This document shows positions 1 to 64,000 of a stretch of 64,000 bases of DNA, one piece after another. Position 1 is the stretch's first letter. The number at the start of each line of letters is the position of its first letter. Position numbers and translations under genes: made by a program. Below the pieces are notes generated by a model. That model did not search any database and was not told the DNA's origin. It was given only the letters and a program-made list of their open reading frames with translations. The stretch comes from an uncultured Clostridia bacterium (GTDB taxonomy: Bacteria > Bacillota > Clostridia > TANB77 > CAG-508): the NCBI GenBank assembly GCA_947631915.1, contig CANRNC010000005.1, positions 23,789 to 87,788 of the forward strand. The letters are read 5' to 3'.

Positions 1-22
1 AATTAAAAAAATAGGTGACAAA

Positions 23-952
23 ATGGAGATTTTACGATATTTTCCTTCAAGGATAAGAGAAAAAATAGGTAATAAAATGGGACAAGAGTACGACGAATTA
101 GAGGAAATAAGAATAAGAGTAAATTGTCCCATAATTTTACTATTTAATAACAGAGAAGAAATAATACAATATAAGATTACTAACGAAGATACAAGAGAGA
201 TTTTACAATATGTATGTGAAAATTCAGTTTATGCTTATCAGAATGAAATTAACCATGGATATATTACTATAAAAGGAGGACATAGAGTTGGAATCACAGG
301 AAATTGCGTAATTGAAAATGATAAAGTGATAAACATTTCATATATATATAGTTTGAATTTTAGAATAGCTAAACAAAGAATTGGAGCAGGAAATGAAGTT
401 ATAAAACATATAATTGATATCGATAATAATGATATATTTACAACGTTAATAGTTTCACCACCAGGCGCAGGAAAAACAACAGTATTAAGAGATTTAATAA
501 GGCAACTTAGTTATGGAATTGATTATATAAATTTTAAAGGTAAAACAGTAGGTGTTGCTGATGAAAGAGGAGAAATTGCTGCAATGTACAAAGGAATTCC
601 TCAAAATGATGTTGGAATTAGAACAGATATTTTAGACAACGTACCAAAATGGATAGGGATGGAAATGTTAATAAGATCTATGGCTCCTCAAATAATAGTA
701 GCAGATGAAATAGGAAATTTAGAAGATATTAATGCCATTAATTATGCTACCTCATGTGGAGTAAAAGGAATATTTACAGCACACGGAGAAAGTATGGAAG
801 ATATAAATATGAATTTATATTTAAAGAAACTAATTGATTTAAACATATTTGAGCTAATAATTTTTCTAGACAAAGCTAAAAAAGGAAGAGTAAAAAATAT
901 ATATTATTTAGATAAGTTTGAAAAGGATAGTTCTAAAAAGTACAAGCAATGA
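23..952 (+). CDS. spoIIIAA: Stage III sporulation protein AA (SpoIIIAA ATPase)
   Basis: 309 aa; Walker A motif SPPGAGKTT; first gene of a co-linear spoIIIAA-AH series; RBS AGGTGA upstream. Confidence 0.9.
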   Translation: MEILRYFPSRIREKIGNKMGQEYDELEEIRIRVNCPIILLFNNREEIIQYKITNEDTREILQYVCENSVYAYQNEINHGYITIKGGHRVGITGNCVIENDKVINISYIYSLNFRIAKQRIGAGNEVIKHIIDIDNNDIFTTLIVSPPGAGKTTVLRDLIRQLSYGIDYINFKGKTVGVADERGEIAAMYKGIPQNDVGIRTDILDNVPKWIGMEMLIRSMAPQIIVADEIGNLEDINAINYATSCGVKGIFTAHGESMEDINMNLYLKKLIDLNIFELIIFLDKAKKGRVKNIYYLDKFEKDSSKKYKQ

Positions 953-982
953 ATATAATATTTTTAGAAAGGGGAAATCTAT

Positions 983-1493
983 ATGGTAATTATAAAAGGC
1001 ATTATATTATGCTTAATATTTGGTAGCTCGACTTTTATAGGAATAATGATTTCTAATAAATATAGAAATAGAACCATTCAACTTTATGAAGTAAAGAAGG
1101 CATTAAATTTTTTCCAAGCAAAAATAGAATATACTTATGAACCTTTGGCAGATATATTTATAGAAATATCTAATAATGTAAAACGAGAGATTGGTAGTAT
1201 TTTCAAAATAGCAGCGGTAAAAATGAATGATATTTCTGCAAAAGATGCATGGGAGTATTCTTTAGACATATCACAGACAAATTTAAATAATAAAGATTTA
1301 GATATAATAAAAGATTTTCGGAAAAATATTAGGACAAACCGACTTACAAGGGCAACTGGGTAAAGTAAAATTAACATTGGGTTTTTTGGAAAATCAAATT
1401 CAGGAATCACAAGCAGAAGAGAATAAAAATAAGAAATTATATAAGACTTTAGGAGTACTGACAGGAGTGGGACTAGTAATAATTCTAATATAA
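983..1493 (+). pseudogene. spoIIIAB: Stage III sporulation protein AB, interrupted by +1 frameshift in T4 run at 1315-1318
   Basis: ORF 983-1363 ends prematurely (…RKNIRTNRLTRATG*); frame +1 continues FGKILGQTDLQGQLGKV…LGVLTGVGLVIILI* to 1493, the typical SpoIIIAB C-terminus; removing one T restores ~170 aa protein. Confidence 0.7.
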
Positions 1494-1510
1494 AATTGGA
1501 GGATGTTTAA

Positions 1511-1705
1511 ATGAGCATTGATTTGTTATTCAAAATTGCTGCAATAGGAATTCTAGTTGCGGTATTACATCAAGTATTAGTAAGAGCAGGAAGAGAAGAT
1601 CAAGCTATGATGACTACTTTGGCAGGACTAGTTATTGTATTAAGTATTGTAATAAAAGAAATAAGTACATTATTTGATAGTGTTAGGACATTATTTAATT
1701 TATAA
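1511..1705 (+). CDS. spoIIIAC: Stage III sporulation protein AC
   Basis: 64 aa small two-TM protein in operon position 3. Confidence 0.85.
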   Translation: MSIDLLFKIAAIGILVAVLHQVLVRAGREDQAMMTTLAGLVIVLSIVIKEISTLFDSVRTLFNL

Positions 1706-1751
1706 CAATTCATAAAAACTGATTTGTGCCTTGTAAAGGAATGAGAGTAAA

Positions 1752-2138
1752 ATGGATATTATTAAGATTATTGGAATTGGGTTGATATCGGTAATTATAG
1801 TCATTATTTTAAAACAATATAAACCTGAATTTACTTTATATGTATCGATTTGTGCAGGAGCTATTATTCTAGGACTTGTCATGACAAGATTGAGTGGAAT
1901 AATACAACTATTAACAGAATTATCAAACAAAGTTAGTGATACCAATGGATTCTTAACAGTATTGATTAAAATTACAGGAATAGCTTTTTTAACTGAATTT
2001 GCAGTTAGTATATGCAAAGATTCAGGAGAAAGTGCTATTGCTTCAAAAGTAGATTTGGGTGGAAAAGTAATAATTATATCTATGTCAATACCTATAATAT
2101 CAGCATTGCTTGAAACTATTGTTCATGTTTTACCATAA
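1752..2138 (+). CDS. spoIIIAD: Stage III sporulation protein AD
   Basis: 128 aa polytopic membrane protein in operon position 4. Confidence 0.85.
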   Translation: MDIIKIIGIGLISVIIVIILKQYKPEFTLYVSICAGAIILGLVMTRLSGIIQLLTELSNKVSDTNGFLTVLIKITGIAFLTEFAVSICKDSGESAIASKVDLGGKVIIISMSIPIISALLETIVHVLP

Positions 2139-2149
2139 AGGAGAAATAA

Positions 2150-3280
2150 ATGAAGCTAAAAAGAATTTTGTTAATAATGGCAATTTTAATATTTATAATT
2201 CCATATAACTCTTTAGCAAGTGAGGACATTTTAGAATCTACTCAAGAAATATTAGATATTTCATCCTTTATATCTGAAGCACAAAAATATACGGAAGATA
2301 TTTTTGATGATATGAATTTTTCAGAAGTTCTAAATTCTGCAATGAGTGGTGAACTAAATGGAACAAGCATTGCCAAAAGACTATTTGATCTTTTAGGGAT
2401 AGAACTAAAAGCTCAAATCACGATGGTAGGAAGTATAATTATAATCATAGTTGTACATAGTATTTTAAAAAGTATAAGTGATGGATTAGATAATGGTGGG
2501 ATAAGTCAAATTACATATTTTGTTCAATATATACTAATTGTGACTTTAATAATGACAAACTTTTCAGGAATAATTTCTAGTATAAAAAATACTATTCAGG
2601 ATTTAGTGGGATTTTCATATTCTTTAGTTCCATTATTATTGGCATTAATAATGATAACAGGAAATATAGTTACTGCAAGTGCAGTACAACCAATTTTACT
2701 AATAATGATTACTTTTATAGGAAATTTTATTTCAACATTCTTATTACCAATGGTACTTATTGGGACATCTTTAGGAATAATATCAAAGATTTCTGATAAA
2801 GTTCAAATAGATAAACTTGCAAAAACATTCAAATCTAGCGTGGTATGGATATTAGGAATAGCATTAACAATATTTACCGGAGTACTGTCTTTAGAAAGTA
2901 GTTTAACAGGACATGTTGATGGAATTACTACCAAAACAACAAAAGCTATTGTTTCAAGTGCGGTTCCAGTAGTTGGAAAAATTTTAAGTGATACAACAGA
3001 AGTTGTATTAGGAAGTGGAGTAATATTAAAGAATGCAGTAGGAATAATAGGAGTTATTGTGATAATAGGAATATGTGCAATGCCAATAATTAGATTAGCT
3101 GTTCTTACACTATTATATCATGTACTGTCAGCTGTATCTCAACCAATAGCAGACAAAAAAATAATAGATATTATAGAACAAATGAGGGATACATTTAAAG
3201 TATTATTGGCAATGGTATGTTCGATTTCAGTTATGTTAATAATTGGCGTAACAATAGTAATTAAAATTTCTAGTATTTAG
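2150..3280 (+). CDS. spoIIIAE: Stage III sporulation protein AE
   Basis: 376 aa, signal peptide plus multiple TM helices, operon position 5. Confidence 0.85.
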   Translation: MKLKRILLIMAILIFIIPYNSLASEDILESTQEILDISSFISEAQKYTEDIFDDMNFSEVLNSAMSGELNGTSIAKRLFDLLGIELKAQITMVGSIIIIIVVHSILKSISDGLDNGGISQITYFVQYILIVTLIMTNFSGIISSIKNTIQDLVGFSYSLVPLLLALIMITGNIVTASAVQPILLIMITFIGNFISTFLLPMVLIGTSLGIISKISDKVQIDKLAKTFKSSVVWILGIALTIFTGVLSLESSLTGHVDGITTKTTKAIVSSAVPVVGKILSDTTEVVLGSGVILKNAVGIIGVIVIIGICAMPIIRLAVLTLLYHVLSAVSQPIADKKIIDIIEQMRDTFKVLLAMVCSISVMLIIGVTIVIKISSI

Positions 3281-3296
3281 AGAAGGGAGAAATATA

Positions 3297-3911
3297 GTGA
3301 TTACATATATTAGTTCATGGGCACGTCAAGTAATAGTAAGTGTAGTAATTGCAATTATACTGGAAATGATATTATCTCCTGATAGTAAAAGTACAAAATA
3401 TATAAAGACAGTAATAGGGATATACGTTGTATATGCAATTATTGCTCCTGGTTTGAACTTAATTAGTGGAAAAAAGTTAGATTTTTCTAATATTGACTAT
3501 GAAAATTATTTTATAAACAGCGAGATATATCAAGGTTTAGAGAGTAGTGTGGAAAAAATAGAAAATGATAGTTTTGAAGAAACTTACAAATTAAATTTAA
3601 AACAAGATATTGAAAATAAATTAAGAGAAAAAGGCTTTATAGTAAGTAATATAAAAATGAAAGTCGATTTAAGAGAAGATAGTAAACAATATGGAGAAAT
3701 TACAGAAATAGAAATTAGTTTATCAGATAAAGCAGAAAAGAAGGAACAAAAGCAAGAAAACCAAATAATAATCAATAAAGTTACAATAGGTTCGGACAAT
3801 ACATCAAATTCAGAAGGAAAAAGTAAACTAACTGAAAGTGATAAACTTACAATAAGAGAGTTTATAAGCGAAGAATATGGCATAGCGAACCAGAGTATTT
3901 CAATAAAGTAA
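3297..3911 (+). CDS. spoIIIAF: Stage III sporulation protein AF
   Basis: 204 aa, GTG start after RBS AGAAGGGAGA, N-terminal TM, operon position 6. Confidence 0.75.
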   Translation: MITYISSWARQVIVSVVIAIILEMILSPDSKSTKYIKTVIGIYVVYAIIAPGLNLISGKKLDFSNIDYENYFINSEIYQGLESSVEKIENDSFEETYKLNLKQDIENKLREKGFIVSNIKMKVDLREDSKQYGEITEIEISLSDKAEKKEQKQENQIIINKVTIGSDNTSNSEGKSKLTESDKLTIREFISEEYGIANQSISIK

Positions 3912-3924
3912 GGAGGAGAGCTAA

Positions 3925-4542
3925 ATGTTAAAAGAAAAAATGCAAATGATAAAAACAAAATGTCAAGGAAAACCAGATAAAAAAAAGATAGAGAGCTTAA
4001 TTGTATTGATAATAATTTTAATAGTAACATTAATTGCAATAAATACAATTTTTAGTGGAGATTCAAACAAAAAAAATAATAAATCCGAGGAAGAAAGTTT
4101 AAGTTATAAGAAATTAGCAGAATATGTAAGTGATGATAATAGCAATACAGAAGATGAATTAGAAATAAAATTGGAGGAAATATTGTCTAAAATGGAAGGA
4201 GTTGGAAAAGTAAGCGTAATGATTACATATTCAAAAGGAAGCGAAATAGTACCTATGCAAAATGAAAGTTCAAAAACATCATCAACACAAGAAACGGATT
4301 CAGATGGTGGTACCAGAATAGTTGAAGAAAACGATAAGACATCTGAAATAATTTATTCAGGAGGAACAGAGATAGAAACGAAAACTATTATTAATCCGAT
4401 AGTAAGAGGCGCAATAGTAATTGCAGAAGGTGCATCTAATGCTACAGTAAAAAGTAATATAGTGTCAGCTGTAGAGGCTATTACAGGATTAGCTACATAC
4501 AAAGTTCAGGTTTTTGAAATGAATCAAGATGTTCAAAGGTAA
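3925..4542 (+). CDS. spoIIIAG: Stage III sporulation protein AG
   Basis: 205 aa, N-terminal TM anchor then extracytoplasmic ring-forming-like domain, operon position 7. Confidence 0.75.
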   Translation: MLKEKMQMIKTKCQGKPDKKKIESLIVLIIILIVTLIAINTIFSGDSNKKNNKSEEESLSYKKLAEYVSDDNSNTEDELEIKLEEILSKMEGVGKVSVMITYSKGSEIVPMQNESSKTSSTQETDSDGGTRIVEENDKTSEIIYSGGTEIETKTIINPIVRGAIVIAEGASNATVKSNIVSAVEAITGLATYKVQVFEMNQDVQR

Positions 4543-4586
4543 ATATAAAAAATTAAATTAATATATAGAAGGAGGAATATTAGTTT

Positions 4587-5192
4587 ATGAAAATAATTAA
4601 TAAAAATGAATTGACAATTTTAGTTATAGCATTAATGTTAGTAACAGCAGGATATTTAGATTATATCGGTAGAAATAAGTCTCAAGAGGTAAGTGCAGAA
4701 GTTGTAGAAAATCAAGATATTTCGCAAACCGATGATGAGATTGCAAAACTAGGAGATGCAAAACTAGTAAGTGATAATCAAATGGATGAGGAAGTAAAGG
4801 ATGTTTTTAATGAAAATAATGAATCTAAAGAAAGCACAGCAGATACTGATGAGTACTTTGTATCTACGAAATTAGAAAGAACCAATATGTACTCACAAAC
4901 AATAGAAAATTACCAAGCAATAATAGAAAATCCTAATGTATCAGAGGAACAAAAGGCTGTTGCAACTCAAGAAATATCAAGAATTAGTCAAATTCAAAAT
5001 GCAATTATGATATCAGAAAACTTATTATTAGCAAAAGGATTTGATAAATCCATAATATTTGTAAATGATACAAGTATTAGTGTAATAATAGGAAAAGATA
5101 ACTTATCATCGGAAGAAATTGCTCAAATTCAAAATATCGTATCAAGAGAATTAGGAGCAAGTTTAGATAATATACATATTTCTGTAAAATAA
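4587..5192 (+). CDS. spoIIIAH: Stage III sporulation protein AH
   Basis: 201 aa, N-terminal TM, acidic linker, YscJ/FliF-like C-terminal region, operon position 8. Confidence 0.75.
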   Translation: MKIINKNELTILVIALMLVTAGYLDYIGRNKSQEVSAEVVENQDISQTDDEIAKLGDAKLVSDNQMDEEVKDVFNENNESKESTADTDEYFVSTKLERTNMYSQTIENYQAIIENPNVSEEQKAVATQEISRISQIQNAIMISENLLLAKGFDKSIIFVNDTSISVIIGKDNLSSEEIAQIQNIVSRELGASLDNIHISVK

Positions 5193-5320
5193 ATAATTAA
5201 CGAGAATAAATTAGCCAATGAAGAGTAGTATTTTATACGAAAGAAAGAGATGTAAAATCCCTTTCTTTTTTATATTGTATAGTATACAGCAAAATTATGA
5301 AAATAATTCTAAAAAATCAA

Positions 5321-5349
5321 TTGACATTTTCACTATTTTAATAGATAAT
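5321..5349 (+). promoter_or_regulatory. Putative sigma-A promoter for phosphorylase gene (TTGACA-17-GATAAT)
   Basis: TTGACA at 5321-5326, 17 nt spacer, GATAAT at 5344-5349; RBS AAAGGAGG at 5383-5390 precedes ATG 5401. Confidence 0.45.
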
Positions 5350-5400
5350 AAATATATTAGAACAAATGACTTTGAAAAAACAAAGGAGGTACATAATTAT

Positions 5401-8031
5401 ATGTATATGTTTAATAGAATTACAGTTAATCCTCAATTACCTAAAAGGATTAACAGATTAACAGAAATGACATATAATCTTTGGTGGGCATGGAATACGG
5501 ATTTCTTGAGATTATTTAAGGAAATTGATATTGATTTATGGGAACAAATTGGAAAAAATCCAGTTAAATTTTTAAAGAATGTATCCCAAGATAAAATAGA
5601 GCAATATGCTAAGGATGAAAAATTTTTACAAGAGTATGATAAGATTGTAGAAGACTTTGATAATTATATGAATAGTAAATCTACATGGTTCAATAAAAAA
5701 TATCCTGAAAACAAAAATGATTTAATAGCCTATTTTTCAGCTGAATATGGATTAGATCAGATTTTACCAATATATTCTGGAGGACTTGGTATATTATCAG
5801 GAGATCATTTAAAGGCGGCAAGTGATTTAGGACTACCTCTAGTAGGAGTGGGTTTATTATATAAAAATGGATATTTCCATCAAGTAATAAATGCAGAAGG
5901 TAGGCAAGAATCAGTTTATACTGACATAGATTTTGAAAACTTGCCAATACTGCCAGTTAAAGATGAGAGTGGAAATGATTTAATTATTTCGGAAAAAATA
6001 CAAAGAAGAAGAGTATATTTAAAAGTATGGCAGATAAATGTAGGAAGGGTTAAATTATATTTAATGGATTCCGATATTATTGAAAATGCTGATGAAGACT
6101 TAAAAGAAATAACAAAGAGATTATATGGTGGAGACCAAGAAATGAGGATAAAACAAGAGATTGTTTTAGGAATGGCAGGAACTAGATTAATAAAAGAATT
6201 AGGTCTTCAACCAACTGTTTATCATATGAACGAAGGTCATTCAGCTTTTCTATTATTAGAATTAATGAGACAATTAGTTGAAGAAAAGAAAGTTGCATTT
6301 AGAATTGCAAAAGATATTGTTACATCGCAAACTGTTTTTACAACACATACTCCAGTTCCAGCGGGAAACGATATTTTTACTATAGATTTAATGGATAAGT
6401 ATTTTAAAAACTATTGGACCTTATTAGGAATTGATAGAGAACTATTTATGAGACTAGGAGTGGCTCCAGATCAACCAACTGAAAGTGGATTTAATATGGG
6501 AATTTTAGCACTAAAAATAGCTGGTAAGAGAAATGGAGTAAGTAAACTTCATGGAGAAGTATCTAAAGAATTATTTACAGAATGTTGGCCAGATATTGCA
6601 TCAAAAGAATCGCCAATAACATATGTTACAAATGGTATACATACATGCTCATGGCTAGCACCAAGATTAAAAGAATTATACAATCAATATTTAATACCAT
6701 ATTGGCAAGACAAAATACACGAAGAAGATACATGGAAAAATGTTCAAAATATACCAAATTCAGAATTATGGTCTGCACATATGTCAAGAAAAGAAAAACT
6801 ATTAAAATTAGTAAAAGAAAATGTGACTACGAGATTAAGGAGAAATGGTACACCATATGATCAAATAATGGAAATAACTTCAAAGCTTAATCCTAATGCA
6901 TTAACAATAGGATTTGCTAGAAGATTCGCTACATACAAAAGAGCAACATTAATTTTTAGAGATTTAGAAAGAATTACGGAAATTTTAAATAATCAGGATA
7001 GACCTGTACAACTAATTTTTGCAGGAAAAGCACATCCAAGAGATGTTGAGGGTCAAGAACTAATTAGACAAATACATGAAATATCAATGAAACCACAATT
7101 CAAGGGAAAAATATTCCTTTTAGAAGATTATGATATTGAAATGGCGAGATATTTAGTCAGTGGTGTAGATGTCTGGTTAAATAACCCAAGAAGACCAATG
7201 GAGGCATCAGGAACAAGTGGACAGAAAGCATCAGTAAATGGAGTGGTTAATTTTAGTATATTAGATGGCTGGTGGGTAGAAGGCTATAATAAGAAAAATG
7301 GTTGGATAATAGGAACTAATGATGAATATGAATCATATGACATTCAAGATAATGCAGATTGCCAAAGTATTTATAATACTTTAGAGAATAAGATTATACC
7401 AATGTATTATAATAAAGAGGCTGATGAAGAATTTTCTGATGAATGGATACAAATGATGAAGAATTCTATCATATCTACTGGAGGAATGTATAGTACTGCA
7501 AGAATGGTCGCAGAATATACAGAAAGATTATATTTACCTTTGTGTAATCTTCATAATAAATATTATAGAGATTTAGAAAATGTAATAGGCTATAGTGAAT
7601 GGAAAATGAATGCAAGAAATGAATGGAAGAAAATTAAAATAACACAAAGTAATAATGTAAAAGACATTTCAATAGATGCAGGAAACAAGATAAATGTTAG
7701 TTGCAAAGTACAATTACCTAATATAAGTCCTGATACTGTATCAGTAGAAGTATACACGGCTAAAATAATGCCAGATGGCAGTTTTGAAGATATAAATGTT
7801 AGTCCTATGGTAAGAGATATAAAAGAAGAAAATCTATATACTGGAGAAATAGAGCTAAAAACAGGAGGAGACTATGGATATACATTTAGGGTAATGCCAA
7901 AACATCCAATGCTGATGGATTCAGCAAGTCTAAACTTAATTAAATGGCTTGAGGAAGAAGAAAATGAGGAAATTTCAGATGAAGAGCGAAAGGACGTTGA
8001 AAACATTGTTAAGGAATTAAATAATGTATAA
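5401..8031 (+). CDS. glgP: Alpha-glucan (glycogen/maltodextrin) phosphorylase, GT35 family
   Basis: FSAEYGLD…SGGLGILSGDHLKAASDLGLPLVGVGLLY and the PLP-lysine motif EASGTSGQKASVNGV. The ORF-track start at 5218 lies inside the promoter, so the start is taken at ATG 5401. Confidence 0.8.
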   Translation: MYMFNRITVNPQLPKRINRLTEMTYNLWWAWNTDFLRLFKEIDIDLWEQIGKNPVKFLKNVSQDKIEQYAKDEKFLQEYDKIVEDFDNYMNSKSTWFNKKYPENKNDLIAYFSAEYGLDQILPIYSGGLGILSGDHLKAASDLGLPLVGVGLLYKNGYFHQVINAEGRQESVYTDIDFENLPILPVKDESGNDLIISEKIQRRRVYLKVWQINVGRVKLYLMDSDIIENADEDLKEITKRLYGGDQEMRIKQEIVLGMAGTRLIKELGLQPTVYHMNEGHSAFLLLELMRQLVEEKKVAFRIAKDIVTSQTVFTTHTPVPAGNDIFTIDLMDKYFKNYWTLLGIDRELFMRLGVAPDQPTESGFNMGILALKIAGKRNGVSKLHGEVSKELFTECWPDIASKESPITYVTNGIHTCSWLAPRLKELYNQYLIPYWQDKIHEEDTWKNVQNIPNSELWSAHMSRKEKLLKLVKENVTTRLRRNGTPYDQIMEITSKLNPNALTIGFARRFATYKRATLIFRDLERITEILNNQDRPVQLIFAGKAHPRDVEGQELIRQIHEISMKPQFKGKIFLLEDYDIEMARYLVSGVDVWLNNPRRPMEASGTSGQKASVNGVVNFSILDGWWVEGYNKKNGWIIGTNDEYESYDIQDNADCQSIYNTLENKIIPMYYNKEADEEFSDEWIQMMKNSIISTGGMYSTARMVAEYTERLYLPLCNLHNKYYRDLENVIGYSEWKMNARNEWKKIKITQSNNVKDISIDAGNKINVSCKVQLPNISPDTVSVEVYTAKIMPDGSFEDINVSPMVRDIKEENLYTGEIELKTGGDYGYTFRVMPKHPMLMDSASLNLIKWLEEEENEEISDEERKDVENIVKELNNV

Positions 8032-8038
8032 ATTTGTA

Positions 8039-8077
8039 AAAGACACATTTCAAATTTTGAATTAATGTGTCTTTTTC
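8039..8077 (+). terminator. Rho-independent terminator after phosphorylase gene
   Basis: 10-bp stem AAGACACATT/AATGTGTCTT followed by T-run. Confidence 0.55.
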
Positions 8078-8108
8078 ATTACATTTATGTTACATTTAAA
8101 AATTTCCA

Positions 8109-8138
8109 TTGACTATAAAAGTTAATAAATGTTATACT
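8109..8138 (+). promoter_or_regulatory. Putative promoter TTGACT-18-(TGt)TATACT
   Basis: -35 at 8109-8114, extended -10 at 8130-8138. Confidence 0.35.
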
Positions 8139-8225
8139 AGGATAGAATATAGAAATTAATTGTATATTATGTCGAAAAACAAATCTAGAAAAGAATCTAA
8201 TATACAAGGAGGTATGCATTTTAAA

Positions 8226-9878
8226 ATGACACGAGGGAAAAAAAGCGTATTAATAATATTAATTTGTATAATACTAACAATAGAACTAATATCTATACCT
8301 AATAATGTAAAAGCAAGTACATATACGCAAACTACCAAAAACGGAATATCGAATTTTCCAGAAACTTATCAAGCGAAATTAAAAGAACTACAATCATTGC
8401 ATTCTAGCTGGACTTTCACAGCATATTATACAGGAATATCATGGGATGAATTTATTAAACAAGAAACTTCTTTACATTTAAGAAACACGGTAATAAAATC
8501 GTCTAATTCTCTTTGGAAAGATACTTGTAATCAAGTCGCTAGTGGATATGCATGTGCTTCAAGAGCTATTTTACAATATTATTCTGATCCAAGAAATTTT
8601 TTAACAGAATCAGGGATATTTCAATTTTTAGAAATGACATATAATTCAAGTTCACAGACAGAACAAGGTGTTCAAGGAATTATAGCATCAACTTTTATGA
8701 ATAAGAGTATAACATTTAACTTGAATGGGCAAGAAGTTACAATGCCATATTCACAAATAATAATGGAAGCAGCAAGAGAAAGTAAAATGAGTCCATATAG
8801 TATAGCAATAAAGATAAGACAAGAAGTGGGAAATAATGGAAGTAATTCAGTATCTGGATATTATGTCGCAAAAAACGGAACAATATATGAAGGATATTAT
8901 AATTTCTTTAATTATGGAGCATATGATCAGGGAGATGCAATAGCAAACGGACTAGAGTATGCAAAAAATAAAGGATGGACAAACCCATATATAGCTATTG
9001 TAGAAGGAGCAAAGCTAATGGCAAATTCATACACAAATGCAGGGCAAAATACAGCATACTTTTATAAATGGGATGTTGTAGGTAACGAGCCATCACAATT
9101 GTTCAGTCATCAATACATGACAAATATTCAAGATCCATCAAGTCAAGCGAAAAGTTTATTTAATACATACACTACAAATAATTTGTTAACATCACCATTA
9201 AACTTTATAATACCAGTTTTTGAAAATATGCCTAATGTTAACAATTTACCTACTACGATTGATGAGAAGTTATCAACGTCATATTACGTAAATGGTACAG
9301 GCGTGAGATTAAGAGCAACGCCTTCTACTTCAGCTAGTATTCTAGCAACTTTATCTAAAAATGAAGTAGTTACATTATTAGAATGGAATTCAGCAACAGC
9401 TAATGATTTAAAATGGGCAAGGATACAATTATCAAATGGAAATATAGGATATGTAGCAAATAAATACTTACTTCCATGTAATAATAATAACACATCTACA
9501 AAAAATGTTAGAATTGATGGAGAATATCTAATCATTTCTCCAAATAAAACAGTATCGCAAATTGCAAGTGCACTTAATGTAACACAATATTCAGTAACAA
9601 AAAATGATAAGACGCAAGTAGGCACAAATGAAATTATTCAAACAGGATATATATTTACTATGGATAATAAGACATATAAAGTAATTGTTTTAGGAGATGT
9701 CTACACAGATGGAATAATAGATTCAAGAGATTATATGAAAATAAAAAATCATATAATGGCAACAAGTATATTGAATATAGAAGGAATAAAGGCAGCAAAT
9801 ACATATGTAGATGATATAATAGATTCAAGAGATTATATGAAAATAAAAAACCATATAATGGGAACAGAAATATTATAA
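8226..9878 (+). CDS. Secreted cell-wall hydrolase: GH73-like N-acetylglucosaminidase domain, bacterial SH3 domain, C-terminal duplicated dockerin-like repeats
   Basis: Signal peptide MTRGKKSVLIILICIILTIELISIPNNVKA. The central region (…GQNTAYFYKWDV…QYMTNIQDPSSQAKSL) resembles the glucosaminidase YATDP-type motif. The SH3b-like segment is YYVNGTGVRLRATPS…GYVANKYL. There are two 24-aa segments DxxxDGIIDSRDYMKIKNHIM. The ORF-track start at 8160 is probably upstream of the true start. Confidence 0.5.
   Translation: MTRGKKSVLIILICIILTIELISIPNNVKASTYTQTTKNGISNFPETYQAKLKELQSLHSSWTFTAYYTGISWDEFIKQETSLHLRNTVIKSSNSLWKDTCNQVASGYACASRAILQYYSDPRNFLTESGIFQFLEMTYNSSSQTEQGVQGIIASTFMNKSITFNLNGQEVTMPYSQIIMEAARESKMSPYSIAIKIRQEVGNNGSNSVSGYYVAKNGTIYEGYYNFFNYGAYDQGDAIANGLEYAKNKGWTNPYIAIVEGAKLMANSYTNAGQNTAYFYKWDVVGNEPSQLFSHQYMTNIQDPSSQAKSLFNTYTTNNLLTSPLNFIIPVFENMPNVNNLPTTIDEKLSTSYYVNGTGVRLRATPSTSASILATLSKNEVVTLLEWNSATANDLKWARIQLSNGNIGYVANKYLLPCNNNNTSTKNVRIDGEYLIISPNKTVSQIASALNVTQYSVTKNDKTQVGTNEIIQTGYIFTMDNKTYKVIVLGDVYTDGIIDSRDYMKIKNHIMATSILNIEGIKAANTYVDDIIDSRDYMKIKNHIMGTEIL
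9714..9861 (+). repeat. Two 46-bp direct repeats (45/46 identical) encoding the duplicated dockerin-like segments
   Basis: 9714-9759 and 9816-9861: ATAATAGATTCAAGAGATTATATGAAAATAAAAAA(T/C)CATATAATGG. Confidence 0.85.
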
Positions 9879-9896
9879 TATAAGGAGGAAAAACTA

Positions 9897-11165
9897 ATGA
9901 AGAAAACAAAAAAAATTTTAGCACTAGTTATATTATTAATGCTTATTACAACAATATTTTCTAATGTAAAAGCTGCAGGAAGTTTTTCAGTAAGTGCGTC
10001 TTCATCATCATTAACAATAGGGCAAACAGCTACTCTTACTATAACAACTTCAAGTTGTGCTGGACAATTCAGTATAGCGTCATCTAATTCAAATGTTGTA
10101 GCTGTTAGTAAATCATCAACGTTTATAGATGGTAGTGAAAAAATTACTTTAACTGCAAAAACAGCTGGAACGGCAACAATAACAGTAACGCCAGTAGATG
10201 TTTCTGATGAAAGTTATAATAAAATAACAGGTGCAAAGTCAGTTACAATAACTGTAAAAGATAGTAATAATACTACTACTCAACCACCAAATACAACGCA
10301 GCCACCCACAACGACAACAAAATCAGGTGATGCAACGCTGAAGTCTATAACTATTGGATCTAAAACTTATTCAGGATCATCTCTGAAAGATACAATATCG
10401 TATACAGCAGGTGCCACAGTAAGTTCTATAAAAATAAGTGCAACAAAAAACAATAGCAAAGCAACTATAAGTGGAACAGGAACAAAATCTTTGGTGGCAG
10501 GACAAACAAATAAATTTGCAATTACGGTAACTGCTGAAAATGGAACAAAGAAAACATATAGTGTAAATATTATAAGACTAGAAGAAGAATCAAATGTACC
10601 AAATGTAATAGAAGGAGATGTACCAACTCCGGAGGAAACGAAGCTAACTTTAACATCATTAATTATTAAAAACGTCGAATTAGAACCAGAATTTAATCCC
10701 GAAGTATATACTTATGTTGCAAATGTTGAAAACATGAAGGAGCTTGAGATCGATGCAACTGCAAGTAAACCTGATGCTCAAATTAATATAGAAGGAGCTA
10801 CAGATTTAAAGGAAGGCGATAACATAATAAGAATTACAGTTACTCTGGGTGAAGAGAAAGCTGAATACATTGTAGATTTGTATAATACAATACAAGATGA
10901 AATAATGGGAATTACAACAGAAGATGAAAATAATGATAACGATGAAAATAAAATAACATTTAACTCAAAAGAAATAATACTAATTGTATTAGTTGTTGCA
11001 TTAGCTCTAATTTCAATTAGATATATAATTGTTTCATATAAATTGAGTAAGGAAATCGAAGAGTCAACAGATGATATTCTAATGGATGATGACGAATATG
11101 ATATTTTTAAACCTAAAAATCAAAATATTGTCACTAAAAATGAAAAAATAGGCCGACATTTTTAA
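9897..11165 (+). CDS. Membrane-anchored surface protein with Big_2-like Ig domain and two cadherin-like beta-sandwich domains
   Basis: Signal peptide (…SNVKA|AG). Two approximately 85-aa modules end in VTAENGTKKTYSVNIIR and ITVTLGEEKAEYIVDLY, the cadherin-like signature. A Thr/Pro-rich linker (TTTQPPNTTQPPTTTT) and a C-terminal TM helix with a charged tail follow. Confidence 0.6.
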   Translation: MKKTKKILALVILLMLITTIFSNVKAAGSFSVSASSSSLTIGQTATLTITTSSCAGQFSIASSNSNVVAVSKSSTFIDGSEKITLTAKTAGTATITVTPVDVSDESYNKITGAKSVTITVKDSNNTTTQPPNTTQPPTTTTKSGDATLKSITIGSKTYSGSSLKDTISYTAGATVSSIKISATKNNSKATISGTGTKSLVAGQTNKFAITVTAENGTKKTYSVNIIRLEEESNVPNVIEGDVPTPEETKLTLTSLIIKNVELEPEFNPEVYTYVANVENMKELEIDATASKPDAQINIEGATDLKEGDNIIRITVTLGEEKAEYIVDLYNTIQDEIMGITTEDENNDNDENKITFNSKEIILIVLVVALALISIRYIIVSYKLSKEIEESTDDILMDDDEYDIFKPKNQNIVTKNEKIGRHF

Positions 11166-11263
11166 GAAAATTAAAAAGTTTTCAAAAAACTATTGCAAAT
11201 AAACTCAAAATATAGTATAAAATAAAATGAGTGTTATATAATAATAAAGAAGGAGAATAAAAA

Positions 11264-11626
11264 ATGATGAAAAGTAGGATAACAAAAATTTTAGTTTTAT
11301 TATTAATTATAGGATTAATAATGGTAAAGGTATTTAGTGTTGCTGTATCAGCAAGTAGTATACAAGAAATACTAGAAGGAAATCAAATAACTGATGAAAA
11401 TGGAGGTACAAGTGGTTTACCAACAACAAATACACCAACGACCAACACACCAACAACAAACACGCCAACGACAAATACACCAACGACAAATACACCAACC
11501 ACTAATACAAATACTAATAAATTACCAAAAACAGGTGCAAATGAAAATGTAATTATCGGATTAATGGTAATTTGTGCAGCAGGTGGAATATATGCATTTA
11601 AAAAAGTAAAGGAATATAATGTTTAA
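11264..11626 (+). CDS. Small LPXTG-anchored protein with six PTTNT tandem repeats
   Basis: Signal peptide; 6x PTTNT; LPKTG sorting motif followed by hydrophobic segment and KKVKEYNV positively charged tail. Confidence 0.7.
   Translation: MMKSRITKILVLLLIIGLIMVKVFSVAVSASSIQEILEGNQITDENGGTSGLPTTNTPTTNTPTTNTPTTNTPTTNTPTTNTNTNKLPKTGANENVIIGLMVICAAGGIYAFKKVKEYNV
11420..11509 (+). repeat. 90-bp coding tandem repeat, 6 x 15 bp (CCAAC[AG]AC[AC]AA[CT]AC[AG])
   Basis: Direct reading of sequence; encodes PTTNT x6. Confidence 0.9.
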
Positions 11627-11646
11627 TAAAATTTATTTATATAAGT

Positions 11647-11676
11647 AAGGACACTTTTATAGTGTCCTTTTTATTA
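11647..11676 (+). terminator. Rho-independent terminator
   Basis: AAGGACACT/AGTGTCCTT 9-bp stem plus TTTTTATTAT. Confidence 0.6.
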
Positions 11677-11768
11677 TATTCAGATTTGTTTTTATTTGAC
11701 AAAACTATTGAAAAATTTTGTAAAATATAGTATTATCTAATAGAAATAAGAAAGAAAGGTGATAACCT

Positions 11769-11897
11769 GTGGAGGAAGTTATATTCGAGGACTATAATAT
11801 TAGATTTAATGAAAATGATATAAAGAATGCAGATAAAAATACTTTAGAGAAATGTAAAAAAAAGCTAGAAGAAACTTTATTAAAATTAAATAATTAA
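11769..11897 (+). CDS. Possible small ORF (42 aa, GTG start), not in ORF track
   Basis: RBS AAAGGTGA 6 nt upstream of GTG; VEEVIFEDYNIRFNENDIKNADKNTLEKCKKKLEETLLKLNN*; stop is immediately followed by RBS of next gene. Confidence 0.2.
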   Translation: MEEVIFEDYNIRFNENDIKNADKNTLEKCKKKLEETLLKLNN

Positions 11898-11914
11898 ATG
11901 AAGGAGAACAAGAG

Positions 11915-12409
11915 ATGGCTAATGAGATATATGTGAAAATAGAGGAACTATGTAAAAGAATAAATTCGTATTCAGAGAAAGATATTTCTGTTAAAAATCA
12001 AGTGAAAACTAATATATACATTGAAAAAGTAAGTAAATTAATCAATATGATAGAAATTGCAATGAATAATCCTAATCTACCTAATACTAGTATTATAGAA
12101 GAAGTAGACACAATCAACGAAAAACCCATATCTGAAGATAAGTATAATCCATATAGCAATGATTTTTATTATAAGGATAAATTACAACAATTGGATGGAG
12201 ATATTAATAAACTTATTAAAGAATTAAAAGCAGAAGATGAAATAGGCTATAGGAATGCTTATATTATAAAAGAAATTGAAAAGAATATAAATAATAAAAA
12301 AGATAGAGTGCCGGATGAAACAATATCTAAAAATAATAAAAAAAATGATAAGTTGACCGTAAAGAATAAAGTAGGTATATGGGAGAGAATAAAAGGCATT
12401 TTTAGATAG
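11915..12409 (+). CDS. Hypothetical protein (Lys/Glu/Asn-rich, predicted coiled-coil)
   Basis: 164 aa ORF with RBS AAGGAGAA; no recognisable family. Confidence 0.45.
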   Translation: MANEIYVKIEELCKRINSYSEKDISVKNQVKTNIYIEKVSKLINMIEIAMNNPNLPNTSIIEEVDTINEKPISEDKYNPYSNDFYYKDKLQQLDGDINKLIKELKAEDEIGYRNAYIIKEIEKNINNKKDRVPDETISKNNKKNDKLTVKNKVGIWERIKGIFR

Positions 12410-12438
12410 TTTCATAACTCAGAAAGGGATTAATTGCT

Positions 12439-13035
12439 ATGGAAATAGATAAAATAAGAGGTATTATTGAAGCTATTTTATTCTGTGCAGGAAGAGTTGT
12501 TACAATTAAGGAGCTAGAACTGGCGGTAGAAATTAATGAAAAAGATATTGTAGAATTAATTAATGATATGAACAAAGAATATAGAGATATTTCACGAGGA
12601 ATAGAAATTATTAGAGTCAATGATGGATATCAAATGTGCACTAAAAAAGAGTACTATGAATATATTTATCCAGTAATAGATAAAAGAAATAAACCGAAGC
12701 TTTCGCAGGCTGCATTAGAAGCTTTAGCAATAATAGCATATAATCCCCGAATAACAAGAGCAGAAATAGAAGCTATAAGAGGAGTATCTTCAGATGCTGT
12801 TATATATAAATTATTAGAATATAACCTGATAGAGGAAGCAGGTAAAATTGATATTTTGGGTAAACCAATGTCATATAGAACAACTGATGAATTTTTAAAA
12901 ATGTTTGGATATGCTAGTTTAGAGGAATTACCTGAACTCCCCAAATATAAAGTAGATGAAAATCAGCAAATTGTTATAGATGATTTGTTAATAGATAGTG
13001 AGCAAAGAGAGGAGAAAGATAATAGTAATGAGTAA
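12439..13035 (+). CDS. scpB: Segregation and condensation protein B
   Basis: ScpB pattern (tandem winged-helix); 198 aa. Confidence 0.85.
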   Translation: MEIDKIRGIIEAILFCAGRVVTIKELELAVEINEKDIVELINDMNKEYRDISRGIEIIRVNDGYQMCTKKEYYEYIYPVIDKRNKPKLSQAALEALAIIAYNPRITRAEIEAIRGVSSDAVIYKLLEYNLIEEAGKIDILGKPMSYRTTDEFLKMFGYASLEELPELPKYKVDENQQIVIDDLLIDSEQREEKDNSNE

Positions 13036-14470
13036 TGAAGATAAAAATTTTGTAAAGGAAGTAACAAATATAGAAGAAGATTTTGCTAAATGGTATACAG
13101 ACATAGTATTAAAAGCAGATTTGGCAGATTATACAGGAACTAAAGGTTGTATAGCTATAAAACCATATGGATATGCTATTTGGGAAAATATACAAAAGTA
13201 TGCAGATGAGTTATTTAAGAAAAATGGAGTAAAGAATGTATATTTTCCAGTTTTAATTCCAGAAAGTTTATTACAAAGAGAAAAGGAGCATGTTGAAGGA
13301 TTTGCACCAGAAGTAGCTATGGTTACAGAAGCTGGTGGAAAAAATCTAGATGAAAAATTATGTATTAGACCAACTTCTGAAACAATGTTTTGTGATTTAT
13401 ATGCTAAGTGGTTAAGCTCTTGGAGAGATTTGCCATTTGTATATAATCAATGGTGTAATGTGTTGAGGTGGGAAAAGGAAACAAAACCATTCCTTCGCTC
13501 TAGAGAGTTTTTATGGCAGGAAGGGCATACTATACATGAAACAAAAGAAGAAGCTGAAAATAGAACTCTTCAAATGTTGGAAATCTATGCAGATGTAATT
13601 GAAAACTTACTTGCTATTCCTGTATTAAAAGGAAGAAAAACAGAAAAAGAAAAATTTGCTGGTGCAGAAGCTACATATACAGTAGAAACATTAATGCATG
13701 ATGGAAGAGCTATTCAAGCGGGAACTTCACATTATTTTGGACAAAACTTTACAAAACCATTTGATGTAAAATTCCAAAACAGATATGGAAAAGAAGAATA
13801 TGCATACCAAACTTCATGGGGGATAAGTACAAGATTAATTGGAGCTGTTATTATGGCTCATGGAGATAATCGTGGACTTAAACTTCCACCAAGAGTTGCA
13901 CCAATACAAGTTGTTGTAGTTCCAGTTATGATGAATAAAGATGGAGTAAAAGAAAAAGCTACAGAAGTATATGAAAAATTAAGAGACGAATTTAGAGCAG
14001 AAGTGGATTTAAGAGATAATTATACTCCAGGATATAAATTTAATGATTGGGAATTAAGAGGCGTTCCAGTAAGAATAGAATTAGGACCACGCGATATTGA
14101 AAATAATGTGTGTGTAATGGTAAGACGTGATACTTTAGAGAAGCAAACAGTAAGTTTAGATGAAGTAAATAATAAATTGAAAGAATTATTAGAAGATATT
14201 CAAAAAAATATGTATGCTCAATGTGAGAAAATAAGAGAAGAAAGAACAACGACAGCAACAAACTTGGATGAATTCGTTAAAAATTTAGAAGAAAAACAGG
14301 GATATATAAAAACCATGTGGTGTGGAGATACAGCTTGTGAAGATAAAATAAAAGAATTGACTGGAGCACATTCAAGATGTATACCATTTAAACAAGAAAA
14401 GATAGGAAATAAATGTGTATGTTGTGGAAAAAATGCAACTACAATGGTAGTATGGGGAAGACAATATTAA
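13028..14470 (+). CDS. proS: Proline--tRNA ligase, archaeal/eukaryote-like short form
   Basis: ProRS-like sequence throughout; C-terminal zinc-binding CxxC (CVCCGK); ATG at 13028 overlaps scpB stop by 8 nt. Confidence 0.88.
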   Translation: MSNEDKNFVKEVTNIEEDFAKWYTDIVLKADLADYTGTKGCIAIKPYGYAIWENIQKYADELFKKNGVKNVYFPVLIPESLLQREKEHVEGFAPEVAMVTEAGGKNLDEKLCIRPTSETMFCDLYAKWLSSWRDLPFVYNQWCNVLRWEKETKPFLRSREFLWQEGHTIHETKEEAENRTLQMLEIYADVIENLLAIPVLKGRKTEKEKFAGAEATYTVETLMHDGRAIQAGTSHYFGQNFTKPFDVKFQNRYGKEEYAYQTSWGISTRLIGAVIMAHGDNRGLKLPPRVAPIQVVVVPVMMNKDGVKEKATEVYEKLRDEFRAEVDLRDNYTPGYKFNDWELRGVPVRIELGPRDIENNVCVMVRRDTLEKQTVSLDEVNNKLKELLEDIQKNMYAQCEKIREERTTTATNLDEFVKNLEEKQGYIKTMWCGDTACEDKIKELTGAHSRCIPFKQEKIGNKCVCCGKNATTMVVWGRQY

Positions 14471-14562
14471 TACTTATAAATTAATATATATAGCGTATAA
14501 AAAAATATTTTTTACGAAATAATTACGTATATATTACATTTTAGTAAAAATTAACTTTTAAA

Positions 14563-14591
14563 TTGACAATAAAATTTCAAAATGATATAAA
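14563..14591 (+). promoter_or_regulatory. Putative sigma-A promoter TTGACA-17-(TGa)TATAAA
   Basis: -35 14563-14568, -10 14586-14591 with TG at 14583-14584. Confidence 0.4.
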
Positions 14592-14637
14592 TAATGTAGA
14601 ATGGTGTATAAAAAAGTAAAATACAATTAGATAAAAA

Positions 14638-16048
14638 ATGGGAGAGATGCAGATGATAAAAAAATATTTAACAGGTTTAATTTCATTTATATTAATAATG
14701 GGAATATGTACAAATGCAATGGCAACGGAATTGAAAACGAGTTTAAAAACAATAGAACAAGCTAGTGAGACAAAGTATTTAGAGAATGATCAAGGTTATA
14801 TATCAAAAACAATAGTAAATTCGAATCCAGATGCGGGAGAAGTAACCATAGAATTAAAATTGTCTAATACTAAAAAAGAAAGTGATGTAGTAAAAAGTAC
14901 AGAGATTTTTTTAGTTTTAGATAATTCAATTAGTATGGAACATAAAGCTACTGAAACTACAACAAGAAAATCAATTATAGGTAATTCTGCAACAAGTCTA
15001 ATAAATAAGATTTATGATAGTACATCAAATGTAAAAGTTGGAATTGTTAGATTTGCATCAAAACTGTCTCGGAACACTAGAGGATACAGGAAAAGAATAT
15101 AATCAACCGAATGCTGCTAATTTAATGTGTGCTTTGACGGATAATAAAAATTCAGTAACTAATGCTATTTCACAATATAACTCAATGGATACTGAAGCTG
15201 GAACTAATATTTATGCTGGTTTAAAAAAAGCATATGAGAATTTTTCATCAGAGAATAATAATAAAATTATAATTCTATTAACTGATGGCGTTCCAACAGA
15301 ATATACAGAATCTTATAATGATTGGGCTTCAGAAGAATCTGTTGATAGCAATACTAAAAAATATATTGAAAATATAGGTAATAAAGTTACGCTAATTTCT
15401 TTAATGTCAGGTATAGCTGATGGAGAAGAAGATTCGGATGATTTAGAAAGAGTTGAAGGGATATTCGGAACTAAAGAAAAGCCTACTTCTGGTTATTTTT
15501 ATAATATATCAGATGTTGATATAGAAAATGTTGTTAATAATGATGTATTTAGTAATGTAATGGAAAAAGTACAAAATCCAATAAATACAGTAAAAGTAGT
15601 TGACTATTTTCCAGAGGACATAATAGATAATTTTGAATTTTCTTATGTAGGAAATCCAAGTGTAGGAACATCATCAGAAGAAATTGATCCAGAAACCAAG
15701 ACAATAACATGGAATATAGATACATTAAAAGGTGAAGGAATAGCAACATTAAGATATAAATTAAAGATTAAAGATATGCAAAATGCAAAATTATTAAATA
15801 AAACAATAGCAACAAATGAAAAAGTAGTATTAACATATAAAGATACAGGTTTAAAAGATTATACAGTAACATTAACAAGTAGTCCAAAAATTCAATTAGC
15901 AGAAGTTAAAGTAGTAGATGATACTAAATTAAATGGTAAATTACCACAAACAGGAGAAAGCATTATAATAGCTATCAGTATTGTAATAATAACATTAGTA
16001 TTATTAATTATATATAGAAAGTACAGGGATTATAAAGATATAAAATAG
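14638..16048 (+). pseudogene. VWA-domain LPXTG surface adhesin (pilus-tip/adhesin-like), interrupted by +1 frameshift in A4 run 15060-15063
   Basis: N-terminal ORF (signal peptide, MIDAS DNSIS, VGIVRFAS) stops at 15102; frame +1 ORF from 15038 continues VWA (TLEDTGKEYNQPNAANL…GTNIYAGLKKA…IIILLTDGVPT) and ends with LPQTG + TM + YRKYRDYKDIK. Deleting one A gives continuous VGIVRFASNCLGTLEDTGKEY. Confidence 0.65.
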
Positions 16049-16074
16049 TAAGAAAAAATAAATTATACAAAAAA

Positions 16075-16101
16075 TTAGCACTTGGTATTGACAAGTGCTA
16101 A
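16075..16101 (+). promoter_or_regulatory. CIRCE operator 1 (HrcA site) TTAGCACTT-N9-AAGTGCTAA
   Basis: Perfect 9-bp inverted repeat with 9-nt spacer; overlaps the -35 hexamer. Confidence 0.85.
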
Positions 16102-16114
16102 TTTTTGTTATAAT
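16088..16114 (+). promoter_or_regulatory. groESL sigma-A promoter (TTGACA … TGtTATAAT)
   Basis: -35 16088-16093; extended -10 TGTTATAAT 16106-16114 (15-nt spacer; alternative -10 TAATAT with 17-nt spacer). Confidence 0.5.
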
Positions 16115-16117
16115 ATA

Positions 16118-16144
16118 TTAGCAGTCAATCAAAAAGAGTGCCAA
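16118..16144 (+). promoter_or_regulatory. CIRCE operator 2 TTAGCAGTC-N9-GAGTGCCAA
   Basis: Second CIRCE-like inverted repeat (8/9 arm match to consensus TTAGCACTC-N9-GAGTGCTAA) immediately downstream of -10. Confidence 0.7.
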
Positions 16145-16187
16145 CAATTATAAAATATATAATTAAATCATATAGATAATTATATAA

Positions 16188-16499
<312 letters not shown>

Positions 16500-16528
16500 A
16501 ATGTATGATATTTTTATAAAGATATAAT

Positions 16529-16545
16529 GGCAAGCATTGCTTGCC
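16529..16545 (+). other. Intercistronic groES-groEL stem-loop (GGCAAGC-att-GCTTGCC)
   Basis: 7-bp stem in groES-groEL spacer, no T-run; probable mRNA processing/stability element. Confidence 0.3.
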
Positions 16546-16570
16546 CAATCTTCGAAAAAAATAAAAATTA

Positions 16571-18218
<1,648 letters not shown>

Positions 18219-18240
18219 TTTAAATAAAATATTAATGATA

Positions 18241-18270
18241 GGGGCACGGGGTACCGTGCCCATTTTATAT
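18241..18270 (+). terminator. Rho-independent terminator after groEL
   Basis: GGGCACGG-ggta-CCGTGCCC followed by ATTTTATATT. Confidence 0.7.
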
Positions 18271-18292
18271 TAAAAAAATTCTATAAAACATA

Positions 18293-18321
18293 TTGACATA
18301 TTTCTGCAAAAATCATATAAT
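18293..18321 (+). promoter_or_regulatory. Sigma-A promoter TTGACA-17-TATAAT for arsR-type regulator/ATPase operon
   Basis: Consensus -35 and -10 hexamers with 17-nt spacer. Confidence 0.6.
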
Positions 18322-18323
18322 AT

Positions 18324-18343
18324 ATATGAATAGTTGTTCATAT
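18324..18343 (+). promoter_or_regulatory. Candidate ArsR/SmtB operator: inverted repeat ATATGAA-N6-TTCATAT
   Basis: Perfect 7-bp arms immediately downstream of -10, position typical for autoregulated metalloregulator. Confidence 0.45.
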
Positions 18344-18367
18344 GTTAAAATGAAAGGAAATATAAAT

Positions 18368-18733
18368 ATGGGAAAAGAAACAAACGAAGAAATTCAAGAG
18401 CAAAATATTATCAGACTTGATACTGTGGAAAATGTTAAAAAAACACTTCCAGAGGATGATGAGATATTTGAGTTAGCTGAACTTTTTAAAATGTTTGCAG
18501 ATTCTACAAGAATGAAAATAATTTGTGCACTTAAAGAACAGGAATTATGTGTGGGAGAAATAGCATTTATTACGAATACCACACAAAGTGCTATATCACA
18601 CCAATTAAGAATACTTAAACAGTCTAAACTTGTTAAATACAGGAAAGAAGGAAAAATTGTTTATTATAGTCTAGATGATGAACATGTAATTGAAATCTTA
18701 ATGAAAGGTCGTGAACACATTGAAGAAATATAG
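18368..18733 (+). CDS. ArsR/SmtB-family metal-responsive transcriptional repressor
   Basis: HTH_5 signature; RBS GAAAGGAAA then ATG 18368; ORF-track start 18293 runs through the promoter. Confidence 0.8.
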   Translation: MGKETNEEIQEQNIIRLDTVENVKKTLPEDDEIFELAELFKMFADSTRMKIICALKEQELCVGEIAFITNTTQSAISHQLRILKQSKLVKYRKEGKIVYYSLDDEHVIEILMKGREHIEEI

Positions 18734-20792
18734 ATTTGATATAATAGATTTAGATTGTGCACAATGTGCTAAAGAAGTTGAGGAAGCAATAAATGAAATT
18801 GAAGGGATTCAAAATTGCATAGTAAATTTTGGAACAGGAAAAATTACTTTAGAATCAAATTTAGCAAATACTTTAGAAGAGATAAGAAAAGTAACTGCTA
18901 AAGTAGAACCTGACTGTAAAATAAAAGAAATAGGAGAGAAAGTAAAAGAAAATAAAGATTATGAGGTAGTGAGACTAGTAATTGGAATTATATTGGCGAT
19001 AATTGGATTCCAAGGGATTATACATAATGAAATAATATCTAATGCTTTTATAATTGGAGCCTATGGTATTTTGTTATATAGAACCTTAAAAAAAGCAATA
19101 AAGCAATTAAAAGGAAAAATTATAGATGAAAATTTATTGATGGTAGTTTCATGTATTGGTGCATATATAGTTGGGGAAAAGCTAGAAGGATTAATGGTTA
19201 TTCTCCTATTTGAAATAGGAAAAATATTAGAAACAAAGGCAATTTCGAGGTCAAGGAAATCTATTAAAGATTTAATGGATATAAAGCCTAAATATGCAAA
19301 TTTAAAAGCTGAAAATGGAGAAACTAAACAAGTTGAACCACAAAATGTAAAAATTGGAGATATAATAATTGTAAAAGAAGGAGAGGAAATACCACTAGAT
19401 GGTATTGTTATTTCTGGAAATGCCTATTTAAATACATCAGCATTAACAGGAGAGTCAAAATTACAAGAAGTAAAAAAAGATAGTACTGTACTTTCAGGAA
19501 GTATTAATCAAGATGGACTAATTGAGATTAAAGTTACAGCTAATTACGAGAATGGAACTGTAAATAGAATTTTAGAATTAGTTGAGCGAGCTACAGATAA
19601 AAAAGCTAAGACAGAGACTTATGTTACAAAATTAGCAAAAATATATACACCTATTGTAATAGTATTAGCAGTGATTGTTGGAATATTTATGCCAGTGGTA
19701 GTTCCACAAATTAGTTATTCAGAAAGTATTTATAGAGCTTTAACATTTTTAGTAATTGCATGTCCATGCTCTATTGCAATATCAGTACCTTTATCATATT
19801 TCTCTGGAATAGGCAAAGCATCTAAAAAGGGAATTTTAATAAAAGGTAGTGACTTTTTGGATGGTCTAAAGAATGTAAACCACATAATATTTGATAAGAC
19901 AGGAACGATTACAACAGGAAAGTTTAAAGTTTCTGATATTAATACACTAAATAGTGAATTATCAAAAGATGATGTATTAAAATATGTGGCAATAGGGGAA
20001 AACTTTTCAAACCACCCATTAGCAAAGTCAATACTAGAAAAATATTCAGTTGACATAGATACATGTGAAGTGAGAAACTTAAAAGAAGTTTCTGGAAAAG
20101 GCATTGAATATGAAATGGATTCTAAAAAAATAAAAGTTGGTAATAAAAAATTTATTCAAGAAGACTTAAAAAATAAATTAGAAGAAGTTGATTCATCAGG
20201 TACAATTATTTATTTATCAATAGATGATTTTGCAAAAGGTGCTATAATATTAGAAGATCAAGTAAAAGAGAATGTAAAAGAAGTTACTTTAAAGTTAAGA
20301 AAAATGGGAATTAAGTCAATGATGTTTACAGGTGATACACAAGAGTCAGCACAAGAAGTTGCAAAAATAGCAGGAATTGATGAAATAAAAGCACAAATGT
20401 TACCACAAGATAAATTTGACGAATTAGAAAAAATAATAAATAAAAATGAAAAAGGAAAAAAAGTTGCATTTGTAGGTGATGGTATAAATGATAGTCCAGT
20501 TTTAGCAAGGGCAGATATAGGAATATCTATGGGTGGAGTTGGTGCATCATCTGCTATAGAGGCATCTGATGTAGTACTCATGACTGATGAAATAAATAAG
20601 ATATTGGAAGGCATAGAAATTTCTAGGAAAACAAATAGGATTATAAAGCAAAATCTAATATTTGCAATAACAATAAAAATAATAATTTTAATATTTTCAA
20701 TATTTGGTATTTCAAACATGTGGCAGGCCGTATTTGCAGATGTAGGAACTACAATAATTACAATATTCAATACTTTAAGAATATTAATATAA
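18711..20792 (+). CDS. Heavy-metal translocating P1B-type ATPase (Cd/Zn/Co/Pb-type, CadA/ZntA-like)
   Basis: N-terminal HMA with CAQC, TM CPC motif (ACPCSIA), DKTGTIT phosphorylation site, SNHPLAKSI, GDGINDSP; overlaps regulator by 23 nt. Confidence 0.9.
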   Translation: MNTLKKYRFDIIDLDCAQCAKEVEEAINEIEGIQNCIVNFGTGKITLESNLANTLEEIRKVTAKVEPDCKIKEIGEKVKENKDYEVVRLVIGIILAIIGFQGIIHNEIISNAFIIGAYGILLYRTLKKAIKQLKGKIIDENLLMVVSCIGAYIVGEKLEGLMVILLFEIGKILETKAISRSRKSIKDLMDIKPKYANLKAENGETKQVEPQNVKIGDIIIVKEGEEIPLDGIVISGNAYLNTSALTGESKLQEVKKDSTVLSGSINQDGLIEIKVTANYENGTVNRILELVERATDKKAKTETYVTKLAKIYTPIVIVLAVIVGIFMPVVVPQISYSESIYRALTFLVIACPCSIAISVPLSYFSGIGKASKKGILIKGSDFLDGLKNVNHIIFDKTGTITTGKFKVSDINTLNSELSKDDVLKYVAIGENFSNHPLAKSILEKYSVDIDTCEVRNLKEVSGKGIEYEMDSKKIKVGNKKFIQEDLKNKLEEVDSSGTIIYLSIDDFAKGAIILEDQVKENVKEVTLKLRKMGIKSMMFTGDTQESAQEVAKIAGIDEIKAQMLPQDKFDELEKIINKNEKGKKVAFVGDGINDSPVLARADIGISMGGVGASSAIEASDVVLMTDEINKILEGIEISRKTNRIIKQNLIFAITIKIIILIFSIFGISNMWQAVFADVGTTIITIFNTLRILI

Positions 20793-20798
20793 TGTGTG

Positions 20799-20832
20799 AG
20801 GCAGACTTGAGTCTGCCTTATTATTTTTTTAG
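20799..20832 (+). terminator. Rho-independent terminator
   Basis: AGGCAGAC-ttga-GTCTGCCT then TATTATTTTTTT. Confidence 0.7.
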
Positions 20833-20935
20833 TAATATTAAATATTTATGAAGTATTATAAAAAAAATCATAAATTACTAGAAATTGAAATAGATAAGTG
20901 ATATAATACTATGAATGAGAATAGGAGGTTTATGT

Positions 20936-22150
20936 ATGAAGAAAATTTTAACTATTATATGTGTATTGATAATAGTTATGATAATTTCTGCTGTAGGATT
21001 AATTATATGGATGTATAGGGAGGAACAAGAAAATAAAAGAATAGATGCAGAGGCAGTTACTTTAAAAGAAAATCTAACAATTGAATTTGGAAAAAAGGCG
21101 AAGGTATCTGATTTTATAGAAAATCTTAATGGAACATTACTTGACGATTATGAAATAGATACGGAAAAATTAGGAAATATACCAGTTTCTTTCGAATTTA
21201 TAAATATAAAGAACAAGAAAAGGACAGCGACTTTTGATATAAATACAATAGATGTAACAGCACCACAAATTTTTAGTGGAAGTTCATATACAGTACAAAA
21301 AGGGTATTCTAAAAATTTAACAGATGTATTATTAAGTGGAGATGACATTGACGATAATCCAATAAGAAAAATAGTAGGAGAATATGATTTTAATACCTCT
21401 GGTAGTTATAATTTAACATATATTGTAACAGATTCAAGTGGAAATGAAACAAAAAGAGATTTCACACTTAACGTTATAGAACCTCAACAATCGCCAACAG
21501 CTACAATTCCAAAAGAACCAGTATATTTGGATGATGTTTTAAGTAATTATAAAACTGAAAAAACAAAAATAGGTATAGATGTATCTAAATGGCAGGGAGA
21601 GATTGACTGGCAGAAAGTAAAGAATGCAGGTATAGAGTTTGCAATAATAAGAATGGGTTACCAAACAGATTATGATGGAGAGTATGTAATAGATCCATAT
21701 TTTATTGCAAATATTGAAGGGGCAAAAGCAGAAAATTTACCAGTAGGTATTTATTTCTATTCATATGCAAAAAACATTCAACAGGCAAAAGAACAAGCAG
21801 AGTGGGTAAAAGAAAATTTGAAAAATTATGAAATAGATTTACCAATAGCATTTGATTGGGAAAGTTGGAATTCTTTTAACACAGCAGGTATGAGTTTTTA
21901 TACAATAAATAAATCTGCAAATATATTTTTAGACACTTTAACAAATAGTGGTTATAAAGGAATGTTATATGGGAGTAAAAGTTATTTAGAGAAAATATGG
22001 TATCCAACTCATCATGATACTTGGTTAGCTCATTATACAAGTCAAACTAATTATCAAGGAGAGTATATTCTTTGGCAAATGTGTGATACGGGAAGAATAG
22101 ATGGAATAAATGGCAATGTAGACATTGATATAATGTATATAGATAAATAA
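20936..22150 (+). CDS. Membrane-anchored GH25 muramidase (lysozyme) with N-terminal TM and Ig-like middle region
   Basis: C-terminal GIDVSKWQGEIDWQKV…FAIIRMGY…DWE GH25 signature; N-terminal TM helix; RBS AGGAGG; extended -10 TGATATAAT at 20899-20907. Confidence 0.75.
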   Translation: MKKILTIICVLIIVMIISAVGLIIWMYREEQENKRIDAEAVTLKENLTIEFGKKAKVSDFIENLNGTLLDDYEIDTEKLGNIPVSFEFINIKNKKRTATFDINTIDVTAPQIFSGSSYTVQKGYSKNLTDVLLSGDDIDDNPIRKIVGEYDFNTSGSYNLTYIVTDSSGNETKRDFTLNVIEPQQSPTATIPKEPVYLDDVLSNYKTEKTKIGIDVSKWQGEIDWQKVKNAGIEFAIIRMGYQTDYDGEYVIDPYFIANIEGAKAENLPVGIYFYSYAKNIQQAKEQAEWVKENLKNYEIDLPIAFDWESWNSFNTAGMSFYTINKSANIFLDTLTNSGYKGMLYGSKSYLEKIWYPTHHDTWLAHYTSQTNYQGEYILWQMCDTGRIDGINGNVDIDIMYIDK

Positions 22151-22180
22151 AAACTAATAATAGAAAGGGTAGAGGTAGAA

Positions 22181-23221
22181 ATGAACAAAAAATCAATAGC
22201 AATAATATTTGGAGGTGTAAGTCCAGAATATGATGTATCACTAGAATCAGCATATAGTGTTATTACAAATATAGATAAAGAAAAATATGATATAATTCTA
22301 ATTGGTATTAGTAAATCAGGAGATTGGTTTAAATATGATGGAGATATAATTAATATTAAGAATAATACTTGGCAAGAAAATGGTAAATGTGCTAAAGTAG
22401 TAATTTCAACTAATATGAGTGATAAAGGAATAATCGAATTAGAGAATAATTTAAATATCATAAAAGTAGATGCTATTTTTCCAGTATTACATGGTTCAAA
22501 TGGAGAAGATGGAACTGTTCAAGGAATAGTACAATTATCAGGAATACCATTAATAGGTTGTGATGTACTTTCATCTAGTTTATGCATGAATAAATATTTA
22601 TCACACAAATTGGTAGAAAGCTATGGTATAAAAGTAGCTAAAAGCATAGTTGTAAATAATAATACAAGTAAAGATGAAATAAATATGAAATTAGAAGAAT
22701 TAGTATATCCTTTATTTGTAAAACCAATGAGAGCGGGATCTTCTTTTGGCATTACAAAAGTAGAAAATAAAGATCAAATAGATGAAGCTATTAAAGAAGC
22801 ATTAAAATATGATACAGAAATAATCATAGAAGAAAATGTTGATGGAATAGAAATAGGGTGTGCCATTTTGGGAAATGATGAATTAACAGTTGGAGAAATA
22901 GATGAAATAGAATTGAGTGAAGGATTTTTCGATTATACTGAAAAATACACATTGAAAACCTCAAAAATACATGTACCAGCCAGAATAGATAGAAAAACTT
23001 CTAAAAAAGCAAAAGAAACAGCAAAAAAAATATATAGGATTTTAAATTGTAGAGATTTTGCAAGAGTAGATATGTTTTTAACTCCAGGAGGAGATATTTA
23101 TTTTAATGAAATCAATACAATACCAGGATTTACTTCTCATAGTAGATATCCTAGTATGATGAAACAGATAGGAATTACGTTTGATAAATTAATAGATAAG
23201 TTAATAAGTTTGGAAATATAA
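22181..23221 (+). CDS. ddl: D-alanine--D-alanine ligase
   Basis: ATP-grasp Ddl pattern; omega-loop EKY consistent with D-Ala-D-Ala specificity (inference). Confidence 0.85.
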   Translation: MNKKSIAIIFGGVSPEYDVSLESAYSVITNIDKEKYDIILIGISKSGDWFKYDGDIINIKNNTWQENGKCAKVVISTNMSDKGIIELENNLNIIKVDAIFPVLHGSNGEDGTVQGIVQLSGIPLIGCDVLSSSLCMNKYLSHKLVESYGIKVAKSIVVNNNTSKDEINMKLEELVYPLFVKPMRAGSSFGITKVENKDQIDEAIKEALKYDTEIIIEENVDGIEIGCAILGNDELTVGEIDEIELSEGFFDYTEKYTLKTSKIHVPARIDRKTSKKAKETAKKIYRILNCRDFARVDMFLTPGGDIYFNEINTIPGFTSHSRYPSMMKQIGITFDKLIDKLISLEI

Positions 23222-23242
23222 TTTTATAAGAAGGTAATATTA

Positions 23243-24370
23243 ATGGAAAAACAACTTATAATGCAACATAGAGCTTGGGTAGAAATAGATTTAGATAATT
23301 TGAAAAATAATATAGAACAAATAAAAAGTGTTATCCCTAAAAAATGTAAAATTATGGCGATTGTTAAAGCAAATGCTTATGGACATGGAATGGTAGAGAT
23401 ATCAACCAAGTTAAATGAAATTGGCATACAAGATTTTGCTGTAGCTACATTGTCAGAAGGAATAACATTAAGAGAGAATAATATTAAAGGAAATATATTA
23501 ATATTAGGCTATACACCTTTAGAAGATATAAAATATGTAGAAAAATATGATTTGATACAAACTATAGTAGATTATGAATATGCAAAAGCAATAGAAGAAC
23601 TTAAATTAGATAAAAAACTTAAAGTACATATAAAAATAAATACAGGGATGAATAGAATAGGAGAATGTTACAAGAATTTAGATGATATAAAGAAAATTTA
23701 TGAAATGAAAAATTTAGAGATATTGGGGACATATAGTCATCTATGTGTAGCAGATAGTTTAGAACCTAAAGATGTAGAATTTACAAATAATCAAATCAAT
23801 AATTTTTTTAGTTGTATAGATAAAATAAAAGAATCTGGACATTATGTAGGAAAAATACATATTCAATCTAGTTATGGAATATTGAATTACTCTAATGTAG
23901 AATGTGATTTTGTACGTCCGGGTATTATTATGTATGGAGCATATAATGAATGTCAAACAAAAGTAAAAATTAATATAAGACCTGTATTATCTTTAAAATC
24001 AATAATAACAAGCGTTAAGCAAATACAAAAGGGAGAAACTGTAAGTTATGGAAGAACTTTTATGGCAAATGAAAACAAAAAAATTGCTGCAGTTTCTATA
24101 GGATATGGCGACGGATATCCAAGGAATTTAAGCAATAAAAATGTTAAGGTATTTGTAAATGGAGAGTATGCAGAAATAATTGGTAGAATCTGTATGGATC
24201 AACTAATGATAGATGTTACAAATATTAAAAATGTTAATCCAGGAGATGTAGTAGAACTTATAGGAGAACAAATACCTGTAGAAAGTGTTGCAAGTAAGGC
24301 AGATACAATTACAAACGAACTATTATGTAGATTAGGAGATAGATTAGGAAGAATCGCAAAATCTGAATAG
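23243..24370 (+). CDS. alr: Alanine racemase
   Basis: VKANAYGHG PLP-lysine motif; cytoplasmic, no membrane domain. Confidence 0.88.
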   Translation: MEKQLIMQHRAWVEIDLDNLKNNIEQIKSVIPKKCKIMAIVKANAYGHGMVEISTKLNEIGIQDFAVATLSEGITLRENNIKGNILILGYTPLEDIKYVEKYDLIQTIVDYEYAKAIEELKLDKKLKVHIKINTGMNRIGECYKNLDDIKKIYEMKNLEILGTYSHLCVADSLEPKDVEFTNNQINNFFSCIDKIKESGHYVGKIHIQSSYGILNYSNVECDFVRPGIIMYGAYNECQTKVKINIRPVLSLKSIITSVKQIQKGETVSYGRTFMANENKKIAAVSIGYGDGYPRNLSNKNVKVFVNGEYAEIIGRICMDQLMIDVTNIKNVNPGDVVELIGEQIPVESVASKADTITNELLCRLGDRLGRIAKSE

Positions 24371-24374
24371 AAAA

Positions 24375-26420
24375 ATGGAGGAAATAAGTTTGGGGAAAGA
24401 AGATAATATATTAGGAACTGAAAAAATAGGAAAATTAATTGCAAAGTTTTCAATACCATGTATCATATCGCTATTGGTAAATTCATTATATAATATAGTA
24501 GATCAAATATTTATTGGTTGGGGAGTAGGTTATTTAGGAAATGGAGCTACTAATGTAGTGTTTCCATTAACTATGATTTGTCTAGCATTTGCATTAATGC
24601 TAGGTGATGGTTCATCTGCTTATTTAAGTTTAAAGTTAGGTGAAAAGAAAAAAGATGAAGCTGCAAAAGGAGTAGGAAATGGAATAATAGTTTCAGTTAT
24701 TATAGCAATAATTTTTTGTGTTTTTACATTAACATTTTTACCACAATTATTAAATGTATTTGGTTGTACAGATGCTTTAAGAGATTATGCTATTGGATAT
24801 GGAAGAATTATTGCAATTGGATTACCATTTATGATGATAGGAACTACTTTGAATTCAATAATTAGAGCTGATGGAAGTCCAAGATATTCAATGACTTCAA
24901 TGGTAGCAGGTGCAATTTTAAACATTATACTAGATCCTATTTTTATATTTGTATTAAAAATGGGAGTAGAAGGAGCAGCTATTGCTACAATATTAAGTCA
25001 ATTCCTTACTTTTGCACTTAATATAATATATATAAGAAAATTCAAATCAATAACTTTGAGTAAAGAGAATTTTAAAATTAAGTTTAGTATATTAAAAAGA
25101 GTAGCAACTTTAGGAATAAGTAGTTTTGTAACACAAATGAGCTTTGTATTTGTTGTAGCAACTGAAAACAATTTACTTGCAAAATACGGTTTAGAGTCTA
25201 AATATGGTTCTGAAATACCTATAACAGTATTAGGAATTGTTATGAAAATTAGTCAAATTCTAAACAGTATTATAATAGGAATTGCAGCAGGTTCACAACC
25301 AATTTTTGGATATAACTATGGTGCAAGAAAATTTGAAAGAGTAAAAGAAACTTTAAAAATAGTTTTAGGATTGAGTGTTGTAATTAGTACAATTGCATTC
25401 ATTTTATTCCAAGCAATACCAGATAAGTTAATTTCTATATTTGGTAGTGGTGATGAACTTTATATGGATTTTGCATGTCTAGCATTTAAGACATATCTAT
25501 TACTATGTATTTGTAATGGTATACAAATACCTGCAGGAATTTTCTTCCAGGCAATTGGAAAGAGTATAAAAAGTGTTATCTTATCATTATCAAGACAAAT
25601 TGTATTTTTAATACCATCAATGATAATATTGAGTGGTATCTTTGGAATAATGGGAGTATTATATTCTGGACCAGTAGCTGATGGAATGGCATTTATTCTT
25701 GCAACAACTTTATTAATATTAGAAGTAAAAAATCTAAATAAGGAAACAATGAAGAGCAATGCATTAGACGATGATACAAGTACTGATAATAAATTGAGTA
25801 AACATATTGTAATTACAGTATCAAGAGAATATGGATCTGGTGGAAGATATGTTGGAAGATTAATTGCTGATAAATTGGGAATTAAACTATATGATAAAGA
25901 ATTAATAAAAAAGGTATCTAATGAAACAGGACTATCAGAGGAATACATAGAAAGTAATGAGCAAAAGAGAGAAGCATTAGAGAACTTAAATAATGGATAT
26001 TATTTTGGATTAAATTATTCAGATGAACTATTTATCAAGGAATCTGAAATTATTAGAGAGATAGCTGAAAAAGAATCTTGTGTTATAATAGGTAGATGTG
26101 CGGATTTTATTTTAAAAGATAAAGAAAATGTTGTAAAGGTATTTATATATAGCAATATGGAAGATAAAATAAAAAGAGTAACAGACATTTATGGAATAAA
26201 AAAGGAGGATGCAAAAAAAGAAATAAATAGAGTTAATAAGTTAAGAGCAAACCATTATAAACATTATACAGAAAGAGAATGGAGCGATAGTGAAAACTAT
26301 GATATAACAATAAATAGTGCGACATTAGGAGTAGAAAAAACAGCAGATTTAATTTGCAAGATGGTTTTAGAAGAACTAGAGAAAATCGATATACAGAAAA
26401 CACCTATTGAAAATAATTAA
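24375..26420 (+). CDS. Fusion protein: MATE/MOP-family transporter (N, ~460 aa) + cytidylate-kinase-like P-loop domain (C, ~210 aa)
   Basis: 12-TM MATE-like N-terminal region; C-terminal HIVITVSREYGSGGRYVGRLIADKLGIKLYDKELI… matches the cytidylate kinase-like family (PF13189-type) motif ISREYGSGG. Confidence 0.7.
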   Translation: MEEISLGKEDNILGTEKIGKLIAKFSIPCIISLLVNSLYNIVDQIFIGWGVGYLGNGATNVVFPLTMICLAFALMLGDGSSAYLSLKLGEKKKDEAAKGVGNGIIVSVIIAIIFCVFTLTFLPQLLNVFGCTDALRDYAIGYGRIIAIGLPFMMIGTTLNSIIRADGSPRYSMTSMVAGAILNIILDPIFIFVLKMGVEGAAIATILSQFLTFALNIIYIRKFKSITLSKENFKIKFSILKRVATLGISSFVTQMSFVFVVATENNLLAKYGLESKYGSEIPITVLGIVMKISQILNSIIIGIAAGSQPIFGYNYGARKFERVKETLKIVLGLSVVISTIAFILFQAIPDKLISIFGSGDELYMDFACLAFKTYLLLCICNGIQIPAGIFFQAIGKSIKSVILSLSRQIVFLIPSMIILSGIFGIMGVLYSGPVADGMAFILATTLLILEVKNLNKETMKSNALDDDTSTDNKLSKHIVITVSREYGSGGRYVGRLIADKLGIKLYDKELIKKVSNETGLSEEYIESNEQKREALENLNNGYYFGLNYSDELFIKESEIIREIAEKESCVIIGRCADFILKDKENVVKVFIYSNMEDKIKRVTDIYGIKKEDAKKEINRVNKLRANHYKHYTEREWSDSENYDITINSATLGVEKTADLICKMVLEELEKIDIQKTPIENN

Positions 26421-26499
26421 ACTGACTACTCAGTCTAATAATATTTTCGCTTCTTTGTGATATAAATAAATTAAAAATAAATATATAGTTGAGGTAAAT

Positions 26500-28225
26500 A
26501 TGGAAAGTAAAAAAATATTTGAAGCCAAAGAATTTAAAAATATGAAAGAGATAATTTACGAATCAGCAAAGAAGCATAATGAAAGAATAGCATTTGTAAT
26601 TAAGCATCAAGAAAACAAAAATATAAGTTATGAAGATATAACTTATAAACAATTGTTAGAAGATATTAATAGATTTGGCACTAGTTTATATGAAATGGGA
26701 CTTAAAGGTAAAAGAATAGCTATAATAGGTAGAAATAGGTATGAATGGGTATTAGCACATTTTTCAAATCTATTAGGAGGAATTGTTTCAGTACCACTAG
26801 ATAAAGATTTACAATATGAAGAACTCGAAAATTCATTAATTAGAAGCAATGCAGAATGTATAGTTTTTGACGAGAAGTTACTTGAAAGAATAGAAGAAAT
26901 CAAAGAAAAAGGTAATACACAATTAAAAGAATATATTTGTATGGCAGATATAGAAGGCTTTACATCTGTAAATGAACTAGTAAATAAAGGTGAAAAATTA
27001 TTAAAGGGACGGTAAAAAGGATTACGTAAATGCTCAAATAGATGAAAATGCAATGAATATATTATTATTTACTTCTGGAACTACATCAAAATCAAAAGCA
27101 GTAATGCTATCACATAAAAATATAGCATCTAATGTATATGCATTACAATGTGTAGAGGATATTAGGGATACAGATACAAATATAGCTTTTTTACCTTTTC
27201 ATCATATCTTTGGATCAACTTGCATGGCATTAATGTTAGCACAGGGAGTTAAAACAGTATTTCCTGATGGTTTAAGATATATTAAACAGAACTTAAATGA
27301 ATATAAAGTAACAATATTTGTGGGAGTTCCTGTTTTGACCGAAGCTATATATAAAACAATAATGAAGGAAATTGAAAAACAAGGCAAGACAAAATTAATA
27401 AAGTTTGCATTAAAAGTAAGTAATATTCTATTAAAATTACATATTGATATTAGAAGAAAATTATTTAAACAAGTTCTTGAAGCTTTAGGTGGAGAATTAA
27501 GATTTGTTATAACAGGAGGGGCACCTGCAGATCCATTAGGGCTTAAAGGATTTAATGACTTTGGAATAAAAACTGCCCAAGGTTATGGATTAACAGAAAC
27601 AGCTCCAGTAATATGTGCTGAAACTGAAAAACATAAAAAAAACGGTTCAGTAGGAATTCCAATGATAAATGACACTATTGAAATTGTAAATAAAGATGAA
27701 AATGGTATAGGAGAGATAAGAGTAAAAGGACCTAATGTGATGTTAGGATATTATGAAATGCCTGAAGAAACATCAAAAGTGTTAAAAGATGGATGGTTCT
27801 ATACAGGAGATTTAGGGTATTTTGATGAAGAAGGATTCTTGTTTATAACAGGAAGAAACAAAAATATGATAGTTCTAAAAAATGGTAAAAAAGTATTTCC
27901 AGAGGAACTTGAAACTTTGGTAAATAGATTAGAACTAGTTGAGGAATCTATGGTATTTGGTTTACCCGACGAACAAGATAAAAATGATATTAAATTATCA
28001 GTAAAAATTGTATATAATAAAGAAGTAGTAAAAGAAAAATATGAAGGAAAAACTGAAGAAGAATTATATGACATTATATGGAATGAAATTAAGGAGATAA
28101 ATAAAACATTTCCAAGATATAAACATATACAAAATATGATTCTAACTAGCGAAGAACTAATAAAGACAACCACCAAGAAAGTAAAAAGACAAGAGGAAAT
28201 GAAATTAATTTTAAGTAATAAATAA
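26500..28225 (+). pseudogene. Long-chain acyl-CoA synthetase-like AMP ligase paralog 1, +1 frameshift in G3 run 27006-27008
   Basis: ORF 26500-27015 (…KGEKLLKGR*) and ORF from 27005 frame (DGKKDYVNAQIDENAMNILLFTSGTTSKSK…) align collinearly with the intact paralog at 29403 (…RGKKLIENGNREFLDAKIDPNEMSIMLFTSGTTSKSK); deleting one G restores the frame. Confidence 0.7.
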
Positions 28226-28318
28226 AAATTCCAACTATTTTGAAAACAAAAAGCATCTAAATGATGAAAATATAAAACATTATTTAGATGTTTATTTATA
28301 ATAAAAGGAGGAATTAAT

Positions 28319-29278
28319 ATGAAAGAAAAATTTAAAATAATAGCATTAATTATAATAATTGTGTTAGTTTTAGGATTACTAGGTTATGAAATTATAAAAG
28401 AAAGAAAAATTTATAATGAGCCTGCTGATGATGAAGAGGTGATTATAGAACCAATATATAAAGATTTAGAATCATTACCATTAGATTATGATTTCGCTCA
28501 AATGGTTGAAGATGATTGCTATATAGTAACAAATTCTGGAGTAGTTTATAATCTAAAGAATCTAAATAACTTTATAAAAAATGTTGAAAATAATGTAAGA
28601 GATCAAGTAAGAATAATACAATATACTATAGAAGGACAACCAATAATAAAAGATTTAGAGTATACACAGGATAAATTCATTCTGAAGAATGACTATCGAA
28701 GGGATGGATTTTCAGCTAATGAAGATAGAATAATTGAGACAACTGAATATGATGCATCTTTATATGAATTACAGAAAAGTGAGGATACAAGTACTATAAA
28801 TAAAAATGTTACTCTTCGCAATATCTATTTAAAAGAAAAAGATACAGAAAATAGTATTTATATTTGCCAGTTAGCAGAGATAAAAGAGACGAGTGAAGAA
28901 GAGTTCAAAATAGAATTTGAAAGAAATGATACAGGAAAAGTAAAGATATTAGATGCTTCAGAGACAGACAAATATGATTATAACATTTATACATATAAAG
29001 GAGAGGTAAATATTATAATTAATGAAGAGAAAATGTCTTTAAGAGATGCTTTACTTAACGATAAGATAACAGTTGACCGAATATTAGAAAAAGCTGAAAA
29101 AGATTTTAATGAAAGAACTATATGGAGAGGAGTATATTCAGATGGTGGAAGTAAAAATTATATCTATGATGACTATTCAATATTGAAATGCAATAGAATT
29201 ATGAGCACTCCTGATGAGCGTGATAGAGATTTATATATTGGAATACCATCAATGTACATTGGAGAAGTTACAAAATAA
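28319..29278 (+). CDS. Hypothetical membrane-anchored extracytoplasmic protein
   Basis: 319 aa, N-terminal signal-anchor, no recognised family; RBS AAAGGAGGAA. Confidence 0.5.
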   Translation: MKEKFKIIALIIIIVLVLGLLGYEIIKERKIYNEPADDEEVIIEPIYKDLESLPLDYDFAQMVEDDCYIVTNSGVVYNLKNLNNFIKNVENNVRDQVRIIQYTIEGQPIIKDLEYTQDKFILKNDYRRDGFSANEDRIIETTEYDASLYELQKSEDTSTINKNVTLRNIYLKEKDTENSIYICQLAEIKETSEEEFKIEFERNDTGKVKILDASETDKYDYNIYTYKGEVNIIINEEKMSLRDALLNDKITVDRILEKAEKDFNERTIWRGVYSDGGSKNYIYDDYSILKCNRIMSTPDERDRDLYIGIPSMYIGEVTK

Positions 29279-29402
29279 TAAATGTAGGGGGGACTTATGT
29301 CCACCCTATTTTATTTTTTAAACTGACCACCCAGTTCAATATATATCTATAAAATGTAATGATATAAATAATACTGTTAATAAATATATAAAGGATGAAA
29401 AG

Positions 29403-31121
29403 ATGAATAAGAAATTATATGAATATATTGAAATTACAGATTTAAAAGATATGTTAAATAAAACAAAAGAGATATATAAAGATAAACCAGCATATAAAAT
29501 AAGAATTGGAGAAGGTAAGTATAAGATATTTACACACGGCGAAGTAAGAAATATGGTAAATAGTTTAGGAACTGCATTAATAAATTTAGGGCTAAAAGGA
29601 AAAAGAATAGCAGTTATCGGAGAAAACAGATATGAATGGGAAATAGCATATTTATCAATAGTATGTGGAACAGGAATAGTAGTACCTCTAGATAAATCTT
29701 TACCAGAAAACGAATTACAAGACTTAATAGAAAGGTCAGAAATTGAAGCAATATTCTATTCTAACAAATATGCAGAAGCTATCGAAAGAATTAAATATAG
29801 TGAAAAAAACAAATTAAAGCATTTAATAGCAATGGATTTGCCAGTACACTCTGAAGGAGTATATTCAGAGCAAGAATTAATTGAAAGAGGAAAAAAATTA
29901 ATAGAAAATGGTAATAGAGAATTTTTAGATGCTAAAATAGATCCAAATGAAATGAGTATAATGCTATTTACTTCAGGAACAACATCTAAATCTAAAGTAG
30001 TAGCATTATCACACAAAAATATATGTTCAAACTTGATGGATATAGCAAGTATTTTAGATGTTACTTCAGAAGATACGTTGCTTTCAGTTTTGCCGATACA
30101 TCATGTATTTGAATGTACAGTGGGATTTCTGTTTTCATTATATAAAGGGGCACAAACTGTATTTTGTGATGGTATAAGGCATGTAGTAGAAAATTTAAAT
30201 GAATATCAAGTTTCGGTAATGGCATGTGTACCAGCTATATATGAAAGAATTTTTGCAATAATTAGAAAAAAATTAGAAAAGCAAGGTAAAGTAGAAAAAA
30301 TATTAGAAGATGAAGAAAAATATAGAAATGCTTCTATGGACGAAAAAAAAGAAATTTTTAAAGAAATACATGATATGCTTGGAGGAAAAGTAAAACTGTT
30401 CATAAGTGGAGCGGCATCATTAGATACAAAAATAGAAGAAAAATATAGATTATTAGGATTAAATTTAGTTCAAGGTTATGGACTAACAGAAACCTCTCCG
30501 GTTGTGGGGATAGGAAGTAATAAATATAATAAAATAGGCTCAATAGGAAAAGCAGTTCCGAGTGTTCAAGTAAAATTATCAGATGTAAATAGTGAAGGAA
30601 TAGGAGAATTACTTGTAAAAGGACCAAGTATAATGCTTGGATATTATGAAAATGAAGAAGCTACAAAAGAAGTGATGGAAAATGAATGGTTTCATACAGG
30701 AGATTTAGCTAGAATAGACGAGGAAGGATATATATTTATCTGTGGAAGGAAGAAAAGTGTAATAGTTCTAAAAAATGGAAAAAATATTTTTCCAGAAGAA
30801 ATGGAAAATTTAGTAAACAAAATAGAAGGTGTAACAGAATCTTTTATTTTTGGAAAGCAACAGACAGAGGATAAAGATAACATTAAAATAAATGTAAAGA
30901 TAGTATTTGATAGAGAAATAGTAAAAGAAGTTTATAAGGTTGAAACAGATGAAGAAATATATAGTGCCCTATCAAAAGAAATAAAAGAAATAAATAAAAC
31001 AATGCCAAGATATAAATCAATTAGAGGAATGATATTAACAGAAGAACCATTAATAAAAACTACAACAAATAAAATAAAAAGGCAGGAAAATTTAGATGCA
31101 ATTACAAAACTTAAAAACTAG
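29403..31121 (+). CDS. Long-chain acyl-CoA synthetase-like AMP ligase paralog 2 (intact)
   Basis: AMP-binding motif LFTSGTTSKSK, GYGLTETSP, C-terminal KTTTNKIKR; 572 aa. Confidence 0.8.
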   Translation: MNKKLYEYIEITDLKDMLNKTKEIYKDKPAYKIRIGEGKYKIFTHGEVRNMVNSLGTALINLGLKGKRIAVIGENRYEWEIAYLSIVCGTGIVVPLDKSLPENELQDLIERSEIEAIFYSNKYAEAIERIKYSEKNKLKHLIAMDLPVHSEGVYSEQELIERGKKLIENGNREFLDAKIDPNEMSIMLFTSGTTSKSKVVALSHKNICSNLMDIASILDVTSEDTLLSVLPIHHVFECTVGFLFSLYKGAQTVFCDGIRHVVENLNEYQVSVMACVPAIYERIFAIIRKKLEKQGKVEKILEDEEKYRNASMDEKKEIFKEIHDMLGGKVKLFISGAASLDTKIEEKYRLLGLNLVQGYGLTETSPVVGIGSNKYNKIGSIGKAVPSVQVKLSDVNSEGIGELLVKGPSIMLGYYENEEATKEVMENEWFHTGDLARIDEEGYIFICGRKKSVIVLKNGKNIFPEEMENLVNKIEGVTESFIFGKQQTEDKDNIKINVKIVFDREIVKEVYKVETDEEIYSALSKEIKEINKTMPRYKSIRGMILTEEPLIKTTTNKIKRQENLDAITKLKN

Positions 31122-31674
31122 TTTTCTAGGTAAAACTATTATTTATTATGAAAAAATTGATTCAACTCAAGATGAGATATGGAGAAAAATACATAATAAA
31201 ACTATAATAAATGGAACTGTAGTTATAGCAAATATTCAGACGAGAGGAAAAGGAACTCATGGAAGAGTATGGCATACCGATGATAATGGAAATATAGCAT
31301 TTTCGTTTTTTGTAGAAATGAACTATAACATAAAGGTTTTAAATGGGATAACTATAAAAATTGCAAAAATCATAGTAGATATTTTTAATAATAAATATGG
31401 AATAAAATTGGAAATAAAAGAACCAAATGATATAGTATTCAAAGGAAAAAAGTTAGGAGGAATTCTAACAGAGACTGTTTTAAAAGGTGAGATTGTTAAA
31501 TATTTAGTAGTAGGAATTGGAATAAACACCAATAAAAAAATTTTTACAAAAGATATAGAAAATATTGCAACATCAATAAAAAAAGAATTTAACATAGAAA
31601 TAAACACTCAAGAGTTCATATCAGAATTTTGTAATAAGTTTGAAGAGGAATTATTAAAAAGGATGTGTAATTAA
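31096..31674 (+). CDS. birA: Biotin--[acetyl-CoA-carboxylase] ligase, group I (no DNA-binding domain)
   Basis: QTRGKGTHGRVWH (GRGRxGRxW-type) and KGKKLGGIL; overlaps upstream gene by 26 nt. Confidence 0.8.
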   Translation: MQLQNLKTSFLGKTIIYYEKIDSTQDEIWRKIHNKTIINGTVVIANIQTRGKGTHGRVWHTDDNGNIAFSFFVEMNYNIKVLNGITIKIAKIIVDIFNNKYGIKLEIKEPNDIVFKGKKLGGILTETVLKGEIVKYLVVGIGINTNKKIFTKDIENIATSIKKEFNIEINTQEFISEFCNKFEEELLKRMCN

Positions 31675-31675
31675 A

Positions 31676-32611
31676 ATGAAAATAGGATTTTTGTTTCCTG
31701 GACAGGGAGCACAGAGTGTAGGAATGGGAAAGGATATATATGAAGAATATGATAAGGCAAGAGTTATATATGATAAAGTAAAAGAAATAACAGGTATAGA
31801 CATAGCGAGAATATCTTTTGATGGACCAGAAGAAGTATTAAATGAAACCAAATATACACAACTTGCAATACTTACAATGAGTTTAGCAATTTTAAATATT
31901 CTTAAGCAAAGTAATATCAGACCAGATATATCTGCAGGTTTAAGTCTAGGAGAATATACGGCATTAATTAATAGCAATGTATTTTCATTTGAAGAAGGAG
32001 TTAAACTTGTTCAAAAAAGAGGAGAATATATGCAAAATCTTCTACCTAGCGGAGAATGGCAAATGGCAGCGATTATTGGAATGACGGAGGAACAAGTAGA
32101 AGAAGTATGCAGAAAAGTAAATACAGGATTCGTAGTGCCTGCGAATTACAACTGTACAGGACAGATTGCAATTTCAGGAGAAAAAGAAGCTGTATTAGAA
32201 GCAGAGAAAATTGCAAAAGCAATGGGAGCTAAAAAGGTTATAGTTTTAAAAACATCAGGACCATTTCATACTGAAAAATTAACAGAAAGCTCAAAGGCTT
32301 TAAGAAAAGAACTTGAAAAAGTTACTATAAATAAATTTGATACTAGAGTAATCAAAAATTTAGATGGAGAGCTTTATAGAGATGATGATGATATAAGAGA
32401 TATCTTATCAAAGCATATCATAAATCCAGTAAGATTTTCTAAAACAATAAAAACAATGTTAAATGAAGGTATTGACACATTTATAGAAATAGGACCGGGA
32501 AAAACATTATCAGGATTTGTAAAAAGAATGCAAGAAGATAAAAATATAACAATATTAAATATTAATAATGTAGAAAATTTAAAGAGTACAATAGATTTAA
32601 TTATAAAATAG
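31676..32611 (+). CDS. fabD: Malonyl CoA-ACP transacylase
   Basis: FPGQGAQ and GLSLGEY active-site motifs. Confidence 0.92.
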   Translation: MKIGFLFPGQGAQSVGMGKDIYEEYDKARVIYDKVKEITGIDIARISFDGPEEVLNETKYTQLAILTMSLAILNILKQSNIRPDISAGLSLGEYTALINSNVFSFEEGVKLVQKRGEYMQNLLPSGEWQMAAIIGMTEEQVEEVCRKVNTGFVVPANYNCTGQIAISGEKEAVLEAEKIAKAMGAKKVIVLKTSGPFHTEKLTESSKALRKELEKVTINKFDTRVIKNLDGELYRDDDDIRDILSKHIINPVRFSKTIKTMLNEGIDTFIEIGPGKTLSGFVKRMQEDKNITILNINNVENLKSTIDLIIK

Positions 32612-32657
32612 TAGAATAATGTATATCTATAAAATACAAATAAGGAGAAGATGAAAT

Positions 32658-33392
32658 ATGAATAAAATTGCATTTATAACTGGAGGTACACGTGGAATAG
32701 GAAAACAAATAGCAATAACACTTGCAAAAAATGGATATGACATTGCAGTTAATTACAGAACAGAAAATGAGGCTTTAATAAATACAAAAAAAGAAATAGA
32801 AGAAGAAAAAGTTCAATGTTTGGCAGTACAAGGAGATGTTTCTAATTTTGAAGATTGTGAAAGAATGATAAAGGAAATTATAAATAAATTCGAAAAAATT
32901 GATGTATTAGTAAATAATGCAGGAATTACTAAAGATATGCTATTAATGAGAATGAAAAAAGAAGATTTCCAAGAAGTAATTGATATAAATTTAGTTGGAA
33001 CATTTAATGTAACCAAAAATGTTATTCAATATATGATGAAAGCACGTTCAGGTAGAATAATAAATTTATCATCTATAGTAGGAATTGCAGGTAATGCTGG
33101 ACAAACAAATTATTCTGCTTCAAAAGCAGGAATAATTGGATTTACAAAAAGTTTGGCAAAAGAAGTAGCATCAAGAAATATATTAGTAAATGCAATAGCA
33201 CCAGGATTTATAGAAACAGATATGACAAACATATTAAAAGATGAAGTTAAGGAAGAAATTGCAAAATCAATACCTTTAAAAAGAATGGGAAAAGTAGAAG
33301 ATGTTGCAAATTTAGTAAAATTCTTATCATCTGAAGAAAGTTCATATATTACTGGTCAAGTCATCAATGTAGATGGTGGAATGGTAATGTAG
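32658..33392 (+). CDS. fabG: 3-oxoacyl-ACP reductase
   Basis: SDR TGGTRGIG, YSASKAG. Confidence 0.9.
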   Translation: MNKIAFITGGTRGIGKQIAITLAKNGYDIAVNYRTENEALINTKKEIEEEKVQCLAVQGDVSNFEDCERMIKEIINKFEKIDVLVNNAGITKDMLLMRMKKEDFQEVIDINLVGTFNVTKNVIQYMMKARSGRIINLSSIVGIAGNAGQTNYSASKAGIIGFTKSLAKEVASRNILVNAIAPGFIETDMTNILKDEVKEEIAKSIPLKRMGKVEDVANLVKFLSSEESSYITGQVINVDGGMVM

Positions 33393-33435
33393 TATTTATA
33401 TTATACATAAAATAATAAGAAGAAAGGAAAGCAAT

Positions 33436-34674
33436 ATGGAAAAGAGAGTTGTAATTACAGGTTTAGGAGCGATAACTCCAATAGGAAAAAATGTAGCAGA
33501 AACATGGGAAGGAATAGAGAATAAAACTTGTGGAATTGATAAGATTTCTTTATTTGACACTTCGAACTTTAAAACGACATTAGCAGCAGAAGTTAAGAAT
33601 TATAACCCATTAGATTATTTCGAACCAAAGCAAGCAAAAAGATTTGATAGATCATCTCAATTTGCAATTATTTCTGCAAGAGAAGCAGTAAAAGATAGTG
33701 GAATAGCAAAAGAAAATACGGACTATGATAGAGTGGGGATTTTTGTGAGTTCTGGAATTGGAGGATTATCAACTATTCAAGAACAATGCGAGATAAATTA
33801 TATAAAAGGTAATAATAGAGTTTCTCCAATGTTTATACCCATGGCAATAGCAAATATGCCTGCAGGTAATATTGCTATAGAATTTGGATTTAAAGGAGAA
33901 TCAGTATCAATAGTAACGGCATGTGCTTCTTCAACACATGCTATAGGAGAGGCATATAAAACTATAAAATATGGATATGAAGATGTAATTATAGCAGGTG
34001 GAACAGAAGCCTCAATATGTCCAATTGGTATTGCAGGCTTTGAAAATATGAAGGCTTTACATACAGGAAATGACAAAACAAGAGCAAGTATCCCTTTTGA
34101 TAAAGAAAGAAGCGGATTTGTAATGGGAGAAGGATCAGGAATGGTTATACTTGAGGAATTAGAACATGCAAAAGCAAGAGGAGCTAAAATTTATGCAGAG
34201 ATTATAGGATTTGGCTCTACTACAGATGCATATCATATAACTTCACCAGATCCAGAAGGTAATGCAGGAGCAAAAGCCATGATTAGAGCAATAGAAGATG
34301 CAAAAATTAAACCAGAAAATATTGACTATATAAATGCTCATGGAACTTCTACACATCTGAATGATTCCACAGAAACATTAGCTATCAAAAAGGCACTAGG
34401 AGATGCAAGCAAAAAAGTAATGATAAGTTCAACTAAAGGAAATATAGGGCATTTACTAGGAGCAGCAGGAGGAGTTGAAGCAGTGTTAAGTGTCAAAGCA
34501 ATTGAAAATCAGCTTGCACCAGCAACAATAAATTATAGAGAAAAAGATGAAGAATGTGATTTGGATATTATACCTAATGGGCCAAGAAAATCAAAAATAA
34601 ATATAGTAATGTCAAATTCGTTGGGATTTGGAGGACATAATGCTTGTATTATAATAAAGAAATTTGAAAATTAG
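33436..34674 (+). CDS. fabF: 3-oxoacyl-ACP synthase II
   Basis: KAS active-site triad. Confidence 0.92.
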   Translation: MEKRVVITGLGAITPIGKNVAETWEGIENKTCGIDKISLFDTSNFKTTLAAEVKNYNPLDYFEPKQAKRFDRSSQFAIISAREAVKDSGIAKENTDYDRVGIFVSSGIGGLSTIQEQCEINYIKGNNRVSPMFIPMAIANMPAGNIAIEFGFKGESVSIVTACASSTHAIGEAYKTIKYGYEDVIIAGGTEASICPIGIAGFENMKALHTGNDKTRASIPFDKERSGFVMGEGSGMVILEELEHAKARGAKIYAEIIGFGSTTDAYHITSPDPEGNAGAKAMIRAIEDAKIKPENIDYINAHGTSTHLNDSTETLAIKKALGDASKKVMISSTKGNIGHLLGAAGGVEAVLSVKAIENQLAPATINYREKDEECDLDIIPNGPRKSKINIVMSNSLGFGGHNACIIIKKFEN

Positions 34675-34687
34675 GAGGGAATTATAA

Positions 34688-35122
34688 ATGGAATATGAAA
34701 AAATAGAACAATTAATTGATCATGTAGGAAATTCTAAATTAACATCGATTGATATAAATTTTCCGGACGGTACTAGAATTAGTATGAAAAAAGATCCAAA
34801 ACAAGAAAATGTTGTTGTAAGTCAAGAAGTAAAAAAAGATGTATCAACAGAAACTAAAGTAGTCGAATTACAGGACAGACAAGATGTTGCAAATGTGGTA
34901 AAATCACCTATGGTAGGGACATTTTATACAAAGTCTTCTCCAACGTCAGAACCATATGTTGAAATAGGAAAAACAGTAAAAAAAGGAGATATACTTTGTA
35001 TAATAGAGGCAATGAAATTAATGAATGAAATCGAATCAGAATTTTCAGGAGAAATAGTAGAAATTTTAGTAAAAAATGGAGATACAGTAGAATACGGAAC
35101 GCCTTTATTTAGAATCAAATAG
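34688..35122 (+). CDS. accB: Biotin carboxyl carrier protein of ACC
   Basis: EAMKLMNEI biotinyl-lysine motif. Confidence 0.9.
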
Positions 35123-35138
35123 AGAAGGGAAAAAAGAA

Positions 35139-35561
35139 ATGTTAAATAGAGAAGAAATAAAAAATATTATTCCACAAAGAGAGCCATTTCTGATGATTGA
35201 CGAAGTAGAAGAATATATATCAGGAGAAAGCGCAACAGCATATAAAAACGTAGATGAAAATGAATGGTATTTTAAAGGTCATTTTCCAGGAAATCCAATA
35301 ATGCCAGGTGTATTAATAGTGGAAGCACTTGCACAAACAGGAGCAGTTGCAATTCTATCAATGGAAGAAAATAAAGGAAAAAACGCTTTATTTGGCGGAA
35401 TTGATAAAGTGAAATTTAAAAAAATGGTAGTACCAGGAGATAGATTAAAATTGGAAGTTAAAATTATAAAACGAAAAGGACTAATAGGAGTGGGTGAAGC
35501 AATAGCAACGGTCAATGGAGTTTTAGTAGCAAAAGGAGAATTAACTTTTGCAATAGTTTAA
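35139..35561 (+). CDS. fabZ: 3-hydroxyacyl-ACP dehydratase
   Basis: [20 protein letters not shown] hot-dog motif. Confidence 0.92.
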
Positions 35562-35631
35562 AAAACAATCGTCAATAATAATTCTTTTTTAAACTAGAGT
35601 AACTTTTCTAGAAAGGAGATGCAAGATTCCA

Positions 35632-36996
35632 ATGAATAAAATATTAATTGCAAACAGAGGAGAGATTGCAGTTAGAATAATTAGAGCTTGTAAAGAAATG
35701 AATATTAAAACTGTTGCAGTTTATTCGGAGGTGGACAAAGATGCATTACATACAAGATTAGCAGATGAGGCAATTTGTATTGGACCGGCAGTAGCAACAA
35801 AGAGTTATTTAAACATAAAAAATATTATAGAAGCTGCATATTTAACAGGAAGCGATAGTATTCACCCTGGGTTTGGATTTTTATCTGAAAATGCAGAATT
35901 CGCTAAAATATGTGAAGAGTCTAATATAAAATTTATAGGACCTAGTTCAAAGGTAATAAATTTATTAGGCAACAAATCTAACAGTAAAGAAATTATGAAA
36001 GAAGCAGGAGTTCCAGTTATTCCTGGTTCAGAAGGAAGCGTAAAAGGATTAAACGATGCTATCACTATTGCAGAACAAATAGGATATCCAGTTATGTTAA
36101 AAGCAGCAGCAGGTGGTGGAGGAAAAGGAATAAGAATAGTAAATACTAGTAGTGAACTAGAAACAAATTATAATATAGTGAAGCAAGAAGCCAAAAATTC
36201 CTTTAATGATGATGAAATTTACATTGAAAAATATATAAAGAATCCTAGACATGTTGAAATTCAGATATTAGCTGATGAACATGGCAATGTTGTCCATTTA
36301 GGTGAGAGAGATTGTTCAATTCAAAGAAGACATCAAAAAATAATTGAGGAGACCCCATCTACAATTATAGATGATAAATTAAGGAATAAAATGGGAAATA
36401 CAGCAATAAAAGTAGCGAAAGTTGCAGGATATACAAGTTGTGGAACAGTAGAGTTTTTAGTCGATGATGATAAGAACTTCTATTTTATGGAGATGAATAC
36501 AAGAATTCAAGTTGAACATCCAATAACTGAAATGAGAACAGGAATAGATATTGTAAAAGAACAAATAAGAATTGCTGCAGGAGAGGAATTAAAATTTAAA
36601 CAAAAAGAAATAGAATTTAAAGGACATTCTATAGAATGTAGAATAAATGCAGAAAATCCTATGAAAAATTTTATGCCTTGTCCAGGAAAAATAAATGAAA
36701 TAAATCTTCCAGGAGGTAATGGTGTAAGGGTAGATACAGCAATATATAATGGATATACAATACCAGCTAACTACGATTCAATGATTGCAAAAATCATAAC
36801 ACATGGAGGAACCAGAAATGAAGCAATAGCAAAAATGAAAAGAGCATTACAAGAGTTAGTAATAGATGGTGTTGAAACTAATATAGATTTCATATTTGAT
36901 ATAATAAGAAACCCAGATTTTATTAGAGGTAATTTTAGTACTTCATTTATAGAAGATAAAATATTGAATAGACCAACCATTAAGAAAGAGGATTAG
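35632..36996 (+). CDS. accC: Biotin carboxylase
   Basis: ATP-grasp biotin carboxylase motifs. Confidence 0.93.
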
Positions 36997-36998
36997 AG

Positions 36999-37859
36999 AT
37001 GATTGTTGATAAAATAAAAAAACAAGAAACAAAGAATATTAAAAACAGAAAATCTAATATTGATATTCCGATAGGTAAATGGATTAAATGTGATAGTTGT
37101 AAAGAAATCATATATAAAGAAGCAGTTAGGAAAAATTTAAATATTTGCCCTAATTGTGGTCATTATTTTAGAATGCATATAGGAAAAAGGTTAGAACTTA
37201 TAATAGATGAAGGTACTTATAAAAGATTTGATATAAATATAGATACTACTAATCCTCTACAACTAGAAGACTATCCTAAAAAATTAAAAAGTTTAAGAGA
37301 AAAAACCGGACTTGAAGAAGCAGTAAGTTGTGGTACAGGAAATATAAATGGAGAGAAAGTAGTAATTTGTGTAATGGATAGCGCTTTTTTAATGGGAAGT
37401 ATGGGAATTGTGGTAGGAGAAAAGATTACATATAGTATAGAGCAAGCAGTTGAGCAAAAACTGCCACTTATAATATTTTCTGTTTCAGGCGGTGCTAGAA
37501 TGCAAGAAGGTATTATATCATTAATGCAAATGGCAAAAACAACAGCAGCACTCACAAAATTAGATGAAGCAGGACTATTATATATATCAGTATTAACAGA
37601 TCCGACATATGGAGGAGTTACAGCATCTTTTGCAAGTTTAGGAGATATAATTCTTGCAGAGCCAAAAGCTATGATAGGTTTTGCAGGACAAAGAGTTATA
37701 GAACAGACAATAGGAGAGTCATTACCAGAAGGTTTTCAAACCTCCGAATTTTTATTAGAGCATGGATTTATAGATAAAATAGTAGAAAGAAAAGACTTAA
37801 AAGAAACAATCTATAAATTGATAAAGCTAAATAAAGGAGGTGCGGTTAGTAGTGAATAA
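36999..37859 (+). CDS. accD: ACC carboxyltransferase beta
   Basis: N-terminal Zn ribbon CDSC…CPNC, CoA carboxylase beta domain. Confidence 0.9.
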
Positions 37860-38661
37860 GAAAATTACCGCTTGGGAAAAAGTTGAAATAGCAAGAGATC
37901 CTAAAAGAAAAACAGCTTTAGATTATATAGAAGAAATATTTGATGATTTTATAGAATTACATGGAGATAGAAATTTTAAGGATGATAAGGCGATAGTTTG
38001 TGGACTAGCAAGCATTGGAAAACAAAATTTTACAATAGTAGCAGAGCAAAAAGGGCGAACTACAAAAGAAAATATAGAGAGAAACTTTGGAATGCCTAAT
38101 CCAGAAAGTTATAGAAAAGCAATAAGGTTTATGAAACAAGCAGAAAAATTTGGTAGACCAGTAATTACTTTTATAGATACAAAGGGAGCATATCCAGGAA
38201 TAGGTGCAGAAGAAAGAGGTCAAGGAGAAGCTATTGCAAAATCTATGTTTGAAATGGCAAAGTTAAAAGTACCAATAATTGCTATAGTAATAGGTGAAGG
38301 TTCAAGTGGAGGGGCTTTAGCAATAGGAGTAGCAAATAAGATATTTATGTTAGAGAATGCAATTTATTCAATACTTTCACCAGAAGGTTATAGTAGCATT
38401 TTATGGAAGGATTCTAGCAGATTTAAAGAGGCTGCGGAAAAAATGAGATTAACTGCAAAAGATTTATATGATTTGAAGGTAATTGATAAAATAATAAAAG
38501 AGCCAAGTGGAGATAGTGAAGAGAGTTTTAAAAAAATAGTTAATAATTTAAAGAAAGAAATAAAAAATACAATAGAAGAATTAAAGCAATTAGATAAAGA
38601 AAGTATAGTCCAAAAGAGATATGAAAAGTTTAGAAGCATGGGAGAATTTATGAGTTTATAG
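37852..38661 (+). CDS. accA: ACC carboxyltransferase alpha
   Basis: AccA pattern; likely GTG start at 37852 after RBS AAAGGAGG (ORF-track 37840 too close to RBS). Confidence 0.85.
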
Positions 38662-38672
38662 GAGTGGTAAGA

Positions 38673-39446
38673 ATGTTATTAAAAGATAAGAAAATATTAA
38701 TTATGGGCATAAGAAATAAGTGGAGTATTGCATATGGAATTGCAAAATCTGCTTATGAAAACGGAGCAAAATTAATTTTTACATATATGGGAGAAGAAAA
38801 TAAAGATAAAATAGAAGAATTAATTAATGAATTTGAGGGAAGTAAAGCGTATGTATTAGATGGTGCTTCTGAAGATGAATTAGTTAAAAAAACTTTTTTA
38901 AAAATTAAAGAAGAAAATGGAAAGATTGACGGGCTAGTTCATGCCATAGCACATGCTAATACAGAAGATTTACACAATGATTTTATATTTACAAGTAAAG
39001 AAGGATATGCTCATGCAGTAGATGTAAGCGCTTATTCATTTGTACTTTGTGCAAGAATGGCAAAAGAGTTAGATATGTTAAATGAAAATGCTAATTTAGT
39101 AACTTTAACATATCATGGATCAACAAAAGTGCTAGAAGGATACAATGTTATGGGAGTGGCAAAAGCCGCATTAGAAGCAAGTGTTAGATATTTAGCTGAA
39201 AATTTAGGTAAAGATAGTATAAGGGTAAATGCTATTTCAGCTGGACCTATAAAAACATTATCTGCAAAAGGAATAAAGGACTTTTCATCAATATTAACTG
39301 TAGTGGAGGAAAAATCACCATTACATAGAAATGTTACAACAACACAAGTAGGAAATGTTGCAACATTTCTATTAAGTGATATGTCGGAAGCTATAACAGG
39401 TCAAGTTATATATGCTGATAGTGGATATAATATAATGGGAGTTTAA
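38673..39446 (+). CDS. fabI: Enoyl-ACP reductase (NADH), FabI type
   Basis: GIRNKWSIAYGIAK, Y-x6-K (YNVMGVAK); ATG 38673 after RBS AGGAGTGG. Confidence 0.82.
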   Translation: MLLKDKKILIMGIRNKWSIAYGIAKSAYENGAKLIFTYMGEENKDKIEELINEFEGSKAYVLDGASEDELVKKTFLKIKEENGKIDGLVHAIAHANTEDLHNDFIFTSKEGYAHAVDVSAYSFVLCARMAKELDMLNENANLVTLTYHGSTKVLEGYNVMGVAKAALEASVRYLAENLGKDSIRVNAISAGPIKTLSAKGIKDFSSILTVVEEKSPLHRNVTTTQVGNVATFLLSDMSEAITGQVIYADSGYNIMGV

Positions 39447-39473
39447 TAATATAAAGGGAGGAATGAAAGTAAA

Positions 39474-39716
39474 ATGAATAAAGAAGAAATTTTAGAAAAG
39501 TTAAAAAATATTATTGTGGATCAATTAGGTATTGATAAGGAAAGTGTAACAGAAGAGTCTACATTTGTAGATGATTTAGAAGCGGATTCTCTAGATATTG
39601 TTGAATTAATAATGAATATAGAAGAAGAATTTGAGATTGAAATCCCTGATGCAGATGCAGAAAAGATTGTAACTGTAGGAGATGTAGTAAAATATATAGA
39701 AGAAAATAAACAATAA
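39474..39716 (+). CDS. acpP: Acyl carrier protein
   Basis: [13 protein letters not shown] phosphopantetheine site. Confidence 0.92.
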
Positions 39717-39723
39717 TTTGTAA

Positions 39724-39760
39724 AAAGGAAGTAATTAACTTGATAATTACTTCCTTTTAT
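39724..39760 (+). terminator. Rho-independent terminator ending the fab/acc operon
   Basis: Perfect 14-bp stem AAAGGAAGTAATTA/TAATTACTTCCTTT, loop ACTTGA, then TTAT. Confidence 0.7.
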
Positions 39761-39809
39761 GGTAATATAAATATCTAGCAAATGTTAGATTGATAAACGA
39801 TAGAAATGG

Positions 39810-40346
39810 ATGATTAATAATATGAAAAAAATATATATTGTGCTAACACACACAGGCACAGCTTTGTCGAAGATTATAAGAAACTATATGAAGGATGAAT
39901 ATACACATGCTTCAATTTCATTAGATGAGGAATTACATGAGATGTATAGTTTCGGGAGATTAAATCCAAATAATCCATTCTGGGGTGGTTTCGTACATGA
40001 ATATATAAACAAAGGTACTTTTAAAAGATTTTACAAAACAAAATCATCAATATATTCTTTAGATATTACAGAAGAACAATATGAAACTATTAAAAATACA
40101 ATAAAGAAAATTCAAGAAGAAAAAGAATTATATAGATTTAATACAATGGGATTATTTGCAGTAGGATTTCATAAAAAAATAATAAAAGAACAATCTTTTT
40201 ACTGTGCAGAATTTGTTAAGTATTTATTAGAAAAAGCAAAAATAAACACAAAGTTGCCAGAAGCAGTGAGACCAGAAAACTTTAAGTATATAAATGGATT
40301 GCAGGAAGTATATAAGGGTCTTTTAAAAAATTATACAATTAGTTAA
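39810..40346 (+). CDS. Putative permuted papain-fold amidase of the YiiX/YaeF (LRAT-like NlpC/P60) family
   Basis: His-first/Cys-second arrangement: …YTHASISLD… and …SFYCAEFV…; cytoplasmic. Confidence 0.4.
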   Translation: MINNMKKIYIVLTHTGTALSKIIRNYMKDEYTHASISLDEELHEMYSFGRLNPNNPFWGGFVHEYINKGTFKRFYKTKSSIYSLDITEEQYETIKNTIKKIQEEKELYRFNTMGLFAVGFHKKIIKEQSFYCAEFVKYLLEKAKINTKLPEAVRPENFKYINGLQEVYKGLLKNYTIS

Positions 40347-40370
40347 CAAATATATAAGGAGGATAAAATA

Positions 40371-41330
40371 GTGATATTATCAGTAGTTTTAATTATTTTA
40401 GGATTTATATTACTAATAAAGGGAGCAGATCTTTTAGTTGATGGTGCAAGCAATATAGCAAAAAAATTTCATATTCCAGAAATAATAATAGGTTTAACAA
40501 TTGTTTCAATAGGCACATCAATGCCAGAATTATTTGTAAGTATAACATCAGCTATAGAAGGACGCCCAGACATGTCAATTGGTAATGTGATAGGAAGTAA
40601 TATATGTAATTTATTATTAATTATGGGATTATCTACAATGATTAAACCTGTTAAGTTTCAAAGGGAGACAAGATTGATTGAAATACCAATGTGTCTAGCA
40701 ATAACTATAATATTTATGATATTCTGCAATACTGGAGCACAAATATCTACAGTAGAAGGTATTATTTTACTTATATTGTTCATTTTATTTATATCATATA
40801 CAATAGTTATGGCAAAAAAAGGTGAACAATTTGATAAAGATGATACTATTATAGAAATTCAAACTGACAGTAAACAAGTATCAATGCTTAAAAGCATAGT
40901 ATTTATATTATTAGGTATAATAGGATTAAAAATTGGTGGGGACTTAACAGTAGATAATGCAGTAATTATTGCAGAGAGATTTGGAATAAGCGAAAAAATT
41001 ATTGGACTAACTATATTAGCAGTAGGGACAAGTTTGCCGGAACTAGTAACAAGTGTTACAGCAGCAATTAAAGGAAATAGTGATATAGCAATAGGAAACA
41101 TTATTGGATCAAATATTTTTAATATGCTACTTATAATTGGTGCTGTTTCAGTTATAAATCCAATATCATATAATCTTTCATATAATTTAGATATGATAAT
41201 ATTAACATTAGGAATAATTTTATTATCATTGTTTCCAATAATTCCACCTAAAAATGAAATGAGTAGATTTAATGGAGGTATATACTTTCTTTTCTATATA
41301 GTATATTTAGCAATATTATTTAATGTATAA
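40371..41330 (+). CDS. Na+/Ca2+ exchanger (CaCA family, YrbG-like)
   Basis: Two alpha-repeats GTSMPEL / GTSLPEL, ~10 TM; GTG start after RBS AAGGAGGA. Confidence 0.82.
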   Translation: MILSVVLIILGFILLIKGADLLVDGASNIAKKFHIPEIIIGLTIVSIGTSMPELFVSITSAIEGRPDMSIGNVIGSNICNLLLIMGLSTMIKPVKFQRETRLIEIPMCLAITIIFMIFCNTGAQISTVEGIILLILFILFISYTIVMAKKGEQFDKDDTIIEIQTDSKQVSMLKSIVFILLGIIGLKIGGDLTVDNAVIIAERFGISEKIIGLTILAVGTSLPELVTSVTAAIKGNSDIAIGNIIGSNIFNMLLIIGAVSVINPISYNLSYNLDMIILTLGIILLSLFPIIPPKNEMSRFNGGIYFLFYIVYLAILFNV

Positions 41331-41342
41331 ATAAAGAATTTG

Positions 41343-41364
41343 AGAGCACAATGCACTGTGCTCT
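41343..41364 (+). terminator. Probable terminator hairpin
   Basis: AGAGCACA-atgcac-TGTGCTCT; weak T-run. Confidence 0.4.
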
Positions 41365-41513
41365 TATAAATTATATCTTCATAATTATAGTTATATTAGT
41401 ATTAAACAATTAAGGATAGATAAAAATTATAAAAACTACTACACAAAAGCAATAAAATGTGATAGAATATATAAATAATGCAAAAAGAATTAATTTTAGA
41501 GGAGGAGAGACAT

Positions 41514-42239
41514 ATGTCAGGTCATTCAAAATGGCATAATATTCAGGCTAAAAAAGGAAAAGCTGATGCTGCGAGAGGAAAAGTATTTACAAAATTAGGA
41601 AGAGAATTATTAATAGCAGTAAAACAAGGAGGACCAGATCCAGCTGGAAATTCTAAATTAAAAGATGTTATAGCAAAATGCAAAGCTGCAAATATGCCAA
41701 ATGATACAATAAATAGTGCTATAAAGAGAGCTTCAGGAGAAGGAAGTAACGAGAACTATGAAGAAATTACATATGAGGGATATGGACCAAATGGAGTTGC
41801 TATTATAGTAAATGCAACAACAGATAACAGAAATAGAACAGCTGCTGATGTAAGACATGCTTTTGATAAAGCAGGAGGTTCTTTAGGAACTAATGGATGT
41901 GTATCATATATGTTTAATAGAAAAGGTATAATAATTATTGAGCAGGAAAGTACAAATATGAGTGAGGACGAACTAATGATGCTTGCTTTAGATTGCGGAG
42001 CAGACGATTTTGAAGTAGGAGAAGATTATTATGAGATAACCACTTCTCCAGAGAATTTTTCAGAGGTTAGAGAAAAATTAGAAGAAAATGGATTGCAGTT
42101 CGTTGAAGCAGATATTCAGATGGTACCAACTTCTTATATCAAATTAGATGAACACGGTTCAGAAGTTATGGAAAAACTATTAGATAGACTAGACGACCTA
42201 GATGATGTTGCAGAAGTATTTCATAATTGGGAAAGCTAA
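41514..42239 (+). CDS. yebC: YebC/PmpR-family transcriptional regulator
   Basis: MSGHSKWHNIQAKKG… start after RBS GAGGAGGAGAG. Confidence 0.9.
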   Translation: MSGHSKWHNIQAKKGKADAARGKVFTKLGRELLIAVKQGGPDPAGNSKLKDVIAKCKAANMPNDTINSAIKRASGEGSNENYEEITYEGYGPNGVAIIVNATTDNRNRTAADVRHAFDKAGGSLGTNGCVSYMFNRKGIIIIEQESTNMSEDELMMLALDCGADDFEVGEDYYEITTSPENFSEVREKLEENGLQFVEADIQMVPTSYIKLDEHGSEVMEKLLDRLDDLDDVAEVFHNWES

Positions 42240-42250
42240 TTAATAGGGTT

Positions 42251-42280
42251 AAGGCAGACAAGCGTCTGCCTTTTATTATA
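42251..42280 (+). terminator. Rho-independent terminator
   Basis: AAGGCAGAC-aagc-GTCTGCCTT + TTATTATA. Confidence 0.7.
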
Positions 42281-42360
42281 TAATCAATTATATATTGCAT
42301 AAAAATAGAAAATAATATAAAATACCTATATGAAAATAAATATTCAGGAAGGAATTAAGT

Positions 42361-43977
42361 ATGAAGAAGATTAACCTTTTGAAATATATATTTGTAATAT
42401 TTGTAATAGCACTAGTTATATATGCTATATATTTAAATAGAAAAGGAAACGAAGAAACAATTTATGAAAATGTATCTCAAGTTAAAGAAGAGAAAAATTT
42501 AACTACGATAACTACTTTAAGAGTTTCAGCTATTAATTTAGATACAATAAATCCAATAATTAGTAATAATCAAAATGTACAAGATATATCAAAATTAATA
42601 TATGAGCCAATGCTTTCAGTAACAGAAGATTATCAAATCGAAACATGCCTTGCAAAAGAATGGATAAGCTTAAGTGATACAGCTTATGTATTAGTCTTAA
42701 AAGAGGGAATTGCTTGGCAAAATGGAGGGCAACTTACAGCTAATGATGTAAAGTTCACCATAGAACAGATTCAAGCTGTGGGACCAAGTTCAATTTACTA
42801 TGCAAATGTAGAACATATATCAAAAGTAGAAATATTAAGTACGTATACTATAAAAATAACTATAGATAGCAAAATACCATTTTTTGAATATAATTTTACT
42901 TTTCCGATAATGTCGGCACAGTACTATGAAGGTGACTTCATTGGAACGAGCTTAAAAAATAATAATGCTCCGGGAACAGGAAAATATATGATTGGAAACA
43001 TAACAGGAACAGAAATAGAACTAAAGAGGAATAATACTTGGTGGGGGTTATCAGACGGAAAAAACTTATCATTAGATACTGTTTTAGTAAAACTTTATAC
43101 ATCAGCAGGTGAAGCATATAATGCCTTTAAATTAGGAAATCTGGATTTAATGACTACTCAAAGTCTAAATTATGAAGAATATATAGGAACAATGGGGTAT
43201 AGTACTACTGAATATATTGGAAGAGAATATGATTATTTAGCCTTAAATTGTTCTAGTTCTATATTAAAACATAAAGAATTGAGAAATGCAATTAATTGTG
43301 CAATAGATAAATCAAATATAATTACTTCAGTATATGGAAATAAATATTACACTACAGATTTTCCAATAAGTACATCAAATTTTTTATATAATGTTGAAAA
43401 GGTAAGTTCTAGCTATAATACGAACAAATCAAAAGAGTTGCTGGAAAATGCTGGGTGGGAATTTAGCAATGGATGTTGGCAAAAGTATGAAAATAGCTCA
43501 ACTATAATAGCAAGAGTAAATTTGGTAGTTAATACAGGTAATCCAAGTAGAGTGGCAGTAGCTGGAGAAATTCAAAAACAACTAGCAGAAGTAGGTATAA
43601 TTGTAAATGTGATAAATGCAAGTGATTCACAGTACAATAGATATTTATCAGAAAAAAACTATGATATGATTTTAACAGGAAAATTAATAGGAATAAGTCC
43701 TGATTTAACAAGTTATATAGGAGAAAATAATTTATCTAATTTTGAGGATCTAGAAGCTAGAGAGTTATTAAAAGAAATTGCAGATATGTCAGATAATTCA
43801 GATGAGTTAAAAAATAAATATAGACAACTTATTAGATTAATTGAGGAGGAAAAGCCATATATTAGTTTGTATTTTAATAGGGGGACAGTAATTTATACTC
43901 AAGATTTGCAAGGCAAAGTATCACCAAACTTCTATAATATATTTTATAATATAGAAGAATGGGTGAGGCAATACTAA
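42361..43977 (+). CDS. Solute-binding protein family 5 (Opp/Dpp/Nik-type), membrane-anchored, orphan
   Basis: N-terminal TM anchor instead of lipobox; SBP_bac_5-like layout; no permease/ATPase genes adjacent. Confidence 0.7.
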   Translation: MKKINLLKYIFVIFVIALVIYAIYLNRKGNEETIYENVSQVKEEKNLTTITTLRVSAINLDTINPIISNNQNVQDISKLIYEPMLSVTEDYQIETCLAKEWISLSDTAYVLVLKEGIAWQNGGQLTANDVKFTIEQIQAVGPSSIYYANVEHISKVEILSTYTIKITIDSKIPFFEYNFTFPIMSAQYYEGDFIGTSLKNNNAPGTGKYMIGNITGTEIELKRNNTWWGLSDGKNLSLDTVLVKLYTSAGEAYNAFKLGNLDLMTTQSLNYEEYIGTMGYSTTEYIGREYDYLALNCSSSILKHKELRNAINCAIDKSNIITSVYGNKYYTTDFPISTSNFLYNVEKVSSSYNTNKSKELLENAGWEFSNGCWQKYENSSTIIARVNLVVNTGNPSRVAVAGEIQKQLAEVGIIVNVINASDSQYNRYLSEKNYDMILTGKLIGISPDLTSYIGENNLSNFEDLEARELLKEIADMSDNSDELKNKYRQLIRLIEEEKPYISLYFNRGTVIYTQDLQGKVSPNFYNIFYNIEEWVRQY

Positions 43978-43993
43978 TTTTGCATTATATATA

Positions 43994-44022
43994 TTGACAC
44001 AGCTCAAAAAACTAGGTATAAT
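43994..44022 (+). promoter_or_regulatory. Sigma-A promoter TTGACA-17-TATAAT for tig
   Basis: Perfect consensus hexamers. Confidence 0.55.
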
Positions 44023-44065
44023 AATAGCATTAAAATTATATTAAGTAGAGAGGAAGATCAAAGAA

Positions 44066-45349
44066 ATGAGCATGAAATTTGAAAAAACAGAAAATGCAAA
44101 TGAATTAAAATTAGAATTTACAATAGAAGCGGAAAAATTTGAAAAAGCAATAAAAACAGTATATGCTAAAAGTTCAAAATATTTTAATATACCAGGATTT
44201 AGAAAGGGAAAAGCTCCATTTGAAATGGCAGAAAAAATGTATGGAACAGAGATATTCTATGAAGATGCTTTTAATGAAGTAGTTCCACCAATATTTGAAG
44301 AAGAATTAAAAGCCAATAATATTGAAGCTGTTAGTAAACCAGAAATTGATATTAAACAAATGGAAAAGGGAAAAGATTTAGTATTTACAGCAATTATTCA
44401 AACAAAACCAGAAGTAAAACTAGGAAAATATAAGGGTATACAACTAAAGAAAATAGAGTATACTGTATCTGATGAGGATATTAATAAAGAACTAAACTCA
44501 ATGGCAGAAAGAAATTCTAGATTAGTAGCAGTAGAAGATAGACCAGTTGAAAATAAAGACACAGTTGTAATGGATTTTAAAGGATTTGTTGATGGTAAGG
44601 AATTCGAAGGCGGAAAAGCTGAAAGATATGAATTAGAAATAGGAAGCAATACTTTTATCCCAGGATTTGAAGATCAAATGGTTGGAATGAAGATAGATGA
44701 AGAAAAGGACATTAATGTCAAGTTCCCAGAAGAATATTTTTCAGAGGAATTAAGAGGAAAAGATGCAACATTTAAGGTTATTGTGCATGAAATAAAGAAG
44801 AAGGAAATGCCAGAAATTAATGACGAGTTTGCAAAAGATACAAGTGAATTTGATACATTAGAAGAATTAAAAGCAAGCATCAAAGAAAAATTAGAAAACG
44901 AAAATACTAATAGAGCAAAATATGAGACAGAAGATGAAGCAATAAAAGCTGTATGTGATGATGCAGAAGTTGAAATACCAACAGGTATGATTGAAACAGA
45001 AATAGATAACATTATAAGAGATGTGGAAACGAGATTACAGTATCAAGGAATGAAATTAGATAATTATCTAAAAATGATTGGAAAAACAATGGAAGAATTC
45101 AGAAAAGAAAATGAAGAACAAGCAAAGATATCAGTAAAAAATAGATTAGTATTAGAAGCAATAGTAAAAGCTGAAAATATTGAAGCAGATGAAGATGCTG
45201 TTAATACTAAAGTTACAGAAATGGCTGGTGCATATGGAAAGACACCAGATGAATTAAAGAAAAACGAACAATTTATGAATTACGTTAAAAGTTTTATAGT
45301 CAATGAAAAAGTTGTAAAATTCATTGTCGATAATGCAAAAGTAAAATAA
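44066..45349 (+). CDS. tig: Trigger factor
   Basis: GFRKGKAP ribosome-binding motif, PPIase domain. Confidence 0.92.
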   Translation: MSMKFEKTENANELKLEFTIEAEKFEKAIKTVYAKSSKYFNIPGFRKGKAPFEMAEKMYGTEIFYEDAFNEVVPPIFEEELKANNIEAVSKPEIDIKQMEKGKDLVFTAIIQTKPEVKLGKYKGIQLKKIEYTVSDEDINKELNSMAERNSRLVAVEDRPVENKDTVVMDFKGFVDGKEFEGGKAERYELEIGSNTFIPGFEDQMVGMKIDEEKDINVKFPEEYFSEELRGKDATFKVIVHEIKKKEMPEINDEFAKDTSEFDTLEELKASIKEKLENENTNRAKYETEDEAIKAVCDDAEVEIPTGMIETEIDNIIRDVETRLQYQGMKLDNYLKMIGKTMEEFRKENEEQAKISVKNRLVLEAIVKAENIEADEDAVNTKVTEMAGAYGKTPDELKKNEQFMNYVKSFIVNEKVVKFIVDNAKVK

Positions 45350-45374
45350 AAGAATATAATAAGGAGGAAAACTA

Positions 45375-45983
45375 ATGTTAGATGAGAAAAATACTTTAAT
45401 ACCATATGTAATTGAACAAACAAATAAAGGTGAAAGATCATATGATATATATTCCAGATTATTAAAGGACAGAATAATATTTTTAGGAGAGGAAGTTGAC
45501 CAAGCAAGTGCAAATGTAATAGTGGCAGAATTATTATTTTTAGAGGCAGAAGACCCAGATAAAGAAATTTATTTATACATAAATAGTCCAGGAGGATCAA
45601 TAACAGCTGGTATGGCAATATATGATACTATTAATTATATCAAGTGTCCTGTATCAACAATATGTATTGGTATGGCAGCAAGCATGGGGGCAGTATTGTT
45701 AGCTTCAGGAACAAAAGGTAAACGTTATGCAACACCAAATTCAGAAATATTAATACATCAACCTTTAATAATGGGTGGAGGAATTCAAGGACAAACAACT
45801 GAAATAAAGATACATGCAGACCATATGGTAAAGACAAGAGAAAAATTAAATAAGATATTAAGTGAAAGAACAGGTCAACCATTAGATGTAATCAATAAAG
45901 ACACCGAAAGAGATAATTATATGACAGCTGAAGAGGCCTTAAAATATGGACTAATAGATGGAATAATGGAGAGACAAAAATAA
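45375..45983 (+). CDS. clpP: ATP-dependent Clp protease proteolytic subunit
   Basis: Catalytic triad context [11 protein letters not shown]. Confidence 0.96.
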
Positions 45984-46015
45984 TATAAGAATTTTTTAGA
46001 TAGAGAAATTAGAGA

Positions 46016-46047
46016 TTGTAGGGACACATATATATGTGACCCTACAA
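46016..46047 (+). terminator. Long imperfect hairpin between clpP and clpX (attenuator/terminator candidate)
   Basis: 15-bp stem with single A-A mismatch; weak T-run, so likely partial terminator. Confidence 0.35.
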
Positions 46048-46132
46048 TGAAATTTTATAAAACTAAAGAATAAAGTATAAAATTGAAACCAAAAGAAACA
46101 ATAATAAAATATAATAAATAGGAGGCACGTTA

Positions 46133-47437
46133 ATGCCAAAGAGCAAAGAGAAAAATATAAAATGTTCATTTTGTGGAAAACCACAAAATGGCGTGAAAAG
46201 AATTATAGCAGGACCAGGAGTATATATATGTGACGAATGTATAGGCGTATGTAGAAATATATTAGATGAAGATGATCTAGAATATGATGATATGCAATAT
46301 ACCATTGAAGAAGATAAAAAAGAACTGCCAAATCCTAAAGAAATAAAGAGCATTTTAGATGATTATGTTATTGGTCAAGAAGATGCTAAAAAAACATTAG
46401 CAGTAGCTGTTTATAATCATTATAAGAGAATAAATAATCAGGAAGATATTGACGATGTGGAGATACAGAAAAGTAATGTTTTATTACTGGGACCTACTGG
46501 ATGTGGAAAAACTTTATTAGCACAGACTTTAGCTAAAATTTTAAATGTTCCATTTGCAATAGCAGATGCAACAACATTAACAGAAGCAGGATATGTGGGT
46601 GAAGATGTAGAAAATATTTTATTAAAATTAATTCAATCAGCAGATTATGATGTAGAAAAAGCAGAACAAGGAATTGTATATATAGATGAAATTGATAAAA
46701 TAACTAGAAAATCAGAAAACCCATCAATAACAAGAGATGTAAGCGGAGAAGGTGTACAACAATCACTTTTGAAAATTATTGAAGGAACAGTTGCTTCGGT
46801 TCCACCTCAAGGAGGCAGAAAGCATCCTCATCAAGAGCTAATTCAAATTAATACAGAAAATATTTTATTTATTTGTGGAGGAGCTTTTGAAGGATTAGAT
46901 AAAATTATAAATGAAAGAATCGGAAAAAAATTAATTGGTTTTGGGCAAGAGAAAGATAGCAAACAAGATGTTGATAAATATAAAGTTTATGAGGAACTTT
47001 TACCACAAGATTTATTGAAATTTGGATTGATTCCTGAATTCGTAGGAAGATTACCTATAGTAACTACATTAAGAGAGTTAAATAAAGATGCACTTATAAA
47101 AATAGTAACAGAACCAAAAAATGCTTTAGTAAAACAATATAAAAAATTATTAGAATTAGATGGAGTAGAATTAGAGTTTGAGGAAGATGCATTACAAGCT
47201 ATTGTAAATAAAGCAATAGAAAGAAATACAGGAGCAAGAGGTTTACGTTCTATTATAGAAGAAATAATGAGAGATATTATGTTTGATGTCCCTTCAAATA
47301 ATAAAATTGAAAAATGCATTATAACGAAGGAAACAGTTTTAAATCATGAACAACCTAAATTAGTTATAAACGAAAAGAAAGAATCAAAACCTAAAAAGAA
47401 GAAAGTAGTAGATAAAAGCAAGAAACAAAGTGCTTAA
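46133..47437 (+). CDS. clpX: ATP-dependent Clp protease ATP-binding subunit ClpX
   Basis: C4 zinc finger CSFCGK…CDEC, Walker A GPTGCGKT. Confidence 0.96.
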
Positions 47438-47462
47438 AACTTTATCAAGGGGGGTAATATAG

Positions 47463-50400
47463 ATGTATAAAAAAGTTGAATTACAAAATGGATTTCCCGG
47501 AATGGAAAAAGAAGTTCTAAACATGTGGAAAGAAAAGGATATAATAGATAAGAACTTTAAGTTAAATGGAGATGGAGAATATTTTACCTTTTATGATGGA
47601 CCACCAACGGCTAATGGCAAACCACATGTAGGTCATATTTTAACAAGAGTCATGAAAGATATTATTCCAAGATATAAGGTAATGAAGGGCTATAAAGTAA
47701 TTCGTAAAGCTGGATGGGATACACAAGGATTACCAGTAGAACTAGAAATAGAGAAAAAACTTGGTATTTCTGGAAAAGCACAAATTGAAGAATATGGAGT
47801 AGAAAAATTTATTAAAGACTGTAAATCTAGTGTATTTAATTATGTTTCACTTTGGGAAAAAATGACAAATCAAATAGGTTATTGGGTTGATATGGAAAAT
47901 CCATATATAACATATCGTAATGAGTATATAGAGTCTATTTGGTGGGCAGTAAAACAAATGTGGGATAAAAAATTAGTATATCAAGGTCATAAAGTTATGC
48001 CATATTGTCCTAGATGTGGTACAGCTTTATCATCACATGAAGTTGCTCAAGGCTATAAAGATGTTAATGATATGACTTGTATAGCGAAATTTAAAGTAGC
48101 TGAAAATAAGTACATATTGGCGTGGACAACAACTCCATGGACTTTACCTTCAAATTTAGCACTATGTGTCAATAGGAACTTCACATATGTAGAAGCTAAA
48201 ATGAAAGAAGACATTGAACAAGACGAAAACTGTAATATGAAGTCAGGAGAAATATATATATTAGCAAAAGACCTTTGTGATACAATACTAGGTGAAGGAA
48301 AATATGAAATTGTAAAAGAGTTTAAAGGAGAAGAATTATTAGGAACAAAATACGAGCAATTATTGCCATTTGCAAAAGTTGATGGAAAAGCCTTTGAAGT
48401 AATACATGGTGATTATGTTAGTTTATCAGAAGGTACAGGAATAGTTCATATAGCACCTGCTTATGGTGAAGATGATAGTTTTGTTGCAAAACAAAATGGT
48501 ATTACATTTATAAATCTTGTTGACAAAGAAGGAAAATTTATAGATGAAGTTACTCCTTGGGCTGGAAAGAATGTTAGAAAATGTAATGAAAGCATAGTAG
48601 AATATTTAAAAAATATGAACCAGTTATTTAAGGCTGAAAGACACATGCACTCATATCCACACTGTTGGAGATGCGATACACCATTATTATATTATCCAAA
48701 AGAAAGCTGGTTTGTAGCTATGACTACATTAAAAGATGAACTTGTTGAAAATAATAACAAGATTCATTGGTATCCAGATACAATAAGAACAGGAAGATTT
48801 GGAAAATTTGTAGAAAATGTAATTGACTGGTGTATTTCAAGAGATAGATATTGGGGAACTCCACTTCCAATCTGGCAATGTGAATGTGGACATGAAGAAT
48901 GTATAGGAAGTATAGCGGAATTAAAAGAAAAGGGAATAAATGTACCAGAAGATATTGAACTTCATAAACCATATATAGATGACGTACATTTAAAATGTCC
49001 AAAGTGTGGAAAAGAAATGACTAGAGTTAAAGAGGTCATGGATTGTTGGTTTGATTCAGGTTCAATGCCTTTTGCACAACTTCATTACCCATTTGAAAAT
49101 AAGGAGTTATTTGAAAAGAATTTTCCAGCACAATTTATTTCAGAAGCAGTAGATCAAACAAGAGGTTGGTTCTATACATTACTTGCTGTATCAACAGCAG
49201 TGTTTGGAAAGTCAGCGTTTGAAAATTGTATAGTTCTAGGACATGTACTTGATAAAAAAGGACTAAAAATGTCTAAATCAAAAGGAAATGTAGTTGATCC
49301 ATTCGAAGTTATGGATGAAGAAGGAGCAGATGCTACAAGATGGCATTTCTATACTTCAAGTGCTCCGTGGTTACCAACTAGATTTTCTAAAGAAGATGTT
49401 GGAGAAACTTCAAGAAGGTTTTTGGGAACGTTATGGAATGTATATTCATTCTACATACTATATGCAGAGATAGACAAGATTAATCCATTAGAATATAAAG
49501 GATTTGTCTCAAAAAATGTAATGGATAAATGGATAATTTCAAAATTAAATACTTTAGTAAAATCGGTAGATGAGAAATTAGATGCTTATGATATAACAGG
49601 AGCTGCATTAGATATTGAAAATTTCACAGATGAACTTTCAAATTGGTATGTAAGAAGAAACAGAAGCAGATTTTGGGCTAACGCATTAACAGATGATAAA
49701 CTAGGAGCATTTGTAACTTTATATAGAGTTTTAGTAACACTATGTCAAGTTGCAGCACCATTTGTTCCATTTATAACAGAAAATATGTATCAAAATTTAG
49801 TAGTATCACTTGATTCAACAGCAAAAGAGAGTGTTCATTTGAACATGTGGCCTGAATACCATAAAGAAGAAGTAGATACAAAATTAGAAGAAGAAATGGA
49901 ACTAGCTTATAATTTAGTGAAATTAGGAAGAAGTGCAAGAAATTCTGCTAATATAAAAAACAGACAACCACTTTCCGAAATGTTAATATCAGAAAAAGCA
50001 ATTCCTGATTATTATGGAGATATAATAAAAGATGAATTAAATATTAAGAAAGTTGTTCTTGGAGCAGATTTATCAAAGTATGTAAACTTTAATATAATGC
50101 CTAATTTACCAATTTTAGGTAAAACTTATGGAAAACTAATTCCTGAAATAAAGAAATTTATTGCTTCTCAAAACCAAATGGAACTTGCTACAAAGATAAA
50201 GAATGGAGAATCAGTAATAGCCCAAATAGAAGGTACAGAAATTGAATTAAATGCTGAAAATCTAATTGTAACAATGCAAGGAATAGATGGATTTGCATTT
50301 GCAGGAACAGGAACATTAGGTGTAGTATTAGATACAACGATAACAGAAGAATTAAAAGAAGAAGGATATGTAAGAGAAATAATATCTAAAGTTCAAAATA

Positions 50401-50615
50401 TGAGAAAAGATAAAGGCTTTGAAGTATTAGATAGAATTACCTTATATGTAAGTGGAAATAAGAATTTAGAAGAAATTATACAAAAGAACAAAGAAATAAT
50501 TAAGAAAGAAACCTTAACAATAGAAATCGTATGTAATGCAGAAAGAAAAGAATATACAGAATGTAATATAAACGGAGAAAAAGTAAATATTGATGTTGAG
50601 GTTGTAAATCAATAG
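47463..50615 (+). CDS. ileS: Isoleucine--tRNA ligase (long, type-2-like)
   Basis: HIGH variant [13 protein letters not shown] (IleRS-characteristic), KMSKS; 1050 aa. Confidence 0.82.
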
Positions 50616-50625
50616 GATTGCATGT

Positions 50626-50650
50626 GCGGACCTTGTGTCCGCCATTTTTA
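50626..50650 (+). terminator. Rho-independent terminator
   Basis: GCGGAC-cttgt-GTCCGC + CATTTTTA. Confidence 0.6.
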
Positions 50651-50681
50651 TATAGAATACTAATTAAAAGGAGGAAGAAAA

Positions 50682-51353
50682 TTGAAAGCGTTAGTAACTG
50701 GAGCGTCTTCAGGAATAGGTAGAGATATTTCAAGGGAATTATCTAAAAGAGGATATGATTTAGTAATAGTAGCAAGAAATTTAGAAAAACTACAACAGTT
50801 AAAGGCGGAGCTAAAAACGAATGTAGAAATTATATCAATGGATTTAACTAGTGAGAAAAACTGCAAAGAATTATATGAGAAGGCAAAGGACATAGACATA
50901 TTAGTAAATAATGCAGGATTAGGAGAATTTGGAAAATTCACAGAGACAGATTTAGATAAGGAATTAACAATAATAAATACTAATATAACAGCATTGCATA
51001 TATTAACAAAATTGTATTTAAAAGATATGACAAAAAGGAATGAAGGAAGAATATTAAATGTAGCATCAATAGCAGGATTCATGCCAGGACCATTAATGGC
51101 AACATATTATGCTTCAAAGGCTTATGTAGTAAGGCTATCAGAAGCAATAAGAGAAGAGTTAAATAAACAAAATTCAAATGTAAAGATAAGTTTACTTTGT
51201 CCAGGACCAGTAAAAACAAATTTTAATAATGTAGCAAATGTCAAATTTGAAATTAATTCATTAACAAGCGAATATGTGGCAAAATATGCAGTAGATAAAA
51301 TGCTAAAGAATAAATTTTATATAGTCCCTCGGAATTATGATCAAACTTGTTAA
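50682..51353 (+). CDS. SDR-family oxidoreductase
   Basis: TGASSGIGR, YxxxK (YYASKAY); TTG start after RBS AAGGAGGAAG. Confidence 0.72.
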   Translation: MKALVTGASSGIGRDISRELSKRGYDLVIVARNLEKLQQLKAELKTNVEIISMDLTSEKNCKELYEKAKDIDILVNNAGLGEFGKFTETDLDKELTIINTNITALHILTKLYLKDMTKRNEGRILNVASIAGFMPGPLMATYYASKAYVVRLSEAIREELNKQNSNVKISLLCPGPVKTNFNNVANVKFEINSLTSEYVAKYAVDKMLKNKFYIVPRNYDQTC

Positions 51354-51496
51354 ATTCTTTTCGAAAATGACACCAACTATTATATTATCTAAAATAGCAT
51401 ATCATATGCAAAAAAAGAAAAATAAAAAGGGTAAAGACTATTGACATTATGTGATATAATTAATAATTGTATAAAATAAGAAAGGATTGATAAATA

Positions 51497-52615
51497 ATGA
51501 GAATCGTACCAATTACACTATTAACAGGATATTTAGGAGCAGGAAAAACTACTCTTATAAATCATATTTTAAATAATCAAGAGGGGTATAAAGTAGCAGT
51601 TATAGTTAATGATATAGGAGAGGTTAATATAGATGCATCTCTAATAGGAAAAGGAGGAGTTGTTACTGAAACAAATGATAGTTTGGTTCCACTTCAAAAT
51701 GGATGCATCTGTTGTACTTTAAAAGTTGACTTAATGCAACAAATAGTTGACTTAATAAAAACAGGAAACTTTGACTATATATTAATAGAAGCAAGTGGAA
51801 TATGTGAACCTATTCCGATAGCACAAACTATAACAGTTCTACAAGATTCAACAGAGCAATATGGATTACCTAAAATTTGCAGACTAGATAATGTAGTATC
51901 AGTTGTTGATGCTTTAAGATTAAGAGATGAATTTAATTGTGGTGAAGAACTTGAAAAAGAAGAGATTGATGATGAAGATATTGAGAATCTTTTAATTCAA
52001 CAAATAGAATTTTGTAACACATTAGTTTTAAATAAAGTAGACGAACTATCTAAAGAAGAATTAGAGAAAGTAAAAGCCGTAATCAAAAAGTTACAGCCTA
52101 ATGCTAAAATTATTGAAACAAATTACTCAAAAGTAAATGTAAAAGAAATAATGGATACTAATGCTTTCAATTTTGAAGAAGCTGCTATGTCTGCAGGCTG
52201 GGCACAAGAATTAGATAAACCTGAAGAAGAGGAAGAAGAAGGTGAAACAGAAGAATATGGAATAGGAACCTTTGTATATTATCGTAGACAACCTTTGGAT
52301 GAAGCAAAATTTGAACAATTCGTAAATAAATTTCCAAAAAGTATTATAAGATGTAAAGGAATTGTTTGGTTTAATAGTGATAATGAAATGTCTTATGTAT
52401 TTGAACAAGCAGGAAAACAAAAAGGAGTATATGAAGGAGGAGAATGGATAGCGACATTTCCTAAAGAAGATATTATGCAATTAAGAAGAGAAAATGCCGA
52501 TTTAGAAAGAGACTGGGATGAAAAAGTCGGAGATAGAATGGTAAAATTGGTATTTATTGGACAAAATATGGATAGAGAAAATATTGTATCAGAATTAGAT
52601 AAATGCATTAAATAA
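51497..52615 (+). CDS. COG0523 G3E-family GTPase (CobW/YciC/ZigA-type zinc metallochaperone)
   Basis: Walker A GYLGAGKTT, GCICC metal motif, acidic linker EEEEEGETEEYG. Confidence 0.8.
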   Translation: MRIVPITLLTGYLGAGKTTLINHILNNQEGYKVAVIVNDIGEVNIDASLIGKGGVVTETNDSLVPLQNGCICCTLKVDLMQQIVDLIKTGNFDYILIEASGICEPIPIAQTITVLQDSTEQYGLPKICRLDNVVSVVDALRLRDEFNCGEELEKEEIDDEDIENLLIQQIEFCNTLVLNKVDELSKEELEKVKAVIKKLQPNAKIIETNYSKVNVKEIMDTNAFNFEEAAMSAGWAQELDKPEEEEEEGETEEYGIGTFVYYRRQPLDEAKFEQFVNKFPKSIIRCKGIVWFNSDNEMSYVFEQAGKQKGVYEGGEWIATFPKEDIMQLRRENADLERDWDEKVGDRMVKLVFIGQNMDRENIVSELDKCIK

Positions 52616-52625
52616 ATTTATTGTA

Positions 52626-52654
52626 TTGACCAAAAAAAATGGTAATGATATAAT
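52626..52654 (+). promoter_or_regulatory. Sigma-A promoter TTGACC-17-(TGa)TATAAT for fba
   Basis: -35 52626-52631, extended -10 52646-52654. Confidence 0.55.
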
Positions 52655-52684
52655 GAAAAAAAAGAAAAATTAGGAGGTATTTCT

Positions 52685-53614
52685 ATGGCTTTAGTTACGA
52701 CAAAGGAAATGTTTGAAAAATCAATGAAAGAACATTTTGCAATAGGGGCATTTAATGTAAACAATATGGAATTTATACAAGCAATAGTAGAAGCAGCTAG
52801 TGAAGAAAATTCACCAGTTATATTACAGGCTTCTTCAAGTGCAATTAAATATGCAGGAATAAATTATCTAATGAAAATGGTTGAGGCTGCTGTTGAATCT
52901 ACAAATATTCCAATAGCAATTCACCTTGATCACGGACCAGACTTTGAAACATGTAAAATGTGTATTGATGCAGGTTTTACGTCTGTAATGTTTGATGGAT
53001 CAAAATATGATTTTGAGGAGAATGTTAGATTAACAAAAGAAGTTGTGGACTATGCTCATGCTCATGGAGTAGTTGTAGAAGCTGAACTTGGAAAATTAGC
53101 AGGCATTGAAGATGAAGTTAATGTTACAGAAAGTGATGCTATGTTTACAGATCCAGATCAAGCAAAGGAATTTGTTGAAAGAACAGGTTGCGATTCTTTA
53201 GCAATAGCGATTGGGACAAGTCATGGAGCATATAAATTTAAAGGAGAAGCAAAATTAAGATTTGACATACTTGAAAAAGTAAAGGAAAAATTACCAAATA
53301 CACCAATAGTTTTGCATGGAGCTTCAACAGTAATACCAGAATTAGTTGAAATGTGCAATAAATACGGTGCAGATATACCTGGAGCAAAAGGTGTTCCAGA
53401 TGAAATGTTACATGAAGCAGGATTAAGAGGAGTATCAAAGATAAATGTTGATACAGACTTAAGACTTGCTATGACAGCTCAAATCAGAAAAACTTTCGTT
53501 GAAGAGCCATCTGCTTTTGACCCAAGAAAATATTTAAAACCAGCAAGGGAAGAAATTAAGAAAACAGTTCAACATAAAATTAAAGATGTATTCTGTTCAT
53601 CAAATAAAGCATAA
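52685..53614 (+). CDS. fba: Class II fructose-bisphosphate aldolase
   Basis: Class II aldolase motifs (HLDHG, GTSHG). Confidence 0.9.
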   Translation: MALVTTKEMFEKSMKEHFAIGAFNVNNMEFIQAIVEAASEENSPVILQASSSAIKYAGINYLMKMVEAAVESTNIPIAIHLDHGPDFETCKMCIDAGFTSVMFDGSKYDFEENVRLTKEVVDYAHAHGVVVEAELGKLAGIEDEVNVTESDAMFTDPDQAKEFVERTGCDSLAIAIGTSHGAYKFKGEAKLRFDILEKVKEKLPNTPIVLHGASTVIPELVEMCNKYGADIPGAKGVPDEMLHEAGLRGVSKINVDTDLRLAMTAQIRKTFVEEPSAFDPRKYLKPAREEIKKTVQHKIKDVFCSSNKA

Positions 53615-53624
53615 TGAAATAAAA

Positions 53625-53660
53625 ATAGAAAATGGAATTATCCATTTTCTATTTTTTGTT
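53625..53660. terminator. Bidirectional terminator shared by convergent fba and smpB
   Basis: Perfect 12-bp stem ATAGAAAATGGA/TCCATTTTCTAT; T-run on + side; smpB stop lies in the loop. Confidence 0.65.
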
Positions 53661-54102
53661 TTATTGCTCTGTTAATCTTACGTTCAGCATCTTTTTTTGC
53701 AATATCTTGCCTTTTATCATATAATTTTTTACCTTTTCCAATTCCTAATTCTATTTTAACTATATTATTTTTAAAATATAAACTAATAGGAACTAAAGAA
53801 CAACTTTGTTGTTTAATAAGACCAATAAGATGAGAAATTTCATGTCTTGTTAATAATAACTTTCTATCACGTAAAGGATCTGTATTGTATATATTTCCAT
53901 GATCATAAGGACTAATATGCATTCCATATATAAATACTTCACCATTTCTTATATTTGCATAACTTTCTTTTAAATTAACTTTACCATTACGTATTGATTT
54001 GATTTCTGTTCCTGTCAATATAATCCCTGCTTCTAGCGTTTCTGTAATTGTATAATTATGATGAGCTGTTGGATTTTTAGCAATCATTTTATTTTGTGTC
54101 AT
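53638..54102 (-). CDS. smpB: SsrA-binding protein
   Basis: SmpB pattern incl. GTEIKSIR. Confidence 0.9.
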   Translation of the reverse strand: MTQNKMIAKNPTAHHNYTITETLEAGIILTGTEIKSIRNGKVNLKESYANIRNGEVFIYGMHISPYDHGNIYNTDPLRDRKLLLTRHEISHLIGLIKQQSCSLVPISLYFKNNIVKIELGIGKGKKLYDKRQDIAKKDAERKINRAIKQKIENG

Positions 54103-54191
54103 GACAAGTTTCCTTTCTTATAATAATAATTATAAATTATATCATAAATATGTAAATGGGGCAATAATTTGCTATGTTATAATATTTATTA

Positions 54192-54222
54192 TATTAAAAA
54201 AGTTCTCCTAATAGGAGAACTT
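54192..54222 (-). terminator. Rho-independent terminator for the upstream minus-strand gene
   Basis: AAGTTCTCC-taata-GGAGAACTT; on minus strand followed by TTTTTTAATATAAT. Confidence 0.6.
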
Positions 54223-54232
54223 TCTACCAAAA

Positions 54233-54706
54233 TTAGTTATCGTTATCTGTAGTTCTAGTTGCATAGTACCATATTGCACCAATTACTACTACGGCAGCTA
54301 TTGCCAAAATTATCCATAAATAAGAATTTGTAGTAGTAGTATCTGTAGCTGTAGTTCTAGCAGCAGAATATGATCCATCTGCCTCGCCTGTTATGGCACC
54401 ATTATCCATAGCACCATTATCTATAACTCCATTATTCATTGTATCATTGTCAGTATTAGGGGTCGTATTATTATCATTATCATTGTTATTATTATCTGTA
54501 GTATTTTTCATAGTGTTTTCGATGTTATCTGTAGCATTTTTTATACCGTCAGTAGCATCGTTAACAACATTTTGAGCATTACCCATAACATCATTAACTG
54601 CATTTTGAGCATTAGTCATCATATTTGATTGTTGTGCAAAAACAGAAGTACAAATGAATAATGAAACTGTTATTATAAATAGTATTGCTAAAATTTTCTT
54701 CAACAT
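54233..54706 (-). CDS. Hypothetical secreted/membrane-tethered low-complexity protein (Asn/Asp/Thr-rich)
   Basis: Signal peptide, degenerate NAQNxVNDxxG repeats, C-terminal TM helix. Confidence 0.5.
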   Translation of the reverse strand: MLKKILAILFIITVSLFICTSVFAQQSNMMTNAQNAVNDVMGNAQNVVNDATDGIKNATDNIENTMKNTTDNNNNDNDNNTTPNTDNDTMNNGVIDNGAMDNGAITGEADGSYSAARTTATDTTTTNSYLWIILAIAAVVVIGAIWYYATRTTDNDN

Positions 54707-54926
54707 TAATGTATACCTCCAATTTTCAGATTAAGTTTAATTATAAAATTAAAATATGAAAAAATTTTTTCATATAAATATAAGAAAACTTATTAATATT
54801 GTTAGAAGAATAAAAATAAATATACAAACAATAAATGTACAAATTGAAAAAAATTACAAAAAAATAATGACAAAAATAAAATATAAGTATATAATATACA
54901 TATAAAATTTATAAGGGGGAAAACTA

Positions 54927-55625
54927 ATGGAAGAAAACAATAATAATGAAAATGAAGACGGCAAAAAAATTGATACAGACGAGATTTTAAAAGAAACAAC
55001 AAATACAATAAATGAAGTAAAGGATCAAGTAAAGGGTTCTTTTAAAAAAGACGAATTAAAAAATAGTGCAAAGGAAACTACCAATTTTGTCGCAGGAATG
55101 TTTAAAAATCCAATAGAAGAGTTAAAAAATATAGCAGAAGATAGAACAAATAAAAATTTTAAATATGCAGTAATATTAACTATTATATGGATTATAGCAG
55201 AAGTAATTTTAAGAATCTATCGTTCTTCATTATCATGGAATGTTTTAAAATACTTATTACCAATATTAAAATCAGCAGTTACACCTATATTATCAATATT
55301 AGCATTATCACTAATATTATTAGTTTTAAATAAGAAAAAAGATAAAAATTTAGTAACTATAATGTCAGTTGTTACAGCAGCAAAGTTACCAGTTGTTATA
55401 GCTTCAGTAATATCTTTATTAAGACTAATAAGTACAAATGTTACAACAGTAACAAACCCATTTTCATATCTTTGTACTGCAATAAGTACAGTGCTTATAT
55501 ACTTTGGAGCTAAATTTGTACTTGGAGAAGAAGACGACAAGAGCTTTGTTAAGAAATTTGTATTAATTGAAGGTGTATATTATATTGCATACATAGTATT
55601 TGGATTATTAGGTATTTATATTTAA
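54927..55625 (+). CDS. Hypothetical polytopic membrane protein with acidic N-terminal cytoplasmic region
   Basis: ~5 predicted TM helices; no family recognised. Confidence 0.5.
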   Translation: MEENNNNENEDGKKIDTDEILKETTNTINEVKDQVKGSFKKDELKNSAKETTNFVAGMFKNPIEELKNIAEDRTNKNFKYAVILTIIWIIAEVILRIYRSSLSWNVLKYLLPILKSAVTPILSILALSLILLVLNKKKDKNLVTIMSVVTAAKLPVVIASVISLLRLISTNVTTVTNPFSYLCTAISTVLIYFGAKFVLGEEDDKSFVKKFVLIEGVYYIAYIVFGLLGIYI

Positions 55626-55651
55626 TAAAGTAAAAAATAGAATTTTTTGAA

Positions 55652-55686
55652 AGAGGTGTGAATAAAACATACCTCTGTTTTATTTT
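55652..55686 (+). terminator. Rho-independent terminator
   Basis: 9-bp stem (one G-U) AGAGGTGTG/CATACCTCT, then GTTTTATTTT. Confidence 0.55.
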
Positions 55687-55795
55687 AGTGATTTATAGAA
55701 AAATAAAATAAAAAAATAGTAATTAAATAATTGTAAAAAATAACGATATTTGTTACAATAATAAAGAAAAAATGTAAAAAGGAATGACGTATAAA

Positions 55796-58700
55796 ATGGC
55801 AGAAATGAAAAGAGTTTCAGAAGTATTTAATGATTTTGAAGAAAATAATAATATAATGAAAGCTAAAATAAACAATATAACAATGTCAAAAAAAACAGGA
55901 GAGTTAAAGATATTACTTCAGTCAGAAGTAAAAATACAAACAGGTGAAATTTTATCTTTTGAAATGTATTTGAAAAACAGATTTAATGTGGTAAAGGTAA
56001 CAATTAACATAGAATATAATAATAAGTCTAAAGAAGAGAAAGCAAATGATAAGGATAAAGTTATCGAAAAAGAAGCGATACGTGAAGAATCTCCAATTAT
56101 AGTTGGAAGTAAAAGAGCAAAAATAAACGAAAAAATGATAAAGGTAAAAGATATTACCGCAGATAGTGGTAAAGTTGGGATTTCAGGTAAAGTTATTAGA
56201 ATTGAGGAAAGAGAGTTAAGAAATGGTAAAATATTATACTCTTTTGATGTGTATGATGGAAGTAGTACAATAACCTGCAAATCATTTGTGGAAATGGAAA
56301 AAATAGACGAAGTAAGAAAAAGATTAAAAGAAGATACTTATATAGAATTAGAAGGAAATTCACAATATGATCCTTATGCAAAAGAAGTAACTATCATTGC
56401 TAATGTAGTTATAGAATTACCCAAAAAAGAAATAATGACAAGAGTTGATAATGCTGAAATAAAAAGAGTAGAACTACATATGCATACACAGATGAGTCAG
56501 ATGGATGGAGTTACACCAGTTGAAGATCTGATAAATAGAGCTAGAAAATGGGGAATGAAAGCTATTGCAATTACAGACCATGGTGTAGCACAATCATTTC
56601 CACATGCAAATGATGTAGTAAAAAAGAATAATAATGATATTAAGGTTCTTTATGGTGTAGAAGCATATTTATGCCCAGATGGTCAAAATAGTGTGTATGG
56701 AAATGGAAATATAGATATTGATACTGAATACTGTGTATTAGATATTGAAACAACAGGAATACCATATAGAAGTGAGATGATAACAGAATTAGGTGCTATT
56801 AAAATAAAGAATGGTCAAATTATCGATGAATTTGAGTGCTTTGTAAATCCACAAAAACCAATACCATATGAGGTAGTACAAGTTACACACATTACAGATG
56901 ATATGGTAAAAAATGCAAAAACAATAGATGAAGTTCTTCCAGAGTTTATAAAATTTTGTGGAAACGATGTTTTAGTTGCACATAATGCGAACTTTGATAT
57001 AGGATTTTTAAGATATCAGGCAAATAAATTAGGATTGAAATTCAATAATACCTATATTGATACTTTGAGTTTAGCTAAAGATTTATTTCCTGAATTTACA
57101 AAATACAAATTAGGTATTATTGCGACAAACCTGAAAATTAAAGTAGATGTAGCACATCGTGCATTAGATGATGTCAAAACACTTGTAAAAGTATTTAATG
57201 TTATGTTAGAGATGCTAAAGGAAAAAAATGTTACAAAACTAAATGATATTGATGCATTATCAGCTAAAAATATGAATATAAAAAAACTACCAACATATCA
57301 TGCAATAATTTTAGCAAAGGATTATGTTGGACTTAAAAATTTATATAAATTAATATCATTTTCACATTTGGATTATTTTCATAAAAGACCACAAATACCT
57401 AAAAGTATATATAAAAAATATTGTGAAGGATTGATAATAGGAAGTGCTTGTGATCAAGGAGAACTTTATCAGGCCATTTTAAATGGTTATTCAGAGGATA
57501 AAATTGAGGAGATTGCAAGATTTTACGATTATCTAGAGATACAACCATTGGGAAATAATGAATATTTAGTGCGTAATGGGGTTTTGAAAAGTAAAGATGA
57601 TTTAATATCTATAAATAGAAAGATTGTTGAGTTAGGAGAAAAACTAAATAAATTAGTTTGTGCTACTTGTGATGTACATTTTATGGATCCAGAAGATGAA
57701 ATATATAGAAGGATTTTACAGGCAGGGCAAGGGTTTGACGATGCAGACTATCAAGCTCCACTATATTTAAGGACAACAGAAGAAATGTTAAATGAATTTG
57801 CATATTTAGGTAAAGAGAAAGCTTATGAGGTAGTTGTAACAAACACAAATAAAGTTGCAGATATGTGTGAACCAATAAGCCCAATATCTCCGTTAAAATG
57901 CACACCATATATAGAGGGGTGTGAAAAGACAATAGAAGAAATTGCTATGAACAAAGCACATGAATTATATGGAGATCCATTACCTGAAATTGTTGAAACA
58001 AGACTAAAAAAAGAATTAGATTCTATTATAAAAAATGGATTTTCAGTTATGTATATTATTGCACAGAAGTTAGTATGGAAATCAAATGAAGATGGATACA
58101 TAGTTGGTTCTAGAGGGTCTGTGGGTTCTTCGCTTGTTGCATATATGACAGGTATAACAGAAGTAAATAGTTTAAAAGCTCATTATAGATGTCCAAAGTG
58201 TAAATATTCTGATTTTTCAGATCATGGATGTAAAAATGGATTTGATCTTCCAGATGCGTGGTGCCCAAAATGTGGAAATAAACTTGTAAAGGATGGAATA
58301 GATATACCATTTGAAACTTTCTTGGGATTTAATGGAGACAAAGAACCAGATATAGATTTAAATTTTTCGGGAGAATATCAATTAAAAGCACATAAATATG
58401 CAGAAGTAATATTAGGAAAAGGAACTACATTTAAAGCAGGAACTATTGGGACAATAGCAGATAAAACAGCTTATGGATATGTTAAGAAATATTTTGAAGA
58501 AAGAAATCAGATAGTAAGTTCAGCAGAAATTAATAGAATAGCTAAAGGATGTACAGGAATAAAAAGGACAACAGGACAACATCCAGGTGGAGTAGTTGTC
58601 GTTCCAACAGGACATGAAATTTATGAGTTCTGCCCAGTACAGCACCCAGCAGATGATCCTGATTCAGATATTGTTACAACACATTTTGATTATCACTCAA

Positions 58701-59776
58701 TAGATAAAAATATATTGAAATTTGACATGCTAGGACATGATGATCCTACAGTTATAAGAATGTTATATGATTTAACAGGAATAGATCCAACAAAAGTTCC
58801 ATTAGATGATAAGACTACAATGTCTATATTCTCATCAACTGATGCAATAGGAGTAAGAAAAGAAGAAATAAATACTGAAGTTGCTACTTTTGGAGTACCA
58901 GAGTTTGGTACGAAATTTGTTAGAGGAATGTTAGTAGATACAAAACCAAGTACTTTTGAAGAATTATTAAGAATATCAGGATTGTCTCATGGTACTGATG
59001 TGTGGGTAAATAATGCACAAGAATTAATTAATAATGGAACTATAACGCTTTCAGAAGCCATATGTACAAGAGACGATATTATGATTTATTTAATTAGTAT
59101 GGGACTACCGGCGCAAGATTCATTTAAAATAATGGAATCAGTACGTAAAGGTAAAGGATTATCTAATGAACAGGAAGAACTTATGAGAGAAAATAATGTA
59201 CCAGAATGGTATATAGAGTCTTGTAAAAAGATTAAATATATGTTCCCAAAGGCTCATGCAGCAGCTTATGTTATAAATGCTTTTAGGATAGCATGGTTCA
59301 AAGTACATATACCAAAAGCATATTATGCTACAATGTATTCAATAAGAGCCGATGAGTTTGACAGTGAATTTATGATTTTTGGAGAGAAAAAAGTAAAGGA
59401 AAAAATGACAGAGATAGATAGATTAGGAAATTCTGCAACTCAAAAAGATAAAGGAATGTATAACGTTTTAGAATATGTACTAGAGATGTATAAAAGAGGT
59501 ATAACATTTTTACCAATTGATATATATAAATCAGAAGCAACGAAATTCACAGTAGAACCAGAAGGAATTAGGCCATCACTTTGTAGTATTGCAGGACTTG
59601 GACAAGTGGCAGCCGAAAGTATTGTAGAAGCAAGAAAAGATGGAGAATTTATATCTAAAGAAGACTTAATGAAAAGATCAAAAGCAGGAAAATCTATAAT
59701 AGATTTATTAGATAAATTTGGATGTTTACAAGGCATGAGTACAAGTAATCAATTAAGTTTATTTGATGCATTTTAG
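55796..59776 (+). CDS. polC: DNA polymerase III PolC-type (Gram-positive replicative polymerase with intrinsic 3'-5' exonuclease)
   Basis: PHP (HMHTQMSQMDG), DnaQ exo (VLDIETTG…AHNANFDIGFL), Zn module CPKC…CPKC; start chosen at ATG 55796 (better RBS spacing) rather than 55784. Confidence 0.9.
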   Translation: MAEMKRVSEVFNDFEENNNIMKAKINNITMSKKTGELKILLQSEVKIQTGEILSFEMYLKNRFNVVKVTINIEYNNKSKEEKANDKDKVIEKEAIREESPIIVGSKRAKINEKMIKVKDITADSGKVGISGKVIRIEERELRNGKILYSFDVYDGSSTITCKSFVEMEKIDEVRKRLKEDTYIELEGNSQYDPYAKEVTIIANVVIELPKKEIMTRVDNAEIKRVELHMHTQMSQMDGVTPVEDLINRARKWGMKAIAITDHGVAQSFPHANDVVKKNNNDIKVLYGVEAYLCPDGQNSVYGNGNIDIDTEYCVLDIETTGIPYRSEMITELGAIKIKNGQIIDEFECFVNPQKPIPYEVVQVTHITDDMVKNAKTIDEVLPEFIKFCGNDVLVAHNANFDIGFLRYQANKLGLKFNNTYIDTLSLAKDLFPEFTKYKLGIIATNLKIKVDVAHRALDDVKTLVKVFNVMLEMLKEKNVTKLNDIDALSAKNMNIKKLPTYHAIILAKDYVGLKNLYKLISFSHLDYFHKRPQIPKSIYKKYCEGLIIGSACDQGELYQAILNGYSEDKIEEIARFYDYLEIQPLGNNEYLVRNGVLKSKDDLISINRKIVELGEKLNKLVCATCDVHFMDPEDEIYRRILQAGQGFDDADYQAPLYLRTTEEMLNEFAYLGKEKAYEVVVTNTNKVADMCEPISPISPLKCTPYIEGCEKTIEEIAMNKAHELYGDPLPEIVETRLKKELDSIIKNGFSVMYIIAQKLVWKSNEDGYIVGSRGSVGSSLVAYMTGITEVNSLKAHYRCPKCKYSDFSDHGCKNGFDLPDAWCPKCGNKLVKDGIDIPFETFLGFNGDKEPDIDLNFSGEYQLKAHKYAEVILGKGTTFKAGTIGTIADKTAYGYVKKYFEERNQIVSSAEINRIAKGCTGIKRTTGQHPGGVVVVPTGHEIYEFCPVQHPADDPDSDIVTTHFDYHSIDKNILKFDMLGHDDPTVIRMLYDLTGIDPTKVPLDDKTTMSIFSSTDAIGVRKEEINTEVATFGVPEFGTKFVRGMLVDTKPSTFEELLRISGLSHGTDVWVNNAQELINNGTITLSEAICTRDDIMIYLISMGLPAQDSFKIMESVRKGKGLSNEQEELMRENNVPEWYIESCKKIKYMFPKAHAAAYVINAFRIAWFKVHIPKAYYATMYSIRADEFDSEFMIFGEKKVKEKMTEIDRLGNSATQKDKGMYNVLEYVLEMYKRGITFLPIDIYKSEATKFTVEPEGIRPSLCSIAGLGQVAAESIVEARKDGEFISKEDLMKRSKAGKSIIDLLDKFGCLQGMSTSNQLSLFDAF

Positions 59777-59790
59777 AAGTATATAAAAAT

Positions 59791-59822
59791 GAACATGTAG
59801 GTGGGTAAACTTCTACATGTTC
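59791..59822. terminator. Bidirectional terminator between convergent polC and traX
   Basis: Perfect 10-bp stem GAACATGTAG/CTACATGTTC, 12-nt loop; T-run on minus side; traX stop inside stem. Confidence 0.55.
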
Positions 59823-60535
59823 ATTAGTTTATATATTATACATAATATCAATAAATGCAGTGGATAAAAAATATAAAATAACAGTTTTTGATTTTTTCCT
59901 TTTTGTCCATTATATAAGTTAATAAATATAAGAGGAATAAGACTGCAAAAAAATAGTCCAACATATATAAGTGAAAAATTACTAGCCATAAAATATGGCA
60001 TATAATATATAAAGGTTAGAATACTAACAAATGTATTCATTAGTATTTTATTATTATGGTATAGATAAAATAGAAATATAATAAATACACCATAGAAACC
60101 ATAATCAAAATTGAATAAATCTGCAAAAACTGATATGCAAAGGACAATTATTAATCCAAGCAAATTGTAGGAAAATTGCTCATTTTTTTTAACACATTTT
60201 TCTTTAGCTTTATGATGAAGTAGATCATAAATCGCAATACACATTAAACCTAAAATTAATGTAAAAATTATATTTAAATTCATATCAAGAGAAAAGGAAT
60301 ATTTAAAAAAAGCATATGGTATTTGAGAAATTAAAGCAAATATTAATAGTCTCATAAAATACTTTTTGAAGCTATGAGTATGAATATATCCTTCACTAAT
60401 TTGAAATGCAAAAATAGGAAAAGCAATTCTACCAATAAAGTTCATCCAAGAAAGATGGGCACCATAGAATAAATAACTAGAATGATCGAAGACCATAGTA
60501 ATTATTGCAATTAATCTTAAAGTATATGCAGTCAT
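59813..60535 (-). CDS. traX: TraX-family membrane protein
   Basis: MVFDHSSYLF…FPIFAF signature of TraX family. Confidence 0.7.
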   Translation of the reverse strand: MTAYTLRLIAIITMVFDHSSYLFYGAHLSWMNFIGRIAFPIFAFQISEGYIHTHSFKKYFMRLLIFALISQIPYAFFKYSFSLDMNLNIIFTLILGLMCIAIYDLLHHKAKEKCVKKNEQFSYNLLGLIIVLCISVFADLFNFDYGFYGVFIIFLFYLYHNNKILMNTFVSILTFIYYMPYFMASNFSLIYVGLFFCSLIPLIFINLYNGQKGKNQKLLFYIFYPLHLLILCIIYKLMNM

Positions 60536-60551
60536 AAAAGTACTCCTTTCA

Positions 60552-61511
60552 TTATCTTATGTTAGTTTCTCTTTGTTCATTATAACTATCTATAAAATAT
60601 AAAGGTCTATGTTTTGTTTCATAAAATGCCCTTCCAAGATATTCACCTATAACACCAAGGAATATTAACTGTAAACCACCTAAAAATAATATAATAACCA
60701 TAATAGAAGCATATCCAGGAACATCAATACCATAAATCAAAGTTCTTGCAATTATAACAACCATGTAAATGAAGCCTAATAATGATACTAGCATACCGAT
60801 TAAAGCAGCCCAACGAAGCGGAGCGGTTGTAAATGATGTTATTCCATCAATAGATAAGTTAGCTAATTTTCTATAATTCCATTTAGTTTTTCCGGCAGCT
60901 CTAGGGTCTCTATCATATAAAATTTCTTTTTTATTATATCCAATCCAACTATAAAGACCTTTAGTATATCTTTGAGATTCTCTCATTTGACGAATTGCTT
61001 CAACACAACGTCTATCCAATAATCTAAAATCGCCAGTATCAGTTTGAATTTTAATATTCGTCATACTTTGTAATACTCTATAATATCCCCAAGAAGTTAG
61101 TTTTTTTAAAGGAGATTCACCTTTTCTAGATTTACGTTTTGCATAGACATCATCATAACCTTCTTCCCAGTATTTTAACATTTCAGGAATTAACTCTGGA
61201 GGATCTTGTAAATCTGCATCTATATTTATCATACAGTCTCCTCTTACATAATCAAAACCGGCAATCATAGCGATTTCCTTACCAAAGTTCCTAGATAAAT
61301 TAACATAGCAAACCCTAGAATCGGTTTTACGCATTTCTTTTATTAATTCTAGAGTCTTATCTGTGCTTCCATCATTTACAAATAGAATTTCAAAGTTATA
61401 CTTTGGAAGACCATCTATTAGTTTAAGTAATCTTTCATAAAGCATTGGTAATACTTCTTCTTCATTATAAGCAGGAATTAATATTGTAACTAATTTTTTA
61501 TTTTCTTCCAT
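60552..61511 (-). CDS. GT2 polyprenol-phosphate glycosyltransferase (GtrB/ArnC-like)
   Basis: GT2 DxD-context (ILIPAYNEEE, NIDADLQD) plus two C-terminal TM helices; start at ATG 61511 after RBS AAAGGAAG. Confidence 0.8.
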   Translation of the reverse strand: MEENKKLVTILIPAYNEEEVLPMLYERLLKLIDGLPKYNFEILFVNDGSTDKTLELIKEMRKTDSRVCYVNLSRNFGKEIAMIAGFDYVRGDCMINIDADLQDPPELIPEMLKYWEEGYDDVYAKRKSRKGESPLKKLTSWGYYRVLQSMTNIKIQTDTGDFRLLDRRCVEAIRQMRESQRYTKGLYSWIGYNKKEILYDRDPRAAGKTKWNYRKLANLSIDGITSFTTAPLRWAALIGMLVSLLGFIYMVVIIARTLIYGIDVPGYASIMVIILFLGGLQLIFLGVIGEYLGRAFYETKHRPLYFIDSYNEQRETNIR

Positions 61512-61648
61512 AATTAATATACTTCCTTTCTGTACAAGTATAATAATGTATAATATTATCATAAAAAAAAGCAATAGTAAATAAAAAACTTGATATTTTT
61601 GTCATATTATAATATAATTATAACATTGATTAAAGAGGAGAAGATAAA

Positions 61649-61957
61649 ATGAAGGGGTTTAAGGAATGGTTACTAACATTACCTATAATTACATTTAAAA
61701 ACATATTCTTATATTTGTTAATAATAAATTTGTTAGGTTTTTTAGTAATGTTTATAGATAAGAAAAAAGCAGAAAAAGGTAGATGGAGAATATCTGAACA
61801 TGCACTATTTGTATTTACATGGCTAGGTGGGGGAATAGGGACAATAGCAGGAATGTATTTATTTAGACATAAAACTCAAAAGAAAAAGTTTACAATAGGT
61901 ATGCCTGCAATATTAGTTTTAGAAACTGTATTTTTGATTTATATGATAGTAATATAA
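61649..61957 (+). CDS. DUF1294-family small membrane protein
   Basis: GRWRISEHALF…LGGGIGTIAGMYLFRHKTQKKKF. Confidence 0.6.
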   Translation: MKGFKEWLLTLPIITFKNIFLYLLIINLLGFLVMFIDKKKAEKGRWRISEHALFVFTWLGGGIGTIAGMYLFRHKTQKKKFTIGMPAILVLETVFLIYMIVI

Positions 61958-61974
61958 ATGTATGAAAAATGAGA

Positions 61975-62007
61975 AACGAGGGATCACTAAAGTAGTGATC
62001 CCTCGTT
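61975..62007. other. Perfect 14-bp hairpin AACGAGGGATCACT-aaagt-AGTGATCCCTCGTT without clear T-run on + strand
   Basis: Direct reading; T-run (TTTTT) present on the minus-strand side. Confidence 0.5.
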
Positions 62008-62273
62008 GAAGACTTAATCGGGATATACGATTACCAAGAAGAAGTTTTCGCATTCTTTAATAGAGAAGAAAAGATTCTGTTTGGTATCCTTTTTTTGCTT
62101 TTGGCTTTTAGCACAATAGTTTACAATAACATTACAACATAAAACTATAATTATGTAAAGAATATAGAAATTGTGTCAGTAGTATTAATACAATATTATA
62201 AAAGATATTAACAACAGTAAAAATGTAATCATATTATATAATGAGAACAATTATATAAGAAGGTTACGATAAA

Positions 62274-62618
62274 ATGATAAAGAAAATATTAAAAAAATTA
62301 AAAAAGAATTTAACAAGAGGGCTTGGTGTTAATGAAATAGATTATAACACATTGCAGGATATGCTAAAAAACGATAGCAATACAATTTTACTAGATGTAA
62401 GAAGCATTCAAGAATTTAATGAAGGGCATTTGTTAGGAGCATTAAATTTGCCTCTTGGAGAATTAAAAAATAAAGTTAGTTTACTAATACCAAACCATGG
62501 ACAAACAATTATAGTATATTGTAAAATGGGAAGTAGAAGTTTAAAAGCCACAACGATTTTGAATAAAATGGGATATACAAATGTATATCAATTAAAAGGC
62601 GGATTAGATTCAATCTAA
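62274..62618 (+). CDS. Single-domain rhodanese (sulfurtransferase)
   Basis: Active-site loop YCKMGSRS. Confidence 0.8.
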   Translation: MIKKILKKLKKNLTRGLGVNEIDYNTLQDMLKNDSNTILLDVRSIQEFNEGHLLGALNLPLGELKNKVSLLIPNHGQTIIVYCKMGSRSLKATTILNKMGYTNVYQLKGGLDSI

Positions 62619-62635
62619 TCCGCATATTTTTTTTG
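62599..62635. terminator. Bidirectional terminator overlapping convergent rhodanese and pflA stops
   Basis: GCGGATTAGA…TCTAATCCGC 10-bp stem, T9 run on + side, TTTT on minus side. Confidence 0.65.
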
Positions 62636-63330
62636 CTCTTTCTACATCACTATCAGTCGCTTCACGAATATTTTCTAATTCATAAGCAATTTTTAAATCT
62701 GTCCATTTATATTTTCCCATAGTATGATATTTTAGAAATTCAAATTTTTTAACTGTTTTCAAGGATTCTACCAATTTTTTTAGTGAAATTAAATCATTTT
62801 CATCATCAGTAATACCAGGTATAAGAACTTGTCTTATCCACATATCTATATTATTATCACTTAAATAGCGAGCAAAGTTTAATTCTTTTTCATTACTAAA
62901 ACCAACAAGCTCTTTGCATTTATCAGGATTTATATGCTTTATATCTAATAAAACTAAATCTGTATAGTTTAACAATTCTTTCACATCATCAGTTATATCA
63001 ATCATACCGTGAAGTATCAACTGCAGTATTAATACCATATGACTTTAACTTTTTAAAAAGATTTGTTAATGCTTTAGCCTGAATTAGAGGTTCACCACCA
63101 GAGATAGTTACACCACCAGAAGGGCATATATAGTTTTTATAATTTAATATTTTATTTACTATTGAATCTATAGATACTAATTCTCCAGATTTAGAATCCC
63201 ATGTATCGCGATTTTGGCAGTATTTACAACGAAGGAAACAACCTTGTAAGAAGACTACATATCGAATACCAGGACCATCTAGTGTGCCAAAAGACTCAAA
63301 AGAATGGACACGTAAAAAATTATGATCCAT
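62610..63330 (-). pseudogene. pflA: Pyruvate formate-lyase activating enzyme, +1 frameshift near 63000
   Basis: N-terminal ORF (radical-SAM CFLRCKYCQN…GINTAVDTSRYD*) and C-terminal ORF (…IDITDDVKELLNYTDLVLLD…) are collinear with PflA; removing one A/T at 63000-63001 gives RYDDITDD. Confidence 0.7.
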
Positions 63331-63382
63331 AATAATCCTCCACTTATAAATAGGAAACACGTTAAAACGTGTTCCTTAAATA

Positions 63383-64000
63383 CTATATTTTTTCATGAAT
63401 AGTTCTATTAATAACATCTAATTGTTGTTCACGAGTTAGTTTTGTGAAATGAACGGCATATCCAGAAACTCTTATAGTAAGTTGAGGATATTTTTCGGGG
63501 TGTTCCATAGCATCAACTAATAAATCTCTATCAAAAACATTTACATTAATATGATGTCCTTTTTGAGAAAAGAAACCATCTAACATACTAACAAGATTAT
63601 TAATTTGAGTTTCACTATCATGTCCTAGAGTTGAAGGAGTTATAGAGAAAGTGTAAGATATACCATCTTCTGCATACTCATAAGGAAGTTTTGCAATACT
63701 GTTCATAACAGAAAGTGCACCATTAACATCTCTTCCATGCATTGGGTTTGCACCAGGTCCGAAAGGGGCACCATAGCGTCTTCCATCAGGAGTATTACCA
63801 GTATTTTTTCCATAAACTACATTTGATGTAATAGTAAGAACAGACATTGTTGTTTTAGAATTTTTATAAGTTTTGTATTTCTTTAATTTTCCTAAAAAAT
63901 TTTTAATTATAGAAATACCTATGTCATCAACTCTACTATCATCGTTACCGAATTTTGGAAAATCTCCTTCGACAACATAATCAACAGCAAGCCCAGTTTC
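63383..64000 (-). CDS. pflB: Formate C-acetyltransferase (pyruvate formate-lyase), C-terminal part; gene continues past window end
   Basis: Glycyl-radical motif [11 protein letters not shown]; upstream frame open to 64000. Confidence 0.9.

Follow-up and report, generated by a model that had tools for sequence, protein, structure and literature searches.

Two putative HrcA operators bracket the predicted groESL promoter of an uncultured Clostridia bacterium

RESULTS

The groESL operon and its surroundings

The window, as we term the whole stretch of DNA analyzed here, comprises 64,000 nucleotides (nt) from an uncultured Clostridia bacterium and includes a groES-groEL operon on the plus strand. 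The features of this operon and of the region immediately upstream are as follows.

16069-16074: A-tract AAAAAA, which precedes CIRCE1
16075..16101, no strand assigned: CIRCE1, TTAGCACTT-ggtattgac-AAGTGCTAA, a perfect palindrome holding the -35 hexamer; putative upstream auxiliary HrcA operator
16088..16093, plus strand: -35 hexamer TTGACA of the groESL promoter, unchanged in the closest relative
16111..16116, plus strand: -10 hexamer TAATAT, with a 17-nt spacer; reported by the promoter scan
16118..16144, no strand assigned: CIRCE2, TTAGCAGTC-aatcaaaaa-GAGTGCCAA; putative primary, ancestral HrcA operator
16203..16209, plus strand: ribosome-binding site AAGGAGG, 8 nt before the groES ATG and kept in the closest relative
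16218..16499, plus strand: groES (93 aa, Cpn10; Pfam PF00166, E = 1.4e-30)
16584..18218, plus strand: groEL (544 aa, Cpn60; Pfam PF00118, E = 2.9e-81)
18242..18261, plus strand: terminator-like GC-rich hairpin (8-bp stem, 7 G-C pairs) followed by T-rich ATTTTATATT; end of the groESL operon

The leader between CIRCE2 and the ribosome-binding site is AT-rich and about 58 nt long. The spacer between groES and groEL contains a perfect GC-rich hairpin, GGCAAGCATTGCTTGCC, at 16529-16545, which the scan reports as terminator-like on the minus strand only and which may serve as an mRNA processing or stability element. A tblastn search with seven HrcA proteins returned no match to hrcA in the 64-kb window, and dnaK was not found within it.

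Several features of the neighboring genes, all on the plus strand, were recorded along the way. Upstream, scpB (12439-13035) overlaps the listed start of proS (12998-14470) by 38 nt, and the prolyl-tRNA synthetase encoded by the latter is of the archaeal/eukaryote-type class II, with a ProRS-C_1 domain. Between proS and groES lies a gene for a vWA/GBS104-like adhesin of the tip-pilin type with a C-terminal LPQTG sorting signal, which is split by a frameshift into two overlapping open reading frames (ORFs; 14638-15102 and 15038-16048). Downstream of the operon, within 18293-20792, an ORF for an ArsR-family (HTH_5) repressor overlaps that of a heavy-metal P-type ATPase with an HMA domain. At the listed start of the repressor ORF, positions 18293-18321 form a perfect consensus promoter (TTGACA-17-TATAAT), and the repressor is probably translated from a start codon downstream of the listed TTG. 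The frameshift split of the adhesin gene is the same in three independent ENA assemblies, and the groESL promoter region is likewise identical in three independent ENA assemblies that encode an identical GroES, which rules out an assembly artifact.

Two CIRCE elements upstream of groES

The preliminary description of this region placed two CIRCE-type elements ahead of groES, and both are found where it located them, with matching positions and the same 16-nt gap between them (16102-16117, TTTTTGTTATAATATA). The elements lie 143 nt (CIRCE1) and 100 nt (CIRCE2) upstream of the groES ATG, and their starts are 43 bp apart. Each deviates from the consensus TTAGCACTC-N9-GAGTGCTAA by two mismatches, agreeing with it at 16 of the 18 specified positions. 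The arms of CIRCE1 are palindromic at 9 of 9 positions; CIRCE2, with its 9-nt spacer, carries TGCCAA, which departs from a usually conserved outer position of the arm.

CIRCE1 and CIRCE2 are the sole sites in the 64-kb window that match the consensus with three or fewer mismatches, and the next-best CIRCE-like sites have five. None of 100 dinucleotide shuffles of the window produced a match at the same threshold, and a model based on composition predicts 7.7e-4 (about 0.0008) sites with two or fewer mismatches per 64 kb. The agreement with consensus and the placement of the two elements support their identification as bona fide CIRCE-type sites that bracket what appears to be a sigma-A-type groESL promoter.

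Placement of the promoter hexamers

The hexamer TTGACA has five of its bases in the spacer of CIRCE1 and one in its right arm. The earlier claim that a perfect upstream CIRCE overlaps the -35 is thereby borne out, "perfect" referring to the 9-of-9 palindrome and not to the consensus, to which there are two mismatches. The companion claim, that the second element comes right after the -10, also holds, with CIRCE2 starting 1 nt past TAATAT.

An alternative -10 hexamer, TATAAT (16109-16114), overlaps TAATAT; it is preceded by TGT and stands at a 15-nt spacing from TTGACA. For a comparison of the two, we used all 44 distinct collected promoters in which TTGACA is followed by 24 nt and then by a CIRCE. 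In 44 of 44 promoters, the spacer has T at position 18, A at position 19, and T at position 23, and because these invariant bases match -12T, -11A, and -7T of the hexamer spaced by 17 nt, the -10 is best placed at 16111-16116. TATAAT is disfavored by this comparison and is kept as an overlapping alternative; depending on the hexamer, CIRCE2 starts 1 to 3 nt past the -10. Transcription is predicted to start near 16122-16124, within the left arm of CIRCE2, which would place CIRCE2 at about -5 to +22 from the predicted start. As to a second promoter downstream of CIRCE2, the promoter scan lists none, and conservation with the closest relative does not extend to that stretch.

Conservation of the elements in the closest relative

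The closest relative, L001, is a Clostridia genome with a G+C content of 29% and a GroES that is 97% identical to that of the window. It also has a pair of CIRCE elements (TTAGCACTTtatattgacAAGTGCTAA and TTAGCAATCaataaatatGAGTGCCAA), likewise 43 bp apart. Within the region corresponding to 16075-16144, the two genomes differ at 1 of 36 arm positions versus 7 of 34 non-arm positions (Fisher p = 0.026, from two sequences only). In CIRCE1, the arms are identical and two spacer bases are changed; in CIRCE2, there are one arm change and three spacer changes. This pattern of substitution, with arms kept and spacers free to vary, is that expected of protein-binding half-sites, insofar as two sequences can suggest it.

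The similarity between the window and L001 starts only at the A-tract preceding CIRCE1. The gene upstream of groES in L001 is proS, and the window instead has the frameshifted vWA/LPXTG adhesin gene in between. Because this gene is missing in L001, where proS abuts CIRCE1, it is regarded as an insertion between proS and groES.

Ancestry of the two sites

A scan of genomes for GroES yielded 80 species-level loci, all from uncultured Clostridia or Oscillospiraceae-type metagenome-assembled genomes, and the 400 nt upstream of each groES were searched for CIRCE elements with four or fewer mismatches. One CIRCE was found at 72 loci, two at 5, and none at 3, which agrees with the initial view that a single CIRCE is the usual arrangement. 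Two good CIRCE sites occur at only one of the 80 related loci, that of L001.

The distance from the start of TTGACA to the CIRCE is exactly 30 nt in low-GC relatives that have a single element (32 nt in a few), and it is likewise 30 nt in the window, from TTGACA (16088) to CIRCE2 (16118). The left arm TTAGCAGTC, which is typical of these single-CIRCE relatives, is present in CIRCE2 as well. The shared position and the shared arm indicate that CIRCE2 is the orthologue of the usual single operator and that CIRCE1 is the addition. By this comparison, CIRCE1 is a putative lineage-specific addition, built around a pre-existing -35 hexamer.

We considered a 43-bp tandem duplication of a CIRCE and its flank as the origin of the pair; when compared by eye, the two units are alike in their arms only. 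Conversion in place of the DNA flanking the -35 is more likely, because TTGACA is already found at the equivalent distance from the CIRCE in relatives with one site.

Two further elements were observed in the promoters of relatives. Three higher-GC relatives (L039, L040, and L054) have weak second CIRCE-like sites 95 to 151 bp upstream of the main CIRCE. In these sites, the left arm TTAGCACTC is intact and the right arm is degenerate, all three mismatches falling in one arm, and they may be decayed or auxiliary half-sites. In addition, the groES promoters of low-GC relatives contain a direct repeat with an 11-bp period, TGTGAA-N5-TGTGAA, just upstream of the -35 or of the upstream CIRCE, examples of which are as follows.

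L002, 2834-2849
L009, 2898-2913
L078, 2888-2903
L095, just upstream of the tandem CIRCE

This repeat occurs 10 times in the groES promoters of relatives versus 2 times elsewhere in 429 kb, and there is none in the 64-kb window. Its geometry recalls that of sites for response regulators of the OmpR/WalR type.

Recurrence of the tandem layout in metagenomes

Metagenomes were scanned with the pattern TTAGCA-N7-TTGACA-NN-TGCTAA, followed by a gap of 12 to 20 nt and TTAGCA-N15-TGCYAA. The tandem layout was recovered from at least 120 contigs, corresponding to at least 74 distinct tandem sequences. The dual layout had been judged unusual in the preliminary description, a judgment that fails more widely in view of these contigs and of the dual-CIRCE promoters already published. 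Among the matches listed, the first gene downstream is distributed as follows.

HrcA: 59 contigs
GroES, 61-74% identical to that of the window: 36 contigs
FUSC_2-family membrane protein: 17 contigs
Unclassified: 4 contigs
None: 4 contigs

Thus, the layout is found most often before hrcA, in 59 of the 116 classifiable contigs among the matches listed; the assignment to HrcA was confirmed with Pfam PF01628 on three representatives. The TGTGAA-N5-TGTGAA repeat is present in 54 of the 120 tandem matches listed, apparently those of the groES and FUSC types.

Although gaps of 12 to 20 nt were allowed, those between the two CIRCEs are solely 16 to 19 nt among the matches listed, giving start-to-start spacings of 43, 44, 45, or 46 bp across lineages. 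The distinct groES-type sequences listed have gaps of 16 nt (15 sequences) or 18 nt (2 sequences), and the distinct hrcA-type sequences listed have gaps of 16 nt (19 sequences), 17 nt (2), 18 nt (6), or 19 nt (21). The upstream CIRCE is generally the weaker of the two among the matches listed, with a mode of 3 to 4 mismatches versus 1 to 2 for the downstream CIRCE. Even so, where the search pattern specified no base, the upstream site in the listed matches favors that of the consensus: position 21 is G in 38 of 74 sequences, and position 8 is T in 48 of 74, in DNA with a background of about 28% GC. With two mismatches and a 9-of-9 palindrome, CIRCE1 of the window is among the best of its class in the matches listed.

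Some groES and hrcA promoters closely resemble one another. L126 (groES) and L119 (hrcA), seemingly from one lineage, have the same upstream CIRCE (TTAGCAATAACTATTGACATTTGCTAA) and differ little in their -10 regions, and a similar likeness between groES and hrcA promoters is seen when L189 is compared with L199, L200, and L087. These resemblances suggest that the whole operator-promoter module may have been copied or homogenized between the groES and hrcA operons. Since groES and hrcA modules are nearly identical in at least one lineage, the dual design can be regulon-wide where it is present.

A tandem-CIRCE promoter also stands before a gene for a 340-aa FUSC_2 (PF13515) membrane protein, which is followed by a 180-aa ORF, with no groES or hrcA. 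Loci of this type, about 25% GC, are L161 (promoter at 9221-9290 and gene at 9340-10362), L162 (reverse strand), and 15 further human-gut contigs. The FUSC_2 gene may be an unrecognized member of the HrcA regulon.

DISCUSSION

Regulation proposed for the groESL promoter

The arrangement is best read as a single sigma-A-type promoter (TTGACA, 17 nt, and TAATAT overlapping TATAAT) under the control of two HrcA operators, and we consider it probable that both would be occupied in the absence of stress. Under such conditions, GroEL would keep HrcA active, and HrcA dimers would sit on both CIRCEs, holding expression from a near-consensus promoter at a low basal level. HrcA on CIRCE1 would deny sigma region 4 access to the -35, and HrcA on CIRCE2 would block open-complex formation or promoter escape. 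Upon heat shock or the accumulation of unfolded proteins, GroEL would be titrated, HrcA would become inactive, both sites would be cleared, and the promoter would fire; a GroEL titration loop of this kind was reportedly described in Bacillus subtilis by Mogk et al. in 1997. A pair of sites would be expected to reduce basal expression and to make the switch sharper, and the two may act cooperatively, as the preliminary description suggested.

The 43 bp between the starts of the two elements amount to about 4.1 helical turns, which would put the HrcA dimers on the same face of the DNA. The spacings of 44 to 46 bp in other lineages indicate that the distance follows the position of the -10 and the geometry of the promoter and not a phase rule. 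With spacing that varies from 43 to 46 bp, neither strict helical phasing nor a fixed same-face geometry of dimer-dimer contact appears to be supported.

In a broader reading, uncultured low-GC gut Clostridia would possess an uncatalogued promoter-operator cassette, of which the pair would be an example. The cassette would consist of an auxiliary CIRCE around the -35 and a primary CIRCE fixed 30 nt after the start of TTGACA; it would be shared, and in places be nearly identical, among groES, hrcA, and a FUSC-family gene, and in the lineage of the window its auxiliary site would have been refined to a perfect palindrome, would serve in addition as terminator of the upstream gene, and would stand where relatives have the TGTGAA-N5-TGTGAA site. 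Taken jointly, these propositions are tentative, and we lean against their all being correct. If they are, they imply copying at the level of modules and an expanded HrcA regulon.

CIRCE1 as a possible terminator

The sequence around CIRCE1 has features of an intrinsic terminator as well as those of an operator.

16069..16109, plus strand: A-tract, CIRCE1 hairpin, and T-tract (AAAAAA...TTTTTGTT); possible intrinsic terminator of the gene ending at 16048

As RNA, CIRCE1 would fold into a hairpin with a 10-bp stem containing 4 G-C pairs, with a stability of -13.2 kcal/mol for the core and -18.9 kcal/mol with the A/U flanks (z = -5 to -7), and UUUUUGUU lies directly 3' of this hairpin. The hairpin comes 26 nt past the stop codon of the adhesin gene at 16048, and in L001 the stop codon of proS is 19 nt before the same hairpin; no other hairpin occurs in the interval between stop codon and CIRCE1 in either the window or L001. 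The consensus terminator scan reports the CIRCE1 hairpin on the minus strand only. CIRCE1 probably doubles as the terminator of the upstream gene, a role in which it would insulate groESL, and part of its perfect symmetry may have been selected for RNA structure instead of HrcA binding. Among the metagenomic matches listed, an A-run and not a T-run comes after the upstream CIRCE in most cases, which indicates that a terminator role is local and does not explain why the class exists.

It might be argued from these features that CIRCE2 is the sole working HrcA operator and that CIRCE1 is mainly an intrinsic terminator or insulator, of a bidirectional type, that happens to resemble a CIRCE. The stable hairpin between an A-tract and UUUUUGUU, its detection as terminator-like on the minus strand, the nearness of the upstream stop codons in both genomes with no other hairpin between, and the sufficiency of a single CIRCE in most relatives all speak for this possibility. 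We nevertheless regard it as improbable: termination does not call for TTAGCAC...GTGCTAA around a 9-nt spacer, so good a match being predicted 7.7e-4 times per 64 kb, and a CIRCE with an embedded -35 recurs in at least 74 distinct sequences, most of which have the A-run and hence are not terminators. Furthermore, the two roles are compatible, such that termination mostly adds a function to CIRCE1 rather than replacing one.

Action at the RNA level and chance occurrence

Control by two DNA operators is also to be weighed against action within the transcript, whereby a CIRCE hairpin in the groESL leader would set mRNA stability or translation. An effect of CIRCE on mRNA stability has reportedly been seen in B. 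subtilis (Yuan and Wong, in 1995, cited in PMC4585701), and CIRCE2 is placed right where the predicted leader begins; however, CIRCE1 is upstream of the -10 and so outside the groESL transcript, and the predicted start inside the left arm of CIRCE2 would truncate the hairpin, which even when intact is weak (-4.7 kcal/mol). An Rfam search of the whole window at gathering thresholds yielded no RNA element, T-boxes included. On these grounds, an RNA-level explanation is highly unlikely.

That the two elements are functionless palindromes arising by chance in AT-rich intergenic DNA is least credible of all and appears effectively refuted, for although the window is 28% GC and short AT-rich inverted repeats are abundant (30 pairs in 350 bp), the shuffled sequences contain no match, two sites fall 16 nt apart at the one promoter where a CIRCE is expected, and the arms are kept in L001 while the flanks have diverged.

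Implications of the dual-operator arrangement

The preferred interpretation, of one promoter under two HrcA operators, illustrates a route by which a second repressor site can arise in a heat-shock promoter, namely conversion of the DNA around its -35. The design is rare among the nearest 80 species, yet it is widespread in uncultured low-GC gut Firmicutes. For the annotation of HrcA regulons, it is relevant that the upstream sites are weaker, typically with 3 to 4 mismatches, and readily overlooked. Where groESL promoters are used as tools for heat-inducible expression, little leakage and strong induction are predicted from a near-consensus promoter with two operators. The general understanding of HrcA/CIRCE regulation is unchanged by the finding. 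Our literature search, which was thin on older primary papers, found no description in Clostridia of a cassette with a -35 inside one CIRCE and a second CIRCE at +1.

Comparison with known systems

The canonical groESL operons of the B. subtilis and Clostridium type have a single CIRCE with the same 9-N9-9 consensus and the same target operon as the elements of the window. Their operator lies just past the -10, over the start of a sigma-A promoter, and CIRCE2 is its positional orthologue, as in the 72 of 80 relatives with one site. The window differs from this canonical arrangement in its extra, equally good CIRCE, which is situated 43 bp upstream and holds the -35. The low-GC relatives have a different upstream element, TGTGAA-N5-TGTGAA, which the window is without.

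Chaperone promoters with two operators are an established kind. In Lactococcus lactis, the promoter of the dnaK operon is overlapped by two CIRCE elements, and all other chaperone operons of lactic acid bacteria then known had a single CIRCE (PMC1676014). Two CIRCE elements also lie upstream of hrcA in Lactobacillus plantarum (PMC3842655). The L. lactis dnaK operon (hrcA-grpE-dnaK) and L. plantarum hrcA resemble the window in having two CIRCEs per sigma-A promoter in a low-GC Gram-positive organism. The cases differ in operon and in lineage: those in lactic acid bacteria concern the dnaK/hrcA operon, whereas that in the window concerns groESL in an uncultured Clostridia lineage. In Streptomyces, two copies of CIRCE are present upstream of groES1 and in the groEL2 promoter (PMC13284173). 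The Streptomyces groES1-groEL1 and groEL2 genes are thus like groES of the window in being preceded by two copies, but they belong to high-GC Actinobacteria, with the core GCACTC-N9-GAGTGC and a different promoter geometry.

Other chaperone promoters combine two repressors. Dual repression by CtsR and HrcA is reportedly found in staphylococci and streptococci, as set out by Chastanet et al. in 2003. At the groESL promoter of Campylobacter jejuni, HrcA has been footprinted over the core promoter and start site and binds cooperatively with a second repressor, HspR, which is bound upstream (PMC7464140). The combination of HspR and HrcA at groESL in C. jejuni and Helicobacter pylori (PMC7464140) parallels the arrangement in the window, in which there is likewise an upstream repressor site together with an HrcA site over the core promoter. 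Unlike these promoters, which use two different repressors, the window has two sites that both match the same repressor, HrcA.

Follow-up and report, generated by a model that had tools for sequence, protein, structure and literature searches.

The gene at 24390..26420 (+) of the window, by which is meant the whole 64-kb stretch of DNA that was analysed, encodes one polypeptide in which about 25 linker residues join a 12-helix MATE transporter to a full-length PF13189 (cytidylate kinase-like) domain. The fusion recurs in at least 80 species-level genomes of uncultured gut Clostridia at 67-86% identity. The PF13189 domain is probably a built-in accessory of the pump, because MATE and PF13189 occur together, fused or as coupled neighbours, in many gut bacteria. 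Our overall reading, to which we give a probability of about one half, is that PF13189 is a cytoplasmic ligand-binding accessory which tunes proton-coupled efflux pumps.

Domain architecture and conservation of the fusion

Residue numbers follow the 681-aa frame opening at ATG 24375. The features of the gene are given below.

24377..24381 (+), Shine-Dalgarno GGAGG, 8 nt 5′ of TTG 24390, kept in the related loci L001 and L003
24390..26420 (+), gene of the MATE-PF13189 fusion, read from its likely TTG start and coding for 676 aa
24426..25733 (+), MATE core, residues 18-453, 12 transmembrane helices, predicted DinF subfamily
24501..24503 (+), Asp43 in TM1 (NIVDQIF), aligned with Asp40 of DinF-BH and invariant among fused relatives
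24933..24935 (+), Asp187 in TM5 (ILDPI), aligned with an Asp of DinF-BH (LLDVLF) and invariant among fused relatives
25734..25808 (+), variable linker, residues 454-478, with 0 columns conserved at 95% or more and low model confidence
25809..26396 (+), PF13189 (cytidylate kinase-like) domain, residues 479-674, NMP-kinase alpha/beta fold
25821..25847 (+), remodelled P-loop SREYGSGGR, residues 483-491, placed by profile alignment to CMP kinase 1q3t
26079..26099 (+), CVIIGRC motif, residues 569-575, in which G573-R574 correspond to the GRD motif of CMP kinases
26244..26246 (+), Arg624, third invariant arginine of the family, in the DKxRAxYY helix

The open reading frame 24375..26420 (+) reads through without stops and gives 681 aa from ATG 24375, which lies 4 bp after the racemase gene and was taken as the start in an earlier reading made from the sequence alone (the sequence-only reading). 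That frame is open as described, but the true start is probably TTG 24390. The letters ATGGAGG at 24375 hold the Shine-Dalgarno GGAGG itself, the orthologues start at an aligned TTG or GTG preceded by the same GGAGG, and in public assemblies the gene is called as 676 aa (two independent assemblies; the 676-aa entry is 100% identical). With this start the fusion gene begins 19 nt past the upstream stop and has its own ribosome-binding site.

The fusion of a MATE transporter to a cytidylate-kinase-like domain, as proposed by the sequence-only reading, was confirmed by profile searches and by structure prediction. PF01554 (MatE, Pfam) matched twice along the protein (125.6 bits, cut-off 24.9, E 2e-36), TIGR00797 (matE, NCBIfam) scored 184.4 against 147.4, and PF13189 (Cytidylate_kin2, Pfam) matched residues 479-649 over nearly its whole profile (positions 1-175 of 176; 179.8 bits, cut-off 28, E 7.3e-53). 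In the AlphaFold2 model (pLDDT 82.8, pTM 0.65) residues 18-453 form 12 long helices and residues 479-674 an alpha/beta domain of five strands, joined by a linker of low confidence; the model is confident inside each domain and, with this pTM and linker, uninformative on their docking. The profile search for a deeper modelling alignment gave only relatives at 70% identity or above. The PF13189 domain is expected to be cytoplasmic because the C-termini of MATE transporters are cytoplasmic.

The N-terminal half thus shows the MATE fold with 12 transmembrane helices, and from its sequence it is predicted to be a proton-coupled exporter of the DinF subfamily. The closest known pump is DinF-BH of Bacillus halodurans (BH2163; PDB 4LZ6, 5C6N, 5C6O), an H+-coupled multidrug MATE of that subfamily, in which D40, like D41 of PfMATE, is the TM1 aspartate that is protonated in proton coupling. 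DinF-BH stops after TM12 (446-464 residues), whereas in the fusion TM12 is followed by a linker of 25 residues and a cytoplasmic domain of 200. Few kinds of transporter are as numerous in gut Firmicutes as the MATE pumps, which have a part in tolerance of drugs and bile. The MurJ, SpoVB and Wzx flippases of the MOP superfamily were also compared: the MurJ/MVF profiles PF03023 and TIGR01695 gave no match to the fusion at E <= 0.01, the Wzx profile gave none in the Pfam and NCBIfam scans, and the spore_V_B model reached 27.9 bits against a cut-off of 372.3. Structural similarity to MurJ was less than half of that to DinF-BH, and the nearest structural relatives of the transporter are not MurJ.

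Both domains are present in all of the best 120 matches (76-100% identity). Over 79 species-level orthologues the mean identity is 78% for the MATE half, 69.5% for the PF13189 half and 42% for the linker, and the columns conserved at 95% or more make up 47.5%, 38% and 0% of them respectively. On these alignments the fusion appears to be a conserved and selected architecture and not an accident.

The degenerate P-loop of the PF13189 domain

The PF13189 domain keeps the CMP-kinase fold and three invariant arginines, without the Walker A lysine and serine on which P-loop kinases depend for phosphate transfer. The family profile aligns with CMP kinase end to end, with Arg, Gly and Arg at the positions of the first Walker glycine, the lysine and the Ser/Thr; in the fusion these are the invariant Arg484, Gly490 and Arg491. 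Bacterial CMP kinase (Cmk; PDB 1Q3T, 2H92, 7L4A) carries Walker A as GxxxxGK[ST] where the fusion has R-E-Y-G-S-G-G-R, and the Asp of its GRD motif is Cys in the fusion. The (d)CMP kinase model TIGR02173 and its relatives gave 36.7-41.9 bits against a cut-off of 102.1, the best score being 41.9, and matched over the C-terminal two thirds only (model positions 65-167). The domain therefore has the NMP-kinase alpha/beta fold of a CMP kinase (EC 2.7.4.25) but neither the canonical Walker A GxxxxGK[ST] nor an equivalog score.

The same holds over the family. Its motifs R-E-[YF]-G-S-G-G, C-V-I-V-G-R-C and D-K-x-R are all present in the fusion, and at least 90% of its members keep the flanking Cys residues of CVIIGRC. 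A canonical Walker A pattern occurs anywhere in the sequence in only 1 of 150 representatives, and Gly stands at the Walker lysine position in 118 of the 119 with a recognisable motif. The sequence-only reading had described a nucleotide-binding P-loop domain with an ISREYGSGG-type motif; the motif is there (25821-25847), the P-loop is degenerate and not canonical, and with Gly at the lysine position the word nucleotide-binding is unproven. In P-loop kinases the loss of the Walker lysine nearly abolishes catalysis. The residue after GSGG is variable (R, H, K, L, S, Y or A) and is basic (R, H or K) in 112 of the 119 representatives (94%), and residual phosphotransfer is possible because a shift of the alignment by one residue puts this basic residue at the lysine position. 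A YD motif as in shikimate kinase, the GR motif and a helix-borne Arg are also conserved.

Two stand-alone PF13189 proteins have structural-genomics entries, 3HDT of Clostridium symbiosum ('putative kinase') and 3FDI of Eubacterium ventriosum, each deposited with two chains; these proteins are soluble and of about 200 aa, while in the fusion the PF13189 domain is attached to a pump. The literature searched on PF13189, 'cytidylate kinase-like' proteins, 3HDT and 3FDI gave annotation-level mentions only and no published functional study. Among gut-enriched families PF13189 ranks with the largest and most strongly expressed, and it is abundant in gut metatranscriptomes (PMC13601570).

PF13189 partners and gene neighbourhoods

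Outside the fused clade, MATE and PF13189 occur as neighbours that, from the gene junctions, appear translationally coupled. Among the stand-alone PF13189 genes of metagenomes, counted where the upstream ORF had at least 150 aa, 16 of 45 are directly preceded by a MatE gene of the same strand, against a background of 1 MATE among 375 ORFs lying two or more genes away. The gaps in these split pairs are mostly -4 to +32 bp, and ATGA and TAATG stop/start overlaps were read directly. Clustering of the pairs gives 12 groups at 90% identity, 8 at 70% and 5 at 55%; the pairs fall outside the fused clade in a rough tree and contain MATEs of two subfamilies, 40-47% and 22-29% identical to the MATE half of the window. 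They look like autonomous two-gene units because opposite-strand genes usually bracket them. No consistent regulator was found beside the pairs (one MerR, one response regulator, one SarA-like) and no cell-wall neighbours were seen. In Rfam searches for a riboswitch or other cis-RNA as a clue to the ligand, 13 split-pair loci gave only tmRNA and an unrelated fluoride riboswitch, with no ligand-naming cis-RNA, and the window gave nothing at gathering score.

The partners are not MATE proteins only. PF13189 is also fused to a DHA2 efflux MFS (TIGR00711, 236.8 against 230.2), to another efflux-like MFS and to DUF6198/YitT-like membrane proteins, so that on profile assignments it is a recurrent partner of predicted proton-coupled efflux pumps of the MATE, DHA2-type MFS and DUF6198 kinds. 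A cytidylate kinase-like gene of Fusobacterium nucleatum, located two genes away from one for an RND efflux permease, is induced together with that gene (PMC9848294). Most PF13189 genes stand alone, about two thirds of those sampled have no adjoining transporter, and in one lineage the coupled gene encodes a patatin phospholipase; PF13189 must therefore either work in trans or have a further role that needs no transporter. These fractions come from the 80 metagenome loci most similar to the domain of the window and are not an unbiased census.

The context of the fusion was compared over 80 genome loci by tblastn and clustering of the neighbouring ORFs. Three features upstream of the fusion in the window bear on the cell-wall question.

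20796..20821 (+), terminator-like hairpin, the only one between 20.7 and 28.4 kb in a consensus scan whose count is no higher than in shuffles
22181..23221 (+), VanG-type D-Ala--D-Ser ligase, 549.7 bits against a cut-off of 495, context only
23243..24370 (+), soluble VanT-type serine/alanine racemase, catalytic domain only, VanT-G catalytic-subunit model 524.8 against 460, context only

The sequence-only reading had named the two genes as plain ddl and alr, and the models correct this to the VanG and VanT types. The lone hairpin suggests that in this genome GH25, vanG and vanT may share a transcript with the fusion and the genes after it. The vanG-vanT adjacency is found in 4 of about 80 related species only (the window, L002, L003 and L005). 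The closest relative L001 (86% identity) shares the ATPase-GH25-fusion-acyl-CoA-ligase synteny with the window and has GH25 directly followed by the fusion, without vanG-vanT, and the approximately 75 other species have unrelated neighbours (354 neighbour clusters). A conserved link of the fusion to cell-wall genes is thus not supported, and the cell-wall gene context was rejected as a functional clue. The other recurrent neighbours in the clade of the window were not taken as evidence either, each being confined to a subset of the related species: an acyl-CoA-ligase-like gene downstream (about 10 loci), NrdD/NrdG (6-7 loci), dUTPase with CarD on the upstream side (4 loci) and, downstream, a housekeeping ddl (3 loci). 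Near 60 kb of the window there is a strand switch, at which no match to a dif-like site or replication terminus was found and the skew follows gene orientation.

The sequence-only reading had reasoned that the two halves occurring as separate genes in unrelated contexts would speak against it. The contexts are unrelated, which weakens the cell-wall part of that reading. Its view of the protein as 'not a simple drug pump' is a fair one, given the conserved fusion and the coupled adjacent genes in other lineages.

Possible role of PF13189 and competing explanations

The proposed mechanism is that the DinF-subfamily MATE would export a small molecule in exchange for protons, with PF13189 tethered to it by the flexible linker of about 25 residues. 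PF13189 would bind a phosphate-bearing ligand of the cytoplasm, possibly a nucleotide, and the liganded domain would tune or gate its tethered pump, or dock on the pump where it is encoded separately. The CBS pairs of MgtE, ClC and OpuA and the RCK/TrkA domains of K+ transporters offer a functional analogy only, being cytoplasmic ligand-sensing domains. The likeness is that of a soluble nucleotide-fold domain placed at the cytoplasmic terminus of several unrelated transporter families and also found as a separate adjacent subunit gene; the fold of PF13189 differs from both. A more specific version is possible, and we put it forward tentatively: PF13189 may be a previously unrecognised pseudo-kinase sensor module of proton-coupled efflux pumps (MATE, DHA2-MFS, DUF6198) in anaerobic gut bacteria, making their activity depend on a nucleotide or phosphometabolite signal of the cytoplasm, for instance energy charge. 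We know of no cytoplasmic ligand-sensing domain described for the MATE family, nor of any earlier description of control of MATE activity after translation, which the MATE-PF13189 linkage suggests. If the sensor version is true, no cytoplasmic regulatory domain would have been described for that family before it, and one of the most abundant and highly expressed uncharacterised families of the gut microbiome would gain a function. Through the fusion and the coupled operons across lineages, PF13189 has a functional setting, that of an efflux-pump accessory, which can be put to the test.

It is also conceivable, if rather doubtful, that PF13189 is an active but atypical small-molecule kinase or phosphotransferase forming a 'modify and export' or 'make and export' pair with the pump, so that a toxic or secreted compound would be phosphorylated in the cytoplasm and then expelled by the tethered transporter. 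Chloramphenicol phosphotransferase and other self-resistance kinases that share its fold work alongside exporters in a similar manner. The conserved GR motif, shikimate-kinase-like YD motif and helix-borne Arg would suit an enzyme, as would the basic residue that 94% of members with a recognisable motif have after GSGG, and fusion to three transporter families is expected if all of them carry the same product. Abundance and high expression in gut metatranscriptomes are also what a metabolic enzyme might show (PMC13601570). These points are set against the family-wide absence of the Walker lysine and the Mg-binding Ser/Thr, the residue following GSGG that is not fixed, and the different subfamilies of the partner MATEs, which argue against a single shared substrate. 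The lost lysine would also suit a domain whose role does not depend on a ligand and which serves polytopic efflux proteins as a module for structure, oligomerisation or membrane targeting and assembly, and so would the attachment to unrelated membrane folds and the two chains in each of the solved homologues. We consider such a module unlikely, since a pure scaffold is not expected to keep three invariant arginines and a glycine-rich loop at the phosphate-binding site of related kinases, and MATE transporters work as monomers in all solved structures.

The sequence-only reading had favoured an exporter or flippase that moves a cell-wall precursor under nucleotide control and is functionally linked to the neighbouring D-Ala-D-Ala (here D-Ala-D-Ser) ligase and racemase, and this we regard as very improbable. 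GH25, vanG and vanT do precede the fusion with no terminator-like site between them in this genome, the housekeeping ddl lies directly downstream in L026, L028 and L042, and a SpoVB/MurJ-like gene lies divergently upstream in five species. Three peptidoglycan-related contexts among so many neighbourhoods are however about what chance would give (rough estimate), those five species encode their SpoVB/MurJ-like protein separately beside the fusion, and the vanG-vanT pair is missing from the closest relative. The transporter itself is of DinF type with the proton-coupling Asp, lacks MurJ and Wzx profile matches and is structurally far closer to DinF-BH, and the split operons elsewhere are free of cell-wall neighbours. 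In the neighbourhood itself, no SxHxxGxAxD motif of VanXY/VanY was found in any frame of the window (motif-level test), and no VanY domain in the nine ORFs profile-scanned from 18.7 to 31.1 kb, nor VanR/VanS among the ORFs scanned there. The vanG/vanT pair appears to stand in a commensal without the rest of a van operon, which matters for resistome surveys because they would flag both genes.

The fusion gene and its two halves

The gene and the motif by which its C-terminal domain was recognised are placed in the window as follows.

24375-26420, + strand: fusion open reading frame (ORF), 681 codons, translated without interruption
25821-25847, + strand: motif SREYGSGGR, quoted in the sequence-only reading

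The MATE plus PF13189 content proposed in that reading was borne out by Pfam and NCBIfam profile matches above cut-offs and by the motif itself. Two MatE repeats were matched (Pfam, E 2e-36), the PF13189 domain is full length at residues 479-649 (Pfam, E 7.3e-53, profile positions 1-175 of 176) and a MATE subfamily model is exceeded (NCBIfam, 184.4 bits vs cut-off 147.4). The protein belongs to both families, and its database annotation reads only 'MATE family efflux transporter'. The AlphaFold2 model, built from 40 input sequences (mean pLDDT 82.8), has twelve long helices at residues 18-453, a low-confidence stretch at 454-478 and an alpha/beta domain of five strands at 479-674. The start codon is probably TTG 24390 rather than ATG 24375, because GGAGG within 'ATGGAGG' sits 8 nt 5' of this TTG, the orthologues in the closest relative (L001) and in another genome (L003) start at an aligned GTG or TTG with the same GGAGG ahead, and the identical protein in public gene calls has 676 aa. 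The ATG taken earlier as the start is part of the ribosome-binding site (ATGGAGG, window 24375-24392).

Judged by its sequence, the transporter half is a genuine MATE protein of the DinF subfamily and is predicted to be a proton-coupled DinF-type efflux pump. Asp43 in TM1 is aligned with Asp40 of DinF-BH, the H+-coupled MATE transporter of Bacillus halodurans, and the Asp of TM5 (ILDPI) is also retained; both are invariant among the fused relatives. The C-terminal domain is placed in the cytoplasm because, to our knowledge, every solved MATE structure has its C-terminus on the cytoplasmic side. The fusion was also examined for the defining features of a MurJ-type flippase and of a CMP kinase, and it has neither set.

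The C-terminal half has an NMP-kinase fold. A family profile of 68 PF13189 members was aligned end to end with the CMP kinase 1q3t (E 0.002), and here the invariant Arg of the family falls on the first Walker-A glycine, the fourth residue of GSGG takes the Walker lysine position, the Arg after GSGG takes the Walker Ser/Thr position and GRC is aligned with the GRD motif. A recognisable phosphate-loop motif was present in 119 of 150 PF13189 representatives; in these the lysine position is Gly in 118 and Ala in one, and the residue after GSGG is R in 88, H in 17 and K in 7. The (d)CMP kinase model gave 37-42 bits vs a cut-off of 102, with only its C-terminal two thirds matched. The profile alignment, the Gly at the lysine position and this weak score together argue for a protein of CMP-kinase fold whose phosphate loop has been remodelled and which is predicted not to be a canonical kinase. 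Thus, of the earlier description as a nucleotide-binding cytidylate-kinase-like domain, the fold and family are retained, while nucleotide binding is not established, the Walker lysine being gone. Three arginines are invariant: R484 belongs to the phosphate loop, R574 to the GR motif, and R624 is the third. Both cysteines beside the GR motif (CVIIGRC, window 26079-26099) are kept by 90% or more of the PF13189 members in the family alignment A1, but one of the pair is missing from each of the two homologues with a crystal structure.

Conservation and gene neighbourhood

In a survey of one genome per species, at least 80 species of uncultured gut Clostridia, among them Clostridium sp. CAG:389, CAG:440 and Candidatus Scatovivens, were found to carry the fusion (67-86% identity), and both domains are present in all of the best 120 database matches. 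Across 79 orthologues the mean identity is 78% in the MATE half, 69.5% in the PF13189 half and 42% in the linker, and 47.5%, 38% and 0% of the columns, respectively, show conservation of 95% or more. This pattern reads as two constrained domains on a free tether, and the fusion appears to be under selection.

The upstream genes, regarded earlier as ordinary ddl and alr, score instead as a VanG-type D-Ala--D-Ser ligase (22181-23221, 549.7 vs 495) and as the soluble catalytic subunit of a VanT-type serine racemase (23243-24370, 524.8 vs 460; both NCBIfam), the racemase having its catalytic domain only, without the membrane domain. A motif scan of the whole 64-kb window gave no VanY/VanXY motif, and neither VanR nor VanS was found in the ORFs that were scanned between 18.7 and 31.1 kb. 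It is possible that GH25, vanG, vanT and the fusion are co-transcribed in the window genome, because the single terminator-like hairpin in 20.7-28.4 kb lies 3' of the upstream P-type ATPase gene.

Among the at least 80 species, vanG/vanT adjoins the fusion only in the window and in three other genomes (L002, L003 and L005). It is a clean 2.2-kb presence/absence difference and is missing in L001 (86% identity), which has the same ATPase-GH25-fusion-acyl-CoA-ligase order with 33 bp between the GH25 stop and the fusion. In other species the neighbours, counted as four genes per side, were sorted into 354 clusters, most of them of housekeeping genes, and three species have a housekeeping ddl downstream. 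In five related species (L020, L032, L034, L053 and L062) a SpoVB/MurJ-like gene is divergent and just upstream, and therefore a separate MurJ-type protein is encoded beside the fusion; this MOP protein (e.g. L020 6232-7737, minus strand) gave 265 bits with the spore_V_B model, below the cut-off of 372. By a rough estimate, the number of peptidoglycan-related neighbours is about that expected by chance.

Association of PF13189 proteins with efflux pumps

The search of 1.84 billion representative proteins with the C-terminal domain gave 3,922 relatives at E <= 1e-10, mostly stand-alone proteins of about 200 aa, and some are C-terminal fusions in proteins of 430-460 or 600-670 aa. Three kinds of N-terminal partner were identified by Pfam and NCBIfam, namely MATE, MFS and DUF6198/YitT-like membrane proteins, and one MFS partner is a DHA2 efflux family member (236.8 vs cut-off 230.2). 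Efflux pumps whose folds are unrelated thus recur as partners of PF13189. A family member of Fusobacterium nucleatum is encoded two genes away from an RND efflux permease, with which it is co-induced (PMC9848294).

Metagenomes were scanned with the family alignment, and a simple longest-ORF rule was used to define the ORFs. The 80 loci obtained are those most similar to the window's domain, so their fractions are no census: 61 stand-alone, 11 MATE-fused and 8 with another N-terminal region, seven of which have the size of DUF6198 fusions (430-450 aa; a match of size only). Of the stand-alone genes, 45 have an ORF of 150 aa or more upstream, and in 16 of these 45 a MatE gene is immediately upstream on the same strand, against a background of one MATE in 375 ORFs two or more genes away. 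The gaps in these split pairs are mostly -4 to +32 bp, and direct reading of two of them (L140 and L127) gave the stop/start overlaps ATGA and TAATG with Shine-Dalgarno sequences. Clustering of the pairs at 90, 70 and 55% identity gives 12, 8 and 5 groups. The pairs lie outside the fused clade in a rough neighbour-joining distance tree without support values, and two kinds of MATE partner are found in them, one with 40-47% and the other with 22-29% identity to the MATE half of the fusion in the window. Opposite-strand genes usually flank them, and hence they behave as autonomous two-gene units. The MATE-then-PF13189 order is common to split pairs and fusion, and one further locus (L146, 3055-6579) has the order PF13189, MATE, PF13189, with a family member on each side of the pump gene. 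The linkage is solid and reaches far beyond the window's clade. The earlier reading had named, as the outcome that would refute it, halves that occur as unrelated separate genes in unrelated contexts. For the halves the result favours that reading, since where separate they are coupled; for the contexts, which have no relation to the cell wall, it goes against it. The split pair of L134 is followed after about 1.1 kb by a fluoride riboswitch (7719-7793, 41.2 bits vs cut-off 34), which appears unrelated to the pair.

Possible role of the partner domain

We assign a probability of about one half to the proposal that the cytoplasmic PF13189 domain binds a phosphate-bearing ligand and would tune the pump, as CBS and RCK domains serve other transporters. 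The main rival is that the domain is an atypical active kinase forming a modify-and-export pair with the pump. Its support comes from the kinase fold, from the basic residue that follows GSGG and from the high expression of the family (in a 2026 atlas the cytidylate kinase-like family stands, without a function, among the most highly expressed families and, together with MATE families, among the most numerous gut-enriched ones; PMC13601570), but the catalytic lysine is absent from the fold, and we consider this reading rather unlikely. That the domain has a purely structural role is less likely again, and is held to be quite improbable. The cell-wall exporter suggested by the D-Ala-D-Ala setting is the least probable, at the level of a very long shot, since the vanG/vanT arrangement is not conserved (four species, absent from the closest relative) and the contexts elsewhere are unrelated to the cell wall.

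Some observations do not sit well with a simple pump accessory. Besides the RND-linked member of Fusobacterium nucleatum, most PF13189 members are stand-alone and not beside transporters, and one Clostridia lineage (L081-L090, e.g. L081 6001-7916) is translationally coupled to a patatin-like phospholipase gene, the PF13189 stop sharing a base with its start; an opposite-strand HAD gene follows, and then PAP2 and MatE, two and three genes on. Some members may possibly have a lipid-related role.

In the literature search no paper was found on PF13189 function, on the two PF13189 crystal structures or on a cytoplasmic domain that serves a MATE pump as an accessory. The pump family is already known; what is new is its undescribed, widely recurring pseudo-kinase partner. 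With this linkage a role that can be tested is at hand for a large orphan family, by a mechanism that we infer.

Downstream of the fusion, a frameshift divides an acyl-CoA-ligase-like (AMP-binding) gene into ORFs of 171 aa (26500-27015) and 390 aa (27053-28225) in different frames, and in relatives this gene is a single one of about 575 aa. The split looks real and not an assembly error, because the same 171-aa fragment is present in an independent assembly (L172). In no part of the window did an RNA family reach its Rfam gathering score, and no dif-like site was found. Over the first 59 kb (1-59800) the GC skew is strongly positive and nearly all sizeable ORFs run on the + strand, and beyond about 60 kb both orientation and skew are mixed (59800-64000).

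Follow-up and report, generated by a model that had tools for sequence, protein, structure and literature searches.

Gene content of the locus

The window analysed here (the whole stretch of DNA, 64,000 nucleotides, or 64 kb) carries the FASII regulon of an uncultured, low-G+C, spore-forming lineage of gut Clostridia. Both the coordinates and the gene order given by the first-pass annotation were re-checked and are correct: an AMP-ligase pseudogene (lig1), a hypothetical gene and a second AMP-ligase gene (lig2) are followed by birA-fabD-fabG-fabF-accB-fabZ-accC-accD-accA-fabI-acpP, with acpP in last position (Table 1). Downstream of the lig2 promoter lie a complete ACC, the FASII genes for elongation (fabD, G, F, Z, I, and acpP), and a minimal biotin ligase. 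The fab, acc, acpP, and birA products were identified with curated NCBIfam cut-offs, all of which were exceeded except for FabI, whose 12 top matches out of 12 are FabI models, all under the equivalog cut-off, with InhA and FabL scoring lower. FabF is the sole condensing enzyme of the block. The BirA-like protein, described earlier as a group I ligase adjacent to accB, is a genuine minimal enzyme of this group, encoded beside ACC; it has neither an HTH nor a C-terminal domain, its gene and the end of lig2 share 26 nt, and it carries catalytic motifs, as judged against those of E. coli BirA.

Table 1. Features of the ligase-led FASII/ACC locus, with positions in the window.
Feature	Position	Strand	Evidence
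Operator copy 1, TTAAACTGACTACTCAGTCTAA, 5' of lig1	26417..26438	+	PWM 32.7 bits
Extended -10 box TGATATAAA, lig1 promoter, 19 nt past palindrome	26458..26466	+	Sequence
lig1, AMP-ligase paralogue, pseudogene	26500..28225	+	Two ORFs, 171 aa + 390 aa
Terminator-like hairpin after lig1	28251..28293	+	RNAfold
DUF4362 protein, 319 aa, between lig1 and lig2	28319..29278	+	Pfam PF14275, 61 bits
Intrinsic terminator after DUF4362 gene	29284..29320	+	G+C-rich hairpin 29284-29309 + T-run
Operator copy 2, TTAAACTGACCACCCAGTTCAA, 5' of lig2	29318..29339	+	PWM 25.8 bits
Extended -10 box TGATATAAA, lig2-to-acpP promoter	29360..29368	+	Sequence; conserved pattern
lig2, fatty-acid-activating ANL (AMP-binding) ligase of 572 aa, heads the operon	29403..31121	+	Pfam AMP-binding 233 bits + AMP-binding_C_3
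birA, minimal biotin-protein ligase, 192 aa	31096..31674	+	TIGR00121 138.8 bits, cut-off 83.1
fabD, malonyl-CoA:ACP transacylase	31676..32611	+	TIGR00128 305.5 bits, cut-off 260.9
fabG, 3-oxoacyl-ACP reductase	32658..33392	+	TIGR01830 352.5 bits, cut-off 297.75
fabF, beta-ketoacyl-ACP synthase II	33436..34674	+	TIGR03150 606.5 bits, cut-off 493.75
accB, biotin carboxyl carrier protein, EAMKL biotinylation motif	34688..35122	+	TIGR00531 135.2 bits, cut-off 115.2
fabZ, 3-hydroxyacyl-ACP dehydratase	35139..35561	+	NF000582 169.3 bits, cut-off 113
accC, biotin carboxylase	35632..36996	+	NF004085 753.7 bits, cut-off 723
accD, carboxyltransferase beta subunit	36999..37859	+	TIGR00515 380 bits, cut-off 317.45
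accA, carboxyltransferase alpha subunit	37840..38661	+	NF004344 418.5 bits, cut-off 357
fabI-type enoyl-ACP reductase	38664..39446	+	NCBIfam FabI models, best 319 bits, cut-off 370
acpP, acyl carrier protein, DSL phosphopantetheine site	39474..39716	+	NF002148 117.4 bits, cut-off 71
AT-rich hairpin closing the operon, 15-bp stem, after acpP	39723..39758	.	Folding energy

The block had been read as a single operon with one strong terminator, which is wrong. Additional terminator-like hairpins follow lig1 (region 28226-28318, -22.0 kcal/mol against -7.1 for shuffles) and the DUF4362 gene (-15.3 against -6.4 kcal/mol), and each ligase gene is preceded by its own operator/promoter copy. By these signals, lig1, the DUF4362 gene, and lig2 to acpP are three separate transcription units. 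The hairpin 3' of acpP folds at -16.6 kcal/mol (shuffles, -5.6); it escaped a terminator scan based on G+C content.

The first ligase gene is a second, older paralogue of lig2 (about 45% identity) that has decayed in this genome and has its own copy of the lig2-type promoter. One extra G near 27007-27009 separates an N-terminal fragment (26500-27015) from a C-terminal one (27053-28225), and the same split occurs in two independent assemblies. Intact orthologues of 572-577 aa are found in 12 related loci, and most relatives do not have the gene. The view that two ligases feed ACP is thus overstated for this genome. The DUF4362 gene is absent between the ligases in all other loci compared and recurs in another assembly from the same population; it is a lineage-specific insertion, probably outside the lipid system.

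Conservation of the ligase-led operon

Among 80 species-level MAGs from uncultured gut Clostridia, about 75 keep the order lig2-birA-fabD-fabG-fabF-accB-fabZ-accC-accD-accA-fabI(-acpP). In these loci the ligase is the first gene, and synteny is lost directly upstream of it. The 26-nt overlap with birA recurs in 49 of the 74 loci, and the predicted operator described below is kept where the operon has been split. These three features support the ligase being an integral, conserved, and co-regulated member of the FASII/ACC unit. Three in-clade orthologues are detached from fab genes. None of fabH, plsX, fabK, fakAB, FapR, and FabT is encoded within the 64-kb window, and neither fabH, plsX, nor fak genes occur in the window or in the approximately 20 kb around the locus in the 80 relatives. 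The absence of fabH, plsX, fabK, and FapR/FabT noted at first holds for the window; the operator/promoter copies before lig1 and lig2 mean that a regulator must exist, though not encoded in the window.

A shared operator and its candidate regulator

What is new here is a previously unrecognised DNA operator that is predicted to control the ligase-led FASII operon. It is a 22-bp palindrome, TTATACTGAC-CT-CTCAGTCTAA, located 5' of ligase genes and, in split operons, also 5' of birA or fabD. At a PWM threshold of at least 14 bits, every one of the 84 sites in the 1.54 Mb of clade sequence scanned has a ligase gene, birA, or fabD downstream, and shuffled sequence yields 1-6 sites. The palindrome abuts the -35 position in every promoter copy and stands 19 nt from the extended -10 box in 63 of 69 sites. 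The split operons (L004, L025, and L018) retain it, as do L027 and L065, two of three loci with a detached ligase. In a metagenome-wide scan, ligase and fab genes were the sole places where clade-type sites occurred; in unrelated organisms this palindrome stands before a TetR gene and an RND pump. These data strongly suggest that one factor regulates both the ligase and FASII.

In 11 loci a TetR gene adjoins the operator; a distant relative (L139) has the order TetR-birA-operator-fabD, with no ligase at the operon start. Among named proteins the linked TetR is closest to Bacillus FadR, followed by FasR; its best NCBIfam match is FadR_Bac, but its 73 bits fall short of the cut-off of 200, so that it is not a member. 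We infer, fairly safely, that a FadR-like TetR protein would bind the palindrome and co-regulate the ligase(s) with FASII/ACC.

Comparison with known systems

The cluster of Enterococcus and Streptococcus reads fabT-fabH-acpP-fabK-fabD-fabG-fabF-accB-fabZ-accC-accD-accA, and that of Clostridium acetobutylicum fabH-fabK-fabD-fabG-fabF-accB-fabZ-accC-accD-accA. The core of these clusters, from fabD to accA, is identical to that found here, on one strand and tightly packed. The differences lie at the two ends and in the control: ligase-birA stands in for the canonical 5' module, regulator-fabH-(acpP)-fabK; fabI and acpP are added at the 3' end; and a TetR-type operator takes the place of FabT (MarR) or FapR sites. 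The ligase at the operon start occupies the fabT/fapR-fabH position of other Firmicutes, an arrangement that a large set of uncultured gut Clostridia share.

TetR-family lipid regulators such as FadR (YsiA)/lcfA of B. subtilis, FasR of Corynebacterium and Mycobacterium, FabR of E. coli, and DesT of Pseudomonas likewise combine a small TetR protein, adjacent fatty-acid ligase and/or synthesis genes, and a palindromic promoter operator. However, the operator sequence found here differs from theirs, and whereas FadR controls beta-oxidation and FasR controls FAS-I, the linked TetR of the Clostridia would control FASII/ACC. Acyl-ACP synthetases (AasS of V. harveyi, Aas of cyanobacteria and plants, AasC of Chlamydia, AasN of Neisseria, and Aas of Alistipes) are ANL enzymes like Lig2, which by analogy could feed free fatty acids into an acyl-ACP pool elongated by FASII; judged by its motifs, Lig2 would share the ACSL-like architecture of cyanobacterial Aas. 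These examples are all Gram-negative or plastid, and no gene for any of them is known to head a FASII/ACC operon. Another Firmicute ANL ligase channelling exogenous acids to FASII is S. aureus MbcS, which supplies FabH with branched short-chain acyl-CoA. It is FabH-dependent and encoded outside the fab operon, unlike Lig2, which matches it weakly and N-terminally (46 bits, cut-off 850).

The ligase and the fate of its product

Lig2 is under every equivalog cut-off of NCBIfam, and annotation pipelines label its family as long-chain acyl-CoA synthetase. Its modelled fold is closest to the fatty-acyl-CoA synthetases FadD13 and ttLC-FACS. A FACS signature, ACSL-type motifs, and a helical insertion make it look ACSL-like; its putative chain-length preference is read solely from such motifs, and the structure model is of mediocre quality (pLDDT 69). 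Outside the clade, the genes of relatives with 43-57% identity stand alone, which makes the link to FASII specific to the lineage. The first-pass annotation proposed that the ligases may be acyl-ACP synthetase-like. This agrees with the co-regulation with FASII, with the fusion of close Lig2 relatives to phosphopantetheine (PP-binding) carrier domains (P0240, P0250, and P0149), and with the absence of beta-oxidation genes near the ligase in 80 contexts inside the clade and 7 outside it. A specific likeness to AasS was rejected, Lig2 scoring 84 bits with the solved AasS and 130-146 bits with CoA ligases. Sequence does not tell ACP from CoA as the acceptor, since AasS, FAAL, and acyl-CoA ligases are inseparable by sequence (PMC12086093).

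The ligase-led operon points to an unusual entry of free fatty acids into membrane synthesis, with either ACP or CoA as possible acceptor; the usual Gram-positive route is Fak (Radka 2023, PMC10146087). That Lig2 may be an acyl-ACP synthetase is plausible. The fuller proposal, in which it would load scavenged fatty acids onto the AcpP of its own operon under FadR-like TetR control, we put forward tentatively, with slightly less than even confidence. Lig2 would adenylate free fatty acids of medium or long chain length that come from the gut and pass the acyl group to the phosphopantetheine thiol of AcpP, so that scavenged chains would join de novo products in one acyl-ACP pool. FabF/G/Z/I could then elongate this pool, PlsX/PlsY/PlsC could draw on it, and the regulator could sense it, while BirA would maintain the biotinylation of AccB. 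Acyl-ACP would be the useful product because PlsX/PlsY/PlsC of Firmicutes take acyl-ACP or acyl-phosphate and are not known to take acyl-CoA.

Less probable, though still deserving attention, is that Lig2 works as an acyl-CoA synthetase. Long-chain acyl-CoA would then act mainly as TetR effector, through which exogenous fatty acids tune FASII/ACC expression, or short acyl-CoA primers would go to a FabH encoded elsewhere, after the example of MbcS. An acyl-CoA product stays in play because the nearest named relative of the TetR, Bacillus FadR, is acyl-CoA-sensing; the likeness to FasR, the lcfA and fadR genes of B. subtilis in one operon, the pipeline labels, and the CoA ligases as top sequence and fold neighbours all favour it, and an operator centred at about -45 would also suit a FasR-like activator released by acyl-CoA. 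Yet the 87 contexts contain no acyl-CoA-consuming pathway (beta-oxidation or acyl-CoA acyltransferases), no route from long-chain acyl-CoA to phospholipid is known in Firmicutes, and both the carrier-domain fusions and the presence of acpP within the operon argue against it. Rather unlikely is a replacement of FabH in genomes lacking fabH, with Lig2 loading short- or medium-chain acids plentiful in the gut (acetate, butyrate, or branched-chain acids) on ACP as primers for FabF. The fabH slot before a canonical fabD-to-accA series, FabF as lone condensing enzyme, two paralogues that could give two primer specificities, and the absence of any FabH homologue from the 1.54 Mb of clade sequence or the metagenome-sampled operator regulon would fit. 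However, the motifs and the fold neighbours indicate long-chain substrates, the L139 operon also begins at fabD with no ligase there, FabF alone is able to initiate through malonyl-ACP decarboxylation, and fabH may sit elsewhere, since the analysis covered no more than about 1% of any one genome.

Activation of a dicarboxylate (malonate, as by MatB, or pimelate for biotin) would explain the link to ACC and BirA, and malonyl-CoA synthetase MatB is the top PDB sequence match, malonyl-CoA synthase the third NCBIfam match, and the overlap with birA tight. We consider it very improbable: the MatB similarity is confined to the generic core 327-489, scores lie far under family cut-offs (198 against 558), Lig2 differs by an additional helical insertion of ACSL type and by its C-terminal domain (PF23562), and birA appears tied to the operon rather than to the ligase, because in L139 it is coupled to the TetR gene. 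Equally hard to credit is a housekeeping ligase that landed by chance upstream of the fab operon. The stand-alone relatives and the three detached orthologues could be read in this way, but the shared, highly specific operator outlasts both detachment and operon splitting, each ligase paralogue carries it, and the arrangement is kept in about 75 species.

The ligase-headed FASII/ACC regulon

An AMP-ligase gene coupled to the genes of FASII and ACC under a dedicated operator constitutes a conserved regulon in the window and in related gut Clostridia. The window has about 28% G+C and a strong GC skew, with almost every gene on the plus strand. ORF calling and NCBIfam/Pfam scans bore out the gene list and coordinates of the first-pass annotation, as well as its report that fabH, plsX, fabK, FapR and FabT are absent, which holds within the 64-kb window; fakAB are likewise absent there. 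From lig2, the intact ligase gene, to acpP the genes are tightly packed, with intergenic gaps of -26 to 70 nt. FabD, FabG, FabF, FabZ, FabI and ACP are all represented, and the products of the FASII, ACC, acpP and birA genes score above curated NCBIfam cut-offs. FabI is the exception: its first twelve matches are all FabI models, yet it stays just under each equivalog threshold. The remainder of the window is made up of housekeeping genes (the spoIIIA operon, groEL, proS, ddl and a racemase gene, tig-clpP-clpX, ileS, polC and others), and an Rfam scan of the window returned no RNA elements.

The description of the block as a single operon-like unit with one terminator has to be abandoned. Stable hairpins follow lig1 (the paralogue upstream of lig2), the DUF4362 gene and acpP; the AT-rich terminators among them were missed by a G+C-based terminator scan and recovered by folding. 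Because of these internal hairpins and of separate operator/promoter modules before lig1 and lig2, the block is not one operon.

Features of the ligase-FASII/ACC block in the window
Feature	Position	Remark
Operator, first copy	26417-26438	weight matrix; 82 further sites in L001-L080 (related gut Clostridia loci)
lig1, AMP-ligase, two ORFs	26500-27015 + 27053-28225	
Terminator-like hairpin 3' of lig1	28251-28293	folding
DUF4362 protein gene	28319-29278	between the ligases
Hairpin and T-run 3' of DUF4362 gene	29284-29309	folding
Operator, second copy	29318-29339	weight matrix
lig2, AMP-ligase, intact, 572 aa	29403-31121	
birA, 192 aa	31096-31674	
fabD, fabG, fabF, accB, fabZ, accC, accD, accA, fabI, acpP, in that order after birA	end 39716	
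Hairpin 3' of acpP	39723-39758	folding

The break in lig1 is due to one surplus G in a GG run near 27007-27009, whose deletion restores a frame matching the intact orthologues. Since the identical split into ORFs of 171 and 390 aa recurs in two independently assembled samples, lig1 is a real pseudogene in this population. With about 45% identity to lig2 and a clade of its own, it is an ancient paralogue; only about 12 of the 80 related loci carry it, in intact form, directly 5' of lig2. The DUF4362 gene, flanked by terminator-like hairpins, occurs only in the population of the window, including sample ERZ27249118.

The proposal that BirA serves the biotinylation of BCCP remains the straightforward reading. 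The protein passes the BPL model TIGR00121 (138.8 bits, cut-off 83.1), and AccB carries an EAMKL motif. BirA begins at the catalytic domain, with no N-terminal HTH, as a group I biotin protein ligase does, and deviates in missing the SH3-like domain at the C-terminus, with no match to profile positions 169-235. It shows biotin-loop, KEPNDI and GIGIN motifs like those of E. coli BirA.

Conservation of the block

A scan of one genome per species with lig2 retrieved 80 loci at 71-89% identity, all from MAGs of uncultured gut 'Clostridia bacterium' or 'Clostridium sp. CAG:245/440/575', which we take to belong to the GTDB order TANB77. The lineage is widespread, represented by more than 80 species-level genomes whose hosts are humans, mice, rabbits and ruminants. 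The order lig2-birA-fabD-fabG-fabF-accB-fabZ-accC-accD-accA-fabI(-acpP) is kept in about 75 of the 80 loci, and since the genes upstream of the ligase vary among subclades, the conserved block begins with the ligase. Among 74 loci, lig2 and birA overlap in 65, and in 49 the overlap of the lig2 stop with the birA start measures exactly 26 nt.

Three orthologues of lig2 (L002, L027 and L065) are detached and lie among polC, ileS or glycosidase genes. That these genomes lost FASII and kept the ligase was rejected as unproven: two of the three retain the operator, and split operons duplicate operators. The operator at detached ligases argues for membership of the same regulon, with the operon split and FASII not necessarily lost, and relocation is at least as likely as FASII loss. 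Such splits are seen in two further loci, each with the operator/promoter duplicated downstream of the insertion: an Rpn-family transposase separates birA from fabD in L018 (2739-3764), and a 118-aa ORF separates lig2 from birA in L004 (11819-12175).

Several acc genes appear as two consecutive ORFs: accD in L024, L026, L029, L030, L032, L033, L035, L036, L050 and L059; accA in L006, L020, L022, L023, L034, L038, L046, L062, L066 and L076; and accC in L004, L006, L034, L038, L046 and L076. These are either real gene splits, for example with the zinc-ribbon part of AccD set apart, or systematic frameshift errors of the MAGs. After fabI, seven loci (L024, L026, L032, L033, L035, L036 and L059) carry an extra FabG-like SDR gene and an NMO-family gene with weak similarity to FabK (133 bits, cut-off 453), neither of which is present in the window.

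A shared operator and a candidate TetR regulator

The upstream regions of the ligase genes have in common a 22-bp palindrome with the consensus TTATACTGAC-CT-CTCAGTCTAA and the perfect form TTAGACTGAC-CT-GTCAGTCTAA, an element that the first-pass annotation does not mention. A weight-matrix scan of 1.54 Mb (the 80 loci and the window) at a threshold of at least 14 bits found 84 sites, compared with 1-6 in shuffled sequence. All 84 lie directly before a ligase gene or, in split operons, before birA (L004, L025) or fabD (L018). The distance from the end of the palindrome to the TG of an extended -10 box (TGATATAAA) is exactly 19 nt in 63 of 69 sites. The last A of the palindrome and the conserved AGACA following it make up a -35-like AAGACA, at a spacer of 17 nt; this places the operator right against the -35 element, its centre near -45.

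An exact-pattern scan across metagenomes gave many chance matches from unrelated environments; on low-G+C gut contigs, the sites among the matches listed were only ligase- or fab-linked. The palindrome also stands directly before a TetR gene, and before an RND-type efflux pump, in unrelated organisms from metagenomes (L162 807-828; L187 1707-1728; L190 2158-2179), as is typical of TetR operators; a broader TetR subfamily may recognise the half-site. The operator is also carried by a ligase gene on the reverse strand of L137, whose product is 53% identical to lig2; it has no adjoining fab genes and is followed by genes for small membrane proteins and a 4HBT/YbgC-like thioesterase. Another palindromic repeat (AAACTGACAAAAGTGTCAGTTT) occurs as a tandem pair before an unrelated gene cluster (L043 5155-5172, L044 2907-2924, L053 2583-2600); it fits a loose regular expression, not the operator matrix.

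No FapR or FabT (MarR) gene is found in any of the 80 loci or in the window, and the recurrent neighbouring regulator belongs to the TetR family. In 11 loci (e.g. L049 3496-4071) the operator is immediately preceded by a gene for a TetR-family protein of about 190 aa; the 64-kb window has no copy. In L139, a more distant relative with fab proteins 50-70% identical, the TetR gene (reverse strand, 6272-6841) overlaps birA and is followed by the operator and fabD-fabG-fabF-accB-fabZ-accC, with no ligase at that site. As birA is coupled there to the TetR gene, birA goes with the ACC/FASII operon rather than with the ligase. The best named relative of this TetR protein is Bacillus FadR (YsiA), although its score of 73.4 bits misses the cut-off of 200 (NF053878), and it reaches only 48 bits against FasR (NF053731, cut-off 330). 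Bacillus FadR is a fatty-acid regulator responsive to acyl-CoA. The FadR-like TetR is the likely regulator acting at the palindrome; its binding, the direction of its control (repression or FasR-like activation) and its effector are all predicted. Operator and candidate TetR make up a directly testable regulatory system.

The ligase family

The lig2 product is an ANL enzyme (PF00501, 233 bits, and PF23562), a superfamily comprising acyl/aryl-CoA synthetases, NRPS A domains and luciferases. It carries TSGTTSKSK, GYGLTETS, HTGD and a C-terminal TTTNKIKR, in line with the ANL hallmarks: an AMP-binding N-terminal domain, a P-loop TSGTTxxxK, GYGxTE, TGD, a C-terminal catalytic Lys and a small C-terminal domain. 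It stays under every NCBIfam equivalog cut-off, with 255 bits against 476 for the best model overall (PRK06187), 186 against 884 for FadD (NF006523) and 175 against 650 for Staph FadD (NF052269). In a profile search of the PDB no solved structure was close to lig2; the family profile scored 146 bits with MatB, 140 with oxalyl-CoA ligase, 131 with FadD13, 101 with ttLC-FACS and 84.5 with AasS (8hsy/8jyl), so that kinship is no closer to AasS than to CoA ligases. Assignment by sequence to AasS, FadD, MbcS or MatB was rejected, with scores far under the family cut-offs and AasS below the CoA ligases. Sequence cannot separate AasS and FAAL from acyl-CoA ligases, and assays are needed to tell them apart (AasS structure paper, PMC12086093).

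The AlphaFold model of lig2 is mediocre (pLDDT 69) because the alignment is shallow, its sequences being at least 78% identical, and it was used for fold class only; pocket analysis was dropped, the model being too poor for it. Foldseek gave a probability of 1.0 to many ANL structures, with FadD13 and ttLC-FACS as the best fold matches. What we take to be a FACS signature, W-F-H-T-G-D...G-R-K-K, is present, and other features are presumably of the ACSL/COG1022 type: HHVFEC, a helical insertion of about 40 aa before LGGKVKL-ISGAA, RKK-x-I-x-L-x-x-G-K-x-I-x-P-E-E-x-E and the C-terminal TTTNKIKR. Cyanobacterial and plant acyl-ACP synthetases have the ACSL/COG1022-type architecture too.

The family is large (7,237 clusters at 50% identity, E <= 1e-30). 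Its closest members outside the clade include two ligase-PP-binding-reductase fusions and one ligase-PP-binding fusion, which indicate that carrier-protein thiols are indeed acylated by enzymes of this subfamily. Another seven relatives, 43-57% identical, are stand-alone genes among housekeeping genes, with no FASII genes nearby. Degradation genes of the fadE/fadB/fadA type are absent from these seven contexts and from the 80 in-clade loci (about 20 kb each). One stand-alone relative, 45% identical to lig2 (L211 467-9743), is divergent from the gene of a 2463-aa NRPS that starts with a condensation (starter) domain, an arrangement suggestive of fatty-acyl loading in the making of a lipopeptide.

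Fate of the acyl group

The lig2 enzyme would activate free fatty acids, and we tentatively favour ACP as the putative acceptor, a preference that falls somewhat short of an even chance. Firmicute phospholipid synthesis uses acyl-ACP or acyl-phosphate, and it is for this reason that ACP is favoured, together with the presence of acpP in the same operon, the fusion of ligase relatives to carrier domains and the lack of any sign of acyl-CoA-consuming pathways in the gene contexts covered. The main rival, which we consider unlikely, is an acyl-CoA synthetase supplying the TetR effector or primers for FabH; it draws on the CoA-ligase neighbours of lig2 and on the FadR-like character of the regulator. 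A FabH-less FASII primed by the ligase appears more improbable still. The ligase does occupy the fabH slot, and tblastn with E. coli FabH found no match in the window and 1.54 Mb of related loci, a limited sequence of about 1% of each genome in which FabD and AcpP gave 81 and 28 matches as positive controls (the E. coli plsX query likewise found none); the motifs of lig2, however, are of the long-chain type. Combined into one scheme, a FabH-less pathway in which the ANL ligase loads short- or medium-chain environmental acids onto ACP, with TetR as master regulator of FASII instead of FapR/FabT, is a long shot. If true, it would wire membrane lipid synthesis to the pool of gut fermentation acids.

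Taken singly, FASII, ACC, BPL, ANL ligases and regulators of lipid genes from the TetR family belong to known kinds. What is new is that a Firmicute combines them, a ligase taking the place of fabH as first gene of the fab/acc operon and fabI-acpP closing it, together with a predicted TetR-type operator in place of FapR/FabT control, and the conservation of this arrangement over a large uncultured gut lineage. The searchable literature yielded nothing on ligase-led fab operons, on TetR regulators of FASII in Clostridia or on lipid metabolism in TANB77. Firmicutes are thought to import exogenous fatty acids via the FakAB kinase and to regulate FASII by FapR or FabT, whereas in this lineage an ANL ligase is coupled to FASII/ACC under what appears to be a TetR-type operator. 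Fak is the usual Gram-positive route (Radka 2023, PMC10146087). Should the ligase make acyl-ACP, it would provide a Gram-positive example of an AasS-type route, with a bearing on the use of dietary or host lipids by these bacteria, on whether FabI-directed FASII inhibitors (triclosan, afabicin-like compounds) spare or hit them, and on the reconstruction of lipid metabolism from MAGs.

Genes upstream of the block

A D-Ala-D-Ala ligase-family gene followed by a racemase gene (22181-24370) is kept in sister genomes. The racemase scores 524.8 bits with the 'VanT-G catalytic subunit' model for serine racemases, above its cut-off of 460. With no vanR/S or vanXY genes nearby, the two may form a VanG-like pair for D-Ala-D-Ser precursors of the cell wall. 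Directly 5' of the operator, a gene at 24375-26420 encodes a 681-aa MATE efflux transporter with a C-terminal cytidylate-kinase-like domain (PF13189); this fusion is kept across the subclade.
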